From Candidatus Bathyarchaeota archaeon (GTDB lineage: Archaea; Thermoproteota; Bathyarchaeia; 40CM-2-53-6): a stretch of 64,000 nucleotides of DNA. The stretch spans positions 672,001 through 736,000 of the forward strand of contig CAVSBL010000002.1 of NCBI GenBank assembly GCA_963726255.1. The letters are read 5' to 3'. How positions within the stretch are numbered: the first letter of the stretch is position 1; each line of letters begins with the position of its first letter. The translations under genes were made by a program, and so were the position numbers. Below the pieces are notes generated by a model. That model was not told the DNA's origin and did not search any database. It saw nothing but the letters and a program-made list of their open reading frames with translations. This document shows positions 1 to 64,000 of the stretch, piece by piece.

Positions 1-191
1 CACTGTTTTTTCACTGTGCACCCCCACCTTAAGTTCAAAAGAATCCCAACTGTCCAGATGCATGAAATATTACAACAAGCGTGTGCTTTGATAACTATGA
101 AATCTCTTCCTTGGTCTGCTGGGAGATTGGGCTAGCGCTAGCGATCTAGTAGTGCGCACAGACACAAGAAGTAGATGGGGAATGAGCAGAA

Positions 192-629
192 CTATTTCTT
201 GGCTTCAGTGGGCTTCCAAGTTACGGCTAGTATGCCCCCGATGAGACCAAGGATTAGGCCGATTCCGAAACCGCCCATTGCGCTGCCGAAAATACTGAGC
301 ACCGAGAAGACTATGATCAATATACCCCAAGTCGAGTGCTGATCGGGTTTGTTGTTCAACATGAGAGCGCTGATGATTACGATGACTCCGAAAATCAGAC
401 CCAGGACACCAAGGAAACCGAAGCCGTAGCCAAGACCTCCCATCATTCCGAAACCAGGCCCCATCATGCCGCCCCATCCACCATAGCCGCCATAGCCGCC
501 CATCATCCCGTAACCGTAATTGCCCATCCATGAACCAAGCATAGTAATCGCACCTCCGCCTAAGAGGATGAAGATGCCACCGATCAACGAGAGAATAAAT
601 GCGGTGCCAGGTTTTTCTGCTTCTGTCAT
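192..629 (-). CDS. Small multi-pass membrane protein with Gly/Met-rich (GMMGG) loop
   Basis: About 4 hydrophobic segments, repeated GYGGMMG motifs, located next to copper genes. Confidence 0.7.
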   Translation of the reverse strand: MTEAEKPGTAFILSLIGGIFILLGGGAITMLGSWMGNYGYGMMGGYGGYGGWGGMMGPGFGMMGGLGYGFGFLGVLGLIFGVIVIISALMLNNKPDQHSTWGILIIVFSVLSIFGSAMGGFGIGLILGLIGGILAVTWKPTEAKK

Positions 630-653
630 TTTGCCGATTTCACCTGCACATGC

Positions 654-1439
654 TTAATCAAATTCGACCTCTTGGATAAAGTCACCATGCCAAGAGTGAT
701 ACCAAACCTGACCTGTATTTCCGTTTACGCTTAGCATTCCGGCAATCTTCCCGTTCACTGTGAAGTCGAAGGTGTAGTAGCCGTAGAACTGCGTAGCCAT
801 CTCAGTCTTGGCGTTTTGAAAGTTCGCGTTAAGGTATGCCTGGGCGAATTGCTCGGCTTGGTTTTGGGAAACTGTCATGGTTGAGAACGCTTGGTTTCTA
901 GTCCCCATCATCCCAGAGGCCATGTAGCTGTATTTGTTGTTCCACATCATGTTAGGGCCTGGCTCCGGCATTATGTAGCCTGCAGCGCCGCGTCCACCCA
1001 TCATACCGCTGCCCATCATTCCGGAGGACGGCGCCTGCTTCCAGATGAGCATCTCGAAGGCGCCAATCCCGGTGTCCTTCTCGTAGTAGATGATGTAGAA
1101 GTTGTTTTGGAACTCCATGATCTCCTTAATCGCCAAGTTGGAATTCCCTGTTGCAGTCAGATATTGCTGTGCAATCTGTTGGGCCTGACTTAGCGTGATG
1201 ACGGTGTTAGGGGAGGTCTGAGGTTGCTGATACCCTTGCTGCCACTGCCCCATCATGTACTGGTTCCCGTTTCCGCTATTCCAATTCGCGGACCGCACGT
1301 ACGACGTCGCCGTATACGCCGAGTAAGCCAGACCCAGCGCCAGAATTCCAAGACCGACTGCCAGAAGTACGATAGCGAAAGCATTCGTGTTCTTCATCTT
1401 CATCCACGCCATTTCTTCAGAGAACTCGCCGTCATGCAA
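654..1439 (-). CDS. Membrane-anchored Met-rich exported protein with PepSY-like domains
   Basis: N-terminal TM; two 'QAQQIAQQYL/QAEQFAQAYL' PepSY-like units; 'LSVNGNTGQV'; GMMG repeats. True start probably a few codons downstream. Confidence 0.65.
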   Translation of the reverse strand: MHDGEFSEEMAWMKMKNTNAFAIVLLAVGLGILALGLAYSAYTATSYVRSANWNSGNGNQYMMGQWQQGYQQPQTSPNTVITLSQAQQIAQQYLTATGNSNLAIKEIMEFQNNFYIIYYEKDTGIGAFEMLIWKQAPSSGMMGSGMMGGRGAAGYIMPEPGPNMMWNNKYSYMASGMMGTRNQAFSTMTVSQNQAEQFAQAYLNANFQNAKTEMATQFYGYYTFDFTVNGKIAGMLSVNGNTGQVWYHSWHGDFIQEVEFD

Positions 1440-1488
1440 TTAAAGGAAGTGTCTACACTGAAACACAAAGTGTTGCATCGTCAAGCGT

Positions 1489-2166
1489 TCAGTATACTGT
1501 GATCTGTCCCTCCATCCATCCCGACGCTGCCATGGCTCCTCCCATTCCCGATGGGCCAAAGCCGCAGGGAGTTAAGCAGATCCATTGAAACGTGCCCGTC
1601 TGGTTGAGGTAAAGGTAAGCTATCTCCGTGTCGCCCCCCACCACGGGAACATTGATTCCGAGTTGCTGAATCGTGAATGTGTGCGCAAGCATGTTTCCGG
1701 GCACTGAAGTAACATTTTGACCCCACGATGATGGTACGTCCGTTCCCATCGCGGTCGTACCGTTGACAAGGTAGACTGTGCCCCCCACCGTTCCAGTTAC
1801 CTTGCCCTGCTCGTCTGTACTGGCCGGGGTAGGCGTGTCATAGGAGATGATCGTAAGCTGGATCAATGTGTGGACGGGAAGACGAATGCTAACCGCCGGC
1901 TCCAACCCATTCTTTCCGAGTATGTAGAACTGAGCCTGGGCCACCGTGGAGTTCCAACCCGCGTCCATAATCTCCATGAGCGTTAACTTGAACGGAACGG
2001 ATTGCTGCGAAACCGCATTAGTGACAGGCACCGTCGCGGAATGCGTGCCAACATAAATCGAGAGTACTCCAACGAGACCAGCGGTTAGGATCATGATGAT
2101 AAGCTCCAAACCTCTAAGAGAAACAGGATTAATTCTTGACGAGTCCATGCCCCTTCTCGTTTGCAT
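1489..2166 (-). CDS. Membrane-anchored cupredoxin-fold protein (COX2/sulfocyanin-like)
   Basis: N-terminal TM; 'AHTFTI' His; 'GTFQWICLTPCG...GWMEGQITV' cupredoxin C-terminus. Confidence 0.65.
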   Translation of the reverse strand: MQTRRGMDSSRINPVSLRGLELIIMILTAGLVGVLSIYVGTHSATVPVTNAVSQQSVPFKLTLMEIMDAGWNSTVAQAQFYILGKNGLEPAVSIRLPVHTLIQLTIISYDTPTPASTDEQGKVTGTVGGTVYLVNGTTAMGTDVPSSWGQNVTSVPGNMLAHTFTIQQLGINVPVVGGDTEIAYLYLNQTGTFQWICLTPCGFGPSGMGGAMAASGWMEGQITVY

Positions 2167-2490
2167 AGCTCTTAATTCCGCGTAGTAATGACTGAGAACT
2201 TCACTTAAGCCGCGTGTACATATTTGCCTTACATTATTTACAATGTGACTACTCCCTGCGTTACGTTGCGTTCCTCGAAAAATGTGTCAGGCAGAAGCGG
2301 TTCAGAGAGTGAACCTCCCATTTTCTGACGGTTCCTAGTATGGAGTGAAATCAAACGGAAAAGCCATCCTCCCCAGAAGAAATGAAAACAGAAAATGAAA
2401 CCGAAAATAAGCAAGACTCTGTATTTCACTGTGGACGCTCCGTTTAAGACAATTCCCTAGTCGTATCAGTTCCAACTGGAGCAAGCTACG

Positions 2491-3222
2491 TTGGTTGAAT
2501 GTGAACGTTGCCATAGAAAATTCGTGTCTTATGCTGCACTCTCGCAACATTTCGACACAAAGCATCAGAACGCGCAAAGGCCACGTGACATGGAGAGGGA
2601 GCTAGCAGTCGAGAAGGAACTGGACACATACAAGGCTACGGTTCACTACGCACATGGCCCTTCGAAGACCAAGCTGGCAGTGTTCCTTCTTATTCTAATC
2701 GTCGCGGCGGGTGTCATCGGATATGTTGCGCTTACGCCAAGAGAAGCGGGCGGGTCAATTCTTGGTGTTGGGTCAACTGCACCGAACTTTACCCTTCAAG
2801 ACGTAGCAGGGGGAACATTCACGTTATCTGATTATCAGGGAAAGTCTAACGTCCTTTTATTGTTCAACGAAGGGCTAAGCTGCCAACCTTGCCTGCAGCA
2901 GATGCATGACCTTGACGGATTAAACGGGCAGTTTAGGGGCATGAACGTTCTGGTTGTTAGCGTGACTCCAGACAGCGTTGGCCAGTTGCGCGGTTGGATG
3001 GGAGCGGGTGGCCCGCAGTATGGCAAGGTGCTCGCCGATCCAGCGCTAGTCGCCTTCAGCCTGTATCGTCCGGTTGGTACTGGCGGCAGCATGATGACGC
3101 ACACCTTCGTACTGATCAACAAGGCCGGGATGGTGATCTGGAGACAGGACTACGGACCGAACAACATGTATGTCCAGAACACGGAAGTTCTAGCCGCAGT
3201 CACGAAGGCCCTAGGGACGTAG
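2491..3222 (+). CDS. Membrane-anchored AhpC/TSA-type redoxin with N-terminal C2H2 zinc finger
   Basis: CERC...H...H finger, then TM, then 'APNFTL' and SCQPC thioredoxin-fold motif. Confidence 0.8.
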   Translation: MVECERCHRKFVSYAALSQHFDTKHQNAQRPRDMERELAVEKELDTYKATVHYAHGPSKTKLAVFLLILIVAAGVIGYVALTPREAGGSILGVGSTAPNFTLQDVAGGTFTLSDYQGKSNVLLLFNEGLSCQPCLQQMHDLDGLNGQFRGMNVLVVSVTPDSVGQLRGWMGAGGPQYGKVLADPALVAFSLYRPVGTGGSMMTHTFVLINKAGMVIWRQDYGPNNMYVQNTEVLAAVTKALGT

Positions 3223-3229
3223 TTGCGTA

Positions 3230-3496
3230 ATGCCTCAGATACGTTTCGTTACAAGTCTCGGATGCACTCCGTGCCTGCGCATCAAGCGCATCCTCGGCGA
3301 ACTGCAGGCGGGTATGCCGAATCTCACGGTTGAGGAAGTAGAGTTCACGTCCGCAGTTGGAACCAAACTCGCGACGGAAAATGGGATTCTCTACCCGCCG
3401 GCTGTTTTCCTCAACGGCGTCATGATCGCGAAGGGCAAGATCGATGCTAACGCAATGGTTATGGAGATTCGTAAATCAAGCGAGATTGGAAGTTGA
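3230..3496 (+). CDS. Glutaredoxin/thioredoxin-like protein
   Basis: CTPC motif, cis-Pro 'PAVFLNG', 88 aa. Confidence 0.8.
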   Translation: MPQIRFVTSLGCTPCLRIKRILGELQAGMPNLTVEEVEFTSAVGTKLATENGILYPPAVFLNGVMIAKGKIDANAMVMEIRKSSEIGS

Positions 3497-4377
3497 TGTC
3501 CCTACTACTTCTAGCCTACTTGATAATCGCCTTTGTGGCGGGGGTGGTTGCTCTCGCTATGCCCTGCTGTTTCAGCGTCCTCCTGCCATCCTACTTTGCA
3601 CAGAGCTTCAAACAGAAAGCCAGGCTCATTGGGATGACCGTCGTCTTCTCATTCGGAATCGCAACCATTATGTTGCCTCTAGCCTTGGGAGTCGTCGCCC
3701 TCGCGCAGACGATTAGAGCAAGTCACAGCTTGGTCTTCGTGATCGGCGGATTCCTAATGATAATTTTGGGATTCTGGACCCTTTGGGGACAAGGCATGCT
3801 TCCGCGACTTGAATTGCCAGTGAACCTGAACAAGAACGACGTTCTCTCAGTATACACGTTGGGTGTGTTCTCAGGGGCTGCCACATCATGTTGCGCCCCC
3901 GTGCTTGCTGGAGTCCTCGTATTATCCGCATTATCAGCCGGGATCGTTGAGGGATTGGTAATTGGGTTCACGTACGTGCTTGGGATGGTCTTTCCACTCT
4001 TCATAATCGCCCTGGTTTGGGACAAATGTGTGCCTAGCGGAGAGAATCCGTTGAAGGGACGGGTTCTACACTTCAATATATTCCGCCGCGAAGTTACGAT
4101 ACACTCATCGAAGCTCGTTTCCGGCCTGATGTTCGTCTTCATGGGGATCGTGACCGTTGCATTGGGCCTACTGGGGGAAATGATTCCGGCACCCGGCGCT
4201 GCGCAAATAGGAGTCTTACAGGCCCAGCTCGCGCAGCTTCTAACGGCTTACTTCGCGAATTCCCCTGGACTGGAGTTAGTTGGAGTTCTTGGCATGGCAC
4301 TAATCCTCACTAGCGTCTTCGCTCTGAGAAATCACATCCGAAAACCCCTGAAACCCGCTAGAATCGAGGGGGACTAA
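3493..4377 (+). CDS. ccdA: CcdA/DsbD-family transmembrane disulfide reductase
   Basis: 'AMPCC..LLPSY' and 'SCCAPVL' motifs in a 6-8 TM protein; operonic with the redoxins. Confidence 0.8.
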   Translation: MMSLLLLAYLIIAFVAGVVALAMPCCFSVLLPSYFAQSFKQKARLIGMTVVFSFGIATIMLPLALGVVALAQTIRASHSLVFVIGGFLMIILGFWTLWGQGMLPRLELPVNLNKNDVLSVYTLGVFSGAATSCCAPVLAGVLVLSALSAGIVEGLVIGFTYVLGMVFPLFIIALVWDKCVPSGENPLKGRVLHFNIFRREVTIHSSKLVSGLMFVFMGIVTVALGLLGEMIPAPGAAQIGVLQAQLAQLLTAYFANSPGLELVGVLGMALILTSVFALRNHIRKPLKPARIEGD

Positions 4378-4381
4378 AGCG

Positions 4382-4615
4382 GTGAAATCAACCCCAGTGA
4401 TCGCACAAAAACGGATAGGGCGAGCAGTCTTATCACTATACAACTATGAAGGCGACGCACCAACTCAAATCCTTCAGCGCAAGCTGAAAAAGACAACTGG
4501 CATAAAGCGTGTAGATCTAAATTACGCTGCTAACACAATAACCGTCGACTATGATCTAACCAAAATCACGATCGAAGAGGTAAGGGCAGTCATCAAACAG
4601 CCCCTCCTAGCTTGA
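4382..4615 (+). CDS. HMA-fold small protein lacking the CxxC motif
   Basis: '[19 protein letters not shown]...IEEVRAVIK' is typical of an HMA domain; directly upstream of CopA. Confidence 0.6.
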
Positions 4616-4643
4616 GTCTTTCGAAACGCGGGAGGAAGTAAAA

Positions 4644-6722
4644 ATGGCCAAAGACCCGATTTGCGGCATGTTCGTGGATGAGAAGACCGCGACCATAACC
4701 CGTACAATTCGAGGAACAAAATGGTACTTCTGCAGCGAAACCTGCGCCAAGACATTTGAGAAACCAGAAGCTGAAATGAAGCGTCTCAAGCTCTTGGTGG
4801 TAATTGGCATCGCGTTCACAGTACCAACAGCTTTGTTCACATACGTGCCGCTTCTTCCATCCAACATCAACAATTATCTGCTCTTCATTTTGGAAACGCC
4901 AGTACAATTCATCGTGGGGTGGCGCTTCTACAGAGGCGCGTACGACGCTCTAAGAAACCGAATGGGTAACATGGACCTTCTAATTGCCATCGGTACTACT
5001 GCCGCTTGGGCATACAGTACAGTCGTCACATTTCTTCCGTCAGTCTTCGCTACGAGCGGGGCATACTTCGATACCGCTGCAGTGATCATCACCCTGATCC
5101 TACTCGGTAACATGTTGGAGCATATCAGCAAGGGAAGGGCTTCCGAGGCAGTTCGCAAACTCCTAGACCTACAGCCCAGGATGGCACACGTGATTCGCAA
5201 TGGGACTGAGGAGGACGTTCCAGTAGAGTTGATCAAAGTAGGCGATGTTCTCGTCATCCGCCCCGGTGAAAGGATACCGGTTGACGGAGTGGTGACTGAG
5301 GGCAACTCAGCGGTTGACCAATCCCCCATTACTGGAGAAAGTATTCCCGTTGAAAAAATCGCGGGCGATGAAGTAATCGGAGCGACGATCAACACATCCG
5401 GTCTTCTCAGAGTTCGGGCATCGAAGGTCGGAGCAGATACAGTACTATCAAAGATCGTTCAACTCGTCGAAGAAGCCCAGATGGCGCATGCGCCGATTCA
5501 ACGCCTTGCCGACCAAGTTTCAGCTTACTTCGTGCCTGCAGTGATCTTAATCGCCACAGGGGCGGCGCTAGGTTGGTATTTCTTCGGCGGATTGGCGCTC
5601 AACTTCGCCTTATTGGCGTTTGTCTCAGTAATCGTCATCGCATGCCCGTGTGCACTCGGCATCGCTACTCCAGCCGCCATCCTTGTCGGAACAGCCAAAG
5701 GCGCTCAGAATGGGATTCTCATCAAAGGCGGTGAGTATCTAGAGACAGCCCATAAGCTACAGACAATTGTCTTTGACAAGACCGGCACTTTAACCAAGGG
5801 CAAACCGTCCGTAACGGATATCATTGTTCATGGAAACCACACGGAAAAAGAAGTACTTCAGCTGGCCGCTTCAGCCGAGAAAGGCTCAGAGCATCCCCTC
5901 GGCCGAGCAGTCATAGAAGCCGCCGAGAAAAAGGGCATAAGCATACCTGAGGCGACCTCGTTCAAAGCTGTACCAGGCGAGGGCGTGGTAGCAGAGCAGA
6001 ATGGCAGAACCATATTGCTGGGAAACAGAAAGCTGATGGCAAAATACGACATGAACCTCGCGCCAGTCGATTCAGACATATCCGCACTTGAGGAAGAGGG
6101 CAAAACGATCATGGTTCTATCCGATGGTAACGAGCCCGTCGGTGTCATCGGCCTCGCAGACACCCTCAAAGATGACGCTTTAGACACAGTTCGAGAATTG
6201 CAACGGATGAAGATTGAAGTCGTAATGTTGACTGGCGACAACATCCGAACGGCCAAAGCCGTCGCTGGCAAATTGGGCATAGACAGGGTTGTGGCAGACG
6301 TTCTGCCAGAGCAGAAGGAGAAGATCATCAGAGACTTGCAAAAAGAAGGTAGGATTGTGGGCATGGTTGGAGACGGAATCAACGATGCCCCCGCTCTTGC
6401 CGCGTCCAACATTGGGATTGCCATCGGAGGCGGGACAGATGTCGCGGTCGAGACAGGCGGCATTGTTCTGATCAGGAACAGTCTACGAGACGTGGTAACC
6501 GCCATCAAACTCAGTAAGGCAACTGTCAGCAAGATCAAGCAAAACCTGTTCTGGGCATTCTGCTACAACGTTGCCCTCATCCCAATCGCTGCAGGTGCAC
6601 TCGTCCCATTCTTCGGACCTGGTGTGTACAATTTCCTTCCGTTCCTGGCTGCTGCAGCGATGGCTTCGAGTTCAGTTACTGTCGTCAGTAACTCCCTTTT
6701 GCTGAATAGGTTCAAGGCCTGA
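4644..6722 (+). CDS. copA: Cu(I)-translocating P1B-type ATPase with N-terminal YHS/TRASH domain
   Basis: KDPICGM...YFCS..C, TGES, CPC, DKTGT, SEHP, GDGIND, YN and MASSS motifs. Confidence 0.95.
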
Positions 6723-6755
6723 TTCAGCTTCGGCAAAAAGGCTGGCAGGTCATTG

Positions 6756-7724
6756 TTACGGGAACTTTGGGCTCAATGATCCGTGCGGGCAGGCGTCGAT
6801 GCATTCCATGCACATTATGCATTCGGGGTCGTTGAACTTCTCCCAAGGTAGATCAAGTATGTTGATTTGCATTGGACATTTTACCTCGCAGTGTGGGCAC
6901 TTTGTGCATTTCACTGGGTCTCTTTTGATTCCAGCCAGGCTGTATTTCTGGAAGATCGCCATCATTGCCCCTGTGGGGCAGGCGTAGCGACACCAGAAGC
7001 GTGGAACTTTCCATGCTGCCCCGAAGAAGCCTACCAGTATCAGTATTCGCAGCGCAAGTAGCGGAGGCACTTGAGTCAGGTAAACCCAGACTTGCTGAAT
7101 CGTCGGTGGCCTAGTGAATAGAGACGCGAAGTTATCCTTAGCCAAACCAATCAACGTAGGAACCACTCCGAACAATGTGCCGTCCGGTGATATTGCGATG
7201 AAGGGGCCCGAAGCCAGGACACCAAGGGCGGTTTTGTAATCCGTTCCTACTCCCAGGTAGAGTGCTAGACCTAGAGTGCCGCTGATTAAGAGTGTTCCCA
7301 GAAACAGGAGATACTTGAGTTTCTTAGCGCTGCGGTGGGTTCGAGGCGATAAGAAGTCTAATCGTCCTTTCAAGTTCGTAATGATGTCCTGTATAAAACC
7401 GACCGGGCAGACCCAGCCGCAGAAAGCGCGCCCTACAACGGCTCCTATCAGGAGCACAGTTCCGAAAGCGAGCCAAGGAAACTCAGGCTGCGCCAACTCG
7501 ACCTGAATGAGGTCGAAAGAACTGTAGACCGCGCTAAATGGAGAGTTCACGCTGGCTAGGATCGGTAGGCCTAGAGGAATAGGCTTGAACTTCAGGCTCG
7601 GGAAAATCAGGGTGAGAGCAATCGCGTTAACCGCGACGAGAGAAAGTAGCTGGACAGTGATGCGTGGGAGAGTCCATTTGAATTTGAACCGTCTAAGGTC
7701 TTCCTCGGGGTGCGCCTGGGCCAA
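6756..7724 (-). CDS. NapH/MauN-like polyferredoxin membrane protein (4Fe-4S binding)
   Basis: GRAFCGWVCP and FWCRYACP motifs plus two CxxCxxCxxxCP; probable TTG start at 7724 after GAGGT (ORF track start 7775). Confidence 0.85.
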   Translation of the reverse strand: MAQAHPEEDLRRFKFKWTLPRITVQLLSLVAVNAIALTLIFPSLKFKPIPLGLPILASVNSPFSAVYSSFDLIQVELAQPEFPWLAFGTVLLIGAVVGRAFCGWVCPVGFIQDIITNLKGRLDFLSPRTHRSAKKLKYLLFLGTLLISGTLGLALYLGVGTDYKTALGVLASGPFIAISPDGTLFGVVPTLIGLAKDNFASLFTRPPTIQQVWVYLTQVPPLLALRILILVGFFGAAWKVPRFWCRYACPTGAMMAIFQKYSLAGIKRDPVKCTKCPHCEVKCPMQINILDLPWEKFNDPECIMCMECIDACPHGSLSPKFP

Positions 7725-7734
7725 GGATGGAACC

Positions 7735-7860
7735 TCATGGGAAAAGGACAACATATCCGTTAAGAACGTCGGCAAGTATCTTGAATTCGTTGATGTACAG
7801 TCCGATCATCACGGCCGTCAACCCCAATAGTATGGTAAACGCGGCAGCAGTGCGCTTCAA
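7735..7860 (-). CDS. 41-aa single-TM small protein, not in ORF track
   Basis: TTG-start ORF MKRTAAAFTILLGLTAVMIGLYINEFKILADVLNGYVVLFP*, immediately upstream of the polyferredoxin. Confidence 0.55.
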   Translation of the reverse strand: MKRTAAAFTILLGLTAVMIGLYINEFKILADVLNGYVVLFP

Positions 7861-7952
7861 AGAACCACTTCTCGACCTTGTGATGGATTTTGGTAGCGTT
7901 GAAACCAGCCTGTAATTAACCCTTTCCGACCTTCCGCCCGGTCGAGAATTGC

Positions 7953-9371
7953 ATGGTCAGCACGGTTCTTATTGCGCCGCAAGCCATTCATGGCATTCGC
8001 CGAGGGAATACAACACCTTTGTCCGGAGACGATGTTGCGCTAGCAACCGACCTGTATGAGCTAACAATGGCTGCTGCCTACTTCGAGAATGGTGAAACCG
8101 CGGAAGCTACGTTCGAACTCTTCGTACGGAACTTTCCAAAAGATCGTTCATACCTGATTGCGGCGGGCCTGGAGCAAGCTGTAGATTATCTAAAACGATT
8201 GCGATTCAGAGACGAACATATCAAGTATCTGAGAAGAGACCCAGATTTCAAGAATGTAAGCAGTCGGTTCTTCCGGTATCTCAAAAAACTGAAATTCACC
8301 GGCGATGTGTGGGCTCTCCCGGAAGGAACGGTGTTCTTCACAAATGAGCCTGTTTTGCGAGTTACCGCGCCAATTATTGAAGCCCAAATCGTGGAGACCT
8401 ACCTTCTATCGATGATTAACTTCCAAACTTTGATTGCCACCAAAGCCTCGAGAGTTGTGCAGAGTGCGAGAGGAAGGGGAGTCGTCGAATTTGGTGGCCG
8501 ACGCGCCCACGGGCCGCAGGCGGCGCTATTGGCCGCCAGAGCCAGTTACATAGGAGGCTGCATAGGGACCTCCCATGTTTTGGCCGGATACAGGTTTGGA
8601 ATACCAACCTATGGTACAATGGCCCATTCATTCGTAATGAACTACGATTCAGAGCAGGAGGCGTTTGAGAGGTTCGCCAAGGTCTTCCCCTCCAATCCAG
8701 CCCTTCTGCTTGACACCTACGATACCATTGAGGGTGCGAAAAGGGCTGTTTCCATGAAGGTTGCGCCGTCACTTGTCAGGCTTGACAGCGGCGACCGCTA
8801 CGACCTGAGCGTTAAGGTCAGACAAATCCTAGACGATGCAGGTTTCAAGGGAACGAAGATATTTGTGAGCGGCGACCTCAACGAATTCGTCTTAGACGAC
8901 CTGACTTCCCGGGGTGCCCCAATCGACGGGTTTGGCGTTGGAACGGAACTCGTAACATCACGGGACGACCCTGCATTACAGGCAATCTACAAAATTGTTT
9001 CAACAAAACGGAATGCGAGAGTGACCTACCGCGTCAAGACAAGTGAAGGTAAGCGAACGACTCCAGGGGCTAAGCAAGTATACAGGAAATACTCAGAGAC
9101 GGGAGAGATTCAAGAGGACATAATCGCCCTCGAAGATGAGGAACCACCCCGAGCAACCGAACCCCTCCTCACCAAAGTGCTCAAACACGGCAAACTCGTC
9201 CACAATCTGCCTACTCTCGGTGTAATACGAGAGCGAGCCATCAAGGATGTAGCCCGCTTACCCGCAAGTTACAAGGTTCTGAAAGGTTCGGAAGAGCCGC
9301 CAACGAAACTGAGTCGAAAGCTTGAAGAATTAAGTGAGTCCTTGTGGGGCAATCCGAACCGGAAAGATTGA
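7953..9371 (+). CDS. pncB: Nicotinate phosphoribosyltransferase
   Basis: TDLYELTM, EFGGRRAHG, GTMAHS, LLDTYD, RLDSGD, FGVGT motifs. Confidence 0.95.
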   Translation: MVSTVLIAPQAIHGIRRGNTTPLSGDDVALATDLYELTMAAAYFENGETAEATFELFVRNFPKDRSYLIAAGLEQAVDYLKRLRFRDEHIKYLRRDPDFKNVSSRFFRYLKKLKFTGDVWALPEGTVFFTNEPVLRVTAPIIEAQIVETYLLSMINFQTLIATKASRVVQSARGRGVVEFGGRRAHGPQAALLAARASYIGGCIGTSHVLAGYRFGIPTYGTMAHSFVMNYDSEQEAFERFAKVFPSNPALLLDTYDTIEGAKRAVSMKVAPSLVRLDSGDRYDLSVKVRQILDDAGFKGTKIFVSGDLNEFVLDDLTSRGAPIDGFGVGTELVTSRDDPALQAIYKIVSTKRNARVTYRVKTSEGKRTTPGAKQVYRKYSETGEIQEDIIALEDEEPPRATEPLLTKVLKHGKLVHNLPTLGVIRERAIKDVARLPASYKVLKGSEEPPTKLSRKLEELSESLWGNPNRKD

Positions 9372-9432
9372 TTATTCGACTGGAATTCCACTTAGCGCAA
9401 GAAATTAACGCTTTCTGAAAAACTTAAATTTA

Positions 9433-10170
9433 ATGCCTTTTGTTAGTCGCGCAAACATTTCAGGCGGAATCTTTCAAACGGTAAGACTCATGACCCCCGT
9501 TCACAAAGGACCTGGTTTTCAACGCAGAACCATCGCCAATCGGGGTCAAACCTTCACTAATGCTTGTCTGTCGTGCAAGGATTTAGCTAATTGCTGTGGA
9601 AGCGCAGCGTCTGCACTGCCTAGAGCGGAATTTGATGGGGCTTCGCCGATCAAGAAAAAAGGCCTTTCAAGGCGAGATGCGCTCAAGATTATGGGTGGGA
9701 TTTCAGCGGCTCTCGCATTAGCCCCGTTTACGGCGGCCGGTTCATACCTCATCCCGACTGTCTCTACGAAATTCAATCCAGTCCTAATCGCAAAGAAAGA
9801 AGACGTACCAGTTAATGGGTCGACAGTTTTCTGGTTTCCGTTCACGACGGACCCAACCTATACGAATATGCTAATTCATCTGCCGCCGGACCTGGCCGCG
9901 AAAGCGGGAGAGGAATTTGTGGCTTATAATAGGACTTGCATTCACCTGCAATGTCTTGTTTCCTACCTCTCGAATTCGGAGATCATCGGGTGCCCATGCC
10001 ACGGAAGCGAGTACAGGCCTACCGACGGATGGCCAGTTGCAGGCCCCGCGGCACAAATCGGACGCTACCTACCTAGCGTCAAGCTTAGAATAGATGGCGA
10101 CAACATTTACGCCGAATCCGTAGACCTGGATGTGATTGGATATGGCAGCGACACGCCCCCCTCGCAGTGA
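9433..10170 (+). CDS. petA: Rieske 2Fe-2S subunit of a bc-type complex (Tat signal)
   Basis: SRRDALK twin-Arg; CIHLQC and CPCHGS Rieske boxes; likely start at ATG 9490. Confidence 0.9.
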   Translation: MPFVSRANISGGIFQTVRLMTPVHKGPGFQRRTIANRGQTFTNACLSCKDLANCCGSAASALPRAEFDGASPIKKKGLSRRDALKIMGGISAALALAPFTAAGSYLIPTVSTKFNPVLIAKKEDVPVNGSTVFWFPFTTDPTYTNMLIHLPPDLAAKAGEEFVAYNRTCIHLQCLVSYLSNSEIIGCPCHGSEYRPTDGWPVAGPAAQIGRYLPSVKLRIDGDNIYAESVDLDVIGYGSDTPPSQ

Positions 10171-11524
10171 AGACAAGAACCCTATCCAGCTCCTGATCGA
10201 CTGGTTGAGCCAGCGACTTGAGCGAACAATATTCATGGGTCTGAAGTTTACACTCCCCAGGAAATTCGTAAGCCCTCTAGGATTCTTGGGTTTCTTGACT
10301 TTCACGGTTTTCGCGTTGCTCGGAATCTCGGGAGCCCTACTAATGCTGTATTACAGCCCCACGGTCATTTTCAACACAGCAACAGGGGCAGTAACCTCGC
10401 CATTCGATAGTGTGCAAAATATCAACAATGTTGTGCCGTTCGGCTCAGCGTTACGTAACATTCACTACCATGCCTCAAATGCCATGGTCCTCCTAGCCGT
10501 TGCACACATGTTTTACCAGTATTTCTCGGGGCGGTACAAACTACGCTACGAGGTCCTATGGGTTACCGGAATCATCATCGGGATACTCACGATAATCGAA
10601 GCCTATACTGGATATGACTTACTGCTAAATGTGCGCGGGATGCTCGCAATCAACATTGGTAGAGCACTTGCGCGAAGCACACCGTTCATGGGGCCGGAGG
10701 CCTTTCGACTCATGGCCGGAACCGGACTCGCTGATCTAATTCTGAGATTCTACGCAGTCCACGTCTTCATCTTCCCAATGATAATGATACTGATCATGAT
10801 GGTCCACTTCCCACGCTACATGGTCTTGGACATCCCGGTGGTGTCCATGGTCGCGGGCGCCATAATGGTGATCGGCGGCCTTTTCCCGGTTGAGCTGGGC
10901 GCAAAATTCATCCCCACGGCAGAGGCAGGCATCACGATGCCGGAGTGGTACCTTACCGGCATGTATGCCATCATACGGACTGGAATCGACAGATTCCTCG
11001 CGGGTGTAGTCATTCCGATGATATTCGTCATAGTCTTCTTAGTTGTTCCGTTCGTTGACACAAGTAGGAAGTTATTCGTTCGTGACCGTCCATTCTTTAC
11101 AGCGATGGGAGTTGCTGGACTAGGGCAACTTGCGCTGACGACGGTGTGGGGTTTCAGGGCGAACAATCTCTTTTTGCCGCTCGACAGTATTCCACAACTC
11201 GAAATTGACCCATTCATCTTCTTCGGTTCAGTAATTTTCATTGGCGCCGCCGCGTACGCACTCATCTACTTGTGGTTGAATGCTACAGCCCCTGCGCCGG
11301 GCGCACGTCCCACCCATGGTCGGAAGCAGTTTCCAATCTACAAGCTGAGCCCGAATGAATGGCGGGCGGTAGTGATCTCGCTTCTCGGATTCCAAGTGCT
11401 CTTCGACATTTACTCTTTCCAAGCGTTCCTGGCTAGTTTCAAGAACGTGGTTCTCCTGCAGATCGGTGTAGGGTTAATTGCGTTCGGGATATTGGTTCAT
11501 CTTTACCGAATTGGGGCGGAATAG
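10136..11524 (+). CDS. petB: Cytochrome b (b/b6 fused to subunit IV-like part)
   Basis: RNIHYHASN...H heme ligands, GYDL, RFYAVH...H, PEWY motif. Confidence 0.92.
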   Translation: MDMAATRPPRSEDKNPIQLLIDWLSQRLERTIFMGLKFTLPRKFVSPLGFLGFLTFTVFALLGISGALLMLYYSPTVIFNTATGAVTSPFDSVQNINNVVPFGSALRNIHYHASNAMVLLAVAHMFYQYFSGRYKLRYEVLWVTGIIIGILTIIEAYTGYDLLLNVRGMLAINIGRALARSTPFMGPEAFRLMAGTGLADLILRFYAVHVFIFPMIMILIMMVHFPRYMVLDIPVVSMVAGAIMVIGGLFPVELGAKFIPTAEAGITMPEWYLTGMYAIIRTGIDRFLAGVVIPMIFVIVFLVVPFVDTSRKLFVRDRPFFTAMGVAGLGQLALTTVWGFRANNLFLPLDSIPQLEIDPFIFFGSVIFIGAAAYALIYLWLNATAPAPGARPTHGRKQFPIYKLSPNEWRAVVISLLGFQVLFDIYSFQAFLASFKNVVLLQIGVGLIAFGILVHLYRIGAE

Positions 11525-11542
11525 AGTAGGAGAATAGTTGCG

Positions 11543-12001
11543 TTGGCGCAAACGCAAGCAAATCATGGGCCTTGGGTTGGAGCGACCGCCATACTGCTGC
11601 TACTACTCATGGGCACTGGAATGTTCTACTACCAGTACTACGTTTTACCCTCGCAAATCGGCCCGCCTCATGTGCCACAGAACATCACCATATACATCGT
11701 CGCCCAGCAGTGGGCGTTTATGGTTAACGGCACAGTTGACACACGCAATGTTCCGATCGTTGTTCACGTGGGAGATAATGTAACTTTCCACGTTCACGGA
11801 ATTTGGCAGCAGGATCCTTCGTTTAGCGAACATGGGTTCTTCATTCAAGGCATAATGGATACCCCACTAACGGTGGCCAAGGATCACGACATAACCGTAA
11901 CTATCGTTCCCACGCAACCTGGTGAGTATACAATAATTTGCACAATCTTCTGCGGCGCAGGCCATGGAGACATGCATGGGCTACTGGAAGTTCTACCGTA
12001 G
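11543..12001 (+). CDS. CuA-binding cupredoxin (heme-copper oxidase subunit II-like)
   Basis: TM, QQWAF, H...CTIFCGAGHGDM CuA motif. Confidence 0.85.
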   Translation: MAQTQANHGPWVGATAILLLLLMGTGMFYYQYYVLPSQIGPPHVPQNITIYIVAQQWAFMVNGTVDTRNVPIVVHVGDNVTFHVHGIWQQDPSFSEHGFFIQGIMDTPLTVAKDHDITVTIVPTQPGEYTIICTIFCGAGHGDMHGLLEVLP

Positions 12002-12013
12002 GAGCCCAGTGGA

Positions 12014-12901
12014 TTGCAAGCTACCGCAACACAAACACTGAAGAACTATGTTGAAGTCACGAAACCGCCGATAGTCTTCCTGCTTGTCTTTACGTCCCTC
12101 GCCACGATGATTATCGCATGGAGACAGACACTTCATCCAGTATCTCCTGAGTTGGTCATCGTAGCTATCATAGCAATAACCGCCGCCAGTGCCGGCTGTG
12201 ATACGCTTACGTCGTACGTCGATAGGGATATTGACGCGATAATGCACCGCACTAGACGCCGGCCTATTCCGAGTGGCAGGATCACTCCCACGAACGCCCT
12301 CCTTTGGGGTCTTTTTCTGGCCGCCATCGGGCTGGCATTGGCCTACTGGATCAATGCGCTTTCATTCCTTTGGATTGCTCTTGGTGTCGTTGACAATGTT
12401 ATCGTCTACAGCCTGTTGTTGAAACGGAGAAACCCACTGAACATCATTCTGGGCGGCGTAAGCGGCGGATTACCCGTCATGTTTGGCTGGAGCGCGGTTA
12501 CCAACGGAGTGGAACTGCTTCCAATTCTATTGGCGGCTTTGGTGGTCCTCTGGATCCCCGGCCACATCTGGAGCTTGGCCATATTCACCAGGGAAGATTA
12601 CAAGCGTGCACGAATTCCGATGTTGCCCGTGGTCACGAAACTTCGCACCGCTCTGAGGTGCATCGTCTCGACTGTGGTGCTTATGATTCCTTTCTCGCTT
12701 TGGATTTGGGTTGTGGGTGGGTTCGGGTGGCTTTACTTGGCCGTCGCAGCGGTATTCGGGGTTTGGGTTCTGTACATCAATGTCCAGCTGTTTGTCCATC
12801 CAGATAATGAGATGGCTTACAAGGCGTTCAAAGTTTCAAGCCCATATCTTTTCGCCTTGTTCTTCGCGATGATCGTTGACAGTTTGATTCGCGCAGTGTA
12901 G
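12014..12901 (+). CDS. cyoE: Protoheme IX farnesyltransferase (heme o synthase)
   Basis: TKP, DRDIDAIMHRTRRRPIPSG, YSLLLKRR, WIPGH, DYKRARIPMLP motifs. Confidence 0.93.
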   Translation: MQATATQTLKNYVEVTKPPIVFLLVFTSLATMIIAWRQTLHPVSPELVIVAIIAITAASAGCDTLTSYVDRDIDAIMHRTRRRPIPSGRITPTNALLWGLFLAAIGLALAYWINALSFLWIALGVVDNVIVYSLLLKRRNPLNIILGGVSGGLPVMFGWSAVTNGVELLPILLAALVVLWIPGHIWSLAIFTREDYKRARIPMLPVVTKLRTALRCIVSTVVLMIPFSLWIWVVGGFGWLYLAVAAVFGVWVLYINVQLFVHPDNEMAYKAFKVSSPYLFALFFAMIVDSLIRAV

Positions 12902-12903
12902 CC

Positions 12904-14070
12904 TTAGGATAAGAACGGTTTTAGGCCTCTCGGCGCCCTGCACGTGATTACGTCCTTGATTCCCTGAGTCCCCAAGACTCGCAGCAATAGGTGGAATATG
13001 ATATCGTTTCCCATGAAGTGGTCCGCTAGCCTCCTAAGCTTGGTAGAAACCACCATCTCCTTCCCCAGCGTCTGCTTCCATTCCCTCTCGTATTCCGAAA
13101 GTGGCGTTCCTTTCTGAACGTAGTCCGCGGCGACCTTCCCTGCAATTTCGCCCGTAATCATCGCGGTTGAAATTCCTCCGCCATTAGTAGGCATCACCAT
13201 GCCCGCGGCGTCCCCAACAGCCATCACATGTTCGGAATAGGTCGTGGCCAATGGTCCATCAACGGGGAGAACGTCAGCAATCATAGGCCCCGCTTTGCCA
13301 CCTTTGAGTTTCAACTTCGTTAGGGAACATTGATCGAGGAAGAATTGAAGGTAGCTTCTGCCATCATTTCGCCCAGAGTACGAGGTCCGTATTCCGATGC
13401 CAACGTTCGCAGAACGCCCGCCCTTCGGAATGATCCAGCCGTAGCCCCCTGGGGCTAGCTCAGTCCCAAGATACATTTCTGTTACGGCTTGGTCAACCGA
13501 CAATTCTGTCATTAGGTACTCATAGTTTATCGCAACGTTGTTTGGCGTCATGTAATCCTCGGTGAGAATGCCAGCTGACTTAGCGACTTTGGAGGGAAAT
13601 CCATCTGCCGCGATGACCACTTTCGCTCGGACTGCATCCTGTCTAGTTCTGCCGACGCTCATGTTGTCGTTCTCAACGAATAGGTCGACAGGAGTCCGTA
13701 GCTGAACTGTGCCACCTAGATTTTGGACCTCTTGTGCAGTGCGTTGTTCTAGTTTGGTCCTGTCCAGAATGTAGGCTTCGAAATCGAATTCGTATTCACT
13801 GCCTTTCGGCGATATCACACGGATGCTCTTGCAAATGTTGTCCACAGATTCCTTTGGAATATCGAAGACGTGCATGTAAGCGCCAGCACCCGGCAGCAGG
13901 TACTCCATCTCCTTGCGTACTGGAAAGTATTCACCGCATTTCACTGGTGTGCCCACGACTGTTTTCTTGTCGAATACGTGAACGGTTAGACCGCGTTTGA
14001 GGGCCTGAACGGCGGCATAGAGGCCCCCTGGGCCAGCTCCAGCCACGACTAGGTCGACTTCTTTTTGCAA
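12904..14070 (-). CDS. Digeranylgeranylglycerophospholipid (geranylgeranyl) reductase family
   Basis: GAGPGG, KCGE, PGGYGWIIP, GDAAG...GGGI motifs. Confidence 0.9.
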   Translation of the reverse strand: MQKEVDLVVAGAGPGGLYAAVQALKRGLTVHVFDKKTVVGTPVKCGEYFPVRKEMEYLLPGAGAYMHVFDIPKESVDNICKSIRVISPKGSEYEFDFEAYILDRTKLEQRTAQEVQNLGGTVQLRTPVDLFVENDNMSVGRTRQDAVRAKVVIAADGFPSKVAKSAGILTEDYMTPNNVAINYEYLMTELSVDQAVTEMYLGTELAPGGYGWIIPKGGRSANVGIGIRTSYSGRNDGRSYLQFFLDQCSLTKLKLKGGKAGPMIADVLPVDGPLATTYSEHVMAVGDAAGMVMPTNGGGISTAMITGEIAGKVAADYVQKGTPLSEYEREWKQTLGKEMVVSTKLRRLADHFMGNDIIFHLLLRVLGTQGIKDVITCRAPRGLKPFLS

Positions 14071-14139
14071 ATTTCCCGCCGCAAGAGGATGATGTTATTT
14101 GATTCGGCGAGTGCGTCAAAAAAATGGTTCGGTTAGGGC

Positions 14140-15600
14140 TTAAGGACTCAGGCTGACGCCGGCGGGCAAAAGGTAGTTTGCGACCTTAAGCAGGTAGTTA
14201 AGAATGGGTCCCGGGTATATCCCGACGACCACGATGATTACTGTCGATACCAGCAGCACGGCAACGAGTGAAGTTGGCTCGCGTAACCTGCCGGAGGTCG
14301 TTGGTTCGTCGAAGTACATTCGTTTCACCACCCAACCGTAGTAGGCCATTGAGAACGCGCTGTTCAGGACTCCGGCCAATGCCAGCCACCACAGTTGCCC
14401 GTTTACGGCTGCAGTGAAGAGAACAAGTTTGCTCATGAATCCGCTCAGCGGCGGGACTCCAGCTAGCGCGAACAACGAGATAGTGAGCGTGAACGCCGTT
14501 ATGGGCATGCGCTCACCTAAACCTGAGTAGGAATCCAGCGACGTCGTAGACATTCGACTGTAGACTGTTGCTGCCGCGACGAAAGCAGCCGTCTTCATTA
14601 CGCCGTGGTTGAGAATATGAAACAAAGCACCCGCAATTCCCAGTGGGTTCGGGGCGGCAAGTCCGATGAGAATATAGCCCGCTTGGGCAATGCTCGAATA
14701 CGCAAGCATCCTTGTGAAACTCTTCTGCATTAGGGCGGCGATGTTACCTAGCGTCATTGTCAAAATCGCGATGATTGCAAATGTCCCTGACCAATCCAAG
14801 CGGAGCGCAATTAGAGCAACTGTGAAGATTCTGATGAGGGCTGCGAAACCCCCGTTCTTCGTTCCAGCCGCGAGAAAGGCCCCAATAGTTATCGGTGCGC
14901 CTTCGTACGCGTCAGGAATCCACATGTGGAAAGGCACAGCCGCGACCTTCATCCCAAATCCCGCGACGAACAGGACCATTGCCAGAAGTGCTAAAGGATT
15001 AAGCTTCGGAAGAACCACGCCGAACTCTTGCGCAACGAGGTAAATGTTCGTGGTCCCGGTTATGCCGAAGGTCAGGGAAATTGCGTACACAATTAGAGCT
15101 GATGATAAGGCGCTCAAGATGAAGAACTTCAGAGCAGCTTCATTCGAAATCGGATCATCCTTCTGTATTCCAGTTAGAATGTAGCTTGGGATATTCATCA
15201 ACTCCCAAGCAAGGAACAATGCGATTAGGTCCACTGACAGAGAGACCAAAATCATTCCAAAGGTCGCGAGCAAAAGCAGCGCGAAATATGTGTCAAGGTT
15301 CTTGTTGGCGCGCATGTAATGGATGGAAGCGACGCCAATAAGAAGCGTAATTCCGACAAAAACAGCGGCGAAGTATACAGAAAAGCCGTCAATCGAAAGA
15401 ACGTTGAGGACCAATTGAGGCTGCGGAAAACCTTGGGCCAGTATTGCGGCTATTGCGCCAAGAGTTACTAAGAGGCCCGCGAGGGACCAGTAGGTAACAA
15501 GAGAGCGAACACGAATCCTGTTGGAAAGGCCCTGAACCAATGGGATAAGAATACTGAAAAATGGAAGGGTGAAAAGCAGGAGGGCCGTCGTCAGCTGCAT
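14140..15600 (-). CDS. nuoN: NADH-quinone oxidoreductase subunit N
   Basis: EAALKFF, KVAAVPFHMWIPDAYEGAP, RMLAYSSIAQAGY. Confidence 0.92.
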   Translation of the reverse strand: MQLTTALLLFTLPFFSILIPLVQGLSNRIRVRSLVTYWSLAGLLVTLGAIAAILAQGFPQPQLVLNVLSIDGFSVYFAAVFVGITLLIGVASIHYMRANKNLDTYFALLLLATFGMILVSLSVDLIALFLAWELMNIPSYILTGIQKDDPISNEAALKFFILSALSSALIVYAISLTFGITGTTNIYLVAQEFGVVLPKLNPLALLAMVLFVAGFGMKVAAVPFHMWIPDAYEGAPITIGAFLAAGTKNGGFAALIRIFTVALIALRLDWSGTFAIIAILTMTLGNIAALMQKSFTRMLAYSSIAQAGYILIGLAAPNPLGIAGALFHILNHGVMKTAAFVAAATVYSRMSTTSLDSYSGLGERMPITAFTLTISLFALAGVPPLSGFMSKLVLFTAAVNGQLWWLALAGVLNSAFSMAYYGWVVKRMYFDEPTTSGRLREPTSLVAVLLVSTVIIVVVGIYPGPILNYLLKVANYLLPAGVSLSP

Positions 15601-15729
15601 CAGCTTCGCCTTTCCAAGAACGCCCTAGGTGAAATTCCTTCACGTAAATAACGTTTCGCAGTGAGAGAGCAAACGTTTTTCTTGCTGACGTTGAGATTCA
15701 TGGCGACTCCCGAAAATTGTGAACAAGCG

Positions 15730-16053
15730 ATGTCCGCAATAGAAACAGTCAAAATAATTGTCGACGCCGAGAAAGGAGCGGCGGAAATGCTCGAAAAAGC
15801 CCATGCGAAGGCATCGGAGATTCGCAAGGATTTGGAGAAGCGCATCAGAGCAGAGCGGGAGGAGATTCTGAAGTCAGCTAAGAAGGAGGCCGAAGCCATT
15901 GTTGAACAAGCGAAGCGAGATGGAAAGATGGAAGCTGAGGCTTACGAGAAAGAGGCTGTACTCAGAACAAAAGCGGTTGTAGCCAAAGCCTCCACGAGAA
16001 AGGGCCCTGCCGTCGACAAGCTCGTCAACCTCGTTTTGGGGGAAAAGACGTAA
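15730..16053 (+). CDS. atpH: A-type ATP synthase subunit H (peripheral stalk)
   Basis: Coiled-coil 'IETVKIIVDAEK...A...A' pattern; leads the E-C-K block; ATG at 15730 (ORF track 15661). Confidence 0.7.
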   Translation: MSAIETVKIIVDAEKGAAEMLEKAHAKASEIRKDLEKRIRAEREEILKSAKKEAEAIVEQAKRDGKMEAEAYEKEAVLRTKAVVAKASTRKGPAVDKLVNLVLGEKT

Positions 16054-16670
16054 TGTCTGAGACTAGTAGATTCACTGAAGATATTCTGGCTGTTGCTAAA
16101 GAAAAATCACAGAGTATAATCACGGAGGCGGAAACTGAGACCAAGCGCGCCTTGGACGAAGCCAAAGCCCACATCTCACGTGAAGCAGGCGAGATCATTC
16201 GCAATGCTCAGTCTGAGGCTGAGGGGGTCAAACGACGAGAAATAAGTGAAGCCCGACACAGATTGAAACTTCAGGAGCAGCAGGAGAAAAGCAAAATACT
16301 CTCCGAAGTCCTAGAAGCGACCAAGAAACGTGTCATTGAGATTGTGAATGACGAGGGCAAATATACTCCGCACCTCTCGGCTTACATTGAAAGTGGCATC
16401 CGTGAACTTGGTTTACCAAGCGTTACCGTCCACCTTAATGCAACTGATTTGAAGCGAATCGATAAGGGCAAACTCGAACAGGAGATCGCCAAGCGGCTCG
16501 GGAAGCCGCCAAGGTTTGAATGGTCAAATGAACCAATTGACGCCCTAGGCGGAGCAATCGTATCCAGCAGTGACGGCCGAACACGAATAGTCAACACCTT
16601 GAACGAACGCTTTGAAGCTTTGGAGTCGAAACTGCTCGTCGAAGCAGGAAAACTACTCTTTGCGGATTGA
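16053..16670 (+). CDS. atpE: A-type ATP synthase subunit E
   Basis: N-terminal coiled coil; 'LGGAIVSSSDG...VNTLNERF' signature. Confidence 0.88.
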   Translation: MSETSRFTEDILAVAKEKSQSIITEAETETKRALDEAKAHISREAGEIIRNAQSEAEGVKRREISEARHRLKLQEQQEKSKILSEVLEATKKRVIEIVNDEGKYTPHLSAYIESGIRELGLPSVTVHLNATDLKRIDKGKLEQEIAKRLGKPPRFEWSNEPIDALGGAIVSSSDGRTRIVNTLNERFEALESKLLVEAGKLLFAD

Positions 16671-16691
16671 TGGTACCCTAGCGAGCCAAAA

Positions 16692-17723
16692 GTGCAAATG
16701 ACAGGAGCAGGAAGATACGCGGAGCTGGCCGCCGCCGTTCGCTCCTTCAAGGCTGAACTTATCCACCCAAGCCAGATTGAACGACTTGTCGAAGCTGGCT
16801 CACTTTCCGAAACCGCCAACATTTTGACTGGAGGCCACGTTACAACTGCCGACAGCTCCGATCTTACCTCAGTGGAATTCTACCTAATTCAGAACGTAAT
16901 CGAGATTACGCACAGGTTAGCAGCGTACGCGCCTCATGACTCCCGTGGCCTGATAAAGCTGTTCGCGACCTCATACGAGCTCTCTTGCGTTAAGGACATA
17001 CTGAAGGCTATAGCTGACCAAATTGAGCCTGATGAAGCGATAAGGTATGTTGTGCCGGCTGGACGTTTCACATTTGAAAGATGTAAGGAACTTGTCGAAT
17101 CACATAACCCTGCAAGGGTCGTAGAAACATTAGAAGACGAAGCGCTCAGACGATTCGTAACGCCAAGGCTGGCGGGAGATAGGGGTGGAATGCTTTCTAT
17201 TGCCGCAATAGACCAATACTATTTCGGCAGGTTGTGGGCGGCATCTAATTTGCCTGACCCACTGGACGCACTGTCAGCGAGGGGTTTGGTTGGAGAAGCA
17301 ATCGACCACTTGAACATACTCCTTGCGTTTCGTGCGCGCTTGGTCGGTCTCGATGCGAGAGCCACTTCAGACATGATGATCCCTGTGAACTACGCCCTAG
17401 GCCACGCGTTCACCGAACTCGGCGAGGCCACAAACGCACAGAGCCTAATGCGTGTGCTTGACAAAACCCCATACGCGCAATCGCTCGAGTTGCCGGGACC
17501 GATCGAAGGGGCGGCTATAGGTGTTGAACGCGCGTTGAAACGAAACCACGCAAAAAGTTGCTTAAACGCTTTTGCGGGTTCGCCGTTCAATGTCGGGCTC
17601 GCATTAGCGTATCTCTTCCTCAAGAACTATGAAATGCATGACCTCTTCAGCATAATAAACGGCAAGGCGAATAGCGTCCCCGCGGAACGCATGTTGGAAT
17701 CATTGATTTTGCAACTCGCTTAA
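16692..17723 (+). CDS. atpC: A-type ATP synthase subunit C (AC39 family)
   Basis: 'YAELAAAVRSFKAEL' start and 'AYLFLKNYEMHDL...GKA' end; 343 aa. Confidence 0.8.
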   Translation: MQMTGAGRYAELAAAVRSFKAELIHPSQIERLVEAGSLSETANILTGGHVTTADSSDLTSVEFYLIQNVIEITHRLAAYAPHDSRGLIKLFATSYELSCVKDILKAIADQIEPDEAIRYVVPAGRFTFERCKELVESHNPARVVETLEDEALRRFVTPRLAGDRGGMLSIAAIDQYYFGRLWAASNLPDPLDALSARGLVGEAIDHLNILLAFRARLVGLDARATSDMMIPVNYALGHAFTELGEATNAQSLMRVLDKTPYAQSLELPGPIEGAAIGVERALKRNHAKSCLNAFAGSPFNVGLALAYLFLKNYEMHDLFSIINGKANSVPAERMLESLILQLA

Positions 17724-17785
17724 CCTGGGCAAAGGATTATAATGCCATGCGAGTTGTAAGCGGCCTCGATAGGTGCTGAGCAGTA

Positions 17786-18124
17786 GTGAAGCCCAAACAC
17801 CAATTGATTTTGAGCTTCTTCCTGATGCTAGTCGGTGTAATCGCCATTTCTTCGATGACCGTTGTCGCTTTCTCCCAAGCCCCAACCCAAACTGACCAAG
17901 CCGTTGCGAGTGAGAAAGGCCTGTTCCTTGTCGGCGCAGGAATTGCGGCCGGCTTAGCATCGTGCGGTGCGGGCATCGGCCTCGGAACCGCAAGCGCTGC
18001 AGCTATCGGAGCTATCGCCGAAAAACCTGAAATGCTAGGCAGGACACTATTGTTCGTCGTGCTCATCGAAGCAATCGCAATCTACGGCCTCGCAATGTTC
18101 TTCATAATCTACTCGAGAATCTAA
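17786..18124 (+). CDS. atpK: A-type ATP synthase proteolipid subunit K (c)
   Basis: GAGIG...AEKPE...EAIAIYG hairpin with the conserved Glu, preceded by a signal-like segment. Confidence 0.93.
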   Translation: MKPKHQLILSFFLMLVGVIAISSMTVVAFSQAPTQTDQAVASEKGLFLVGAGIAAGLASCGAGIGLGTASAAAIGAIAEKPEMLGRTLLFVVLIEAIAIYGLAMFFIIYSRI

Positions 18125-18130
18125 ACTCCG

Positions 18131-18589
18131 ATGAAGAACGCCAAGGAACTCGGCGAAGCACTCAAAGCAAAATCCTTAACCGGATTAACCAAAGCTCTGA
18201 GCCATCTCGCTGAAAAGCTCGGTTACGAACTCAAGCCCCCGTTTACCCAGATAATTGAGCTCAAGGCAAAGGAGCAAAGAGGCCGTTTTGCGCTTCGCTT
18301 TGAGGCAAGCCTCGCTCTCCATTATTGTAACTTAGCGAATCAGCAAGAAGGCGTGGTTTTTGACATTCAGTTCGGCGGGAGCGCTATCGCAGATTCGCCA
18401 AGCCCGCCGATTGACGAACTCTTCTACGCTGGAATCGTACGTCGCTTCCAAGTCTACGGGTACGGGAGCGGTTGGAAAGGAAAACAGGTTGCGATGCAAA
18501 AGAGGTTCATCGATGAGCTGGAGGTTTCCTCGAATTTCATGAACGAAATCGATGTGGACAGCTTCTTTCAGCAACTCGAGAGCAAGTAG
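18131..18589 (+). CDS. Hypothetical protein
   Basis: 152-aa ORF filling the gap between atpK and the convergent nuoM. Confidence 0.55.
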   Translation: MKNAKELGEALKAKSLTGLTKALSHLAEKLGYELKPPFTQIIELKAKEQRGRFALRFEASLALHYCNLANQQEGVVFDIQFGGSAIADSPSPPIDELFYAGIVRRFQVYGYGSGWKGKQVAMQKRFIDELEVSSNFMNEIDVDSFFQQLESK

Positions 18590-18597
18590 CGTTCGCC

Positions 18598-20040
18598 TCA
18601 ATGGGCCATATGCTGTACGGTGGGGAGAATCACACTGAGTAGCAGGGACGGGTATAGCCCAAGGATCAGAAGCGGAACAAGGAATGCGCCTAGCGTTAGC
18701 AACGTATAGTATGGAGCCTCTCTGGATCCTACAGGCTTAGTCGGAGCTGCGAATAGGACCCGACGGAGCATCCACACGAAATAGCCTGCAGTTATACCTG
18801 GAACGAGCACGGCAACCGCGTAGAATGCGTTAACGGAGATGCCGGCAAGGATAATCGTATATTCACTAATGAAATTGCTGAAGCCAGGGAAGCCCATCGC
18901 ACCCAGCGAAGCCAATACGAGCAGAAAACTCGTCTTTGGCATTGCGTTTCCGAGGCCACCCAATTCTCGGATCGTGCGAGTGCCCATATGTTCGTGAATT
19001 ACCCCCGACATCAGGAACAAGGCTCCGATGACGCAAGCGTGGTTGAACATTTGGAAAACTGCGCCGCTGATTCCGGCAGTCGTGAGCGTGAACGCCCCTA
19101 ATAGAACGTAGCCCATGTGGTTTATGCTCGTCAGAGCAACCATTCGTTTGAAGTCCTGTTGGACAATCGCTACGAGACCCCCGTAGAACATCGTCAGCAG
19201 GCCGAAGCCGATGAAGACAGGGGCCAGATATTTGGAGGCTTCAGGCATGAGGAAGAGGTTCATTCGAATGAAACCGTACCCGCCCATTTTGAGGAGTAAA
19301 CCGGCGAGTAGAACACTGATGGGGGCCGGTGCTTCGACGTGGGCGTCGGGCAACCATGTGTGAAAAGGAACTATGGGCAGTTTGACTCCGAATCCGATGA
19401 AGAACCCGATTGAGATTAGGATCTGTGAGAGCAAGGGCAGGTGCATGTTCATCAAATCTAGAAAGTTGAAGGTGTGTGGAGTTGAGAGGACGTAGAGTGA
19501 AATGAAACTCAAGAGGAGCAGAATACTGCCCACGTGTGTCATGATGAGGAACTTCATTGCCGCGTATTTCTTTCGCGGCCCGCCCCATACTCCGATGAAG
19601 AAGAACATTGGAATGAGGACAAGTTCCCAGAAAACGTAGAAGGCGACTAGGTTCAGGGACGTGAAGACACCTATGATAGCGCCTTCAAAGAGGAGGAGCA
19701 GCGCGTTGTACTCTTTTACTCGGGAGGTTATCTGCTCCCATGATCCTGCGGCCGATAGGGTCGTCAGGAATGCTGAAATGATTAGGAGGGGGAGGCTGAT
19801 TCCGTCAACTCCAATCGTGTAACTCAATCCGAACTCTTTCGCCCAGTCGTATGTTTCGACTAGCTGGAAGCCAGGGGTGCTCCAGTTGAACGTTAGGAGT
19901 ATGAAGAGCACCAAGGCGATAGTAGAGGCGGAAATCAGAATCGTTAAAGCCTTGGAGACTTTGTCGCCGAGGTAACCGGCAAAATAAACGATGACTGCCC
20001 CGATGAAGGGCATGAAAACGAGGAAAGATAGCAGATACAA
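18598..20040 (-). CDS. nuoM: NADH-quinone oxidoreductase subunit M (second copy)
   Basis: FWELVLIPM, VKLPIVPFHTWLPDAHVEAP, LLKMGGYG. Confidence 0.92.
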   Translation of the reverse strand: MYLLSFLVFMPFIGAVIVYFAGYLGDKVSKALTILISASTIALVLFILLTFNWSTPGFQLVETYDWAKEFGLSYTIGVDGISLPLLIISAFLTTLSAAGSWEQITSRVKEYNALLLLFEGAIIGVFTSLNLVAFYVFWELVLIPMFFFIGVWGGPRKKYAAMKFLIMTHVGSILLLLSFISLYVLSTPHTFNFLDLMNMHLPLLSQILISIGFFIGFGVKLPIVPFHTWLPDAHVEAPAPISVLLAGLLLKMGGYGFIRMNLFLMPEASKYLAPVFIGFGLLTMFYGGLVAIVQQDFKRMVALTSINHMGYVLLGAFTLTTAGISGAVFQMFNHACVIGALFLMSGVIHEHMGTRTIRELGGLGNAMPKTSFLLVLASLGAMGFPGFSNFISEYTIILAGISVNAFYAVAVLVPGITAGYFVWMLRRVLFAAPTKPVGSREAPYYTLLTLGAFLVPLLILGLYPSLLLSVILPTVQHMAH

Positions 20041-20050
20041 CTCTGTTGCC

Positions 20051-22147
20051 TCATGTCAAGAAGAATAATATCGCCACTACGAGCGCGAACACGCCAAGCG
20101 CGAAGACTGCCACGTACTCTTGCGGAATCCCCGTTTGAATTCTTCTCACTCCTGTTGAAAACTTCCTGCCTGTTGAAGCGATTCCGTTGATCCAGCCGTC
20201 AATGAATGCTAGGTCTATTCTCTGCCCACCCTTCGAGACATCAATCGACGCTGTGGCTACAGCACCACTGATTCTGTCGAAGAAACCAGTCTCAATCGTG
20301 TTCTTCAAGCCCGCTGCTGCAGATAAAGTTCCGTAAACGAAGGTACGGTAGTAGATTGGGTTGATGTACCAGCGATTCCAGAGAAAGTTGTATACCGTGC
20401 GCCCGAATCCACTCTCGCCAACAATTGAGGTCGATTTCAGCCGGCCCGAAATATAGATCAGATAACCAAAGGTCCCTCCTACAGCCAACATTACCAGCGA
20501 ACCAAGAGTTGCGGTCAGCGCCGCGCTTTGTTCTACAGCAGGGTTGAGCTCCGTTGGCGGCGCCATCAATGGAGTGGTTGTTGTCGCTAGGGCGCGGGTA
20601 ATCGCGGATTCTATGAACGGGCCAGCCAAACCTATCGCAACAGTCGCGACTGCTAGAATCACGTACGGGACCCACATGAGTGCCGGGGCTTCATGCATGT
20701 GGTGCCCTTCATCCTCTAGTTTCTTGACGTTCGCGCTCTTCGGCCCTAAGAACACCATCCCGATTACTTTGAGGCTGTAAAGGAAGGTTAGTCCGACAGT
20801 GCCCCACGCAAGAAGCATTAGGGGAAGTTGCCCGGTCATGACGGTTGCAGCTATTATTGCATCTTTGCTCCAGAATCCGCTCAAAGGCGGCACACCTGAA
20901 AGTGCAAGCATGGCTATGAGCATTGAGGCAAATGTGATTTTCATTGCTTGGCGCAGCCCGCCCATATCGCCCATGAATCTCGATTCCACTGCGTGCAAGA
21001 TTGCTCCGGCTGCGAGGAAAGCGGCTGCCTTGAAGAGAGCGTGAGTCATCAGGTGGAAGATTCCTGCGCTTAGGCCCGTGACGAATTCTGAAGCTAGGCC
21101 GCCGGCACCTATGCCGAGCATCATGTAACCGATTTGGGAGACTGTGGAGTATGCGAGAAGTTTCTTCAACTCTTTCGATACCACTGCTTGCGTGGCGGCC
21201 ATGAAACATGTGAAGGCGCCAACCCAGGCAACAGCCTCAAAGAAGAACGTGGGCTGGGCGTACTGCAGGACTGCGTTGTAGAACATTGGGCCTGCTCTGC
21301 CCGCTAGGTACACGCCCGCCGTGACCATTGTGGCCGCGTGAATGAGGGCTGAGACGGAGGTTGGGCCCGCCATCGCATCCGGGAGCCATTCATGCAATGG
21401 AAATTGGGCTGATTTACCAATCGGTCCCCAGAAGAAGAGCAAGGCGACAGGAACGAGTAGACCTAGCTGAGTTAATGGCAAGGCCCATGACACGTTACTT
21501 GACAGCTCGGCGAAATTCAACGTTCCCGAGTAGGCGTAGATCATGAAGATTGCGATGAGTAGGCCTATGTCGCCGATTCTCGTTACGATGAGGGCCTTCA
21601 TTCCGGCGTGGCTTGGCGAATAAGCCATAGGCACGTTCAAGGATTTTTCACCAACGGGTCCAACCCATTTGTCAATTGGGTCCTTGTACCAATGCCCGAT
21701 TAGCGCATATGAACAGAGGCCTACTCCTTCCCAACCGAAGAAGAGCTGAAGGAGGTTATCCGACATAACGAGGAGAAGCATGCTGCCTATGAAGAAGTTC
21801 ATGAAGAACCAGTAGCGGGTTAAGCCTTCATCGCCTTTCATGTAGGCGAGGCTGTAGACCATGATGAGGAAGCTGACCCACGAAACAACGTTCGCCATGA
21901 TTACGCTGAGCGGGTCAACGAGAACTCCGGCCTTGATGTTCAAGCTCATTATCCAATTTACTTGAAGGTCCTGCGCCGTACCTGAGAACACGGTTGGAAT
22001 CAGTAGAGCTGCGGAGATTGCGCCGAGCAAGGAAAACGTGACTGAGCCGTAATCCCTAACCTTAGCGTGCATGCGCGCCAAGGCCGGAGTTAAAACCGCG
22101 CCGGCAAACGGTAGCGCCCAAGTCAACCACGCGAAGATTTCGTTCAT
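20051..22147 (-). CDS. nuoL: NADH-quinone oxidoreductase subunit L with extended lateral helix
   Basis: GWEGVGLCSY, GKSAQFPLHEWLPDAMAGPT, IHAATMV, LAYSTVSQ, HALFKA. Confidence 0.95.
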   Translation of the reverse strand: MNEIFAWLTWALPFAGAVLTPALARMHAKVRDYGSVTFSLLGAISAALLIPTVFSGTAQDLQVNWIMSLNIKAGVLVDPLSVIMANVVSWVSFLIMVYSLAYMKGDEGLTRYWFFMNFFIGSMLLLVMSDNLLQLFFGWEGVGLCSYALIGHWYKDPIDKWVGPVGEKSLNVPMAYSPSHAGMKALIVTRIGDIGLLIAIFMIYAYSGTLNFAELSSNVSWALPLTQLGLLVPVALLFFWGPIGKSAQFPLHEWLPDAMAGPTSVSALIHAATMVTAGVYLAGRAGPMFYNAVLQYAQPTFFFEAVAWVGAFTCFMAATQAVVSKELKKLLAYSTVSQIGYMMLGIGAGGLASEFVTGLSAGIFHLMTHALFKAAAFLAAGAILHAVESRFMGDMGGLRQAMKITFASMLIAMLALSGVPPLSGFWSKDAIIAATVMTGQLPLMLLAWGTVGLTFLYSLKVIGMVFLGPKSANVKKLEDEGHHMHEAPALMWVPYVILAVATVAIGLAGPFIESAITRALATTTTPLMAPPTELNPAVEQSAALTATLGSLVMLAVGGTFGYLIYISGRLKSTSIVGESGFGRTVYNFLWNRWYINPIYYRTFVYGTLSAAAGLKNTIETGFFDRISGAVATASIDVSKGGQRIDLAFIDGWINGIASTGRKFSTGVRRIQTGIPQEYVAVFALGVFALVVAILFFLT

Positions 22148-22150
22148 GCT

Positions 22151-23620
22151 TTAACCCCCTAAAATCGCTTTTACGGCTGGCAAGAGCAACTTCTCGACGA
22201 GGTCCGGGTAAATTCCGAGTATGAGCGAAATTGCGCCCAGAACGAGTAACGGCCCTGTCACTAGCCATGGAGCCTCAGTGACATTGTTCAACTCATCAGG
22301 CAGGCTGCCAAAGAAAATCCGTTTCACCGCCCAAAGCGAGTAGCCTGCCGTTAGCGCGGTCGACACGACACCCAAGAAGGATAGTGCGATTCGTAGCATT
22401 GAGTTTGCTGCAAATGCTGCGTTGAAGCTCCCCGCGAAGATCAGGAATTCTGAGATGAAGCCCGTTGTTGGCGGTATGCCCATTATGGTTAGAAAACCGA
22501 GTATTGCGGCTGTGGCCGTGATCGGCATCTTGGACGCCAAGCCGCCCATTTTGCTTATACTTCGTAGTCCGTGGGCCTGCATGATAATCGTTCCTGCCAC
22601 CATGAAGAGAATCCCTTTCCCAAGCCCATGCGTCACGTACTGAAACATGCTGCCAGATACTCCGAGAACTTGAAATGATGAGATTCCGAGCAAAATGTAA
22701 CCCATCTGGCTTACACTCGAATAGGCTAGTAGTCGCTTAATGTCATCTTGGACTAGCGCCATCGCTCCGCCGTAGAACATGGTGACTATGGCCCATATCG
22801 AGAGCAATGTGGAAATTTCGAGAAACGCCGTGGGTAAAATTGTGATCACGAGTCGGACAATTGCATAACCGCCTATCCCAATCATTGCTGGCGAAAGAAG
22901 CGCGCTGATAGGGGTTGGGGCTTCTGCGTGCGCGTGGGGCAGCCAGATGTGCAGCCCGAACGCGGCCATTTTGACCAACAGTCCAACAACCATCAAAACG
23001 ACAATGAAGAGTCGAAGGTTCGCTGGGATTGTGGAAGAAACGATCGTGGCTAGGTCGAAGGTTCCGGTGAGGTATCCGATTGAGAGGATACCGGCGAGAA
23101 ACGATAGTGCCCCTATGTGGGTCCACATGAAGTACATGAATGATATTCGGTCCCTGTCACCGTACCCCCACTTTGCAATCAGAAAGTAAGATGGGATGAG
23201 CATTAGTTCGAAGAACAGGTAGAATTCGATGAGGTTCGTCGCTAGCACCGCTCCCATCATTCCAACCGAATAGAGCGTGAACAGCGCGTAGTACAGGCCG
23301 AACTGTCTCTTTTCGTCGCCAATGACGTGCTTCATGTATGGGATTGAGTAGATGGACATCAACGTGCATAGCAGTGCGATCGTGAAAAGAATCGGAATGC
23401 TCAAACCGTCCGCTTTTAGCCCGAAGAGACCGATCGGGCTCCAGTCATAGAATTCCTGAACCCCACCCTGCCAGCCCGCGAGCAGCGTCAAGAAAGTTGA
23501 GTAGCCGAGCGCGGCAAAGGAAAACCAACCCGCTTTAGCTCCCCACCTAACGCCCGCTGCATATACGACGAAAACGAACACAAGAGGGACTAGAAGAATT
23601 TGGAGAACCTGCATGTACAA
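22151..23620 (-). CDS. nuoM: NADH-quinone oxidoreductase subunit M (first copy)
   Basis: FFELMLIP, HIWLPHAHAEAPTP, KRLLAYSSVSQMGY. Confidence 0.9.
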   Translation of the reverse strand: MYMQVLQILLVPLVFVFVVYAAGVRWGAKAGWFSFAALGYSTFLTLLAGWQGGVQEFYDWSPIGLFGLKADGLSIPILFTIALLCTLMSIYSIPYMKHVIGDEKRQFGLYYALFTLYSVGMMGAVLATNLIEFYLFFELMLIPSYFLIAKWGYGDRDRISFMYFMWTHIGALSFLAGILSIGYLTGTFDLATIVSSTIPANLRLFIVVLMVVGLLVKMAAFGLHIWLPHAHAEAPTPISALLSPAMIGIGGYAIVRLVITILPTAFLEISTLLSIWAIVTMFYGGAMALVQDDIKRLLAYSSVSQMGYILLGISSFQVLGVSGSMFQYVTHGLGKGILFMVAGTIIMQAHGLRSISKMGGLASKMPITATAAILGFLTIMGIPPTTGFISEFLIFAGSFNAAFAANSMLRIALSFLGVVSTALTAGYSLWAVKRIFFGSLPDELNNVTEAPWLVTGPLLVLGAISLILGIYPDLVEKLLLPAVKAILGG

Positions 23621-23626
23621 TTAGCT

Positions 23627-23935
23627 TCATCCCTTGAGCTTGTTCAGCTTCCTAACGTCTATACTTGAGTTCAACCTGAAGGCGACTAGGATGAGGGCTA
23701 AACCGACCGCCGCTTCCATTGCAGCTGCTGCGATAGAATAGAATACAATGACCTGCCCTGAAACCTGCGGTGGGTTCATGTACCTAGTGAAAGCAACGAA
23801 GTTCAGGTTAGCCGCGTTCACGATAATTTCAATAGCGAACAAGAGTCGCATCGCGTTCTTCTTCACGCTAAGCCCATAGACGCCGATTCCGAGGAGCGCT
23901 GCTGAAACTATTAGGTAACTGGTTAGAGCAACCAT
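23627..23935 (-). CDS. nuoK: NADH-quinone oxidoreductase subunit K
   Basis: Three TMs, EIIVNAAN, AMEAAVGLA. Confidence 0.93.
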   Translation of the reverse strand: MVALTSYLIVSAALLGIGVYGLSVKKNAMRLLFAIEIIVNAANLNFVAFTRYMNPPQVSGQVIVFYSIAAAAMEAAVGLALILVAFRLNSSIDVRKLNKLKG

Positions 23936-23941
23936 CTAGAG

Positions 23942-24454
23942 TCACTTCTCCAATTTCGCCAATACCAACGCGCCAAGAAGTGCCGCAGACATCAACAATG
24001 CAAGTATTACGAGTGGAACAGGATAGGCGGTCGCGAGCACAGGCCCCAATTGCGATATTGGCAAAAATGCGGTAGGCGGCGCTGCGGGGAGATTTGGGCC
24101 GGCTAGGGCAGCGACCCCGGCTATCGATACTGCCAGTAGGCCTGCGATCCACAATCCCATCGAGCCTTCGCCACCTTCTTCACGCTCTTCTGTCTCTCCC
24201 ACAACTTCACGCCGGACCAGCATTATCGTAAAGAGAATCAGGACCACGACGGCGCCGACGTATACTGCAATCTGAAGCATTGCAAGGTAAGGTGCATCCA
24301 GAAAAACGAAAAACCCGGCAATGCCTATGAAACTGATCGCGAGAGAAATAGCCCCGTAGATGAGCTCCTTTGCTTGCAAAGCCATGATTGCGGCGAGGAT
24401 AGTCACGGTGGTTAGAATTATGAAAGGGATGTCAGGGGGGATAGCTATGTCCAC
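23942..24454 (-). CDS. nuoJ: NADH-quinone oxidoreductase subunit J
   Basis: QIAVYVGAVVVLILF motif; probable GTG start at 24454. Confidence 0.9.
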   Translation of the reverse strand: MDIAIPPDIPFIILTTVTILAAIMALQAKELIYGAISLAISFIGIAGFFVFLDAPYLAMLQIAVYVGAVVVLILFTIMLVRREVVGETEEREEGGEGSMGLWIAGLLAVSIAGVAALAGPNLPAAPPTAFLPISQLGPVLATAYPVPLVILALLMSAALLGALVLAKLEK

Positions 24455-24458
24455 GGAT

Positions 24459-25487
24459 TCAAAGCCCCCACGCTGATAGCACGCCCGTGTTAAGCAGGAG
24501 GACTGTGAGGAAAACATTGGCGAGGGCGATTATGAGCAACCGAGTCCAGCCCACTTTGATGAGCATGTCAACCCTGATCCTTGGGTAAACTCCCCGAGGT
24601 ATGATGATGAAGGTGGCAACGATTAGGGTCTTTATTATGAACCAGACTGGTTGGGGAAGAAACGCTGGACCCCACCAACCACCAAGAAAGAGCACCGTCA
24701 CAAGTGAGGACATTAGGTACAGTTTCATGTAAAGCGCCAAGAATAATACCATAAAGATCGCTCCACTGGATTCGGTATACCACCCAGCAACGAGTTCAGG
24801 TTCAGCTTCCGGTAGGTCGAATGGTAGCCTCTCAAGTTCAGCCATGATGGATATGAAGAATACGATGAAGGACAGAATCGCCGGGACGATGAACCAAATC
24901 TTCTGCTGGGCGTTCACAATGTCAACTAGATTGAGGGAACCGGCGAGCAAGACGATGCTAAGCGCTGAAATCCACATTGGAATCTCATACGCGACCTGCT
25001 GAAACAGGGACCGCAGCCCTCCCAGGAACGGGTACTTGCTGTTGCTCGCCCAAGCAAAGATCAGGATCATGCTAGGGAAGAGAGAGGTCATAGCAAACAC
25101 GAAGACTAGTCCAACATCCAGATTCGCAATCACCCAATGTTGACCAAACGGAATCACTGCAAACGGCAGCGCAGCGAAGAATACTAGCGCAAGGGGAATC
25201 CAGATGAAGAGTGGTTTGTTCGCCTTGTACGGAATCATGACCTCTTTGAAGATTAGTTTAACTCCGTCAGCAATCGGTTGCAATATTCCCCCTGGGCCGC
25301 CAGCGTACAGTGGACCTATCCTGAGTTGAATTCTGGCTAGAATTTTTCTCTCGTACCAAGTCAAGAACATGACGACTAGCATCAAATGTATGAATCCTGG
25401 GAAGAAGACGATTGTGATGAAAGTGTGAGAAGTGACAACGGCGATGATGAAGGGAAGTAAGTCTGCCGGTGTTGTCGGGAGGTTCAC
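24459..25487 (-). CDS. nuoH: NADH-quinone oxidoreductase subunit H
   Basis: ERKILARIQLRIGP, ADGVKLIFKE, ERLPFDLPEAEPEL. Confidence 0.95.
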   Translation of the reverse strand: MNLPTTPADLLPFIIAVVTSHTFITIVFFPGFIHLMLVVMFLTWYERKILARIQLRIGPLYAGGPGGILQPIADGVKLIFKEVMIPYKANKPLFIWIPLALVFFAALPFAVIPFGQHWVIANLDVGLVFVFAMTSLFPSMILIFAWASNSKYPFLGGLRSLFQQVAYEIPMWISALSIVLLAGSLNLVDIVNAQQKIWFIVPAILSFIVFFISIMAELERLPFDLPEAEPELVAGWYTESSGAIFMVLFLALYMKLYLMSSLVTVLFLGGWWGPAFLPQPVWFIIKTLIVATFIIIPRGVYPRIRVDMLIKVGWTRLLIIALANVFLTVLLLNTGVLSAWGL

Positions 25488-25491
25488 TAAT

Positions 25492-25857
25492 CTACCAAAT
25501 CTCCTTGCGCAACGCTAGCTGCAACGCGTAGCCCAAAGGCGCTGCGAGCAGAAATAGAAACAGCAACACCAAGAACGAATCGTTTAGGGGAATCATCCTG
25601 TAGCTTATCCCCCAGGCAAACAGAAACATTCCGACGACATCAAAGACAACGAACATGAGGAGGTATGGGTAGTATTGCATGACTATTCTAGTTCTCGCCT
25701 CCCCTTGTGGGACTTGGCCCGATTCGAATGGCATGTCACGAAAAGGGTCAGGTTTTCGCCGGGACCAAAACATTGGCAGAGTCAGCAATGGGCCTGTAAG
25801 GAGGACGATGAGGATGGCCCAGATGATTATTGCCAGCCAGGGGTTTAACGCCATCAT
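25492..25857 (-). CDS. nuoA: NADH-quinone oxidoreductase subunit A
   Basis: PFESG...YYPYLLMFVVFDV; probable ATG at 25857. Confidence 0.9.
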   Translation of the reverse strand: MMALNPWLAIIIWAILIVLLTGPLLTLPMFWSRRKPDPFRDMPFESGQVPQGEARTRIVMQYYPYLLMFVVFDVVGMFLFAWGISYRMIPLNDSFLVLLFLFLLAAPLGYALQLALRKEIW

Positions 25858-26062
25858 GAGTCCCTGCGAGACTTGACCGGGTTGCCGTCTGACTGAAATC
25901 AACCGCATATAAATCATGCGAATACTTCAAACCGCGTCGCGGTCGGTAACGTCACAATCTCCTGAGGTATTTTCTTAAGGAACGAGAAATATTAGCTGGC
26001 GTTTCGAATCATCACCTAATCTGGAAGCGTCTAGGTCACAAGAAATCGAGTTGTGAAGAAGA

Positions 26063-26215
26063 ATGGCTTGGCATTCCGCGGGAACTACTCACTTCTGGTG
26101 TGCCAAATGCAAGAAACAGGTCCCTGCACAATCTGAGTTAGTCTTCAAGGAGGGAAAGGTGTTGTGGAAATGGAAATGTAACTCGTGTGGGACCGACTAC
26201 ATGACAGACGCTTAG
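26063..26215 (+). CDS. 50-aa zinc-ribbon microprotein, not in ORF track
   Basis: MAWHSAGTTHFWCAKCKKQVPAQSELVFKEGKVLWKWKCNSCGTDYMTDA*, with two CxxC knuckles. Confidence 0.7.
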   Translation: MAWHSAGTTHFWCAKCKKQVPAQSELVFKEGKVLWKWKCNSCGTDYMTDA

Positions 26216-26219
26216 ATGG

Positions 26220-27140
26220 CTAGAAGGACCTCTCAAGCGAATAATCCGCGAAATCTTCCAGTAGCTTGCTTTTGCTTTGATCGCGAAGTCCCTTCAATTC
26301 TTCTTTTGCCTTAGCGACGTGTTCACGTGATTTCTTTAGCGCAAACTGCATAGCTTTCTCGTATAGCGCTGCAATTGCGACTTGGTCTGACTTCTCTTTT
26401 TCATCTAGAAGGTTGCTCACTCGCTCTCTCTTCGTCGCTTCGTCCAGATAATGCATGACGACCAAGTTTACGCGTTCTTGCCGTTCCGGATCGCCCGACT
26501 GGTCGAGAATATCGTCTTTGATTTGGAACGCTATGCCCACAGCTCTTCCATAATTATACAGGCAGTTGACCTCATCTGCGTTTGCACCACCGAGCACTCC
26601 GCCAATCCCAGCGGCAGCACTGAATAGTGAACCAGTCTTGAGGTCCGCGATGTTTAGGTAATGGTCGATGTCAATTGCCAGCTCTGTTAGAGTGTCCAGG
26701 ATTTCTCCCTTGCTCAGGTCGACAAGTCCCCAACCGGCAAGTCGTGTTATTCGTGGTTCCTTGTACTCGGAAAGAATTTGAACGCCTTTGGAGGCTAGGA
26801 AGAGCCCGGCGCTAATCGCCTTATCATCAGCGAAGGCGTGTTGGGTTGTCGGGAGGCTTCGCCGTAACCTGTGTTTGTCGATTAAGTCATCGAAAATCAG
26901 TGATGCCGCATGGAGAAATTCCATTGATACAGCGGCGTCGAGAGCATGCTCCGGCTTTCCGCCAACACTATCAGAGGCCAATAAGACTAGAATTGGCCGA
27001 AGCCGCTTGCCGCCCGTTCTAAAAGTGTACTTCACGAGCTCGTTTGCTTCGCTCTGCTCGAAACCAGTTGAAAGTAACTCGTCGAGTCGTTTGTTTACGA
27101 CGGCCCGCTTTTCATCGAGCAGTTTTTGGAAGTCGTTCAT
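26220..27140 (-). CDS. Polyprenyl (GGPP-type) diphosphate synthase
   Basis: GGKRLRP, FDDLID..LRR, KTG, FQIKDDILD. Confidence 0.92.
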   Translation of the reverse strand: MNDFQKLLDEKRAVVNKRLDELLSTGFEQSEANELVKYTFRTGGKRLRPILVLLASDSVGGKPEHALDAAVSMEFLHAASLIFDDLIDKHRLRRSLPTTQHAFADDKAISAGLFLASKGVQILSEYKEPRITRLAGWGLVDLSKGEILDTLTELAIDIDHYLNIADLKTGSLFSAAAGIGGVLGGANADEVNCLYNYGRAVGIAFQIKDDILDQSGDPERQERVNLVVMHYLDEATKRERVSNLLDEKEKSDQVAIAALYEKAMQFALKKSREHVAKAKEELKGLRDQSKSKLLEDFADYSLERSF

Positions 27141-27227
27141 CCGGCTCCACGAGTCTGTTTTTGCGCGAATGAATGCGGTAACCGTTATAAATGCTAGCTA
27201 GGGACGGACGCCCTTCGCATTCGGCCT

Positions 27228-27917
27228 TTAAGCGTACTTCTGAATGGCTTCACAGAAATCACGCAATACCCTTTCCGGAGCAGGTGCCTTGACTATGCCG
27301 CTAGCGACTAGAACCCCCTGTGTCCCAAGCTTCAGCGCCGCGTAAACGTCTTCCCCGGTCGTTATTCCAGCACCACACAGGATCTTGACCTGACTATTGA
27401 CGGCGCGAATTCTTCTTACTGATTCGGTGAGGATCTCCGGTTTTTCCTTTGAAACTGCGCGTCCCGAACCGATCAGCTCAGGGGGCTCGATCGCTACCAT
27501 ATCCGGCTCGGAGAGAGCGACTGCAGCACCCAGCCTAGCCGTGCCTGCACAAACGACAGTCGTCAATCCGATGTCTCGAGCATGCTCTACCGATTTCTCG
27601 ATGTCCGGAAGTTTCAGATTCCTTTCAGAATGATTGATAATGGTCCCCGAGGCTCCTGCTGCACTCACAGACTCGGCTAGTACATGGCCTGTAAAGGCGC
27701 CGGGAGTTATTGCGTCTATGTGCTGGGCGAAGACGGGAATCCGTACGTTGGCCGCGACCCGTTCGATGTCACAAAACTGTGGGGCTACTCCCACATTTAC
27801 GCCCGTTTCCGCTCCGACTTTTTCCAATTTGAGAGCTAGTTCAACTGCCTTCTTCCCGGTGGCTTCGAGATACGTCTTGAAGTTGACGAGAAGAAATGGT
27901 TCAATTTCAGTTGCCAT
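27228..27917 (-). CDS. tpiA: Triosephosphate isomerase (archaeal type)
   Basis: VNFKTY, NHSER, EPPELIGSG, GVLVASG. Confidence 0.96.
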   Translation of the reverse strand: MATEIEPFLLVNFKTYLEATGKKAVELALKLEKVGAETGVNVGVAPQFCDIERVAANVRIPVFAQHIDAITPGAFTGHVLAESVSAAGASGTIINHSERNLKLPDIEKSVEHARDIGLTTVVCAGTARLGAAVALSEPDMVAIEPPELIGSGRAVSKEKPEILTESVRRIRAVNSQVKILCGAGITTGEDVYAALKLGTQGVLVASGIVKAPAPERVLRDFCEAIQKYA

Positions 27918-27950
27918 GTCAGATCTCTCGTCTAATTGTGATGCGGATTT

Positions 27951-28856
27951 CTACATCTTCATTGTTTCTTCGAGTTCGCTGATTAGATCGACGTCGCCCA
28001 CGTATGTTGGGACACGCTCGTCGATGCGCGTTGGTTCAACGTCAAGGATAGATGCTCTTCCAGTGCTTCCTCTTCCGCCGGCCCTTTCAGTTATGAACGC
28101 GATTGGGTTCGATTCAAACTGCAGCCTAAGCTTCCCATTAGGTGCGTCAACGAGTTCAGGGTAACCAAAAACCCCTCCGTAGTAGAGCACCTGATTGAAA
28201 TCGCCAACGAACGACCCACCGTAACGGAGTTTCAGTCCTCTCCTTTCGAGCGATTGGACGAAGCCCTGAACCTTGGGAGTCCACTTTTGCTTCAGTCCCC
28301 CGAATCCGTACACGGACCCCTTTTCCGGAAGCATGTGGGGTTTCCCGTTGCACAAGTATCGCTTCGATCCGGCTGCTCGACCGGAAGGCACGAAGATGTA
28401 GACTCCGTCTTTGAGTGCGACCACAGCTTCGGTATATGGTCCATACAGGAAGTACAGCGCCGCAATTTGGCACCTACCTTTCGCTGGAAGACTCGTCTCG
28501 CGGTAAATGCCTACTATTGTTCCCATCAGATTGTTGCTTGTAATGTTTGAGGAACCGTCCAGCGGATCCAGCGTTACAGAGTACTCGCCTTCTTTCAGGC
28601 CAAGTGGCTGGGCGATTTCCTCCGATGCGACTTGCCGCACAAGGCCACTTTTTACTAGTTTCTTCGTGAGTAAGTCGTTAGCCCATACGTCAATTTCTGC
28701 TTGCTTCTCGCCGTACACATTGTATTGATCGGTCCCGCCTAAGCTCTTTGGAATTTCTGTTGCTATGCGGAGGCTAATTTCAGCGAGGAGGAGGATGAGT
28801 TTGCGAAGACTCCGGTCCTCGTTCCGCAACACCTCGACCATGCTAGTTTGGGACAT
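27951..28856 (-). CDS. fbp: Class 1 fructose-1,6-bisphosphatase
   Basis: ASEE, DPLDGSSN, RYGGSFVGD, KLRLQFESNP. Confidence 0.93.
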   Translation of the reverse strand: MSQTSMVEVLRNEDRSLRKLILLLAEISLRIATEIPKSLGGTDQYNVYGEKQAEIDVWANDLLTKKLVKSGLVRQVASEEIAQPLGLKEGEYSVTLDPLDGSSNITSNNLMGTIVGIYRETSLPAKGRCQIAALYFLYGPYTEAVVALKDGVYIFVPSGRAAGSKRYLCNGKPHMLPEKGSVYGFGGLKQKWTPKVQGFVQSLERRGLKLRYGGSFVGDFNQVLYYGGVFGYPELVDAPNGKLRLQFESNPIAFITERAGGRGSTGRASILDVEPTRIDERVPTYVGDVDLISELEETMKM

Positions 28857-28863
28857 TAGCTAG

Positions 28864-29649
28864 CTACCGGGCAAATTTCCCAAGTGCAGTCTCTACGCTT
28901 TGGCCGTTTAGTATAATTTCTCTGAGGGCTGCGGCCATCTCTAGAGGTCGCTCGTGTTGCCAGACGTTCCTCCCTACCGCAAGACCGGTAGCGCCCGCAT
29001 CCATTACGCCCTTTACTTGTGTCAAGAATGCTTCGTCCGTCGGTGCTTTTGGCCCGCCGGACATGAAGACCTTCACAGTACCAGCAGACCTCACCGCCCA
29101 TCTGAAGGTGTTGGAATCGCCCGTGTACTTGATTTTCACTGCGTCTGCTCCGACTTCGAGGCCGGCTCTCGCCGCGTATGCGATTATTTCGGGCGCTGTA
29201 TCGTTGGTTATGGTTTCGCCCCGCGGATAGATCCAAGCTATTGCTGCGAGGCCAAGTTCGTGTGCTTCTTGTTGAATTCTGCCAAATTCGCTCAGCATAA
29301 GATTCTCGTGTGTGCTACCTAGATAGATCGTGTATCCTACGGCCCTGGCGCCGAGGGCTTTTGCCTGTTTCACGCTGCAAATTTGACTTGCGATCGGCTC
29401 TCCCTTTGGCAAACTGGTCTTACCGTTGACTTTTACGATGAGAGGAACGGTGCCTTTGTAGTATTTTTCAGCAACCCCTTTCTGGAAGATTACGCCTGTG
29501 AATTTGCCCTTCCTGGCGATCTCGAGAATGTAATCCGGGTCTACGCTCTTTTCGTTGAAATCCTTGGACGGTCCGTGCTCTAACCCCTGATCGTAGGCGA
29601 GTAGGATCCCTTTACCCCTTCGTAAGAACGGTGCCATCGTGGGCTTCAT
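28864..29649 (-). CDS. Class I (DhnA-type) fructose-bisphosphate aldolase
   Basis: LAYDQGLEHGP, GADAVKIKY, SGGPK, AVGRNVWQ. Confidence 0.92.
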   Translation of the reverse strand: MKPTMAPFLRRGKGILLAYDQGLEHGPSKDFNEKSVDPDYILEIARKGKFTGVIFQKGVAEKYYKGTVPLIVKVNGKTSLPKGEPIASQICSVKQAKALGARAVGYTIYLGSTHENLMLSEFGRIQQEAHELGLAAIAWIYPRGETITNDTAPEIIAYAARAGLEVGADAVKIKYTGDSNTFRWAVRSAGTVKVFMSGGPKAPTDEAFLTQVKGVMDAGATGLAVGRNVWQHERPLEMAAALREIILNGQSVETALGKFAR

Positions 29650-29785
29650 TAAGAACCACGGGATTGAATCCTTGGCTATTGAATAAAAAGGTCCCTTTAG
29701 GTTTCCTATAGCAGAGTTTTCGATTCGTCAACGCATTATTCTGACCAAATGGTGAGGATTTCATGCCGAAAACAAGTGCTCGGCA

Positions 29786-30220
29786 TCACGTGCTAAGTCC
29801 TGCGTGCTCGATCTTCATGCATCGATCCATAACCACGTCTAGGCCTTCCCGTTTCGCTTTAACGGCTGCCTCCTCGTTTACGATCCCCAACTGCATCCAG
29901 ACAACCTTAGGGTTACCAATCTCTTTGTGAAGTTGAATGGCTTCGTCCACGATTGGAGGCACATCCTCCGCACGCCGGAAAATGTCGACGACGTCAATCT
30001 CACGTTTCAATTCTTCGGGAAGGTCAAGTAGCGATTTGTAGGATCTCTCGCCAAGAACTTCAGTGACCGTGGGATTGATCGGGACGATCCTATAGCCATG
30101 GGACTTGAGGTACCGGGCAACATCGTTACTCGGCCTTGAGGGGTCTTTCGATAGCCCCACCACGGCGATTGTCTTGAAGCCCAGTGCCTTCGAAATCAGA
30201 TTATCGATTTCCGATGACAT
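29786..30220 (-). CDS. CoA-binding protein (YccU family)
   Basis: TIAVVGLS..P.RPS, DVVDIFR, VWMQLG, MDRCMKIEH. Confidence 0.92.
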   Translation of the reverse strand: MSSEIDNLISKALGFKTIAVVGLSKDPSRPSNDVARYLKSHGYRIVPINPTVTEVLGERSYKSLLDLPEELKREIDVVDIFRRAEDVPPIVDEAIQLHKEIGNPKVVWMQLGIVNEEAAVKAKREGLDVVMDRCMKIEHAGLST

Positions 30221-30321
30221 AGGAGTCAGCTCCCCTTGCGAACTTGGGGTTGATTAATTCATCCTTGAAATCTATGGAAAGCTCATATTAGTGAACTCGT
30301 CGAAGCCCCCTTTGATTCCGT

Positions 30322-31260
30322 ATGCCAATCAAAGTCTTAGTTTGTGACCCCATCCACCAAGACGGCATAGCCTTGCTGAGAAAAGCCGGGTTCGAGGTGA
30401 AGGAAAACCCCAGCCTGACGCCCGACCAATTAGAGAAGACGATTACCGAATTTGATGCCATAATTGTAAGGGGCCGAACCAAAATCACGAGTTCCGTATT
30501 GAACGCCGGAACAAAACTGAAGGCGGTGGCACGCTCCGGCGTCGGACTGGACAACATCGACCTGGAGACTGCGAAAAAGAAGTCGATTAAAGTCATTTCA
30601 ACCCCGGCAGCGCCAACAACAAGCGTCGCCGAGCTAGCAGTTGGCCTAATGCTCGCCGTTCTACGGAAGATATCATTTGCTGACAGGGCGATGAAGGAGG
30701 GACGGTGGGCTAAAGCAGAACTAATGGGATCAGAGTTGAAGTCGAAAACCGTCGGCGTTGTGGGAGCCGCAGGACGCATAGGCCTCGAAGTCGCCCGGAT
30801 TACAGTTCAAGGGTTCGGGGCGAAAGCAATTGGCTACGATGTGATCGACTTTGCGGAGAAGGCACGGCAAATTGGATTTCGAGCGGTCAGTCAACTTCCT
30901 GAACTCCTCTCGGAATCCGACATCATCTCCATACACGTTCCATACCTACCGGCAACTCATCACCTGATAGACCAAAAGGCAATCAGCAGCATCAAGAAAG
31001 GAGCGATCTTGGTCAACACTTCTCGAGGGGACATAGTTGATGGCCAGTCTCTATTGGCAGCGCTCAAATCAGGCAGCCTTTCGGGGGCTGGGTTAGATGT
31101 CTTCCACAAGGAGCCGCCCGTTGACGTTTGGGAGAGAGAACTCGTCAGCTTGCCAAACGTAGTATGCACCTCGCACGTCGGTGCCCAGACCATGGAAACG
31201 CAACGATTGGAGAGCACAATTGTCGCTGAAGAATTGATACGTGCACTCACCAGCAAATAG
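30322..31260 (+). CDS. serA: D-3-phosphoglycerate/D-2-hydroxyacid dehydrogenase (no ACT domain)
   Basis: RSGVGLDNID, SVAEL, VNTSRG, LDVF..EP, SHVGAQT. Confidence 0.85.
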   Translation: MPIKVLVCDPIHQDGIALLRKAGFEVKENPSLTPDQLEKTITEFDAIIVRGRTKITSSVLNAGTKLKAVARSGVGLDNIDLETAKKKSIKVISTPAAPTTSVAELAVGLMLAVLRKISFADRAMKEGRWAKAELMGSELKSKTVGVVGAAGRIGLEVARITVQGFGAKAIGYDVIDFAEKARQIGFRAVSQLPELLSESDIISIHVPYLPATHHLIDQKAISSIKKGAILVNTSRGDIVDGQSLLAALKSGSLSGAGLDVFHKEPPVDVWERELVSLPNVVCTSHVGAQTMETQRLESTIVAEELIRALTSK

Positions 31261-31599
31261 CTGAAGGGACTAAGAATGAGCGTATCGTTCAAAGACTTCG
31301 AAAAACTAGAGTTCAAAGTTGGCAAGATTACAGCCGCAGAAAAGATCACGGGAATGAAAAAGTTACTCAAAGTGCAAGTGGATTTGGGCGATAGGACCGC
31401 GCAGGCCATCGCAGGTGGCGCAGAATTCTATGAACCCATCAGCTTCCTCGGCAAGCGAGTCATCGTACTAACCAACATGGAAACAAAGACGATCGCCGGC
31501 GTCAAGTCCGAAGTCATGCTACTAGCAGCAGACTTGCAAGGAAAGCCAATCTGGGCTACAGTCGAAGCGGACGTCCCAGCGGGTACAAAAGTTCGCTGA
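30985..31599 (+). repeat. Left arm of ~615-bp inverted repeat (3' serA + tRNA-binding gene)
   Basis: Reverse complement of 44517-45131 aligns from 'agcagcat(c/g)aagaaaggagc' through the tRNA-binding gene stop. Confidence 0.92.
31276..31599 (+). CDS. tRNA-binding OB-fold protein (Trbp111/CsaA/MetRS C-terminal-like)
   Basis: DFEKLEFKVGKI, VDLG, GVKSEVMLLAA. Confidence 0.9.
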   Translation: MSVSFKDFEKLEFKVGKITAAEKITGMKKLLKVQVDLGDRTAQAIAGGAEFYEPISFLGKRVIVLTNMETKTIAGVKSEVMLLAADLQGKPIWATVEADVPAGTKVR

Positions 31600-31774
31600 A
31601 CATTATGACTAGTCACGGCGCCACATTTGTCGGTGGCGGCAAAACCCGTGTCGCCCGGTTTTTCCTGCTTTCTGGAAAGCGTTCCGAGAAAGTATGCGAA
31701 AGCCTGGGTGCAGGGTGACACCCAAATCAGCAAATTGTCAGAATGACAAGGTGAGTGGCGAAGCGGGTCTCCTC

Positions 31775-32248
31775 TCATATGTTCTGGATGAAGCGGCTAA
31801 ACGATTTTGTCCGTCGCATGTACAGGAGGCTGAAGATTAATGAGTCAACGACGATCCCAACCAATGTCCAAATGTCCATGATTGTGCGTGTCGTAAGAAA
31901 TCGGAGCAAGGATACCACAGCGTAGACGATCACTCCTATAGCGAGAGCACCAAGGGAAATTGAACGAATATGGAACTTGTTCACGAACCTGACGGCCACG
32001 ATTCCCAAAATTGCACCCACCCCTGCAGAGATCACACTAAACAATACAAAACCGAACAAGAGGATGAGCACAACCATTTCTACCGTCAGCCCTAGAAGCT
32101 TTACCACCGGTAGCTGCAAATCGAGTGTGGCCATGTACGTCAAGGTCAATTTACCATCCGACGCTAGAAACGAAACACCGTACTGCACCGTAGGGTACAG
32201 AACACCTGCTACCACTCCAGACTTGATGCCCGAGGGACTATCCTTCAT
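31775..32248 (-). CDS. 4-TM membrane protein, putative immunity partner of the main Rhs tip
   Basis: Starts 10 bp after the Rhs stop; paralog of 39266-39787 (SGIKSGVVAGVLYP vs AGIKAGLIAGLLYP). Confidence 0.7.
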   Translation of the reverse strand: MKDSPSGIKSGVVAGVLYPTVQYGVSFLASDGKLTLTYMATLDLQLPVVKLLGLTVEMVVLILLFGFVLFSVISAGVGAILGIVAVRFVNKFHIRSISLGALAIGVIVYAVVSLLRFLTTRTIMDIWTLVGIVVDSLIFSLLYMRRTKSFSRFIQNI

Positions 32249-32258
32249 GGATTCGCCT

Positions 32259-35200
32259 TCATTTGGGAGGGCAGCTTCCTCGTCCGAGCATTTCGAGCAG
32301 GGTTCCTGTTACTACCAGGGAGAGGCCAACTCCGATCGTGATATATTCAACAACTTCGTACTCGGGCGCAAATTCCACGGGGAATCCGAATGGGCCCGGG
32401 ATACTGGCTGGTAGGGGAGGACTAGGATTGATCGCGGCGTTGAAGATATTCCATCCAGTCGATACCATATTTTGCCCTGTTGTATAGGTCTCGCATGAGA
32501 ATCGTGGTGTAACGATCCCGATAAAGCCCAATCCAGGGGTCGCTACGGTCCCGTAATTCAATGCTAGTAGTGCGCCGCGGGGGATGTGAACGTTCGTTGA
32601 TGCTGCGGGGTCGGATGATGCTGTGTTGGCTGCTGCGCCAAACGTCATCCTAAGCCAAGCGCGGAATCGCATCGGGTGCGAATGGTGGCTCGAATACTCC
32701 TCATAAGCGTCTTCAAGGTCTCGAAGCTCCTTGTCCAACTCTTCCCACGACCTTTCCGCCGAAGCGCCCGGAACGCGTTCTATGTCGTACGCGGCTTCTG
32801 GAAGCTTCGCCCCGTCCGGGTCCACGTAGCGTTCAGGGTTGTTTAGGGCGTAGGTATAGCGGTTAAGCGATTGTGGGTTCAAGTAGTTCGCCTGCGCCAA
32901 GTCCAAAGTCATGAACCTGCCGGATTGGCTGTCGTAGTACCTGTATCCGTAGTACGATAAGCCTGTGGCCACATCCAACTGTTTCCCAGTGAACTGGAAC
33001 ACCTCCGCTCCGGACGTGGCGTACGTGTTCCCGTAAGGCAGATACTTCGCGGAGAACACCGGCTGGCTCGCAGCCTGTGTTTCTAGTCGTACGCTTCCTA
33101 ACCGGTCTAGGTGGTAGAAACTGCTAACCCCCGCCTGAACTTTCCCAATTAGTAAGCCACCTGCGAAGACAATGTCACTCGTCAAACCCGTCGTCAAATC
33201 CTTCACGTAGCATGGATCCCACGAGCCGGCCTGGTAATCGTAAATCGTTGTGTCCGTAGCAGTGGTCTGCACCCTCCGCCCATCCCCATCATACAACGCC
33301 TGAAGGGCTGTTTGCCCGTTGAGCTGGACCTGTTTGAGGCGGTTCTCGTAATCGTACGTATAACTCCAAGAACTTGAGCCAGAGGTCTTGCTGACCGTGT
33401 TCCCATTATTGTCGTACGAGTAGCTTGTGGATCCTGCGGACATTAGCTTATTGTATGAACCGTACGAGTAGGTCGTGCCAGTACCGTTCACAACAGCGCT
33501 TAATCGATTTCCAACTTCGTCGTACGTGTAATCTAATGACCCGAACGGCCCGCTCGCACTTGTAAGCCTGTTCAGGTCGTCGTAACCATACGTTTCCTGA
33601 CCGTTGTTAACGCTTGTGGGGTTGCCGTTCGGGTCGTACGCGTAATTCAGATCGAGAAGCGTTGCGGTAGCGTTCCATGTGTGTATGCCTGTGATGCGCG
33701 CGAGTTGGTCGTATGAGTAAGCGGTTTGAACTCCATTCCCATAACTGATGGTGGCGGGTTGGTTGTTCTTGCGGTATGTGAGGGTGGCGGCATTGCCGAC
33801 GGTGGTAATGCGGTTAAGCGCGTCGTACTTGTAGCTCAGCACGTAGCCGTCAGGGTAGGTGAGTTGAATTAGGTTGCTTGCCGCATCATACTGGTAGCTT
33901 AACGTGTAAGCCTGGCCGTTTATGGTTCGTGACTCGGATAGGAGGCGGCTGCGGGGGTCGTAAGTGTAAGTTGTTGTGGCCGAGCTGTCGGTCATTTGAA
34001 CTCGGTTGCTGTCCTCGTCATAGGAATATTGAACTGTAGACGTGTCAGGGTAGGTTATCTTGGTCAACCGGTTGATCTCGTCATAAGTGTATGTTATCAG
34101 CGTGTTGTTCTGTGTTCTTCGGGAAACTAGGTTGCCAACATTGTCGTATGTTCGGTTTTCGAAGGTTGTGTCGGGGAATTTGGTCTGCACTAATCTGTTC
34201 AAATTATCATAGAAGTATGAGGTGATCTGATTCTTTGCGTCTGCAATTTGGAGTAGGTTGCCTACTGAATCGAAGGTATAGCTAGCATCGTAGCTTTGGC
34301 CGCCCACGTGTTCTGTGACGGTTACAAGGCGGTTCTGCCAGTCGTAATAGTAATCGGTCGGATGCCCCTTTTCGTCGAACGCGGTTACCTGGTTGGAGGC
34401 GTCGCTGTAAACCCACTGCTTGAAGGTTCCATCCGGATGATTCAGCGTAAGCATACGCCCGAAGAAATCGTATGTGTACGTCGTAACGTTACCGGTTGGG
34501 TCAGTGTAAGTTTTCACTTTATCATTCCAGTAGTAGGTGGAAAGTGCTGTTGAGTAGGGGGCACCGTTGGCATAGGTCTGCGTTTGAGTTAGTCGTCCAA
34601 GCCCGTCGAAATAGGATCGGGTATAGTTATTGTTCTCATCGTATGCCGTCATGATGTTGTTGACATCGTCGTACGATGTTCGGCGCTGAGCACGCACGCC
34701 CCCAATTGCAGGATAAGTAATCGTGGTTAGTCTGTCGATGGCGTCGTACCCATAATTCGTAACGTTCCCCGATGGTGATGTGACCTGTGTTCGATCACCC
34801 GTCGTAGAGTTGTACGCATAGCTTGTTGATAGAGTTGTTCCGGCCACATGTTCGTCTGCTTGCGTCAAATAGGCGTACTGGTAGGTTGAGGAGAACGTGT
34901 AATTCACGTAATGGCCATTCGCGTCTACTCTCGATACTCGGTTGCCATAGCCAGTGGTATCGTACGTGTACTTAGTGGTTACCCAGACGGTTCCATTCAG
35001 GCTGTTCTCCTGTAGTAGGTTTCCTGAGCTATCAAATTTGGAGTAGAGTGCTTCGCAGAAACCGTAGCCGACTCCGTTCGGAAACTCAACCACCGCGGCG
35101 ACACGGTCGTGTATGTTGTCGCCAACGTTGTTAGGGAAGAAATAGGTAGAGCAACCGTGCTGGGTCATATTGAAGTTGGTGCCGTAGAAATCAACGAAAT

Positions 35201-35530
35201 GGCCTTGGTAGGACGTGTTGGCGTAGGAGTAGAAGGTCTCCCGATAACTGGTTGGATTTACTGCGAGGCGTCGGTAAACTAGGTTTGCCCAGTCGTCGAA
35301 GCTGAAGTAGTTGGTGTAGCTTACGCCAGAGCCGGCGGGGAAAACTGTCACCTGATTAACCTGTCCGTTGACGTTGTACTGTTTGACTACTTTTCTTATC
35401 GGCTGAGCTTGAGAGTTCTCTGTTGTCTCCGTCACATTTGTTTCGGTGAACAGATAATTCACGTACCCTTGGACTGATGAAGTCTCATCAGAAAACGTGA
35501 TACTGCTAGAAGTGAGAGCATTGGCTGGAT
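32259..35530 (-). CDS. Rhs/YD-repeat protein, C-terminal part: YD repeats, Rhs core, variable tip
   Basis: Dozens of YDxxGRL/YD repeats, YYGYRYYD...GRF, NRYTYALNNP..YVDPDG. The frame stays open upstream of the 35462 GTG to the frameshift near 35533. Confidence 0.92.
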
Positions 35531-38425
35531 CTACCCGTAATTGAAGGTCTCCTGCCGAACTCTGCCACTTGGAAGGTAGACTGTCTGCTGGCTCACATGC
35601 AATTGTTGTACCTCGGTTCCAATCCGAAGAGCGTATGCATAAGCGTAAGAAGTGTACCCGCCAGTTGGGTAGGTTATCTTAGTAAGATAGCTGGGACCGA
35701 AGGACGATGCGTATTCATAGCCTGTCACTCGACCAACCGGGTCCTGCACGCTGACAAGGTTCCCATTCGCGTTATAATTGTACGTCCATATCCGACCACC
35801 CGCATTAACCGACGTGACACGACCGTTCGCATCATGATTGAGGGTGATTGTCCGGCCAATGGTGTCCGTGACGACGTGCAGTCGGTTGGAACTGTACGTG
35901 AGTGTGATTGAATTGTGCTGGGTTCGGTCTTGGATTTGAGTGAGCCATTTGTTTGAATTGAAACTGTAGACCGTTCCAGATTTGTCTATGAGGGTGAAGG
36001 TTCCGTCTCCGTTCGCCGTAAGTATGAATTGTTCACCTTGATGGTTCACGAATCGACCGTTAACGTATGTAACCTTGTAACCTTGCCCGCCTGTAAGATG
36101 GATGTAGTTCGTCCCCATCCATGGCCAATCAAGGCTCCAGCCGACGCCTAGGTCGGCGTAGGGATAGTTCTCGTATGCGTAGGGCTGGCCGTAGGGCATC
36201 CGAAACACACGGGTAAACGCCAAAGGCCCATTATCGCTCAAGCCTCGCTGTGGAATGGAGAAGTCGGTCTGCGTTATCGTCAGTAGACCGTTGTAGGGTG
36301 AGACGTACTCCTGCAAATTCTGATAATACTCTCCGTACGGGATCAGCCCTTCCTGATCCCAAGGGTCGGAGTACGGTGACCAGACCTGTTGAACAGCAGG
36401 AAACGAACTGAACTTTACCGTATACGGGCCTGACCCCTCAGTCCACACGCCGGTTACGAGGCCGTTTGCGGAGTCTACGGCGGAACTGAGGAGTCCGGGC
36501 GAGTTGAACGTCGTGGCGTTGAGTGGTGTTAGCGTGGGACCCCAACCATGGAGGATCGTGTGTTGCCGGTAGTAGATTGTGTTTGAACTCACATACAAAA
36601 CATTGAGGCTGTTGCGAGTGCCCAGAGAGATTGCTGGGCTACTACTGGTAGCGGGAGCAAGCGTGGCGTAGCCGCTCCAGGTGCCGTTATTCCAAGACCG
36701 ATATCGGAGTGAAAGGTCCGAGTATACGTAGACTAGGTTCACTTGGGTTGTGTTTGAAACTGCAGATCCAAAGTTATGCCACATATCTGGCGCGGAGTCT
36801 ACAATCGAGACTGTGCTCCATGCTGTTGACCGTGCATAATAGATAATTCCATTGGCAGCATCATGAAAGATGCCAAGCATTACGCCGTTGGCCAACGGTG
36901 ACAATATCGGGAAATAGTTGCAGCAATTAACCGTATGCACTAGGTTATCTGATTTCACCGAAGCGGACGAGCCCCAACTTGCACCGTTCACATCGGTACT
37001 CTTCTTGGCGAGCAAGGTTCGGCTTCCCTCATATATGTACGGAATACAGCGCGTAAGCGGTTGCGATTGCGCCACACTGCCACAACCTTCGTTAATCCTG
37101 CTCTTGACGTACCACGTGTACATTGTTGTGATCTGTCCGTCAGTGCCAACTGCAATATTCGGGTCTTGGAGATTTGACCAAACGGCAACAGCTCCGTTAT
37201 CTGTGTACGTACGCGTATCCACCGTTACAATCGAACCCCAACCGATCGAGGTTCCGCTCACGTTTCCTTTCCGGAAGTATAGGTAGGCTGTTGCAGCTGT
37301 GGTTCCTGTTGCACTCGTGCCGGCAACGGCATAGACGCTACCTGAGTCATACCAGATCGCCGTGGCCGAATACGACCATAATGTCCCCACGTAATTCCAT
37401 GTCTGCCCGTCACTCGAATATTTGTAGACCGTAGAGGAGCCATTGTAGAAGAAGACCCAGTAATTCGAGCCGTCGAAGAATATATGGCGTTGATAACTCT
37501 CCGCTGTAGCAGAACCTACACTAGATTGGCCTACAATTGTTGGGTCAATTGCGGACACGTTTGCGGGGAAGGTTATGACTGCGGCTGATCCAGATATGTA
37601 TCCGAAGAGAGGGATGCGCCCGAAACCTATCTTCGCCTTCAAAGCGGAGTCACTCCAATCGACCAAAGCCCACGTTCGCCACGTCTCTGGGTTGGGCGTT
37701 AACCCCAGTTCAAGCTGGGTTTCATTCATGCTCACGGGTGTGACGCTTGTGTAATTCTCGAAGCTCAGCCCTTCCGACATTGCCTTGAACCTTGCGAAGG
37801 CTTTGGGTCCGTGAACAATCCACAGGATGTTGAAACCATGATCAGTAAGCGAACTGGCGGCGTTGAGGTGAATTGACATCTTCGGACGGTTCACTTTGTC
37901 AAAAACAAAACCGACTTGAAGTGTACCAACAACGGCTCCTTCCGATCGTAAATTGACTGAATAACGAAAATGATTGCCGTTCAAACTCGCCATGTCAATC
38001 GTATAGTTCGAGAAGACTATGGGCGATCGGAAAGTAGAGTTCACATAGAAAATACTGTGAGTCACGAGCGAAGTGCCGTCCCTATAGGCGAAACTCATGA
38101 AAGGCTGAGTCTTATCGAAGACGTACTGGCCGAAGGATGTTTTGAAGGCCATTCGACCGGGTAGGTTCTGGTAACTTGGGTCGATTAACGGAAATTCCTG
38201 AAATAGCGTCGAGACCGTTGGCTGCGGCGGAACAATCGGAGAATAAGAGTTCGGGACTGAAATACCCGGATTGCTTGCTTGCACTGGCAGCGTTCTAATT
38301 GCTGGAAAGGCTCGAACGATCCCTTCCCAGTAGATTGCCATGGAAATTGTGAGGCATAATAGGACGGCTGCTCGCAGAACGGTTAGTACCGTAGTCCGAC
38401 GACATGGCCTAGTCATCTCTAACAA
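35531..38425 (-). CDS. Rhs/YD-repeat protein, N-terminal part: signal peptide, beta-rich domains, start of Rhs barrel
   Basis: N-terminal signal/TM; 'VSPYNGLL...DFSIP..G...FTR', 'LGVGWSL' and YD repeats. Joins the downstream part if one G is added at 'tac ggg tag'. Confidence 0.88.
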   Translation of the reverse strand: MLEMTRPCRRTTVLTVLRAAVLLCLTISMAIYWEGIVRAFPAIRTLPVQASNPGISVPNSYSPIVPPQPTVSTLFQEFPLIDPSYQNLPGRMAFKTSFGQYVFDKTQPFMSFAYRDGTSLVTHSIFYVNSTFRSPIVFSNYTIDMASLNGNHFRYSVNLRSEGAVVGTLQVGFVFDKVNRPKMSIHLNAASSLTDHGFNILWIVHGPKAFARFKAMSEGLSFENYTSVTPVSMNETQLELGLTPNPETWRTWALVDWSDSALKAKIGFGRIPLFGYISGSAAVITFPANVSAIDPTIVGQSSVGSATAESYQRHIFFDGSNYWVFFYNGSSTVYKYSSDGQTWNYVGTLWSYSATAIWYDSGSVYAVAGTSATGTTAATAYLYFRKGNVSGTSIGWGSIVTVDTRTYTDNGAVAVWSNLQDPNIAVGTDGQITTMYTWYVKSRINEGCGSVAQSQPLTRCIPYIYEGSRTLLAKKSTDVNGASWGSSASVKSDNLVHTVNCCNYFPILSPLANGVMLGIFHDAANGIIYYARSTAWSTVSIVDSAPDMWHNFGSAVSNTTQVNLVYVYSDLSLRYRSWNNGTWSGYATLAPATSSSPAISLGTRNSLNVLYVSSNTIYYRQHTILHGWGPTLTPLNATTFNSPGLLSSAVDSANGLVTGVWTEGSGPYTVKFSSFPAVQQVWSPYSDPWDQEGLIPYGEYYQNLQEYVSPYNGLLTITQTDFSIPQRGLSDNGPLAFTRVFRMPYGQPYAYENYPYADLGVGWSLDWPWMGTNYIHLTGGQGYKVTYVNGRFVNHQGEQFILTANGDGTFTLIDKSGTVYSFNSNKWLTQIQDRTQHNSITLTYSSNRLHVVTDTIGRTITLNHDANGRVTSVNAGGRIWTYNYNANGNLVSVQDPVGRVTGYEYASSFGPSYLTKITYPTGGYTSYAYAYALRIGTEVQQLHVSQQTVYLPSGRVRQETFNYG

Positions 38426-38496
38426 CCACGCCGCAAGAACTCTGAATGGAGTCGCGTACGTCTGTTCTTAAGGCACTTGGCTACTTACAGTAAATA

Positions 38497-39269
38497 CGCT
38501 GCGGCAGGTTGCGTTGAACATGCAGCTTGTGTTTGAGGCGTTGTATGATGGTGACGGACGTCGAATCGAGACAGTCGCTGGGGACACGTCCATCTACCAT
38601 TACCAGGCCGGCTCCTGGGACCCAGCCTACGTGAAAGATTTGACGACAGGCCTATCGACCAACATCATCTTCGCCGCGGGCTTACGAATTGGAAAGGTGC
38701 AGGGTGGGGTTAGCAGCTTCTATCACTTGGACAGGTTGGGAAGCGTCCGCCTCGAAACCCAGGCTGCGAGCCAGCAGGCTTTCTCAGCGAAATATCTGCC
38801 CTACGGGAACACGTACGCCACATCAGGAGCGGAGGCGTTCCAGTTCACTGGGAAACAGTTGGACGTGGCCACAGGCTTATCGTACTACGGGTACAGATAC
38901 TATGACGACCAGATTGGCAGGTTCCTTACTCAAGATAAAGGTAAGTCTAATCTCTTCACCCCTCAGACGCTAGACAGATACTCGTACGTAATCAACAATC
39001 CTAACGTCTATACCGATCCAGATGGGCTGGCTATTGGTGATGAATTTGGTTTCGGATGCGGTCCTTCGGGGCTATCGTATGATTTATTTGAATTAGGGAA
39101 TGAAATCCTCCGAGCTCTTGGTCTTCCAGCGTTTCATGATCCGTTTAGGAGTTGGTGCGAAGGCCCGTTCAAGGACAATGAAAGGAATTACAACGAGAAA
39201 CACAGTCAAACAGATAGATCACAACTTGAGCATATTAAAATCTCGGCTGGGGTGAGTGGCTGGTATTGA
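38497..39269 (+). pseudogene. Orphan Rhs core + alternative tip, cassette 1
   Basis: About 175 codons homologous to the main Rhs core (ALYDGDGRR...DPDG), then a unique tip; lacks the N-terminal body. Confidence 0.85.
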
Positions 39270-39787
39270 CATCGCTAGACACAATTGATTCGCCGCGCAA
39301 GAAGCACACACGCATCGGTGGATCGCATTCCGTTCGAAGGGAAACTTCCGCGGGAATTAAAGCCGGCCTTATAGCGGGCTTGCTTTATCCTGGCTTGTCC
39401 ATAATCCTGATGTTAGATAGTTGGCTTGCGTACATATCATATACTATAAAGACCAACGTCCCACCGATGCCCATCCGAGAAGCGATCTTTGTCCTAGCTC
39501 TATTGTTCCTGATAGTAATCGTTGTCTGCGCATTTCTTGGAGCGATTGCGGGTTTCGCATTCTCTAGGTCGGTGAACAGGCTTCCATTTCATTCAATTTA
39601 CGCTAAGGCCGTTGTTTCTGTGACTTGCCTGTGGCTTTTGCTTTTCCTGGTCAAATGGTCGATCTCACGTGACGAATATTTGCCTCAAGACTTTGTAAGT
39701 ATGGCTTTGAGTGCCCTGGTCTTTGCCTACCTTTTTGGTCGGTGGAGCAAGTCAAAGACCCTATTGAAATCCGATATGCCTTTGTGA
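39266..39787 (+). CDS. 4-TM membrane protein, putative immunity for cassette 1
   Basis: Overlaps the cassette 1 stop; paralog of 31775-32248. Confidence 0.7.
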   Translation: MTSLDTIDSPRKKHTRIGGSHSVRRETSAGIKAGLIAGLLYPGLSIILMLDSWLAYISYTIKTNVPPMPIREAIFVLALLFLIVIVVCAFLGAIAGFAFSRSVNRLPFHSIYAKAVVSVTCLWLLLFLVKWSISRDEYLPQDFVSMALSALVFAYLFGRWSKSKTLLKSDMPL

Positions 39788-39810
39788 AGAACAGCGCCCA
39801 CTCTTTCTTG

Positions 39811-40467
39811 AGGCGGTTGGGGAGCGTTCGGCTTATGACCCAAGGGGCGAATCAACAAGGGTTCTCGGCGGAATACGTGCCCTACGGGAACACGTACTCC
39901 ACATCAGGCGCCGAAACGTTCCAGTACACAGGAAAACAATTGGACGTCCCAACTGGGTTATACTATTATGGGTACAGGTACTATGACAGCCAATCCGGAC
40001 GATTCATCACTCAAGATACCACGCAGCCAATTCTCGTGGCACCCCAGACTCTAAACCGATTCTCATACGCTCTGAACAACCCAAGCACAAACAGGGATCT
40101 GGACGGGCGTCAGTCTGATCCGATCGAGTGGCTGGGACCGGTAATCGCGGCCGGTATACTTGGTCCCGAAGCTCTCGTTGCGGCAGCTGCTATATTGGGG
40201 ATCATTACATTAGCCGAATGGGCTTACAATGCGTATAATGGATCCCGGCCGCCGGGTCTATACTATGAACCACCAAACCCGGTTCAATCGCCGGACCAGC
40301 TCGGAGCAGCTGCCGAACAATACATGGAACACCTGCGTGTTCAACGGCTTGAGGCATCGCATATTGCTAAAGAAGTCTTAGATGCAGTCGAGCATATGCT
40401 CGAGGGAAAGATGAAGGACTTCGGCCTTAAGGGTCCCCCGGACAAGGTCCACGGTGGGTGGATATAG
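39811..40467 (+). pseudogene. Orphan Rhs core + alternative tip, cassette 2
   Basis: Homology starts at RRLGSVRL; YYGYRYYDSQSGRF...NNP...DLDG, then a hydrophobic tip. Confidence 0.85.
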
Positions 40468-41273
40468 AGCGGAGCTTCCTCATCGATTGTATGGTTTGGA
40501 TTCACAGGAGTGGGCGAGAAATCATCGACGTTACTTCGTACGCGTTTGCCATACCCATTGAGATATCGTCATTGATTCTTGTGTGGGGCCTATTTCGGTT
40601 TAGACAATCAACTAAACCGGCTGAGCCGCCTAAATATGAAACCTACGAAGTATTTCTCCCAACCGCCTCCATTTTTCTTGCAACGCTTGTTGTCTGGATT
40701 TTGGATTCAATTTCAGTGAACCCTTTCGGGGTTTTCCCCAAGCCATCTCAGAGTTCCATTGTCATGATCAGCACTCTCTTCTTACTCGCTCCGACGATTA
40801 TTATACTACGTGCGACGAGGAGAGGTTTCCGTTCGGTGCGTCTGACGTTCGCCGGCACTGGAATCTCCTCATTACTGGGTATTCTAGCATCTCTAATGCT
40901 GCTGATTCCAACCGCGCTTCTCTCCCGCTTCTTCTTGGTTGCGTTAAGTAGGGTAGATTCGATTTATCTCATTTCTCTCGTTTACAACGCGTTCTGTGAA
41001 GAACTGTTCTTCAGAGGCCTCATGCAGACCAGATTGGAAAGCTTCTTCGGATCCAAGACTGGGCTCTTTATAACCGCAGTAATCTTCAGTTTATCTCATG
41101 CCCCTTCATGGATGTTAGTTAGACAACTTTCAGCAGAGGCGTTCATTGCGAATGTGATCCTTAGTCTTCCGTTTGCAATATTGCTAGGTTACATAGCACG
41201 GAAATCAGGTAACCTGGTTGGCTCAACGATAGTGCATGTAGCAAATGACCTTCCTCTGCTATTGCTGACTTAA
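40458..41273 (+). CDS. CPBP (CAAX protease/Abi self-immunity) intramembrane metalloprotease
   Basis: EELFFRG, FSLSH and HVAND motifs intact. Confidence 0.88.
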   Translation: MDIERSFLIDCMVWIHRSGREIIDVTSYAFAIPIEISSLILVWGLFRFRQSTKPAEPPKYETYEVFLPTASIFLATLVVWILDSISVNPFGVFPKPSQSSIVMISTLFLLAPTIIILRATRRGFRSVRLTFAGTGISSLLGILASLMLLIPTALLSRFFLVALSRVDSIYLISLVYNAFCEELFFRGLMQTRLESFFGSKTGLFITAVIFSLSHAPSWMLVRQLSAEAFIANVILSLPFAILLGYIARKSGNLVGSTIVHVANDLPLLLLT

Positions 41274-41356
41274 GCAAGCAGGGACAAATGGGTCTGTTTT
41301 CTCTCTTATTCTACCTGAAAAATCACATCATATGGGTACAGATGCTCACAGGATGA

Positions 41357-42061
41357 TACACTGGGAATTCATTGGATGTTGCGACAGGCTTATCGTACTA
41401 CGGGTACAGATACTACGACAGCGAATCAGGGAGGTGCCTAACGTTGGACCTGGTGCAGACGGATTACTTGAACCCGCAATCGCTTAACCGCTACACATAT
41501 GCCTTGGATAATCCTATTCGATTTGCGGACTCGGACGGGCTAATGTTCTATGATGTCAACGAGAACGGGGAGAGAGTGGCGGGCGGAATAGAGGCGGTTG
41601 AACGAACACTCTCAGACGTGCCCGGCAGAGGAGAATCCAGAGACCAATTCAGCATAGAGATTACCCATCAAATCGCCACGCAATTCGGCAGCGTAACAAC
41701 GACGACCTCGAGTATGAGCACCGTACCAACTTCATGGGTGAATACAAGCGCACAAACAACCGTAACCACACTAGGATCGCAGGCAACCACAATAAACACA
41801 TCGACTCCAACAACCTCTACAATAGGCCCACCACCAATGCTACAACCTGCGCACACTATTGTGGTGACCGTATCCACGCAAGGGACTACGTACACTGGAA
41901 TAGTCATTTGCCGTAAGTCTACCACATATGTCTTGGAAGGACTGGCCATGGTTGGTCTCAGTATGGGGGCTGAACCGTTCTTCAGTCATGGACTATGGGA
42001 GATTGGTGTAGGAATAGTCGAACGCTTATTCGACCCCAACGATCCCGAGCGGTGTTCATGA
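41357..42061 (+). pseudogene. Orphan Rhs core + alternative tip, cassette 3
   Basis: Homology starts at YTG..LDVATGLSYYGYRYYD; core ends DSDG; then Thr-rich linker and hydrophobic tip. Confidence 0.85.
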
Positions 42062-42100
42062 GCATTATGCAAATTAAAATGTGCTTCGTCGACAAATGCC

Positions 42101-43075
42101 TTGCGTGTCGTGGTTAAAGTCTTGGAACAGGTCTTTGTCGCGTTACTTGTCGTCTCTTTCCTGTTCTCAATGCCACCTGCCAACGCTACTTCGTATAACT
42201 TACAGGTGGGTGCATTTGGAGATGCTCTCTCAATCGGTAATCTCGGAGTTCGAGCTGAGATACGAACTCATGTCTACAACGGCAGCGGCATTGGAGTCGA
42301 TGCTTTCTGGGTTGGGGACATCCTCGATAATGGGGCCTTTGTTCAGTTCGGCTATCTCATAAGTGAGAAAGGGACTTACTGCACCTACGGATTAATGGAT
42401 CTGGGAACGACTTTTTCGTGCTTAGACGGCGTAATCGAAGTTAACGCTTCGGTAGCACTCTGGGGCTGGGAATATTGGCCCAACGGTACCGGCAGTAGAT
42501 ACTATTTCGGTGCAGGTGCTCTCAGCGGCAGTAATGGAACCTGGCATCTCTATAGTATAGTGCCTAACTCGGGAGGAGAGTGGATCTTCTTGCTTGATGA
42601 TCAGCAAGTCTCGAACGCGACTTTTCCTTCGACGATGTCAAGGGACGAGGCAGTCGTTGCCGCAGAGAAGGTGGCCTCCTCCACAACCCCGGGTCCTTTG
42701 GGGCCGGTTGAGTTTCGCAACTTGAGTTATCTTAAGCAGGATGGCTGGCATGCGGTTTCGGCGCTGACTGCGATCGTGAACTGTGGTGTGAATCCGAACT
42801 GCATTCCCATACCCTACGGCGTAGCCATCCTGGGGCCTAACCACGTCATAGCGGGCTCGTCGATACCTCAACCGAAAGACGGAACTCTGCTATGGAGCAG
42901 TCCCGGAACTGGGTCTACTGTCACCAGCTCCTCGCCAACAGCCTCCTTCACAAGAATTACACTTCCAATGACGCCTGAACTATTCTATGGCGCAATAGCT
43001 GCAGCCGTAGTTACTGGATTGTTGATGATTGAATTCATCATTATTCCACGAAAAAGACGAACTAGGAAGCGCTGA
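42101..43075 (+). CDS. Exported, C-terminally anchored beta-sandwich protein; partner of cassette 3
   Basis: Signal peptide, C-terminal TM plus RKRR tail; paralog of 47002-48021. Confidence 0.8.
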   Translation: MRVVVKVLEQVFVALLVVSFLFSMPPANATSYNLQVGAFGDALSIGNLGVRAEIRTHVYNGSGIGVDAFWVGDILDNGAFVQFGYLISEKGTYCTYGLMDLGTTFSCLDGVIEVNASVALWGWEYWPNGTGSRYYFGAGALSGSNGTWHLYSIVPNSGGEWIFLLDDQQVSNATFPSTMSRDEAVVAAEKVASSTTPGPLGPVEFRNLSYLKQDGWHAVSALTAIVNCGVNPNCIPIPYGVAILGPNHVIAGSSIPQPKDGTLLWSSPGTGSTVTSSSPTASFTRITLPMTPELFYGAIAAAVVTGLLMIEFIIIPRKRRTRKR

Positions 43076-43104
43076 TCTGAGTGTGGTACAGTCAAATCTT
43101 GTGC

Positions 43105-43641
43105 GAGCGTTACGTGGACCCGGATGGGGCGAAGCTTCCCGACGCCGCATACGACATAGGACGCGTTGCGGGGGCGTCGGCGGACACGTCGTCGGATGAC
43201 TGGAATAAGGAGCTTCGAGACCTTGCAGACGCCTACGCGGAGTATTCAAGCCACCACTCGCACCCGATGCGATTCCGCGCTTGGCTTAGGATGACGCTTG
43301 GCGCACCAGGCAACACGGGGCCATCCGCAGCCTCAACGCCTTCAATTTCGAAGAACATGATGCTCAAGCTGACGCGAATGGAGAATTACCTCTCAGCATC
43401 TGATCCCAGTATGGCGACTGCCATCGGTGTTTTTACGTTCAGTGGCACTCCAACGAATAACATTGCACAAGAAAGCCAAACAATTTCGACTGAAGCATAT
43501 TGGCATGCTATGGGGGAGGTCGCTATAGTGGCCATCGAAGCAATTGCTATCATACTCGGGATAGGCCCCTGGGGCGGGCCCCTTGGTCCGTTACCCGACC
43601 CATATACAGGAATTGGGCTCGGTCCACAACCATCGGCATGA
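43105..43641 (+). pseudogene. Orphan Rhs tip, cassette 4 (shares linker with main tip)
   Basis: ERYVDPDGAKLP...HPMRFRAWLRMT is nearly identical to the main tip, then diverges. Confidence 0.85.
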
Positions 43642-43721
43642 GCACGATTGATTGAGTAACTGGTGAGAAAAGGTCGATAGACATAGTCCGAAACGCAAGT
43701 AGAGGTTCGAGAGAATAGGAA

Positions 43722-44018
43722 ATGAACCTGCACTCGAGTCGAACTCTGATATCCCTTTTCGTGGCTCTCTACTCGCTATCAATTTTTCTGGTTTACGTTG
43801 ACTTTTCTCTCAACGCCGATCCGACTCTAAAGATAGCCATTGCCGTGTTGGCTCTCTCAATGCTGGTAATCTCAGCAATTCTCTTTCTGTGGGGTCATTA
43901 CAAGTTTGGGCGCTCATGGGCGTTAAGGGACACGCCCATTGGGCACTGCAGTTCGTTGAGCATGAGCGCGATAGGCATCTTGGGCAACAGAGGTCATAGG
44001 AACGGCGCCGTCGATTAG
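43722..44018 (+). CDS. Small 2-TM protein, putative immunity for cassette 4
   Basis: Two hydrophobic helices; directly downstream of cassette 4. Confidence 0.55.
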   Translation: MNLHSSRTLISLFVALYSLSIFLVYVDFSLNADPTLKIAIAVLALSMLVISAILFLWGHYKFGRSWALRDTPIGHCSSLSMSAIGILGNRGHRNGAVD

Positions 44019-44206
44019 CATGCGAAGAAGAACTGCCACGCTCTGGTCACCAGCATTGTCACCTAGATTGATGGGTTCCTGCGTGTAGACGAAATTGTCT
44101 TACCGTTTAAATTGGGCAAACGATTCTTAGACCGTTTTGTTCCCTGTCCGTTTGGCAGGAACGCTTTGGAATATCAAAGAAACAACGGCAGACCATTCAG
44201 AGCTTT

Positions 44207-44385
44207 CAACTCCCCCAAACAAATAACAGATCAATTCCAATGAAAACCAAGAGCACGAAGATGCCGCCCATCCTCCAGTCCTTCTGAATCATCGCCGCCC
44301 TGAGAACATAGTACGAAACCAACAGCAATCCTACGGCCGGGAGCAGTAAAACCACGCCGCCGTTCCAGATGATCGAAAACCAATT
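44207..44385 (-). pseudogene. Degenerate membrane-protein fragment
   Basis: One frame reads WFSIIWNGGVVLLLPAVGLLLVSYYVLRAAMIQKDWRMGGIFVLLVFIGIDLLFVWGS* with no in-frame start. Confidence 0.3.
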
Positions 44386-44516
44386 TTCCTCCCGTGAGTA
44401 AGAACGTCCATGCCTCTATGATACTTTTCATTAATTAGAAGTTTGCGAAGATGCAATCCGATAGAAAATAATTCGAGGTGCAGCGCTACCGGTGATACTG
44501 GGACTGATTCGCGGCT

Positions 44517-44840
44517 TTAGCGAACCTTTGTGCCCGCTGGGACGTCCGCTTCGACTGTGGCCCAGATTGGCTTTCCTTGCAGGTCTGCTGCGAGGAGCAT
44601 GACTTCGGATTTGACGCCAGCGATGATCTTTGTCTCCATATTGATTAACACGATGACTCGCTTGCCGACGAAGCTGTCGGGTTCATAGAACTCTGCGCCG
44701 CCTGCGATCCTCTGCGCAGTCTTGTCGCCCAAGTCCACCTGTACTTTGAGTATCTTTTTCATTCCCGGGATTTTCTCTGCGGCTGTTATCTTGCCAACTT
44801 TGAACTCTAGTTTTTCGAAGTCTTTGAACGATACGCTCAT
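44517..44840 (-). CDS. Second copy of the tRNA-binding protein
   Basis: 99/107 aa identical to 31276-31599 by manual comparison. Confidence 0.88.
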   Translation of the reverse strand: MSVSFKDFEKLEFKVGKITAAEKIPGMKKILKVQVDLGDKTAQRIAGGAEFYEPDSFVGKRVIVLINMETKIIAGVKSEVMLLAADLQGKPIWATVEADVPAGTKVR

Positions 44841-44855
44841 TCTTAGCCCCTTTAG

Positions 44856-45131
44856 CTATTTGCTGGAGAGCGTGCGTATCAGTTCTTCAGCGACAATTGT
44901 GCTCTCCAATCGTTGCGCTTCCACGGTCTGGGCACCGACATGCGAGGTGCATACGACGTTTGGCAAGGTTACGAGTTCTTTCTCCCAAACGTCAACGGGC
45001 GGCTCCTTGTGAAAGACATCTAACCCAGCCCCCGAAAGGCTGTCTGATTTGAGGGCTGCCAATAGAGACTGCCCGTCAACTATGTCGCCTCGAGAAGTGT
45101 TGACCAAGATTGCTCCTTTCTTCATGCTGCT
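44856..45131 (-). pseudogene. 3' fragment of a serA homolog
   Basis: SSMKKGAILVNTSRG...LIRTLSSK matches the last ~91 aa of 30322-31260; 5' part absent. Confidence 0.9.
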
Positions 45132-45134
45132 AGA

Positions 45135-45287
45135 TTCCTTTTTGCCAACCCTATATTCATAGCAGCAATTGCGATATTCTGCATCGCAAGTATGGGCCCC
45201 TTGGGGTTGGTTCCAATTGGAGTATTGGTCTTCGCATGGGGGTTCTCTGTATATGTTGATTGGCAGGTAAACCAGAATTGTCATTAA
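45135..45287 (+). pseudogene. Decapitated tip remnant, cassette 5
   Basis: Startless frame FLFANPIFIAAIAIFCIASMGPLGLVPIGVLVFAWGFSVYVDWQVNQNCH*, abutting the serA fragment breakpoint. Confidence 0.5.
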
Positions 45288-45408
45288 CGATAGGACATTT
45301 CGTCCTACTGGAACAGAATTCTCATACTAAGGGCATATCAGTTGAACTCACGTTACCAGGGAGGGAGTTGTCCTGAGAACAGAACGATCCTTCGTTGTCG
45401 ATACCGAC

Positions 45409-45948
45409 GTGAACAAGGTACGGCAACTCCTCATTTCCGGCATTTCGGGCATGGGATACAAGCGTGTTAGCACTGACGAACTGAAATTCGAACGCGGATC
45501 AACTTTCGCGAGGTGGTTGTCCTTTTCTATGGGAAATTGGCCGACGACGGTGACCGTAACATTAACTCCGTTTGGTCAGGAGAAAACCGACGTTCTTGTT
45601 TCTCTAACCGTCCGCTACCTGCTTGATGTTCCTAGCGTTAATCCAGTGAGTCATGAGTTCTGGATTCGGGAGCTTGATCGTATGGAGGCTTACGCAAGAG
45701 GGGCGATTCTTCCGTCAGAGGATTCATACCACGCATTGACTCGAGCTTGGAGGAATCGCGAATTCCTCGGATTCGTAGCCATCTTGGCGGTGTTTTGCAT
45801 AGGCGCCGCTGTCATAAGCGTTACAGCCGTTCTGTTCGGGCTCGTGGCTTTGCCACTGATTCAGTTCGCCCTAGTATCATTTGTAGCTATGATTGTGATT
45901 ATGCTGGTTGTCATCATCTACAATCTTAGAGAGGTTAACGTGCACTAA
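45409..45948 (+). CDS. Membrane protein with two C-terminal TMs, putative immunity for cassette 5
   Basis: Soluble alpha/beta N-terminal domain plus 2 TMs; same strand and position as other partner genes. Confidence 0.65.
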   Translation: MNKVRQLLISGISGMGYKRVSTDELKFERGSTFARWLSFSMGNWPTTVTVTLTPFGQEKTDVLVSLTVRYLLDVPSVNPVSHEFWIRELDRMEAYARGAILPSEDSYHALTRAWRNREFLGFVAILAVFCIGAAVISVTAVLFGLVALPLIQFALVSFVAMIVIMLVVIIYNLREVNVH

Positions 45949-45956
45949 CCGCGTGC

Positions 45957-46880
45957 CTATCGACTGATGTTATCTTCGCGGGTGGGTTGAGGGTTTGGAG
46001 GGTTCAGGCCGGAGTTAGCAGCTTCTATCACTTGGACCCGTTGGGAAGCGTCCGCCTCGAAACCCAGGCTGCGAGCCCGCCCGCGTTCTCAGCCAAATAC
46101 TTGCCCTACGGTAACACGTACGCCACATCAGGAGCGGAGGCGTTCCAGTATACTGGGAAACAGTTGGATGTTGCGACAGGCTTATCGTATTACGGGTACA
46201 GGTACTACGACAGTCAATCGGGCAGGTTCCTGACCGTGGATTTGGCGCAGGCGGACTACTTGAACCCGCAAACACTCAACCAGTACACCTACGCTTTGGA
46301 TAATCCTATTCGATTCGCGGACCCCTTCGGGTTAATGTTCTACGATATTAACGAACGTGGGGACGTAGTGGCGGGCGGAATAGAGGCAGTTGAACGAACA
46401 CTCTCAGACGTACCCGGCAAGGGAGAATCCAGAACCCAATTCAGCACAGAAATGAACCATCAAATCGCCGCGCAATTTGGGAGCGTAGCAACAACGATGA
46501 CCTCTGGGATGACAACTGTAACAACTTCATGGGTGAATACAGGGGCACAAGCATCTCTAACTACAACGACAGGGTCGCAGACCGTGACGATCAGTACGTC
46601 GACTACAACCACTGTTACATCCGCTCCTTTGCCATACCCTGTACGAGCATTCCCCACAACGACGAGTGTAGTCACCGTCTCGACCTATGCGACTAGTTAT
46701 ACTGGTACGGTCAACACTGCTGCAGTCGATATGACTTACGAGATAGCAGCCCATATCGCTATCGCAATTGGCGGAGTTTATTTCGAATTTAATGTGACCG
46801 GAGAAGCAACGCTGCATGACGTCATCATCTGCGGAAAAGTCGGTGGTCTACCAGGATGCCCTGATCCAACCATCTATTAA
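45957..46880 (+). pseudogene. Orphan Rhs core + alternative tip, cassette 6
   Basis: Homology starts at LSTDVIFAGG; core ends DPFG; linker shared with cassette 3, different end. Confidence 0.85.
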
Positions 46881-47001
46881 TCGCTCAACATTCCACAATG
46901 CAAGCGATTACTTTCTGAAGCCAACTGTAGAGTTAGAGTCGAAGGACGACAAAATTGGAAAATGAAAACGACGATTCTGGGTAAAGACTTGAAGTCTCGG
47001 A

Positions 47002-48021
47002 GTGGTCGGCATGGCTATTGTTGACGAGTCGCTATCTGTTCACGCGTTGTGGCGGACCGTGGCACGATGCCTGTTCCTCTTATTCATTGCAATTCTTTTG
47101 CTTTTTTCAATCCGGCCCACAAGTGCGCTAACCTACAATCTCCTGTTAGGTGCAAGTGGTGACAATGGATCATTTGGGAGCTTAGGTGTTCGAGCAGACA
47201 TGCGAACGCGTGTCTACACCGTGAACGCTCCCGATCTCGACGACAGCTTCTGGGTGGGCGCTACTCTACGCAATGGTTCAGGCATTCAGTTCGGTTACGA
47301 CATACCGGTTTCCGGAACTTATTGCATGAGCGGTAAGATTGAAGCCGGAGCCTCGTTCACGTGCAAGGGTGGCTCTGAAACAGTTAACGGCTCCCAGCTA
47401 GTTTGGTTTTGGCAATATTCGCCCGACATTAGCGTTATAGACGATTACTATTTTGGCACGGGGTTGCTCGGATCGACAATTTTGAACGGAACCTGGCATA
47501 CCTTTACGATTATGCCAGATTCACAAAACGCATGGGATTTCCTGCTTGACCACCACCAAGTCGCGAATGCAAGCCTTCCGATTTTGCAGTTAAGTTCCGC
47601 TTACTTTGTTGCCGAGAAGGTTACGTCCTCTCCAGCTCCAGGTCGATTAGGGCCGGTGGAATTTCGGAACCTAGCGTATTTGAAGGAAGACGGTTGGCAC
47701 CTAGCGACCGCATTAAACGCCATCGTGAACTGTCCTGGGAATCGAAGCTGCGTCCCTATTTCATACGGCGTGTCAGTGATAGGGCCTAACCACGTCATAG
47801 CTGGGACGTCGATACCTCAACCGAAAGACGGAGCCCTGCTGTGGAGTACTGGGACCGAGTCTACCGTGACCGCCTCCCTGCCAACAACCTCCTTCACGAG
47901 AAGTACGCTTCCAATAGCGCCCGAACTCTTCTACGGTGCGTTAGCTGCAGTCGTGGTTGCTGCGTTGTTGATGATTGAATTCGTCATTCTTCCCCGGCGA
48001 AGGCGAGGCAAGAAGCGCTAA
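47002..48021 (+). CDS. Exported, C-terminally anchored beta-sandwich protein; partner of cassette 6
   Basis: Paralog of 42101-43075 (FWVG, QFGY, NGTWH, AEKV, LGPVEFRNL). Confidence 0.8.
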   Translation: MVGMAIVDESLSVHALWRTVARCLFLLFIAILLLFSIRPTSALTYNLLLGASGDNGSFGSLGVRADMRTRVYTVNAPDLDDSFWVGATLRNGSGIQFGYDIPVSGTYCMSGKIEAGASFTCKGGSETVNGSQLVWFWQYSPDISVIDDYYFGTGLLGSTILNGTWHTFTIMPDSQNAWDFLLDHHQVANASLPILQLSSAYFVAEKVTSSPAPGRLGPVEFRNLAYLKEDGWHLATALNAIVNCPGNRSCVPISYGVSVIGPNHVIAGTSIPQPKDGALLWSTGTESTVTASLPTTSFTRSTLPIAPELFYGALAAVVVAALLMIEFVILPRRRRGKKR

Positions 48022-48158
48022 CAAATGCTATTTGATTTCTACTTCTCTTATCGTGAGAGCAACTCTCACCATCGAGGCAGTGGTTACATATTCTCGGTAT
48101 TCTATGAACTAAGGCACCATATTCTCCTAAACCTCCCCTGCGCCTCAGAGGAACAAGA

Positions 48159-49366
48159 TTGGACTTCACCTTCACCCCCGAACATGAGCTATTTCGCAAG
48201 ACCATCAGGGAATTTTGCAGGAAGGAAATTGAGCCGCACTCTAGGGAAATGGAACGCAACGCCCACATGCCCGATTCAATAGTTCGCGGGCTGGGCAAGA
48301 TGGGCCTGTTCGGCCTGTCCATTCCGGCGAGTTTGGGGGGTCCGATGCAGACTCCATTTCCGCAGGCATAGCAGGGGAAGAGATAGGCCGCGCCGACCTA
48401 AGTTGTGCGACGGCGGTGCTTTATCTCGTGCCAATTTCATGGAGCCACGTTCTAGCCAAGTATGGCACACCGGGATTGAACAAGAGGGCATTGCCTAAGA
48501 TTGCAGCAGGGCAAGGCTTTCTCGGCATAGCGACAACTGAAGCCGGAGTAGGCTCTGATTTAGGGAATATGAGCACCACCGCGAAGAAAGTTGGAAACGA
48601 ATACGTGTTGAATGGGGAGAAGATGTACATTAGCGGTATCCGCGAAGCGGCAGAGCAGATGCGGGATGGGAGTGGGTACTTGGTCTTAGCCAAGACTGAT
48701 CCGGCGAAGGGGACGCGGGGGATGTCGTTCTTCTACGTACCCTTCAACGAGACTGAAGGTCTCACACCAAGTTACCTGGAAGAGATGGGAAGGAGGGGCA
48801 TGTCTGCGGGGGGCTTCCTGATGAAAGACGTTCACGTGCCTGCGGAAAACATGCTTGGAGAGGAGAACAAGGGCTTCTACTATGCAATGGAAGGTTTCGA
48901 TTACGCACGAGCAATCATTGCAGTAGTTTGCGTAGGTGCAGCTATGGCTTCGCTCGAGATGGGTGTAGAGTACATAAAGCAACGCAAAGCGTTCAATCAG
49001 CCCATCGCTCGATACGAGGGCGTACAATTCAAACTCGCCGAAGACTACGCGCGCGTAGATGCTGTCCGCTTGTTGGCCTACAGGGCACTCTGGATGTATG
49101 AGCAGGAGCGGCGGAACCACAAGTTTGATCGGTTTGAGGTGAGCAAAGCAATTGCTGAAGCGAAGATGCTAGCTCCCGTGGTGGCATTTGAAACGATTAA
49201 CGATGTCTTGCAGTGGTTCGGCGCTTTCGGGTACACTCTGGACTGCCCGATAGAGATGGCTTTGCGCGGGGTACGCTCGTACATGCTGGCTGAAGGGTCT
49301 ACTGAGATCATGAAGATGATCGTAGCAAGAGAGCTGCTTGGAAAGGAATTCATAGCCCATCACTAG
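48159..49366 (+). CDS. Acyl-CoA dehydrogenase (1-nt frameshift in a G6 run near 48335-48340)
   Basis: MDFTFTPEH..., TEAGVGSD, LNGEKMYIS, RKAFNQPI, GAFGY, EGSTEI. Adding one G restores LGGSDADSISAGIAGEEIGR. Confidence 0.85.
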
Positions 49367-49396
49367 TGATGCCGCGAGCCGAGAAACGAGAGCAAT

Positions 49397-49555
49397 CTAT
49401 CGACGAATGCGCCTCACTTTTCTTTGAGATGTTTCACAACCGTTCCGATAAACGCTAAAGGCGTTCAACCACTTCTCGAATTGTTTTCTCTTCGTTGGTT
49501 CTTCGATTTTGTAGTCGAAAAAATCTATCAAACCAATGAGGTCATCGAGAATCAC
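49397..49555 (-). CDS. Possible 52-aa small protein
   Basis: GTG-start ORF MILDDLIGLIDFFDYKIEEPTKRKQFEKWLNAFSVYRNGCETSQRKVRRIRR* in an intergenic gap. Confidence 0.3.
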   Translation of the reverse strand: MILDDLIGLIDFFDYKIEEPTKRKQFEKWLNAFSVYRNGCETSQRKVRRIRR

Positions 49556-49812
49556 GAATCATGCGCAATATTTTCGGAGACTTTTGCACCGCGATAAATC
49601 TGGGATAACCACAGTGTTTACTGGAGACGGTAAAACAACCTTCGCCTTCAAGGAAACCTTTTACCCAGTCAGGCCTTAGCAGTTTGTTCACTGCTTCGAC
49701 TTCCTGAATTGTGAAAATTAGTTAACAAAAGAGTTGGGGAGCATGGAGACTTAAATAGTGAGGGTAGTTCTGGTTCGGCTACAAGTAGCAATGAGACGAG
49801 TAGTGCTAAATA

Positions 49813-50739
49813 TTGCGCACCGCGGCATCCATAATCTTACTTCTAATCACGGTTTCCCTGTTCGTTGTTCCAGGCTATGCTTCGAACGTTACGATAACAA
49901 TAGAAAACCAGCAAGTAAGGGCGAGGCTTGACCTCTCACTTCAACAGAACATGACTCAGCTCCCTGCCCAGACAAGCACGCTGAATATGGCCTCGGACGA
50001 CAAACTGTCATCCGCTTTCACCGAGGCTTTGACGAAGGCACTTCCAGGCGCGGCCCCATCCGACCTGACATTGAACATCCAATCGGCGGGTACGTGGCTA
50101 AACATTAGCGCAGTAATTACAGTAACAGGTGTCTCAGAGCGACACGGGGACATCCTATCCTCCAACATGAGTTGGAAGTCTTTCAACGTCTCCTCCGACC
50201 TTCGCGCGCGAGACCTCAGTTACAACACGGTAGGAAATCAGTACCTTAGACCTGTCGCGGTATTTTACACAAACGCCAGCCTTCTCGTTGGCCGCCCAAA
50301 CTCAACTATCACAGGGGTCAATTTTCTCGTCAACAAGACGGGCGTTAGTGGGTTCACAGCAGAAAACTATGTGGGCAACTTCACACTCTTCGATTTCAGA
50401 ACTCTGGACGTCCCACTTGAATCTTGGACACGAACTTACAGCCTGCCGAACAACACGACAACATGGCGGTACACACCTCCCCAGCTGTTGGATATATCAG
50501 TCGGCATCGAACGTTTGAACGTGACGACGACCATATTTGCGAGTTATGGGTACCAAGCCGAAGTCACCGTTCAAGGGATCGCCCGCGCTCATAGTGACAC
50601 ACTTCTTCTCGACGTTGGAACAGGTCAGAAGGAATGGGTTATGCTCGGTATTGTCGCACTTACCGTGATTTTCGCGATTACTGCTCAATTATTCTTCAGG
50701 GCTAGAAGTAAGAAGTACACCAAGTTTGGGCGATGGTAA
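49813..50739 (+). CDS. Exported, C-terminally anchored hypothetical glycoprotein
   Basis: Signal peptide, many NxS/T sequons, C-terminal TM plus basic tail. Confidence 0.7.
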   Translation: MRTAASIILLLITVSLFVVPGYASNVTITIENQQVRARLDLSLQQNMTQLPAQTSTLNMASDDKLSSAFTEALTKALPGAAPSDLTLNIQSAGTWLNISAVITVTGVSERHGDILSSNMSWKSFNVSSDLRARDLSYNTVGNQYLRPVAVFYTNASLLVGRPNSTITGVNFLVNKTGVSGFTAENYVGNFTLFDFRTLDVPLESWTRTYSLPNNTTTWRYTPPQLLDISVGIERLNVTTTIFASYGYQAEVTVQGIARAHSDTLLLDVGTGQKEWVMLGIVALTVIFAITAQLFFRARSKKYTKFGRW

Positions 50740-50742
50740 GCA

Positions 50743-51267
50743 TTAACCGCGAATTCTCTCTTTCGCCATCTTTCCGAGTTCAGCAGTGTCAAAAACGCCT
50801 TTGAACTTCTCCCTTAGAATACCCTCATACATGGCAACTTCGTCGTCGCTCATGTACTGGAACATGTAGTCTCCGTGATAGGGGGACGGTTCGCCTTCCC
50901 TCGAAATGTATTCAATGTGCATCAGGGGGTCGCCACGTTTGATAGTTATAGATTGGCGTGTGTTGTTCAGGTTCACGAGTTCCAACGCAAGTCGCCCCAC
51001 GAAGCCGCTGTGCACTTTCGCAGCGTTGAGGAAGGACAAGCCCATTCTCCCGTACCTACTCTTCGCACTCAGATGGGAAACGTAGTCCGGAGGAGTAAAT
51101 ACGATTTCGTAAGAAACGACGTTTCTATGTTCAAGATAATGAAGTGTCGTCTCATCACGTACCGTCAGAACGTAGCCATCACCGTCCAGAAGAGCGTAAT
51201 CGAAGGGGTGGATACATTTGTAAGTCGAAATCAGATTAGTGAGTCGATCTCGTCCCGCAACAGTCAA
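50743..51267 (-). CDS. dcd: dCTP deaminase/dUTPase family protein
   Basis: AKSRYGRMGL, VHSGFVGRLALELVN, PYHGDY. Confidence 0.8.
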   Translation of the reverse strand: MTVAGRDRLTNLISTYKCIHPFDYALLDGDGYVLTVRDETTLHYLEHRNVVSYEIVFTPPDYVSHLSAKSRYGRMGLSFLNAAKVHSGFVGRLALELVNLNNTRQSITIKRGDPLMHIEYISREGEPSPYHGDYMFQYMSDDEVAMYEGILREKFKGVFDTAELGKMAKERIRG

Positions 51268-51325
51268 CGGTCAATGCCTCGACCTTAGGTTACGGTTCGC
51301 TATTTCTGAATTGTGTTTACCATAG

Positions 51326-51835
51326 TTAGGTCATTTCGGTAACGGTTACGTTCAGATTGCCCTCGAACAACTTGGAGACCCCAACCGTTTGTTGCTGTCC
51401 CCCCAGAAGAATTGTGATAGACACCCCCTTACCAGTCGCAAGTGTAAATTCTACGCTAGAGTCCAGGTTTGGTGAAGCAGGTGTCAACTCAGTTGTCGTT
51501 TTGTTGAACACCCAAGTGACGTTCGACACTACGAGGCGGACAGAATCATAGCTAGATATTGGCATCTGACTCGTTGCGAGCGGCTTGGTTGAATTAGTTA
51601 GGGAGACCAAGTCGATAACCTGTGACTGGTTGAATACTGACTTCCATCCAGCCGTGCTTGATTGTCCCTTCTCATGAAGCCATACGGCGTGAACTGTAAC
51701 ATATACATGATCGGCGTTGTCGACCTTCAAGGAGCCCAAAGCCACCGAAATGGTCCCCGTGGAGAGTGCGGGATAGACCAGAATAATCAATAGGATAACT
51801 ACTGACACTGCTGCAACAATTTGCTTTGAATTCAT
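51326..51835 (-). CDS. DUF4382-like exported protein
   Basis: N-terminal TM; ADHVYVTV..V.LH, IDLVSL, YDSVRLVV. Confidence 0.6.
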   Translation of the reverse strand: MNSKQIVAAVSVVILLIILVYPALSTGTISVALGSLKVDNADHVYVTVHAVWLHEKGQSSTAGWKSVFNQSQVIDLVSLTNSTKPLATSQMPISSYDSVRLVVSNVTWVFNKTTTELTPASPNLDSSVEFTLATGKGVSITILLGGQQQTVGVSKLFEGNLNVTVTEMT

Positions 51836-51911
51836 CGCACATCGGCCCCCGCCCTATACCGAACATTTCCTTAAAAGCCTCATTACATGGGAAGGAAATC
51901 AGCCAATTGCA

Positions 51912-52679
51912 GTGGCTTCCTTGAATCTTGACGCGATAACCTCCGGAACCAAAAAGACCGAACTTGTCTATCTTCGAGATATGCGAAAGTGCCAGGACGA
52001 GGCTAACATCGTAAAGGTCGTCCCGGAAAAGCGGACTCATGCATACCTCATGCTAGATCGAACGATCTTTCATCCGAAGGGTGGTGGACAGCCCTCCGAC
52101 AAGGGAATCATATGCACATCAGAATTTGAATTAAGTGTGAAGAAAGCTCTGTACTACCGGGGCATCGTCGTTCATTGGGGGAAAATTCTCAGCGGCACGC
52201 CCAACGTCGGAGTTGCTACCTGCGAGATAGACTGGCCGTTCAGGCATTTGGTCATGCGTAAGCACACGGCCGCCCACTTGCTTGACCACTGCCTAGCCAT
52301 CGCGACTTCGAGCAATGTTGAGACTACAGACTCGTGGCTTGATGAACCCTGCTACGTTGGATACGTAGGCAATGCTCCCGACGAACAGACATTGCAACAA
52401 GTGGAGGCACAGGCGAACAAAATGATTACTTCTGGAGGCAGGGTTGCAATCGACTTTCTCACCCCTTCACAAGGTCGAGAGCTTCTTCAGAGCGCACCCA
52501 ATTTCGAGAGACTTCCTGACCTTGACGAGATTAGAACCGTGACGATAGCAGGCTGTGAACCGATTCCATGTGGCGGCACGCACGTAGCCGATATCGCGGA
52601 AATCGGGAAGATTTCGATCACGCGGGCGGAGCCAATGCCCAACCTTGCTTTCCGGCTCCATTTCTCGCTACAGGATTAG
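51912..52679 (+). CDS. alaX: Alanyl-tRNA editing protein AlaX
   Basis: DRTIFHPKGGGQPSD, HTAAH, CGGTH. Confidence 0.92.
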   Translation: MASLNLDAITSGTKKTELVYLRDMRKCQDEANIVKVVPEKRTHAYLMLDRTIFHPKGGGQPSDKGIICTSEFELSVKKALYYRGIVVHWGKILSGTPNVGVATCEIDWPFRHLVMRKHTAAHLLDHCLAIATSSNVETTDSWLDEPCYVGYVGNAPDEQTLQQVEAQANKMITSGGRVAIDFLTPSQGRELLQSAPNFERLPDLDEIRTVTIAGCEPIPCGGTHVADIAEIGKISITRAEPMPNLAFRLHFSLQD

Positions 52680-52927
52680 CGCTTCCGTGCTCTGGCACGC
52701 CGAGGTTTCGGGAACCGTCCGAATCGTTTGAGCACCTTATTGGGCGCGCGTTCGACTACGAGCCTCTTACCTGCAACTCTCACGTACAACTTCAAGGAAC
52801 CAGTCGTGAACGGGAAATTCGAATCCGTTGTCAGCTTTGTCGGTAGGTATATGCGCGGCGACTCGTACGTCCGTCCGTTCTGCATCCTCTTCTTGGTAAC
52901 CACGAAACTTGCTACAGCTTCTTTCAT
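52676..52927 (-). CDS. AbrB/SpoVT-like swapped-hairpin DNA-binding protein
   Basis: 'IYLP..L..DSNFPF...V.V.G.RLVVE'; similar to 59510-59686. Confidence 0.6.
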   Translation of the reverse strand: MKEAVASFVVTKKRMQNGRTYESPRIYLPTKLTTDSNFPFTTGSLKLYVRVAGKRLVVERAPNKVLKRFGRFPKPRRARARKR

Positions 52928-53100
52928 TTGTAATCACTTCGGGTTCAAATTCGGATGCTTTTTCTGACGGAAAGAGCCTATAGTAGTTACAGGCACGAAT
53001 CAGTCAATTTCGCGGGTTCGGGCGACTAGTTCACCAGTGCCCTCGTGACAACGTTTAAAGAGGGATTAACAGTCCAAGTGAAATTTGCCGTGCCAGAGCT

Positions 53101-53529
53101 TTGATACATGTCACCATTTTTGTGACGAGCATGTCGGCTGAGCGTTTTTGGGAGATTGACCGGCCTATGCCTTCCCAAGTGCAAATAGGTGTGAACATAA
53201 ACATGCTCGACATTGAACAACGCCCCGACGGGGCCCTCGACGCTCCATTCCTTTTCACAGTTAATTTCACGCCTTCAATCGCGCAGATTAGCATCAAGGG
53301 AAAGGCGCGAATTTCGGGTGAAAGCGAGGAGACTAAGAAAATCGTTGAAGAACACAAGGCGCAAAAGCCCCCGCCCGTTCAACTCGTCCAAGCGGTCTCG
53401 AACGCGGCTATGGCGGACGCGATCTTGATTTCCAGAAGCCTCAACATCCCGCCACCTTTACCGCCGATTCCTCAACCACAAGCCCCACCTACGCAACCGA
53501 CCAAGAGCGACACGCGTTACACTGCTTAA
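53101..53529 (+). CDS. Conserved archaeal hypothetical protein (possibly SecB-like fold)
   Basis: Beta-strand-rich body, C-terminal helix and Pro-rich tail. Confidence 0.65.
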   Translation: MIHVTIFVTSMSAERFWEIDRPMPSQVQIGVNINMLDIEQRPDGALDAPFLFTVNFTPSIAQISIKGKARISGESEETKKIVEEHKAQKPPPVQLVQAVSNAAMADAILISRSLNIPPPLPPIPQPQAPPTQPTKSDTRYTA

Positions 53530-53532
53530 TCC

Positions 53533-53547
53533 AAAAATTTTTTTTTT
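53533..53547. terminator. Bidirectional A5/T-run terminator between convergent genes
   Basis: aaaaa followed by a T run directly after the 53529 stop. Confidence 0.5.
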
Positions 53548-53574
53548 ACGATACCCTCCAAAAAATTGGAGAGC

Positions 53575-54033
53575 CTAGTTCGCCTGCTTCGCCACCAGGT
53601 AATTGTCCCAGTAGGAGGCTATGTCTCTCAATCGATTTGCGAACTGGATGCTGAGTTTTGTCGGTTCGTTCCTATACTTCTTTTCCAGAAGCCCACTCCT
53701 GAGCATTGCCTTGTAGGTATCGCTGAGGGTTTGGGCGCTGATCTTCATCCGTTCTAGCACTTTGTGGTGTAGATCCCTCAGGTACATTGGCCGTTTCTCT
53801 TCAACCAGAATTTGAATTATCGCCTTAGCAACCCCTTGCTTCTTGACGCTGTGAGGGAAGAGTATTGTACAGAAGCTATCCAGGTCCACAATCTGGTTCA
53901 AGGTCGAATGCTTATCGATCTTGGGGAAGACCCATACCCATCGCTTCTGCCGTTCAGCGTAGTAATCTTCCCTAGCAATTCTTCCAATTCTTGGGCGTTC
54001 AAGGATATCAAACGACTTGGGACGATTAGCCAT
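53575..54033 (-). CDS. Winged-helix-like hypothetical protein
   Basis: 'ISAQTLSDTYKAMLRSGLLEK' wHTH-like pattern. Confidence 0.6.
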   Translation of the reverse strand: MANRPKSFDILERPRIGRIAREDYYAERQKRWVWVFPKIDKHSTLNQIVDLDSFCTILFPHSVKKQGVAKAIIQILVEEKRPMYLRDLHHKVLERMKISAQTLSDTYKAMLRSGLLEKKYRNEPTKLSIQFANRLRDIASYWDNYLVAKQAN

Positions 54034-55436
54034 GAGGAATCAAATGGACACGGGACTCCGGAGAAGAAAGCAGTTCAGAACATAAAGCGCGACAGAAGCG
54101 ACGGGCTCGATCTGTAGAATTTGCTCAAACAACTCAATTCTGATACATATTGGGGGAAGCGGAATTTCCGTACCCTTAACCAATCTCTGATGGCTCTCAG
54201 AATTGGTGACCCCCTGCGGTAAAGAATCAAGACCACCACAACGAGTCGCTCGTCAACCGACGAATTCTTATCCCATGCAGAATAGGCCTGAAACGCACGA
54301 ATTTTCTGCAGCCGATAGTTGGAACTTTGCCAGCGACCGCACCGAGAAGATTCCCGACTTTTGGTAAGGTTCATAGCGGTAACGATATCAGGTCAATCAT
54401 CAGTGTGAGGCCCTCCACCACTTCGTCGACACCCTCTTTTCGTCGCCAAAACGAAGACGGCTTGAACCGACAAGCAACTCGCCGTAGTCGCAATGCTCGG
54501 ATCTCTCCCGTCTTCGCAAAGACGCTCAATGGGTTGGGTCTGCTACTTGAAATGTCGCGGAATATTTCGAGCGCGAGCGCTATGCCGAGACCCCTTCGAA
54601 GCTTGACCTTTGCCTTCGGGTGTTTCTGCCCTCCGATTAGTGGGCCACTGACGGGATTGGCCTTGACGTGATCCATCGTCGAAATTGGAATGATCGCTGG
54701 CGTCCCCCAGTCGTTCTGCAGGCCGGATTACAATTTCGTGTGATTCTCTGCGCGACAATTATCGGCCACTTCAATCAACCAGACTACAACGCGAGGTCTT
54801 TCCGTCTACTCGGCCCCATACTACTCAAGTCCCCCGGAAACCGCAAAATCAACCCCTCTTGACTCAGAAAACCGAGTCACCCCCCTGGGGGGTACCTCCA
54901 AGCGTGCGCGCACCGCCACCAGTGATAGACCCCTCAATCAAGCATTTGGGAGCTCACTGTAATCTTGCTCCAGAAAATCGAATCATGGACAATTGCTCCA
55001 CGAAACTGGAGATTGCTTTGCCCGGCCGGTGAAGACAAAACTGTTGTGACGGAAATTCGGGGTCAGATTCCTACGGACTTTGAGACGGAATCGACCACGC
55101 TAGCAAAAAGTTGTGGAAAAATCCGGGAAATAGGAAAAATCGAAAGAAAGCAGGAAAAGGAACGGAAGGAGAGAAAGGCAAGGAAAGCGGAGCCAGGTTC
55201 AGGGAGAGGAATGCCGAGGAAGAATAGAGTGGAGATGGCTGGAAAGGCAGTTGGCGGTTCCCATGGGTTAGTATGGGTGAGTATTGGACTTTCAGTCTAC
55301 ACTCTGCCCTGAAGGTTCCGCCAATGAATTTAGGGTGAGCATTTGATGAACCATGAAGGGATATTACCTGCTTCCTTATCTTGAGGCAGAAGAAAAGACC
55401 CTAACAAACGATGGCAAAGCTCGAGAATAGAAGTCG

Positions 55437-55820
55437 GTGATGCAGTTCGTGGAGAAAACCAGTCGATGTATAATCTGTGGCCAAGAGTTATCGTACATCT
55501 TCGGTAGGCCTAGAAAGCTCTGCGGCAACAAATCTTGCTACCTAGAGTGGAAGAGACGCCGATATTCGAACCTTCAACTGATCGCCCGTAGCCGGCGTCT
55601 GTCGAGTGCCGACTTCGAGTACGCCGAACCAATATGCATCTGTGGAAGTGACCGCTTCGCATGGACAATGGAAGGCGTGTTCTGCCTCAAGTGCGGCCTC
55701 CAAGAGCCGCTTTTCTCGTTAGAACCGTGGGTTCCCGCTGAATTCGCTCCAAAACCAGTATGTACGTGCACCCAGATTTGCAAACAATCGTCGGCATACA
55801 AGCTATGGGTGCACGTTTAG
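55437..55820 (+). CDS. Cys-rich multi-zinc-finger hypothetical protein
   Basis: CIIC...CGNKSC, CIC...CLKCG and CTCTQIC clusters. Confidence 0.55.
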   Translation: MMQFVEKTSRCIICGQELSYIFGRPRKLCGNKSCYLEWKRRRYSNLQLIARSRRLSSADFEYAEPICICGSDRFAWTMEGVFCLKCGLQEPLFSLEPWVPAEFAPKPVCTCTQICKQSSAYKLWVHV

Positions 55821-55934
55821 GCGGGACTTTTTGCCCACCCAAGTGAGTATTATATGAAGTTCTAGGCGCTGTTTCTGCGGCAGTGAGTGTTCTCAGCGAT
55901 TTCACGTGTTCAAATCGATTTGAATGCTGTTTAC

Positions 55935-56456
55935 CTATTCGTGGACTAGGCGGCCTTCACGGTCTATGCGACCTCGACGGATTCTGGTTGATGATATCGG
56001 GCGTTTGTCCTCTGCCATGATCAAATCGATGGGGTCGATGACTAGCGGTTTGAGGCCGTTGGCTCTACGCTTAGAGTTTATTTCGTAAGCTGTCTTGAGC
56101 GTGCGTCGGCTAACGACCAGCGCCTGAATCCGTGACTCGCGAACCGTTGGCTCGTAGCGGTCTTTAATGGGAACGATTCTTGCTCTGGACAAAACACCCC
56201 AACGAGAAAGCAATCGCTCAACGTCCCTTTTCCTCTTGGCATATGCGTCAAACTTGTGAGGCTTGTGCAGGGTCCTCGCAAAGTCATCACTGGTAATACC
56301 GATCATCACTCTGCGTCCGATGGTGAAGGCTTGTTTCAGGAGCTTTCTGTGCCCCCTGTGGAGAACATCGAATGTCCCGCCCACAGCAACGACACTGTAT
56401 CTCGGGTGGGGTCTTGCTCCGACTCCTCTCTGCTGTCGCTTTGTCCGCCGCACCAT
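55935..56456 (-). CDS. coaD: Archaeal phosphopantetheine adenylyltransferase
   Basis: GGTFDVLHRGH, GITSD, INSKR...GL, ISSTRIR. Confidence 0.92.
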   Translation of the reverse strand: MVRRTKRQQRGVGARPHPRYSVVAVGGTFDVLHRGHRKLLKQAFTIGRRVMIGITSDDFARTLHKPHKFDAYAKRKRDVERLLSRWGVLSRARIVPIKDRYEPTVRESRIQALVVSRRTLKTAYEINSKRRANGLKPLVIDPIDLIMAEDKRPISSTRIRRGRIDREGRLVHE

Positions 56457-56494
56457 CGCAATGCAACGCCTCCGTTGCTGTTCTTGGAATGCAT

Positions 56495-57442
56495 TTAGTG
56501 CTTTGGATTGCTGGGCTCCACGAGGTGGACGCCTCGCGTATCCAGACTTCTCACGAAAATTGTAGCGGAGGGGAATGTTTTTCGGAGTTTCACAAGTGCG
56601 CGGTCGGCCTTATTTCTTGGCACAACTCCGTGGACAGCTTCGCCCAACATGTTCTGGGCTACTCCAACGGCGCCTGCCGAAATTACTGTTTCAATCAAAC
56701 GCGAAACAATGGGCGATTGGAAGCCAACGGTTTCACTGAAGTGCCGTGCTTCATCGAGAAAGGTCTGCAATTCCGGTCTTCTGCGGATATTATCCATCGC
56801 TTTCCGCGCAGCAGGATTCACCTTGCTTGCCAGGTCAGAGCGAGCGAGAGCTTCCCGTGTTGAGATCGGCCCGAGATAGGCGCAGATTAAGAGGTGATCC
56901 TGTGGGAACAGCAACCGATCGACTGATCCGATGCCTGGCGCCCCCGGCTCCGTGACTAGAACAAAACCGCCAGTCAGCAATGCCGACGCAGTTCCCAGCC
57001 CTGTCTTGTTTACAACTTCGGAAATGTGTGTAATGCGTCCTAAATCGTTTAGAGTCATCGGAATACTCGCAGCGTCGACCAACGCTAGACAGGATGCCAA
57101 GGTGCCTGCTGCACTTGTCCCGAAGCCAGCCCCAATGGGAACTCTGATTCTCAAATCCACACGAACGTCCAGAATGGCATTCTGTGTTTTCAGGATTTCA
57201 TCGATGGCCCATCGAGTGGTTCGTGCCTCCGGCGCGGGTTTTGAGTTGATACGGATATTGACCCGAGGCCGCGAGGTCATCCTGGTGACTATCTTTGCCG
57301 TCACGGCGGGGGAAATTGCGAATCCGCCACCCCTCGCACCTATTCGAGCGGGATCGTTGATCGGGTTCCCCGTGGCATCCGTATCACATACTTCAAAAAA
57401 GCTCGAGATGCCAGCCGGGCATGCTGCTTCCGTAACTGGCAA
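56495..57442 (-). CDS. Pantoate kinase (GHMP family)
   Basis: PAGISSFF, GARGGG, PIGAGFGTSAA, HISEV..KTGLG, QNMLGEAV. Confidence 0.85.
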   Translation of the reverse strand: MPVTEAACPAGISSFFEVCDTDATGNPINDPARIGARGGGFAISPAVTAKIVTRMTSRPRVNIRINSKPAPEARTTRWAIDEILKTQNAILDVRVDLRIRVPIGAGFGTSAAGTLASCLALVDAASIPMTLNDLGRITHISEVVNKTGLGTASALLTGGFVLVTEPGAPGIGSVDRLLFPQDHLLICAYLGPISTREALARSDLASKVNPAARKAMDNIRRRPELQTFLDEARHFSETVGFQSPIVSRLIETVISAGAVGVAQNMLGEAVHGVVPRNKADRALVKLRKTFPSATIFVRSLDTRGVHLVEPSNPKH

Positions 57443-57460
57443 GAGCTTCGCCGGATGTAA

Positions 57461-58243
57461 CTAATGGCGCTGTGAACGACGTTGCATTCCCAGAAGGCTT
57501 GGAAACGCCGCTCGGCAGGCCGAGGCTACGGGCGGGGTCAATACGACCATGAATGGAATCTCGGTGAAGTAGTTCGAGGCTGCCGCTAGGTAAATGAAAG
57601 CGCCTGCCAAAGGTTTGGTTCCAAGACCGAGTATTATCGGAAGCCCGAAGATCGCGCTATAAGCCACCAGCCCTAGGCCAATTATTCCTGTGCCCAGCGC
57701 GAGCCCGATTGAGGCTGCAACCTCAAAATCGGCCCACCTGTTTCGAAGCACGAATAGTGCGATAACGGCGAAAACAACAACTAGGCCTGCGAACCCGAGG
57801 TATGAGGTCGAAGAACCCAATGCTGCTGCTCCGAAGAGTACGTACACACTGTAGACCAGCGCCAGAGCATAAGCTGGTTGAATGATCAGGCTCAATGATA
57901 GGAGGAGGCGCCTGACCAACGGTCGGAAATCGTGGTTCGGCAACCAGCCTATGATGAAGAAGCCAACAAAATTGGATGGAACGCCGACGAGCAGACTCAA
58001 CAGTGCATCGTGGTGTCCATAGATAACGTCTGCAAGAAAGATACCGATTGCAGCTCCCACGCCACCTACCCACGGACCAAAGAGCACGCTGAAAGTAGCC
58101 GGTACAAAGACCTGCGGCCAGAACCTTACTCCGAAAATTAGCAGTGGAAAGGCTGTCCAGAGAGCACCGATCCCTGCGTAGACAGCTGCGTTCATGGCAG
58201 TCATGACCAGCCGAAGTGACATCGGGTAGCTTCTGCTGCGCAT
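57461..58243 (-). CDS. ECF transporter S-component-like membrane protein
   Basis: 'AMNAAVYA', 'LFGPWVGGVGAAIG' and multiple TMs. Confidence 0.7.
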   Translation of the reverse strand: MRSRSYPMSLRLVMTAMNAAVYAGIGALWTAFPLLIFGVRFWPQVFVPATFSVLFGPWVGGVGAAIGIFLADVIYGHHDALLSLLVGVPSNFVGFFIIGWLPNHDFRPLVRRLLLSLSLIIQPAYALALVYSVYVLFGAAALGSSTSYLGFAGLVVVFAVIALFVLRNRWADFEVAASIGLALGTGIIGLGLVAYSAIFGLPIILGLGTKPLAGAFIYLAAASNYFTEIPFMVVLTPPVASACRAAFPSLLGMQRRSQRH

Positions 58244-58373
58244 TGTGAACCTATTTCCAACTCAGCACTGTCTGCTTATTCTAGCTTATCTTCGGAGTGC
58301 ATTGGATAGTATGACTGTTCGCCTAGCCCAACGAAATCTTAAGATAAGCCTGCTCGGCTCGCTTGTGCCCGGT

Positions 58374-58531
58374 AGCCCGGTGGTGTAGTGGTCAATCCAC
58401 AGGCGTGGGACTACGCATAGCATTGGCGCCAGATAACAGCCAATAGACGGCTCTGGATCCCTCCACCAAAAGGAGAAACCTGCCGACGGGAGATAAGCAA
58501 CACCCGAATTCGAATCTCCCCCGGGCTACCA
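58374..58531 (+). tRNA. tRNA-Gln(CTG) with four introns (58396-58414, 58423-58448, 58457-58477, 58493-58508)
   Basis: The spliced product AGCCCGG TG GTGT AGTGGTCAA GCAT A GCAGG CTCTGGA CCTGC CGAC GGGAG TTCGAAT CTCCC CCGGGCT A CCA is a 76-nt cloverleaf; junctions are BHB-like. Confidence 0.88.
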
Positions 58532-58656
58532 TTATGCACCGTGCTGTTGTCTAAACATTGGAGCATGCTGCTGTCGACTAACTACAATGTTGGGGGACGT
58601 TCTAATGTCGCGTCAGGTTTGTCGGGGAAGGGTAACGACCCTCCGGTAACCCGCAC

Positions 58657-59025
58657 TTATGGGGCCGAGGCTTCCGATTCCAAGTGGAAGTGATGCATGA
58701 ACCTGTGGATAATCGGCGCGAGTAGTACCCCCGCCACCACCAAGAATATGATGCCGGAGTACATTGCGTAGAAGGAGGCAAACAATTTCCCAGCCCTCGT
58801 GTGCAATTCATTCACAGGTCCCATGCCGCCAAGTATCATCGCTGCATTAAGGAGAGAGTCGAGCCATGAGAAACCTTCGAAAGTGTGGTATCCCACCACG
58901 CCAATTACCAGGGAGCTTCCGTCGATTAGGATAGCGATTGATGCGTATAGAGCCACGCGTTTCAAGAAAGCCGAGCGTGAAATCATGGCGTCTTTGTAGC
59001 GTTCGAACAAGGCCGTTCCACCCAC
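58657..59025 (-). CDS. Small 2-TM protein resembling an ion-channel pore module
   Basis: GYHTFEGFSWLDSLLNAAMILGGMGP...T.AGKLFAS, K-channel-like topology without GYG. Confidence 0.7.
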   Translation of the reverse strand: MGGTALFERYKDAMISRSAFLKRVALYASIAILIDGSSLVIGVVGYHTFEGFSWLDSLLNAAMILGGMGPVNELHTRAGKLFASFYAMYSGIIFLVVAGVLLAPIIHRFMHHFHLESEASAP

Positions 59026-59095
59026 CTCATGTGTCCCTATTTCTTAAGCAGGAGCCTTTATCATTCTGCGACGGCTCCAGTTTGACAGAACGTTA

Positions 59096-59353
59096 TTGCT
59101 GTTAATAGTAGGCCTCTTCTCCAAAGGCGACTTTTTCCCAGTCCAAGCCCTCGACCAAGTCGACTCTGTTTTAGCGACGGCCGGTTTCAAGAAGGAAGTC
59201 CGTTCCGTAGTGAAACCGGGAAAGGAGTTCTCGGTTACGTATGAAGGCCCGACTTTGGACAGAAGTCGGATCGAAGAAATGTTGAAGCCAGTGGCGGAGC
59301 AAAACCAGATTGGATTCTCTGTTGCGGTTGAGGAGTCAGTAAGATTCCCATAA
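59096..59353 (+). CDS. Hypothetical protein (ferredoxin-like/ACT-like pattern)
   Basis: 85-aa ORF with alternating beta/alpha pattern. Confidence 0.55.
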   Translation: MLLIVGLFSKGDFFPVQALDQVDSVLATAGFKKEVRSVVKPGKEFSVTYEGPTLDRSRIEEMLKPVAEQNQIGFSVAVEESVRFP

Positions 59354-59509
59354 GCGAGCTAATCAGCTAGGACCCTCGTATCGTCGAGCATAGAGATGGC
59401 GGCGTGCTTTAGTTTTACTTAGCTCACCACCCCTGATTCTCCTCGGCCTCGTTAAATCCTCGAACAAAGGCAGTTGGAATGCATTGTTGATTGCATGGTG
59501 AATTATCAG

Positions 59510-59686
59510 ATGCTGGAAGGCTATGCGAAAATCATCCTACCAACGCGCAGCGACCGGAGCAAAACGGGAATTCTGTACATTCCTGCGGATATCGTCAAAG
59601 ACTCGTCGTTCCCATTCAACCCCGATCAAGAGGTCGTTGTGCGGATCGACGGCAGGCGCCTAGTTGTGGAGGTAGCGAAAGCATGA
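59510..59686 (+). CDS. AbrB/SpoVT-like small DNA-binding protein
   Basis: LYIPADIVKDSSFPF...EVVVRIDGRRLVVE; stop overlaps the actin ATG (ATGA). Confidence 0.75.
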   Translation: MLEGYAKIILPTRSDRSKTGILYIPADIVKDSSFPFNPDQEVVVRIDGRRLVVEVAKA

Positions 59687-60960
59687 CTGCGCCCAACGAT
59701 TACCGAAGCCATTACACGTTCGCGATGGACTTTGGGACAAGCGATTTCAAGTTCGGCCCCATAACTTGCGGAGAGAACCCGAGAATCGTCAACAACCGCG
59801 GATATTTCCCAGACAAGAACTCGGTCATGTACAAGGCTTTTGAATCGACAGCCGACATCATAGTAGGCGAAGACGTTCCACTTTACCTCCAGTCCACCGA
59901 AGACTTGTCCAGTCGCTTAGTCTATCCGATGCGTAACGGGACGATCGAAAAGGGCGACGACACTGCCTGGCGAGTCGTAAGCGCTCTAACGAATTTCAGC
60001 CTGAACGCTTTCATACCGAAACCAAACAACGGGTTCAACGGATACTATATCGTAGCCTCACTCTCATCGGTATCGCCTCGCTACATGTATGAAAGGCTCC
60101 TCGAGCTTTTCGCACAAAACAACGTTAGCGGATTAATCAAGGCAGTAACAGTCATACCCCAACCATTCGCGGTCGCAATTGGGCACGGAGTGACAACTTG
60201 CGTCGTGATTGAGTCCGGGCACGGAAATAGCCAAGTCTGTCCCATCTCGAAATATCCGATCCGTGCAGCTCAAGTCGCGCTTAACCGAGGCGGTGGAGAC
60301 GCAAACGCGATCACCTCCGAGATATTGAAAGACGCTGGGTACGGAGACCTCGCCAACGAAGAAGCGCTTGTCAGGAAAGTCAAGGAAAACATAGGGCTTC
60401 TCCCCGCGGACCTTGACAGCTCCATCAACGAAGCGAAGAAGTCGCCCCGAAGGTTCAGGGCTAGATACAAAGTGCCCGGAACAAGGGTTGAAATCGATTT
60501 AGAGAAAGATTCGTGGACTAGGTTCTTGATAGGTGAGTACGTGTTTAACCCGAACCATGAGATTTTCAAGAGCTACTTCGGCCGCGGGATGCCGAGGCCA
60601 AAGGACGTTAAGATGGGCGAAACCACATTCAGCGGAATGCTCGACTTCGGCGACGCAATTGTTGCGTCAGTGGAACGTTGCCCGGTTGAACTGCAACCCA
60701 TGCTTTACCGCGAAGTGTTGTTGTCCGGCGGGAATTTCAGCTGGACCGTCCCCGAACGCCTCGAAGATACAGCGGTTGATGCTCCTACGAAAATCAAGTT
60801 GCTGCTTAGACAGAAGGGAATCAAAAACGTGTCCGTTAAGATGACGAAATCTCCTCAATTCTCGGTTTGGCATGGCTGCATAATCTATGGATTCGCAGTT
60901 CCGGAGAACTACGAGTGGGATTGGCAGCGCTTGGAGGGGTGGATGAAGTTCAGTGGCTAG
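59683..60960 (+). CDS. Crenactin (archaeal actin)
   Basis: DFGTS phosphate-1, YPMRNG, ESGHG..QVCPI phosphate-2, LSGGN adenosine and SVWHG motifs; true ATG at 59683. Confidence 0.9.
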   Translation: MTAPNDYRSHYTFAMDFGTSDFKFGPITCGENPRIVNNRGYFPDKNSVMYKAFESTADIIVGEDVPLYLQSTEDLSSRLVYPMRNGTIEKGDDTAWRVVSALTNFSLNAFIPKPNNGFNGYYIVASLSSVSPRYMYERLLELFAQNNVSGLIKAVTVIPQPFAVAIGHGVTTCVVIESGHGNSQVCPISKYPIRAAQVALNRGGGDANAITSEILKDAGYGDLANEEALVRKVKENIGLLPADLDSSINEAKKSPRRFRARYKVPGTRVEIDLEKDSWTRFLIGEYVFNPNHEIFKSYFGRGMPRPKDVKMGETTFSGMLDFGDAIVASVERCPVELQPMLYREVLLSGGNFSWTVPERLEDTAVDAPTKIKLLLRQKGIKNVSVKMTKSPQFSVWHGCIIYGFAVPENYEWDWQRLEGWMKFSG

Positions 60961-61621
60961 TCTACCCATCGAGGACAGGTTGCTCCATTACTTTCTGGCA
61001 ATGGGCGCACAGCCGGCAGGAAGGGCGGAAATACCGCAGAATAATCTCGGATTCATCTCGGGTTCTGAGAAAACCCATGTTGTCATCTTGAGGAACGAGG
61101 ATCTTCTCCAGAGGAACAAGGTTATTGAAGCCATACTGAGCCTCACGTCTCTTCGGAATTCATCGCAATTACTCTACCTAGCAGCCCCAAGGCTGCTCGG
61201 AGGCTCTATTGACGCCGCAATTTTCAAGCCCTATGGAATAGGCTTACTGCTCTTTGACGAACGCAGAATCGATGAAGCAGTTCCCTCGCAACCGTCACAA
61301 CGCTCAGAGACGAATCAACAAGTGTCTCAAAGCCCCGACCCAAGCGTGGTCACTGAACTAGCTACCTTAAGGTCTATGTACGCGGAAATGGAGAGAACCA
61401 TTGCCACCCTCCGCGAGGATCTAAAGGCGTTCAAACAAGACTCAGGAACTCACCTGGATCCAACGGAACCTTCTCCGCCAACGCCCATTACCAGACCTGA
61501 ACCGATGTTCGCCAATCCCAACCTTCCCGCGGGAGAGCTTCCATCCTTCTTTGCGAACAACCCGTGGCTGGACGTTCTATCTAAGCGCGGCAGATCGGGG
61601 GACGAGCTGATTGCCGGTTGA
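60953..61621 (+). CDS. Arcadin-2-like actin regulator
   Basis: Directly after crenactin; C-terminal 'NNPWLDVLSKR' resembles the actin-binding C-terminal helix of Pyrobaculum arcadin-2 (NEWVKILRSKR, from memory). Confidence 0.65.
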   Translation: MASLPIEDRLLHYFLAMGAQPAGRAEIPQNNLGFISGSEKTHVVILRNEDLLQRNKVIEAILSLTSLRNSSQLLYLAAPRLLGGSIDAAIFKPYGIGLLLFDERRIDEAVPSQPSQRSETNQQVSQSPDPSVVTELATLRSMYAEMERTIATLREDLKAFKQDSGTHLDPTEPSPPTPITRPEPMFANPNLPAGELPSFFANNPWLDVLSKRGRSGDELIAG

Positions 61622-61880
61622 AGTGGTCGTGAAAGTGCCGATACGGAGAATCCCCGTCGTCATTGACCTGAAGGATCCACTCGCACCTGAATTAGGCTTG
61701 GAGGATTTCAGAAAACTGTTCGGCAAAGACCCTGAACAAGATCGTTTCAGGATCCTGAATATTGAAGTCCTCACATCCCCCGACGACCTTCAGCCTATGC
61801 TCGTTTCGGAATGTGGAAGATACGCACGCTTTCTCCGTCGAGAATCTGATTATGCCTATTTCCGCAAGACAGTGGACTAA
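61611..61880 (+). CDS. Small protein in the crenactin operon (candidate arcadin-3)
   Basis: Overlaps the previous stop; assignment by position only. Confidence 0.5.
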   Translation: MPVEVVVKVPIRRIPVVIDLKDPLAPELGLEDFRKLFGKDPEQDRFRILNIEVLTSPDDLQPMLVSECGRYARFLRRESDYAYFRKTVD

Positions 61881-62032
61881 AACAACGCGGCGAACGGGTC
61901 GGAATGGAGCCGTATATCAAATTCCAGCGTCCAATGATGGCATATCCAATATATCTTCGGTAATCAGCCCCCAATGGCCGAAAACGTCTCATAATGTTTG
62001 AATCAAATTAGAAACGCTAAAATTCGACATAA

Positions 62033-62043
62033 CACTTAAATAG
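62033..62043 (+). promoter_or_regulatory. Candidate TATA box upstream of tfb
   Basis: 'acttaaata' about 125 bp upstream of the ATG. Confidence 0.3.
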
Positions 62044-62165
62044 GGTGCAACCGTGGTTATTATAGCTTTCGGGCCGGATGACGAAGTTCTGAAGCAGAAC
62101 GACGCCGCGTTGTTCTACTAAGGAGAGATGGTCCGAGCGTTAAGCATCGAGTAGGTAAGAAGAAA

Positions 62166-63098
62166 ATGAGTACGAGCACAACGACAAAGAAAGTTGGAAA
62201 ACTTACCAACTGCCCCGAATGTGGTAGCACGAACCTGGTAGAGGACTACGACCAAGGGGAGATAATCTGCCAGAATTGTGGTTTGGTTATCAGCGAACAT
62301 GCCCTGAACCAAGGGCCTGAATGGCGTGCCTTCACGAAGGAAGAGAAGGATGAGCGTGGACGCGTAGGGATCCCAACGTCATTCTCGATTCATGATAAGG
62401 GCCTTTCGACCGTGATCGACCGCGTTAACCGAGACGCGTATGGTCGTCAACTTCCACTGGCAACTAGGCTGGAAATGCTTAGGCTTAGAAAATGGCAGAT
62501 TAGAACCCGTGTACACTCCTCAGCGGACAGAAATCTTGCGCAAGCGATGGCCGAACTTGACCGCTTGACAGATATGCTGCATATACCGGCGCCGATTAAG
62601 GAACGCGCAGCCATAGTTTACAGAAAAGCCCTGGACAACGGCTTAGTCAGAGGCCGTTCCATAGCCGCAATTGCTGCTGCATCGCTCTATGCAGCGTGCA
62701 GAATTTCGGAAACACCCAGAACACTCAAAGATGTCTCGGCGGCCAGTAGGATTCGAAAGAAGGATGTTGCGAGGTGTTACCGTCTCCTCGTCCGCGAATT
62801 GGACCTACGAATGCCAGTTGAGGATCCGGTTAAGTGCATCTCGAAAATAGCCACTAAGGTCGAAATCTCAATGCCCACGCAGCAGCGTGCGATTAAGATC
62901 ATCAACGAAGCGAAGAGGAAGGGCATTGTTGCCGGAAAAGACCCTATGGGCCTTGCTGCAGCGTCACTCTACGTCGCGTGCGTCCTAGAAGGGGAAAAGA
63001 AAACCCAGAAAGAGATAGCTGAAGTAGCTAACGTTACCGAAGTCACCGTCCGAAACAGGTACAAAGGACTTAAAGAAGCACTGAAACTCGACATCTAA
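62166..63098 (+). CDS. tfb: Transcription initiation factor IIB
   Basis: CPECG...CQNCG ribbon, GPEWRAF, RGRS, GKDP, TEVTVRNRYK. Confidence 0.97.
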   Translation: MSTSTTTKKVGKLTNCPECGSTNLVEDYDQGEIICQNCGLVISEHALNQGPEWRAFTKEEKDERGRVGIPTSFSIHDKGLSTVIDRVNRDAYGRQLPLATRLEMLRLRKWQIRTRVHSSADRNLAQAMAELDRLTDMLHIPAPIKERAAIVYRKALDNGLVRGRSIAAIAAASLYAACRISETPRTLKDVSAASRIRKKDVARCYRLLVRELDLRMPVEDPVKCISKIATKVEISMPTQQRAIKIINEAKRKGIVAGKDPMGLAAASLYVACVLEGEKKTQKEIAEVANVTEVTVRNRYKGLKEALKLDI

Positions 63099-64000
63099 AC
63101 CCGTTGAGTTAGCTTCGCAGCTGTCTCAAACCTTTCTTTTATTTTTCCAACCAGTTCCTGTTCACTAACACTGAACACTATTTTCAGGCATTCCGCCGCA
63201 TCCCTGATGGGACGGATGCGCACCCCTTCGTCTTCCAGCATTCGCATTTCATCATGTGCGGCCTCGACATTCGCGACAGGCAACACCAAATCCGTGATTC
63301 GTATTCGCCGGGACTTGAGAATGCCCACGATCTTTCCGGTTTGAGTTCCGTAGCCTCCAAGGCCGCCTACTGGGCCAACATCAAGCTTGACTCCAATAGT
63401 TCCCGTCGCAACAATTGCAGGTGAAATCGGAAGGCCTGCAAGTTCTGAGAACAGTGCGAGGACCATTGCCAGGCCAGCGCTGGGCCCTGACACGCCTTGG
63501 CCGGGCGCACCTTCCAAGAGGCTTCGAACTTGAAAATGTATATGCAGACGGCTGAGGTCTATGTTGCAGGCGGTCCAGAGCCATGACCTAACCGCTTCCG
63601 CGGCATTCTGTGCGCTCTGGAGAACTGACTCGTCCGGGACGACCGCCTGTCCAACAACAAGTGATGTGGAATTACCTGTTACGGATACGAGCTTTTCACC
63701 CGGGATAATCGGCCTACTCGAACACTCCACGGTGATGATTCCACCCGTTCCATCATCAGCCGCATAAAGACCGAATGATGCTCCTGCCGTGGGCGTGGTC
63801 AAAATGAGGGCCTCTTCCAGTTCCCTTCGCTGTCTCTCTTGGCTAGACTCGAGAGCTTGAATTGCTTTTTCGAAGTGGTAGAGACGGATTGGGTAACAAG
63901 TCTCGTCGACCTTCTGCAAAGTCAGATTATCGTCCGTTCCGACCACCGATTGCAACCTGTCTAAGTCCGCTTCGTATCGCTTCTTGACGAAGGTCTTCTC
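63095..64000 (-). CDS. Lon/S16 protease-domain protein, 5' truncated by the window edge
   Basis: HIHF, SGPSAG, ATGTI, VGPVGG and LVLPVAN; the frame is open to 64000. Confidence 0.8.
   Translation of the reverse strand, partial: EKTFVKKRYEADLDRLQSVVGTDDNLTLQKVDETCYPIRLYHFEKAIQALESSQERQRRELEEALILTTPTAGASFGLYAADDGTGGIITVECSSRPIIPGEKLVSVTGNSTSLVVGQAVVPDESVLQSAQNAAEAVRSWLWTACNIDLSRLHIHFQVRSLLEGAPGQGVSGPSAGLAMVLALFSELAGLPISPAIVATGTIGVKLDVGPVGGLGGYGTQTGKIVGILKSRRIRITDLVLPVANVEAAHDEMRMLEDEGVRIRPIRDAAECLKIVFSVSEQELVGKIKERFETAAKLTQRV

Follow-up and report, generated by a model that had tools for sequence, protein, structure and literature searches.

Introduction

YD/Rhs toxins of the Bacillus subtilis WapA type are exported through the Sec pathway. 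In the R64 Rci shufflon, the Gin/Cin systems and the invertible hsdS and tail-fibre systems, alternative C-terminal coding segments lie inverted to a constant 5' body. Polymorphic toxin systems in archaea were reportedly predicted by Makarova et al. in 2019. According to the accessible parts of PMC8416519 and bioRxiv 10.64898/2026.07.27.741052, this prediction is cited in both. In the accessible part of Zhang et al. 2012 (PMC3482391), the archaeal cases were listed as Euryarchaeota and called rare. Recombination of rhs-main with rhs-CT-orphan was shown in Salmonella Typhimurium LT2, in which the homology covers 522 bp at 95% (PMC3967940, accessible part). The words "inverted" and "inversion" were absent from PMC2935791 and from the accessible text of PMC3482391. 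Tse5 of Pseudomonas aeruginosa is a membrane-depolarising Rhs tip (PMC10684867, accessible part).

The window, i.e., the whole 64,000-nucleotide stretch of archaeal DNA that was analysed, contains an Rhs locus for which a preliminary description had proposed a reversible, shufflon-like arsenal. The observation was largely confirmed, but the evidence suggests that the locus is the relic of a rearrangement long past rather than a functioning switch that flips DNA.

Genomic Island and Host

The Rhs/YD island extended over window positions 31598..48074 (16,477 bp) and had no counterpart in relatives. The archaeal markers TFB, crenactin, pantoate kinase and A-type ATPase were present, and the island host is a TACK-group archaeon. 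The empty site was found in an X2 contig from a relative about 91% identical (depth 14), in which 31597 and 48075 were linked through 22 other letters. Six of the eight stretches fetched from relatives were also island-free (G015, G017, G014, G004, G011 and G021, the last seen on two contigs), and the dehydrogenase–tRNA_bind pair directly adjoined the acyl-CoA dehydrogenase gene. The G018 stretch was without an acyl-CoA dehydrogenase match at the site. The Rhs core was found in none of the 22 other genomes of the genus, which thus offered no donor lineage carrying an island at this position. The island is rather likely, jointly with the whole explanation preferred below, to be a strain-specific element coding for an Rhs/YD polymorphic toxin system of the Sec type (WapA-like and independent of a T6SS). 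It held one Rhs gene on the minus strand, and the plus strand held four cassettes of core, tip and membrane partner (c1, c2, c3 and c6) and one tip-only cassette (c4):

31775..32248, minus strand: imm0, partner of tip0, 157 aa, three transmembrane (TM) segments, directly behind the main gene
32259..38425, minus strand: main Rhs/YD toxin gene, RHS/YD repeats and Rhs-associated core TIGR03696
38469..39269 (ORF 38514-39269), plus strand: c1, TIGR03696 core fragment (from aa 696 of the main C-terminal ORF) and tip1 (79 aa)
39266..39787, plus strand: imm1, c1 partner, 173 aa, three TM segments
39742..40467, plus strand: c2, TIGR03696 core fragment (core repeat 198 nt, 74%) and tip2 (119 aa, one hydrophobic segment)
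40458..41273, plus strand: imm2, Rce1-like/CPBP intramembrane protease-family protein, six TM segments (PF02517, E 1.1e-17)
41357..42061 (also delimited as 41372-42061), plus strand: c3, short TIGR03696 core fragment (57 aa) and tip3 with a Thr-rich linker
42101..43075, plus strand: par3, signal peptide, concanavalin-like beta-sandwich and C-terminal TM anchor in the predicted structure
43081..43641, plus strand: c4, tip-only cassette with about 8 codons of core; I4 right arm at 43105-43327
43722..44018, plus strand: 98-aa ORF with two TM segments behind c4, candidate partner
45409..45948, plus strand: membrane protein of 179 aa without a family match
45942..46880 (also delimited as 45987-46880), plus strand: c6, TIGR03696 core fragment and tip6
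47002..48021, plus strand: par6, par3 paralogue (57% aa)

Main Rhs Gene and Plus-Strand Cassettes

The long minus-strand Rhs gene was present as described, although a 1-nt frameshift near 35535 broke it, in the window, into two ORFs (38425..35531, 964 aa; 35462..32259, 1067 aa). The short-read contigs of X2 and X3 had one extra base after 35535, and a loose end of X1 agreed. Hence, the main gene is probably intact, with a length of about 2055 aa. Full-length homologues of 2035, 1956 and 1809 aa spanned 92-99% of the N-terminal ORF; homologues were confined to a few metagenomic or archaeal proteins, and the N-terminal ~700 aa matched no family. The TIGR03696 core lay at aa 807-884 of the C-terminal ORF and ended near 32811, followed by tip0 (32810..32259, minus strand). 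The N-terminus had an Arg-rich start and a hydrophobic segment at aa 13-31, and no PAAR domain was found in the protein or matched in the genome. These features fit the proposed Sec-type export, as in WapA. The small membrane gene reported directly behind the main gene was recovered as imm0. Moreover, imm0, imm1 and the main-gene partner of locus L032 belonged to one family (blastp E 4.5e-9 for imm0/imm1 and 8e-5 for the L032 partner/imm1).

The plus-strand modules began close upstream of the main gene, as had been noted: the c1 homology (398 nt, 81%, inverted to 32907-33304) started 43 nt from the main start codon. Six Rhs-core modules had been counted, of which c1, c2, c3 and c6 carry TIGR03696 and c4 (43105) only its few core codons. 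The supposed remnant at 45135 was rejected as an Rhs module; this sequence is the end of I1, in which flanking chromosomal DNA (3' end of the dehydrogenase gene and tRNA_bind) is copied in inverted orientation at 90% identity. Each core-bearing module was followed by a membrane-protein gene, and one to six hydrophobic segments were found in all seven partner ORFs. The tips had been described as different; this held for the C-terminal half of c4, which was unrelated to tip0, but N-terminal halves were common to tip3 and tip6 and to tip0 and tip4. In c4 the first ~74 codons were shared with the main tip (86% nt). Parts of c6 were 80-84% identical in nucleotides to c3/c1, and its C-terminal ending was that of a direct orphan in L032. 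The par3 model (pLDDT 88) gave neprosin and scytalidoglutamic peptidase as best Foldseek matches (E ~1e-5, TM-score 0.45-0.56). The par3/par6 pair belongs to a large archaeal surface-protein family that is also found with PKD domains, so their immunity role is uncertain.

No tip matched a toxin family of Pfam or NCBIfam. Tips 0, 2 and 4 had one hydrophobic segment each, and tips 1, 3 and 6 had none at the threshold used; homologues P0002 and P0004 also carried hydrophobic or Gly-rich segments in their tips. Since several tips contain such segments and all partners are membrane proteins, the cell membrane or envelope is the most likely target of the putative toxins, judging by sequence.

Mirror Repeats

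The locus contained two further inverted repeats, I1 and I4, the right arm of the latter lying in c4:

30973..31600, plus strand: I1 left arm, 3' part of the resident 2-hydroxyacid dehydrogenase gene (30322-31260) and the tRNA_bind gene (31276-31599)
44516..45144, minus strand: I1 right arm, inverted second tRNA_bind copy (44840..44517) and dehydrogenase 3' fragment (ORF 45284..44856)
32612..32834, minus strand: I4 left arm, N-terminal part of the main tip

I1 was 627-629 nt long and about 90% identical (longest exact run 59 nt), and I4 was 223 nt long and 86% identical (dS 0.34, longest exact run 39 nt). Between them lay a tip C-terminal part and a partner, unrelated on the two sides. Together, the flank copy and the tip repeat make the locus mirror-symmetric; c6 lay outside the mirror unit. 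The dS values were 0.24-0.41 for the I1 genes and at least 1.2 for main versus cassette cores. The left arm, the right arm and the relative G021 were nearly equidistant (90.2, 91.8 and 90.8%), with 4, 5 and 4 shared derived sites and 20, 25 and 17 lineage-specific changes, respectively. Therefore, the right arm was not faster-evolving; its dN/dS was 0.28 for the dehydrogenase fragment and 0.11 for the tRNA_bind copy. This mirrored duplicate of housekeeping flank sequence, which had been missed in the preliminary description, is best taken as the mark of a single structural rearrangement.

Proposed Mechanism and Rival Explanations

The preferred explanation, held to be rather likely, is that the locus is a Sec-type arsenal of Rhs toxins and immunity proteins of the ordinary kind, which owes its geometry to a single capture or duplication in inverted orientation and is no switch. 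The ~2055-aa surface-exported Rhs protein would enclose a short C-terminal tip, presumably released at the PxxxxDPxG core end, and the small membrane protein encoded directly behind the tip would neutralise it in the producer. The plus-strand block would consist of displaced ("orphan") tips with membrane partners and mainly keep immunity genes and silent tips in store. The right-hand block (c1-c4, the second tRNA_bind and the dehydrogenase fragment) mirrors the 3' end of the main locus and its chromosomal flank. The mirror-block divergence (dS ~0.24-0.41) corresponds to that of a sibling lineage. As to origin, inverted capture of the 3' end of a sibling lineage's allelic Rhs island is tentatively favoured, at just short of an even chance; an old palindromic duplication that arose in situ, after which the second Rhs body was lost, is a less likely, though not negligible, alternative. 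In every scenario that was constructed, at least one cassette had to be inserted in inverted orientation. Crossovers between main and cassette cores would yield inversions, expected to be rare, evolutionary events of general recombination, and such rare inversion by homologous recombination is considered unlikely.

Every main/cassette homology was inverted, as had been claimed for all cassettes, and the four core-bearing cassettes were homologous in frame. A main-core/cassette-core crossover would thus be an inversion that retains all tips and partners, so the geometry of the earlier proposal was correct. The step from this geometry to a working reversible arsenal, in which the main core recombines with an inverted c1, c2, c3 or c6 core, swaps the tip and lets subpopulations deploy different toxins, is quite unlikely. 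Just before the core end, a ~100-nt stretch common to the main gene and c1 reached 92-98% identity in 40-nt windows and included exact runs of 27 and of 26 nt. This could support recombination, and 20-nt runs were found there for c3 and c6. Main/orphan recombination has been shown by experiment in Salmonella (PMC3967940, accessible part), but on a longer and closer substrate. The inverted core repeats here covered 181-398 nt at 74-82% (dS at least 1.2, longest exact runs 15-27 nt), with no homogenised tracts between main gene and cassettes, and the DPxG motif at the core ends of c2 and c3 was changed to DLDG and DSDG. Neither a tyrosine nor a serine recombinase was detected in the genome (98.5% complete): Phage_integrase and Resolvase had no match in it, and their controls matched in 14/14 and 12/14 genomes. 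The window likewise gave no recombinase, as had been stated, and short conserved crossover sites were absent from the locus. Nor was the layout conserved. An inverted core fragment occurred in none of the three closest homologous loci, two of which had the canonical direct layout, with their additional orphan or immunity genes directly after the main gene (L032: main, partner and a direct c6-type orphan with a par homologue; L031: main and two CPBP genes, both imm2 homologues). Among the 13 multi-core contigs of the class, 11 were same-strand (2 of them fetched and confirmed) and 2, from G000 (the genome of the window) and G237, were mixed-strand. G237, another archaeal locus, had head-to-head Rhs fragments with inverted arms 99% identical, so inverted repeats at loci of this kind do undergo exchange or duplication. 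The alternative junctions expected of a flip were sought, and no strand-changing joint was found in contigs of four runs from one study; this is weak evidence against inversion, as rare forms are lost from contigs.

It is very unlikely that the younger mirror repeats support a flip between two states. I4 and I1 (90.5%) are the best substrates in the locus, and tip0 and tip4 diverge completely after their common codons, as expected of a swap point. A flip at I4 would invert 32835-43104 and exchange the tip0 C-terminal part and imm0 for that of tip4 and the two-TM ORF; at I1 it would turn the whole 12.9-kb block and alter no gene. However, the arm dS shows that exchange or conversion has not been recent, and window and genome gave no recombinase. 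No flipped joint appeared in contigs, and short-read contigs bridged imm4 to the second tRNA_bind (43928-44817) and tRNA_bind to imm0 (31299-32158) in no form but that of the reference. It is highly improbable that the long-read metagenome assembly misjoined the islands of two strains or made a chimera of them. The window differed from the short-read contigs by at least two 1-nt indels (35535 and 48326), so its consensus is imperfect; the ~91% identical relative occurred in the same samples, and the right flank arm had diverged as far as a sibling strain. Nevertheless, that relative has the empty site, and the repeats are diverged enough for unique assembly. The critical joins were bridged piece by piece by independent 0-mismatch contigs, among them the join of tip0, core and body (32652-33945) and the junction where main gene and c1 stand head to head (38349-38627); such contigs also spanned 31299-32158, 43928-44817, 38873-40198, 41338-42025, 41780-43099, 44982-46069 and 47289-48384.

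Comparison with Known Systems

The locus resembles shufflons and invertible hsdS/tail-fibre systems in that alternative C-terminal segments are inverted to a constant 5' body. Unlike shufflons, it has diverged repeats, no site-specific recombinase in window or genome, no short conserved sites and no isoforms in contigs. With WapA-type toxins it shares the N-terminal export signal, the lack of PAAR/VgrG and the order of Rhs shell, tip and immunity; it differs in the unmatched N-terminal ~700 aa and in having membrane proteins as partners, and WapA-style cell-wall binding repeats were not detected in the main protein. Like the predicted archaeal polymorphic toxin systems, it combines archaeal Rhs/YD toxins with cassettes. 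Compared with the Euryarchaeota cases in the accessible part of Zhang et al. (PMC3482391), the host belongs to the TACK group, and the core domain occurred in 35 of the 401 genomes of its class (search controls B. subtilis and Methanosarcina acetivorans matched). Bacterial main/orphan Rhs loci that undergo C-terminal displacement (PMC3967940, accessible part; Jackson et al. 2009, PMC2935791) have the same YD/RHS repeat shell, a TIGR03696 core that likewise ends in PxxxxDPxG, a variable tip with the partner directly behind and orphans composed of core fragment, tip and partner. In the present locus, the host is an archaeon, the T6SS PAAR domain is lacking, and the core homology is 181-398 nt at 74-82% versus the LT2 values (PMC3967940). 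Furthermore, the archaeal orphans are encoded on the other strand, in a head-to-head arrangement with the main gene; a crossover would therefore yield an inversion rather than a deletion. As with Tse5 (PMC10684867, accessible part), the Rhs-delivered tips may act on membranes, as the hydrophobic/Gly-rich segments in tips 0, 2 and 4 suggest from sequence alone.

Main Rhs Gene and Plus-Strand Cassettes

The main Rhs gene was located on the minus strand, from 38425 to 32259, by means of an ORF map and translations, and RHS/YD repeats were matched in both halves of it with Pfam and NCBIfam models. PF05593 was found in nine stretches of the C-terminal ORF (E 4.5e-60) and in the N-terminal ORF (E 1.5e-15), and TIGR01643 was also matched. 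The Rhs-associated core (TIGR03696, E 3.4e-18) occupied residues 807-884 of the C-terminal ORF; a PxxxxDPxG motif was seen in the translation at the core end, after which a tip of 183 residues followed. The partner gene imm0 (31775..32248), directly behind the main tip, encodes a protein of 157 residues with three hydrophobic segments. No clear TATA box was found upstream of the main gene, and a regular expression for the Asp-box motif gave no match in the N-terminal part of the protein.

Near 35535 the reading frame changes, so that the main gene appears in the window as ORFs of 964 and 1067 residues. Contigs from four public short-read runs, all belonging to a single freshwater sediment metagenome study, were compared with 30000-49500; the best-matching run may represent the source sample. 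Two of the runs (X2 and X3) have one extra base after 35535 in their contigs, and a loose end in a third (X1) is consistent with it. With the extra base the two frames become one, in agreement with full-length homologues (2035, 1956 and 1809 residues); hence, the split was treated as a consensus error. The acyl-CoA dehydrogenase gene is likewise broken, by a second 1-nt indel at 48326, where the short-read contigs again have an extra base; its true start lies near 48160 according to the alignment with relatives. The two extra bases suggest a long-read assembly with leftover indel errors.

All five cassettes lie on the opposite strand, upstream of the main gene, and thus outside the direct, downstream position of an orphan. 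Four of them (c1, c2, c3 and c6) consist of a 5'-truncated core with a TIGR03696 fragment, a tip and a partner gene, without the shell.

Tip cassettes and their similarity to the main gene
38514-39269, plus strand: c1 (ORF), TIGR03696; 398 nt at 81% to the main core; similarity beginning at 38469, which is 43 nt away from the start codon of the main gene
39742-40467, plus strand: c2, TIGR03696; 198 nt at 74% to the main core
41372-42061, plus strand: c3, TIGR03696; 181 nt at 80% to the main core
43081-43641, plus strand: c4, about 8 core codons only; 223 nt at 86% to the first part of the main tip (inverted repeat I4)
45987-46880, plus strand: c6, TIGR03696; 334 nt at 82% to the main core

The tips are mutually unrelated or just half-related, and c4 is unrelated to the main tip beyond I4. 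A membrane-protein gene stands next behind every cassette: imm1, behind c1, encodes a 3-TM relative of the main-gene partner; the c2 partner is a CPBP/Rce1-like protein; a 2-TM ORF lies behind c4; and the c3 and c6 partners (par3 and par6) are paralogues, both carrying a signal peptide and anchored at the C-terminus. The sequence read at 45135 as a further Rhs remnant in the preliminary description proved to be the end of an inverted repeat of 627-629 nt at 90% (I1; 30973-31600 and 44516-45144), in which a complete tRNA_bind gene is copied along with the 3' part of the resident dehydrogenase gene, of the 2-hydroxyacid (phosphoglycerate) type.

Two features of the tips and cores were observed in passing. 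The motif G-W-[YI] terminates tip1 (39260-39269), tip2 (40458-40467) and the tip of a homologue (P0002), with the partner ORF overlapping the tip stop, and the ending PGCPDPTIY is common to tip6 and a direct orphan in a related locus (L032). Such conserved ends may mark the tip/partner junction for cassette exchange or translational coupling. The DPxG of the core end is replaced by DLDG in c2 (40100-40115) and by DSDG in c3 (41525-41540), which may mean that self-cleavage sites have decayed in the two orphans.

Island Limits and Distribution

The host is an archaeon. The archaeal host genes in the window encode TFB, crenactin, pantoate kinase and A-type ATP synthase subunits, and a digeranylgeranylglycerophospholipid reductase-like gene is also present. 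The dehydrogenase, tRNA_bind and acyl-CoA dehydrogenase genes are adjacent in six of the eight stretches from relatives (G015, G017, G014, G004, G011 and G021, the last on two overlapping contigs). An X2 contig of a co-occurring relative at about 91% identity joins 31597 to 48075, so that 16,477 bases are skipped. At the island site this relative has a 22-nt spacer with a perfect palindrome, and the hairpin is absent from the window. Its contig depth was 14 vs about 5 in one sample.

The island is strain-specific. With the C-terminal ORF as the query, none of the 22 other genomes of the genus was matched. TIGR03696 was matched in 35 of the 401 genomes of the class (32 over the cut-off), or about 9%, including 13/22 genomes of a sister genus and 0/22 in this genus. 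Alignment A2 gave 87 pattern matches against the genome contigs, with no relative among them.

Mirror Structure and Origin of the Inverted Arrangement

The same order is read outward on both sides of the head-to-head junction: the N-terminal part of a tip (I4), an unrelated C-terminal part with its partner, and then tRNA_bind with the dehydrogenase 3' end (I1). Cassette c6 and a gene for a membrane protein of 179 residues upstream of it fall outside this mirror unit. The dS value was 0.34 for I4 and 0.41 and 0.24 for the two I1 genes, whereas that between main and cassette cores was at least 1.2 (dN/dS 0.12-0.17). Because of this difference, the mirror unit is taken as one block of a single, younger age, and the cassette cores as descendants of anciently diverged Rhs genes.

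The origin of the block was explored over 500 shared columns of I1. Left arm, right arm and nearest relative (G021) were nearly equidistant (90.2, 91.8 and 90.8%), with 4, 5 and 4 shared derived sites and 20, 25 and 17 lineage-specific changes. The right arm was not faster evolving, and dN/dS was 0.28 for its truncated dehydrogenase piece and 0.11 for its tRNA_bind copy; hence, most of its divergence arose while the arm was under selection. On this basis, import from a sibling lineage, bringing in the 3' end of an allelic island, is mildly preferred to an old inverted duplication in situ. No donor lineage was found for the mirror block, and the intergenic spacers of more distant relatives were not alignable with that of G021. 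At least one inverted insertion or duplication was needed in every history constructed. A rearrangement scar is the best explanation for the head-to-head layout, and the locus, as it stands, would mainly document island building, in which allelic DNA is captured along with flanking genes.

Evaluation of an Inversion Switch

Every core-bearing cassette was inverted relative to the main core in self-BLAST. The geometry proposed in the preliminary description therefore holds: a crossover between the main core and a cassette core would invert the intervening DNA, and all genes would be kept. The reversible, shufflon-like arsenal built on this geometry is not supported by the diverged repeats, the missing recombinase, the contigs without strand-changing joints and a layout that is not a lineage trait. 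Main and cassette cores are 74-82% identical, with uninterrupted matches of at most 27 nt (c1), 15 nt (c2) and 20 nt (c3 and c6); a hyperconserved core stretch of about 100 nt reaches 92-98% between the main gene and c1. By these values, the inverted core repeats would be poor recombination substrates. The Salmonella main/orphan pair for which recombination was experimentally shown has 522 bp of common sequence at 95%, according to PMC3967940. No homogenised tracts were seen in the core repeats, which argues against frequent exchange because such exchange would produce them. A scan of 69 ORFs bore out the earlier statement that the window holds no recombinase, and PF00589 (Phage_integrase) and PF00239 (Resolvase) gave no match in the 98.5%-complete genome (controls positive in 14/14 and 12/14 genomes, respectively). 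An XerA-type recombinase was likewise undetected in this genome by the PF00589 model. No short, well-conserved inverted crossover sites were found, the only inverted repeats being coding homologies of 74-90%.

The short-read contigs bear on both the switch and the assembly. Among the joints listed for the contigs of these runs (four, from one study), none changed strand; contigs are a form of data in which rare isomers are dropped. The loose ends listed could be traced to library adaptors, to the indel at 35535/6, to the empty site of the relative and to a downstream strain difference; this statement covers those listed, beyond which were 6 further loose ends and 125 pieces. The junctions of the reference were spanned piecewise by contigs with zero mismatches (31299-32158, 32652-33945, 38349-38627, 38873-40198, 41338-42025, 41780-43099, 43928-44817, 44982-46069 and 47289-48384), which argues against an assembly chimera.

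The orientation and order in related genomes show that the inverted layout is not a lineage trait. In L032, one of the three loci of closest homologues, the main gene and partner are followed by a c6-type orphan in direct orientation, together with a par homologue; in L031 the main gene is followed by two CPBP genes, and L030 stops soon past the core. No inverted core fragment was present in any of the three over 10.0, 3.4 and 0.7 kb upstream. Of the contigs surveyed across the class, 13 had at least two core matches inside 20 kb, and 11 of these had matches on the same strand only; two of the 11 were fetched, and a main gene with direct orphans was confirmed in both. The two mixed-strand contigs were that of the genome under study and one of genome G237 (C22). 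In the latter (141001-161000, locus L033), head-to-head Rhs 3' fragments lie at 8477-15161; their inverted arms, about 2 kb apart, match at 99% over 354 nt and are flanked by more inverted stretches (86-100%). An additional direct core copy and a nearby AbiE toxin-antitoxin pair were observed there, whereas neither a full-length Rhs gene nor a nearby recombinase was seen. The locus, in a genome unrelated to the one under study, is an independent second case of inverted Rhs sequences within this class of archaea. Because its arms are 99% identical, inverted duplication or exchange does happen at archaeal Rhs loci, which keeps the inversion reading alive; if that reading is true, the G237 arms would be a second trace of the same process.

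On present evidence, the switch hypothesis is unlikely. Exchange between the main core and a cassette core was assigned a low probability, and a separate flip at the younger repeats a still lower one. It is similarly doubtful that ordinary homologous recombination, at the hyperconserved core end or the shared N-terminal part of the tips, inverts the DNA and re-arms the single Rhs body. Such recombination, if true, would be a recombinase-free, non-destructive counterpart to the deletion-based orphan switching of bacteria, with no tip or immunity gene lost. The inverted geometry would matter for non-destructive toxin switching only if inversion isomers exist.

Predicted Functions of Tips and Partners

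Sec export as in WapA had been suggested from a signal peptide and the lack of PAAR. The latter part was upheld, as PAAR was found neither in the main protein nor in the genome (control positive in three genomes); the former is a hydropathy reading only, of an Arg-rich start and a hydrophobic segment at residues 13-31. Together, they appear compatible with Sec-type export as in WapA. None of the tips matched a known toxin family in Pfam or NCBIfam. The tip6 region (residues 117-297) had no relative among proteins of 521-2000 residues, a range that leaves Rhs proteins of about 2035-2055 residues outside; against 1.84 billion representatives, three matches were obtained, itself and two short partial ones included. 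From these searches, the tips would be near-orphan sequences. Hydrophobic or glycine-rich segments occur in tips 0, 2 and 4 and in the tips of the homologues P0002 and P0004. Given these segments and the fact that all partners are membrane proteins, we propose that the toxins are directed at the membrane or envelope and that the immunity proteins are embedded in the membrane or anchored to it.

The par3 model is a concanavalin-like beta-sandwich (pLDDT 88). Its nearest folds are the glutamic peptidases neprosin and scytalidoglutamic peptidase and the GH16 glucanases (E about 1e-5, TM 0.45-0.56). The par3 family is widespread in archaea, and PKD domains occur in some members. An immunity role for this family is plausible because the tip-partner pairing is conserved in c3, c6 and L032. 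As separate observations, par3 (42101-43075) and par6 (47002-48021) are members of a large family of archaeal proteins that are secreted, anchored at the C-terminus and concanavalin-like in fold, closest to the glutamic peptidases neprosin/eqolisin, and Q82, E189 and E204 are invariant or nearly so in a 46-sequence alignment of the par3 family.

Comparison With Known Systems

Archaeal polymorphic toxin systems were reportedly predicted by Makarova et al. in 2019. In the accessible text of Zhang et al. 2012 (PMC3482391), the archaeal cases come from Euryarchaeota only and are called rare. No description of inverted orphans of Rhs or other polymorphic toxins was found in the literature outside subscription journals, including the accessible text of PMC2935791 and PMC3482391. 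PMC4028081 was considered as a precedent for inverted Rhs genes and rejected, as its "opposite orientation" concerns rRNA operons.

The locus shares the RHS/YD shell, the TIGR03696 core and the variable tip with Rhs polymorphic toxins. Its cassettes match Rhs orphan cassettes in their sequence features, except for the canonical direct, downstream position. It differs from T6SS-delivered Rhs proteins in that PAAR is missing, and from a shufflon in that a dedicated recombinase and short conserved crossover sites, the defining features, are absent. It is a real, well-delimited Rhs island of an archaeon, in which the orphans form an unusual array head to head with the main gene. Archaeal Rhs toxins are predicted, and this locus offers a complete example, with a probably intact main gene, five spare tips, membrane-bound partners and an empty site in a co-occurring relative. 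Its class has the core domain in about 9% of the sampled genomes, which makes the locus suited to first experiments on contact or proximity antagonism in archaea.

Follow-up and report, generated by a model that had tools for sequence, protein, structure and literature searches.

The locus at positions 58374-58531 on the forward strand of the window, by which we mean the whole 64,000-nt stretch of DNA that was analysed, holds a tRNA-Gln(CUG) gene of 158 nt (G000:C2:730374-730531, with G000 denoting the genome under study, which is that of an uncultured Bathyarchaeia archaeon, and C2 its contig). Its 5′ end is a perfect tRNA portion with acceptor strand, U8, D-stem strand and D loop, and its 3′ end is a perfect portion with the T loop TTCGAAT, the T-stem and acceptor strands, an A and CCA. 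The gene is composed of five exons and four introns when each 3-nt bulge of its bulge-helix-bulge (BHB) motifs is cut between nucleotides 2 and 3. In the following list, H denotes the central helix and an arrow the cut:

58330-58348, forward strand: promoter-like BRE/TATA element AACGAAAnnTTAAGATA, approximately -44 to -27 from the tRNA 5′ end
58374-58395, forward strand: exon 1, 22 nt; tRNA positions 1-21 (5′ strands of the acceptor and D stems, U8, D loop with the sequence AGTGGTCAA)
58396-58414, forward strand: intron 1, 19 nt at 21/22; H GGTC/GACT, h′ CCAC/GTGG, bulges AA↓T and AC↓G
58415-58422, forward strand: exon 2, 8 nt; positions 22-29 (D-stem 3′ strand, A26, anticodon-stem nucleotides 1-3)
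58423-58448, forward strand: intron 2, 26 nt at 29/30; relaxed H ATAG/ATAG (2/4 pairs), h′ TGGC/GCCA (4 bp)
58449-58456, forward strand: exon 3, 8 nt; positions 30-37, with the anticodon CTG at 58453-58455 and G37
58457-58477, forward strand: intron 3, 21 nt at the canonical 37/38 site; H CTCT/GGAG, bulges GG↓A and AA↓A
58478-58492, forward strand: exon 4, 15 nt; positions 38-53 (anticodon-stem 3′ strand, 4-nt variable loop, T-stem 5′ strand)
58493-58508, forward strand: intron 4, 16 nt at 53/54; H CGGG/CCCG, bulges AG↓A and AA↓T, exon-side helix of 3 bp
58509-58531, forward strand: exon 5, 23 nt; T loop TTCGAAT, T-stem and acceptor 3′ strands, discriminator A, encoded CCA

Positions are given in standard tRNA numbering, according to which this tRNA includes 20a and 20b in its D loop but lacks positions 17 and 47. 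Taking the intron positions as plain sequential counts left the anticodon stem of the product unpaired, and standard numbering was therefore kept. When joined in silico, the exons give a molecule of 76 nt that ARAGORN calls as tRNA-Gln(ctg). Its stems are paired throughout (acceptor 7/7, D 4/4 with two G-U pairs, anticodon 5/5, T 5/5), and the conserved nucleotides U8, A14, GG, A21, U33, G37, G53, TTCGAAT and C61 are in place. Among the partly spliced forms (n = 15) and the full-length form, a Gln call with correct structure was obtained only where ARAGORN can hide the remainder as one intron, and the unspliced DNA received no call. Glutamine identity in archaeal tRNAs is defined by a CUG or UUG anticodon, an A1-U72 pair and A73, and the gene has the anticodon CTG, the A1:T72 pair and a discriminator A.

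The initial annotation had described a 158-bp tRNA-Gln(CTG) gene with introns of 19, 26, 21 and 16 nt at 21/22, 29/30, 37/38 and 53/54, which after four excisions would yield a fully paired 76-nt cloverleaf with encoded CCA and would contain two internal exons of only 8 nt. The coordinates, the intron sites (in standard numbering), the cloverleaf and the two 8-nt exons, which are exons 2 and 3, were all reproduced. The same is true of its description of the splice motifs. All four introns have NN↓N bulges, and introns 1, 3 and 4 have clean central helices with 4/4 pairs each. Intron 2 has its relaxed ATAG/ATAG helix with 2/4 pairs beside the 4-bp TGGC/GCCA stem, such that the strict BHB form is not reached there. 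In the surroundings of the tRNA gene, the region 58244-59490 (approximately 1.2 kb) contains only open reading frames of at most 122 aa.

A gene with this many introns begs the question whether the reading is an over-fit of a flexible model, the true gene having other boundaries or fewer introns. The parser that we used walks the cloverleaf arm by arm and permits introns at any point where the sequence can form a strict or a relaxed BHB. A looser earlier version, in which up to six introns were allowed, returned 1092 readings of the locus, so that parsimony and outside evidence are needed, and two BHB registers, of 19 and 21 nt, fit intron 1. With the start and the end of the gene fixed, though, the cloverleaf constraints left six readings, all of them with four introns and none with fewer. 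Introns 2, 3 and 4 are unique among these six, and only the register of intron 1 within the D loop varies. The boundary of intron 2 is the only one that restores the anticodon stem GCAGG/CCTGC, and the boundaries of introns 2, 3 and 4 coincide with the edges of the variable blocks in the alignment of relatives described below.

The reversed genome served as a control for the parser. Its 183 anchors yielded no reading with two introns or fewer and one with three; readings with four, five and six introns numbered 3, 24 and 27. Those with three or four introns, four in total, all contained a mismatch and were all rejected by ARAGORN. Readings with five or six introns were equally common on the real and the reversed genome, showing that the parser over-fits many introns, and those that passed ARAGORN (3+6 real versus 6 control) were at noise level. 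All were discarded except for tRNA-Trp, which was confirmed by alignment.

The 21-nt register of intron 1 (58395-58415; BHB 4,5,0) would delete A21 and G22. These two nucleotides are invariant in 17/17 genomes of the genus, and G039, G031 and G023, whose D arms have no intron, carry them side by side. The relatives without a D-loop intron thus settle the register as 19 nt rather than 21 nt. Since the parser proposes introns by the BHB rule, finding a BHB at the boundaries that it has chosen is partly circular, and intron-free junctions in relatives provide an independent and stronger test. The D-loop intron is absent in G039 and G031, which belong to other families, and in G023, which is from the same family but another genus, and exon 1 there runs directly into exon 2. 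The T-arm intron is missing in G023 and G038, where exon 4 is contiguous with exon 5, and the 29/30 intron is missing in G037, G040 and G032. Furthermore, G039 carries an intron-free 76-nt Gln(UUG) gene whose D, T and acceptor arms are near-identical to those of the Gln(CUG) gene of G000. Over-fitting as an explanation of the four introns can hardly be given any credence.

When 41 genomes, G000 and 40 relatives of which 22 are congeners, were searched at the DNA level, the full-length gene was recovered in 16, namely G000 and 15 congeners, and a match over query positions 1-119 in G022; identity to G000 ranged from 81 to 97%. In the resulting 17-row alignment, the five blocks of exon sequence are constant, unlike the four intron blocks, which differ among the genomes both in sequence and in length. 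Invariant columns make up 22/22 of exon 1, 8/8 each of exons 2 and 3 (38/38 for the three exons) and 13/15 of exon 4, as opposed to 6/22, 16/32, 12/22 and 1/24 of introns 1 to 4. Summed, this amounts to 51/53 columns in exons 1 to 4 versus 35/100 in the introns, whose mean pairwise identity among the 17 genomes is 46-83%. The corresponding figure for exon 5 (11/26) is lowered by three genomes with the fourth intron elsewhere and by one partial row. We consider this contrast between exons and introns decisive against a chance fit.

The few changes that did occur preserve structure. Both changes in exon 4 are found in G022, and there the T-stem change from G to A is matched by a C to T change in exon 5, such that the pair is kept across intron 4. 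Likewise, helix h′ of intron 1 shows a compensatory CTC/GAG in G001. With homologous boundaries fixed, H of intron 1 is paired 4/4 in 17/17 genomes, with an h′ of 2-4 bp and an intron length of 16-22 nt, and H of intron 3 is also paired 4/4 in 17/17 (length 19-22 nt). For intron 4, the figure is 4/4 in 16/16 parsed genomes, G013 being left out. H of intron 2 reaches 2/4 pairs in 6 and 3/4 in 11 of the 17, the G27:C pair being present in 11, and its h′ has 4-5 bp in 17/17. Purifying selection thus acts on the exons only, with introns that drift while accepting structure-preserving changes.

The fourth intron has two locations in the genus. It lies at 53/54 in 13 congeners and at 59/60 in three, G016 (L014), G001 (L016) and G022 (L017), and both versions end in CCCGAA; within one genus, this looks like intron sliding or replacement. 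The T-loop region of G013 (L012) resembles a hybrid of the two versions in which CCCGAA occurs twice, and none of the boundaries tried gave this ortholog a working T loop. Since G013 also has two copies of other tRNA genes, its T-arm anomaly may be due to mixed strains or to an allele that is defective.

In the order as a whole, the CUG gene carries two introns in G023, three in seven genomes and four in 16 parsed congeners (the 17th being G013), as well as in G033, where an intron at 10/11 replaces the one at 21/22. The 29/30 site holds an intron with a strict H (4/4) in both G039 and G033. The UUG gene, for its part, has four introns in G034. Gln genes with four introns thus arose more than once. 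In G000, the sister tRNA-Gln(UUG) gene (G000:C2:30717-30831, forward strand, L052) has two introns, in the D loop and at 59/60, and none at 29/30 or 37/38, so that the two Gln genes of this genome share at most one intron site.

The initial annotation had predicted that standard tRNA finders may miss the gene, and they do. ARAGORN reported no tRNA in the whole 64-kb window, nor did Rfam at gathering thresholds, and at E<=10 over 58250-58650 (401 nt) Rfam returned no tRNA but only a chance SAM-SAH match. A search of the whole genome with RF00005 did not detect the gene either. We searched the genome with the exons to see whether a second tRNA-Gln(CTG) exists, a check that had been proposed. Exon 1 (with up to three substitutions) has two matches, in this gene and in the Gln(UUG) gene at C2:30717, and exon 5 has a single one, in this gene. 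The locus is therefore apparently the only gene for a CAG-reading glutamine tRNA.

With these data, one can weigh the alternative of a pseudogene in decay, or of a remnant of intron invasions from which no tRNA is made any longer, with CAG being read by tRNA-Gln(UUG). The weak motif of intron 2 and the aberrant T-loop region of the G013 allele would fit with this. Metatranscriptome run X1, the one RNA run to share words with the locus (0.06 of those sampled), gives a single contig that spans only 58002-58117, outside the gene, and so speaks neither for nor against expression. However, a relic would not be expected to have exons that are invariant over 17 genomes next to introns at 46-83% mean pairwise identity, a compensatory exon change as in G022, and BHB potential that is retained in every ortholog, and another CUG gene that could take its place is absent. 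The promoter-like motif, too, is conserved: AACGAAAnnTTAAGATA and its distance to the gene are kept in 16/16 orthologous upstream regions, while the flanks diverge. Read against the archaeal BRE/TATA promoter consensus, we infer this motif to be a BRE/TATA promoter. A pseudogene is thus very improbable. The gene is real and conserved, and, as will become clear below, it is typical of its own genome rather than an oddity.

How could such a transcript be spliced? Two proteins of the EndA family are encoded in the genome, in the regions C2:748279-748530 and C2:1451759-1451998, each carrying both Pfam domains, PF01974 and PF02778. Paralog 1 (188 aa) retains the active-site His, and its closest PDB chains are 3p1z_B (E 8e-41), 3ajv_B (2e-39), 2cv8_A and 2zyz_B; we take the entries 3p1z, 3ajv, 2cv8 and 2zyz to be crenarchaeal EndA structures. 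Paralog 2 (187 aa) has a gap at the catalytic His when aligned to 1a79_A. The RNA ligase side is covered by RtcB, which is also encoded (571 bits). The EndA pair is consistent with a two-subunit splicing endonuclease of broad specificity, such that the enzyme presupposed by the initial annotation has a predicted counterpart in this genome, of the kind solved from Crenarchaeota. Two-subunit EndA, according to PMC5829648, accepts non-canonical introns and relaxed HBh′ motifs.

The order of removal was modelled with ViennaRNA by forcing each BHB (4 pairs and 6 unpaired bulge bases) and determining the ensemble cost at 37 °C in a protein-free setting. In the primary transcript, the BHB conformer costs 3.7 kcal/mol for intron 4, 5.9 for intron 1, 9.3 for intron 3 and 10.1 for intron 2, and in the minimum-free-energy fold of the precursor, the motifs of introns 2 and 3 are not formed. 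The cost for intron 2 falls from 10.1 to 5.6 kcal/mol once intron 1 is removed, and that for intron 3 from 9.3 to 2.6 kcal/mol once intron 2 is removed. The model thus suggests that introns 4 and 1 would go first, followed by intron 2, with intron 3 last. The same intron comes last in the three-intron pre-tRNA of Cyanidioschyzon merolae, where RT-PCR showed that the 37/38 intron is the final one to be removed (PMC3728597).

A stricter version of this idea is that the gene works, but that intron 2, and perhaps intron 3, can be cleaved only after a neighbour has been removed, or else requires a helper or another fold. The drop in model costs after prior removals and the C. merolae precedent (PMC3728597) speak for it, as does H of intron 2, which in G000 has only 2/4 central pairs and is flanked by A-G mismatches. 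However, the helices H and h′ are all formed from local sequence, so that the energy model gives no evidence of an obligatory order, and no prior splice is strictly needed. Also, the energies are model values for 37 °C without protein, and two-subunit EndA enzymes accept relaxed HBh′ motifs (PMC5829648). We consider this stricter version less likely than not. Of the earlier claim that four introns would need ordered splicing, what stands is that a thermodynamic model suggests an order.

Taking these elements together, we infer the following path, with a preferred rather than an obligatory order. The conserved BRE/TATA-type promoter would drive a precursor of at least 158 nt, in which each intron end would lie in a 3-nt bulge beside a 4-bp helix, strict in introns 1, 3 and 4 and relaxed in intron 2. 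The two-subunit endonuclease, composed of the catalytic EndA and its His-less paralog, would cut at eight sites, preferably releasing introns 4 and 1 first, then intron 2 and then intron 3, and RtcB would ligate the five exons, two of them 8 nt long, to a canonical 76-nt tRNA with encoded CCA. We hold it to be highly likely that 58374-58531 is a functional, single-copy tRNA-Gln(CUG) gene that is driven by this promoter, and whose four BHB introns are cut by EndA and whose exons are joined by RtcB.

The gene is in keeping with the rest of its genome. In 2.42 Mb (98.5% complete; G+C approximately 51%), the Rfam tRNA model exceeds its cut-off at only 17 places, 15 of which are 90-126 nt long and 16 of which are followed by CCA, and ARAGORN with one intron allowed mislabels many tRNAs of the genome. 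We conducted a census on contig C2, for which anchors had to have CCA, U8, a 7/7 acceptor stem and a T arm; 231/2593 anchors were kept on the forward strand, 225/2648 on the reverse strand and 183/2030 in the reversed control. The census yielded 32 genes confirmed by ARAGORN, with 0, 1, 2, 3 and 4 introns in 1, 8, 10, 9 and 4 genes, respectively, and 71 introns altogether. In five of the 32 readings, the variable arm is too long to be plausible, and these probably conceal additional introns. Including tRNA-Trp, there are at least 76 introns in 33 parsed genes, or approximately 2.3 per gene. The most fragmented genes besides Gln(CUG), with column counts from genus alignments, are the following:

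C2:42667-42814, reverse strand: iMet(CAT), four introns; 79/79 exon and 22/74 intron columns invariant
C2:979121-979301, reverse strand: Pro(GGG), four introns; 79/79 exon and 62/108 intron columns invariant
C2:1445282-1445480, reverse strand: Tyr(GTA), four introns; 77/77 exon and 70/136 intron columns invariant
C2:266772-267000, reverse strand: Trp(CCA), 229 nt, five introns at 10/11, 28/29, 37/38, 45/46 and 59/60

The exons of tRNA-Trp are invariant in 13 full-length orthologs of the genus. In the fragmented tRNA genes of the genus, the shortest exons measure 6-8 nt. When close relatives are compared, introns are seen to emerge, to be lost precisely and to change place: the iMet copy of G002 lacks exactly the 22-nt third intron, and Gln introns move between 53/54 and 59/60 or, between families, between 21/22 and 10/11. 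Ten further tRNA-like 3′ ends on C2, with a paired T arm, acceptor strand and CCA, gave no clean parser reading. Examples are:

133669, 297720 and 2206623, contig C2, forward strand: unparsed tRNA-like 3′ ends
276703, 667336 and 1670787, contig C2, reverse strand: unparsed tRNA-like 3′ ends

They probably represent further multi-intron genes with weak BHB motifs or with introns in regions where the parser does not allow them.

Multiple-intron tRNA genes as such are not new, and Sugahara reportedly described them in 2007/2008 from Pyrobaculum, Thermofilum and Caldivirga. The initial annotation had named a maximum of three introns per gene. This agrees with a 2015 review, which prints "up to three introns" (PMC4390854), and with the 2021 tRNAscan-SE 2.0 paper, where three is also the maximum (PMC8450103). 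It no longer holds in view of a preprint of 15 Oct 2026 on Asgard archaea, which gives 2.2 intervening sequences per gene for three families and up to five in one gene (bioRxiv 10.64898/2026.10.13.758758). The four introns of Gln(CUG) thus exceed the peer-reviewed maximum, but not the five of the Asgard preprint, and are no longer without precedent. Our search for tRNA genes with "four introns" or "five introns" in combination with archaea or BHB found no archaeal case, and a search for Bathyarchaeia and tRNA introns found no publication on tRNA introns in this lineage. The string "Bathyarchae" occurs 0 times in the available text of the Asgard preprint (bioRxiv 10.64898/2026.10.13.758758).

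In this context, three known systems are worth comparing. With the Thermoproteales, the genome shares short, protein-spliced introns at canonical and non-canonical sites, BHB or relaxed HBh′ motifs, a two-subunit EndA and multi-intron tRNA genes that standard finders miss (PMC4390854, PMC8450103). Thermoproteales average 0.84 introns per tRNA gene (PMC4390854, PMC8450103), with 1.54 in P. calidifontis (bioRxiv 10.64898/2026.10.13.758758). In contrast to their maximum of three, Gln(CUG) has four introns; the 33 parsed genes together have at least 76, and the genome belongs to the Bathyarchaeia.

In Asgard archaea, for which 228 tRNA introns were counted in three genomes in 2024 (PMC11291895), most tRNA genes are also interrupted, many of them in the D arm or at other non-canonical sites (PMC11291895; bioRxiv 10.64898/2026.10.13.758758). 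There, too, many are missed by the annotator, and introns have been gained repeatedly (PMC11291895; bioRxiv 10.64898/2026.10.13.758758). However, Asgard archaea belong to a different phylum. The census of the preprint is computational, like ours. The nuclear tRNA genes of C. merolae resemble those described here in having BHB introns in the D arm, at 37/38 and in the T loop, and the removal order found there by RT-PCR, with 37/38 last, equals the one that our energy model predicts (PMC3728597). Unlike the present case, C. merolae is a eukaryote with a eukaryal endonuclease, at most three introns per gene and some permuted genes, whereas Gln(CUG) is not permuted. On balance, we think it rather likely that the tRNA gene set of the genus, with its at least 76 introns in 33 genes, is among the most fragmented known, on a level with the Asgard record, from which it would be independent.

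Being the sole CAG-reading tRNA-Gln gene, Gln(CUG) is probably essential, and its maturation needs eight precise cuts and four ligations, including those of two 8-nt exons. It thus stretches what archaeal tRNA splicing is known to tolerate. Extreme tRNA fragmentation, which until now has been printed for Thermoproteales and Asgard archaea, is extended to a third lineage. On the practical side, 17 Rfam matches over the cut-off in a 98.5% complete genome imply that the tRNA sets of Bathyarchaeia MAGs are badly under-annotated, and this affects inferences on completeness and codon usage. If the above reading is true, the lineage constitutes a natural series in which to work out the gain, sliding and loss of BHB introns, and the many closely related genomes available here make intron gain, loss and sliding datable.

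Some observations in individual introns and exons deserve mention in their own right. The first 11 nt of Gln(CUG) intron 2 (58423-58433; TTGGCGCCAGA, containing the palindrome GGCGCC) are invariant in 16/17 genomes, which is far beyond what a BHB needs. The 37/38 intron of tRNA-Trp is 61 nt long, highly conserved and has box C/D-like motifs. In tRNA-Tyr(GTA), a 6-nt exon, TTCAAA, is located between the introns at 53/54 and 59/60. Furthermore, parts 1-131 and 91-199 of the Tyr query match approximately 1 kb apart in two relatives (G011:C4:140663-141910 and G004:C42:35497-36746), which suggests a long insertion or a long intron in their tRNA-Tyr genes.
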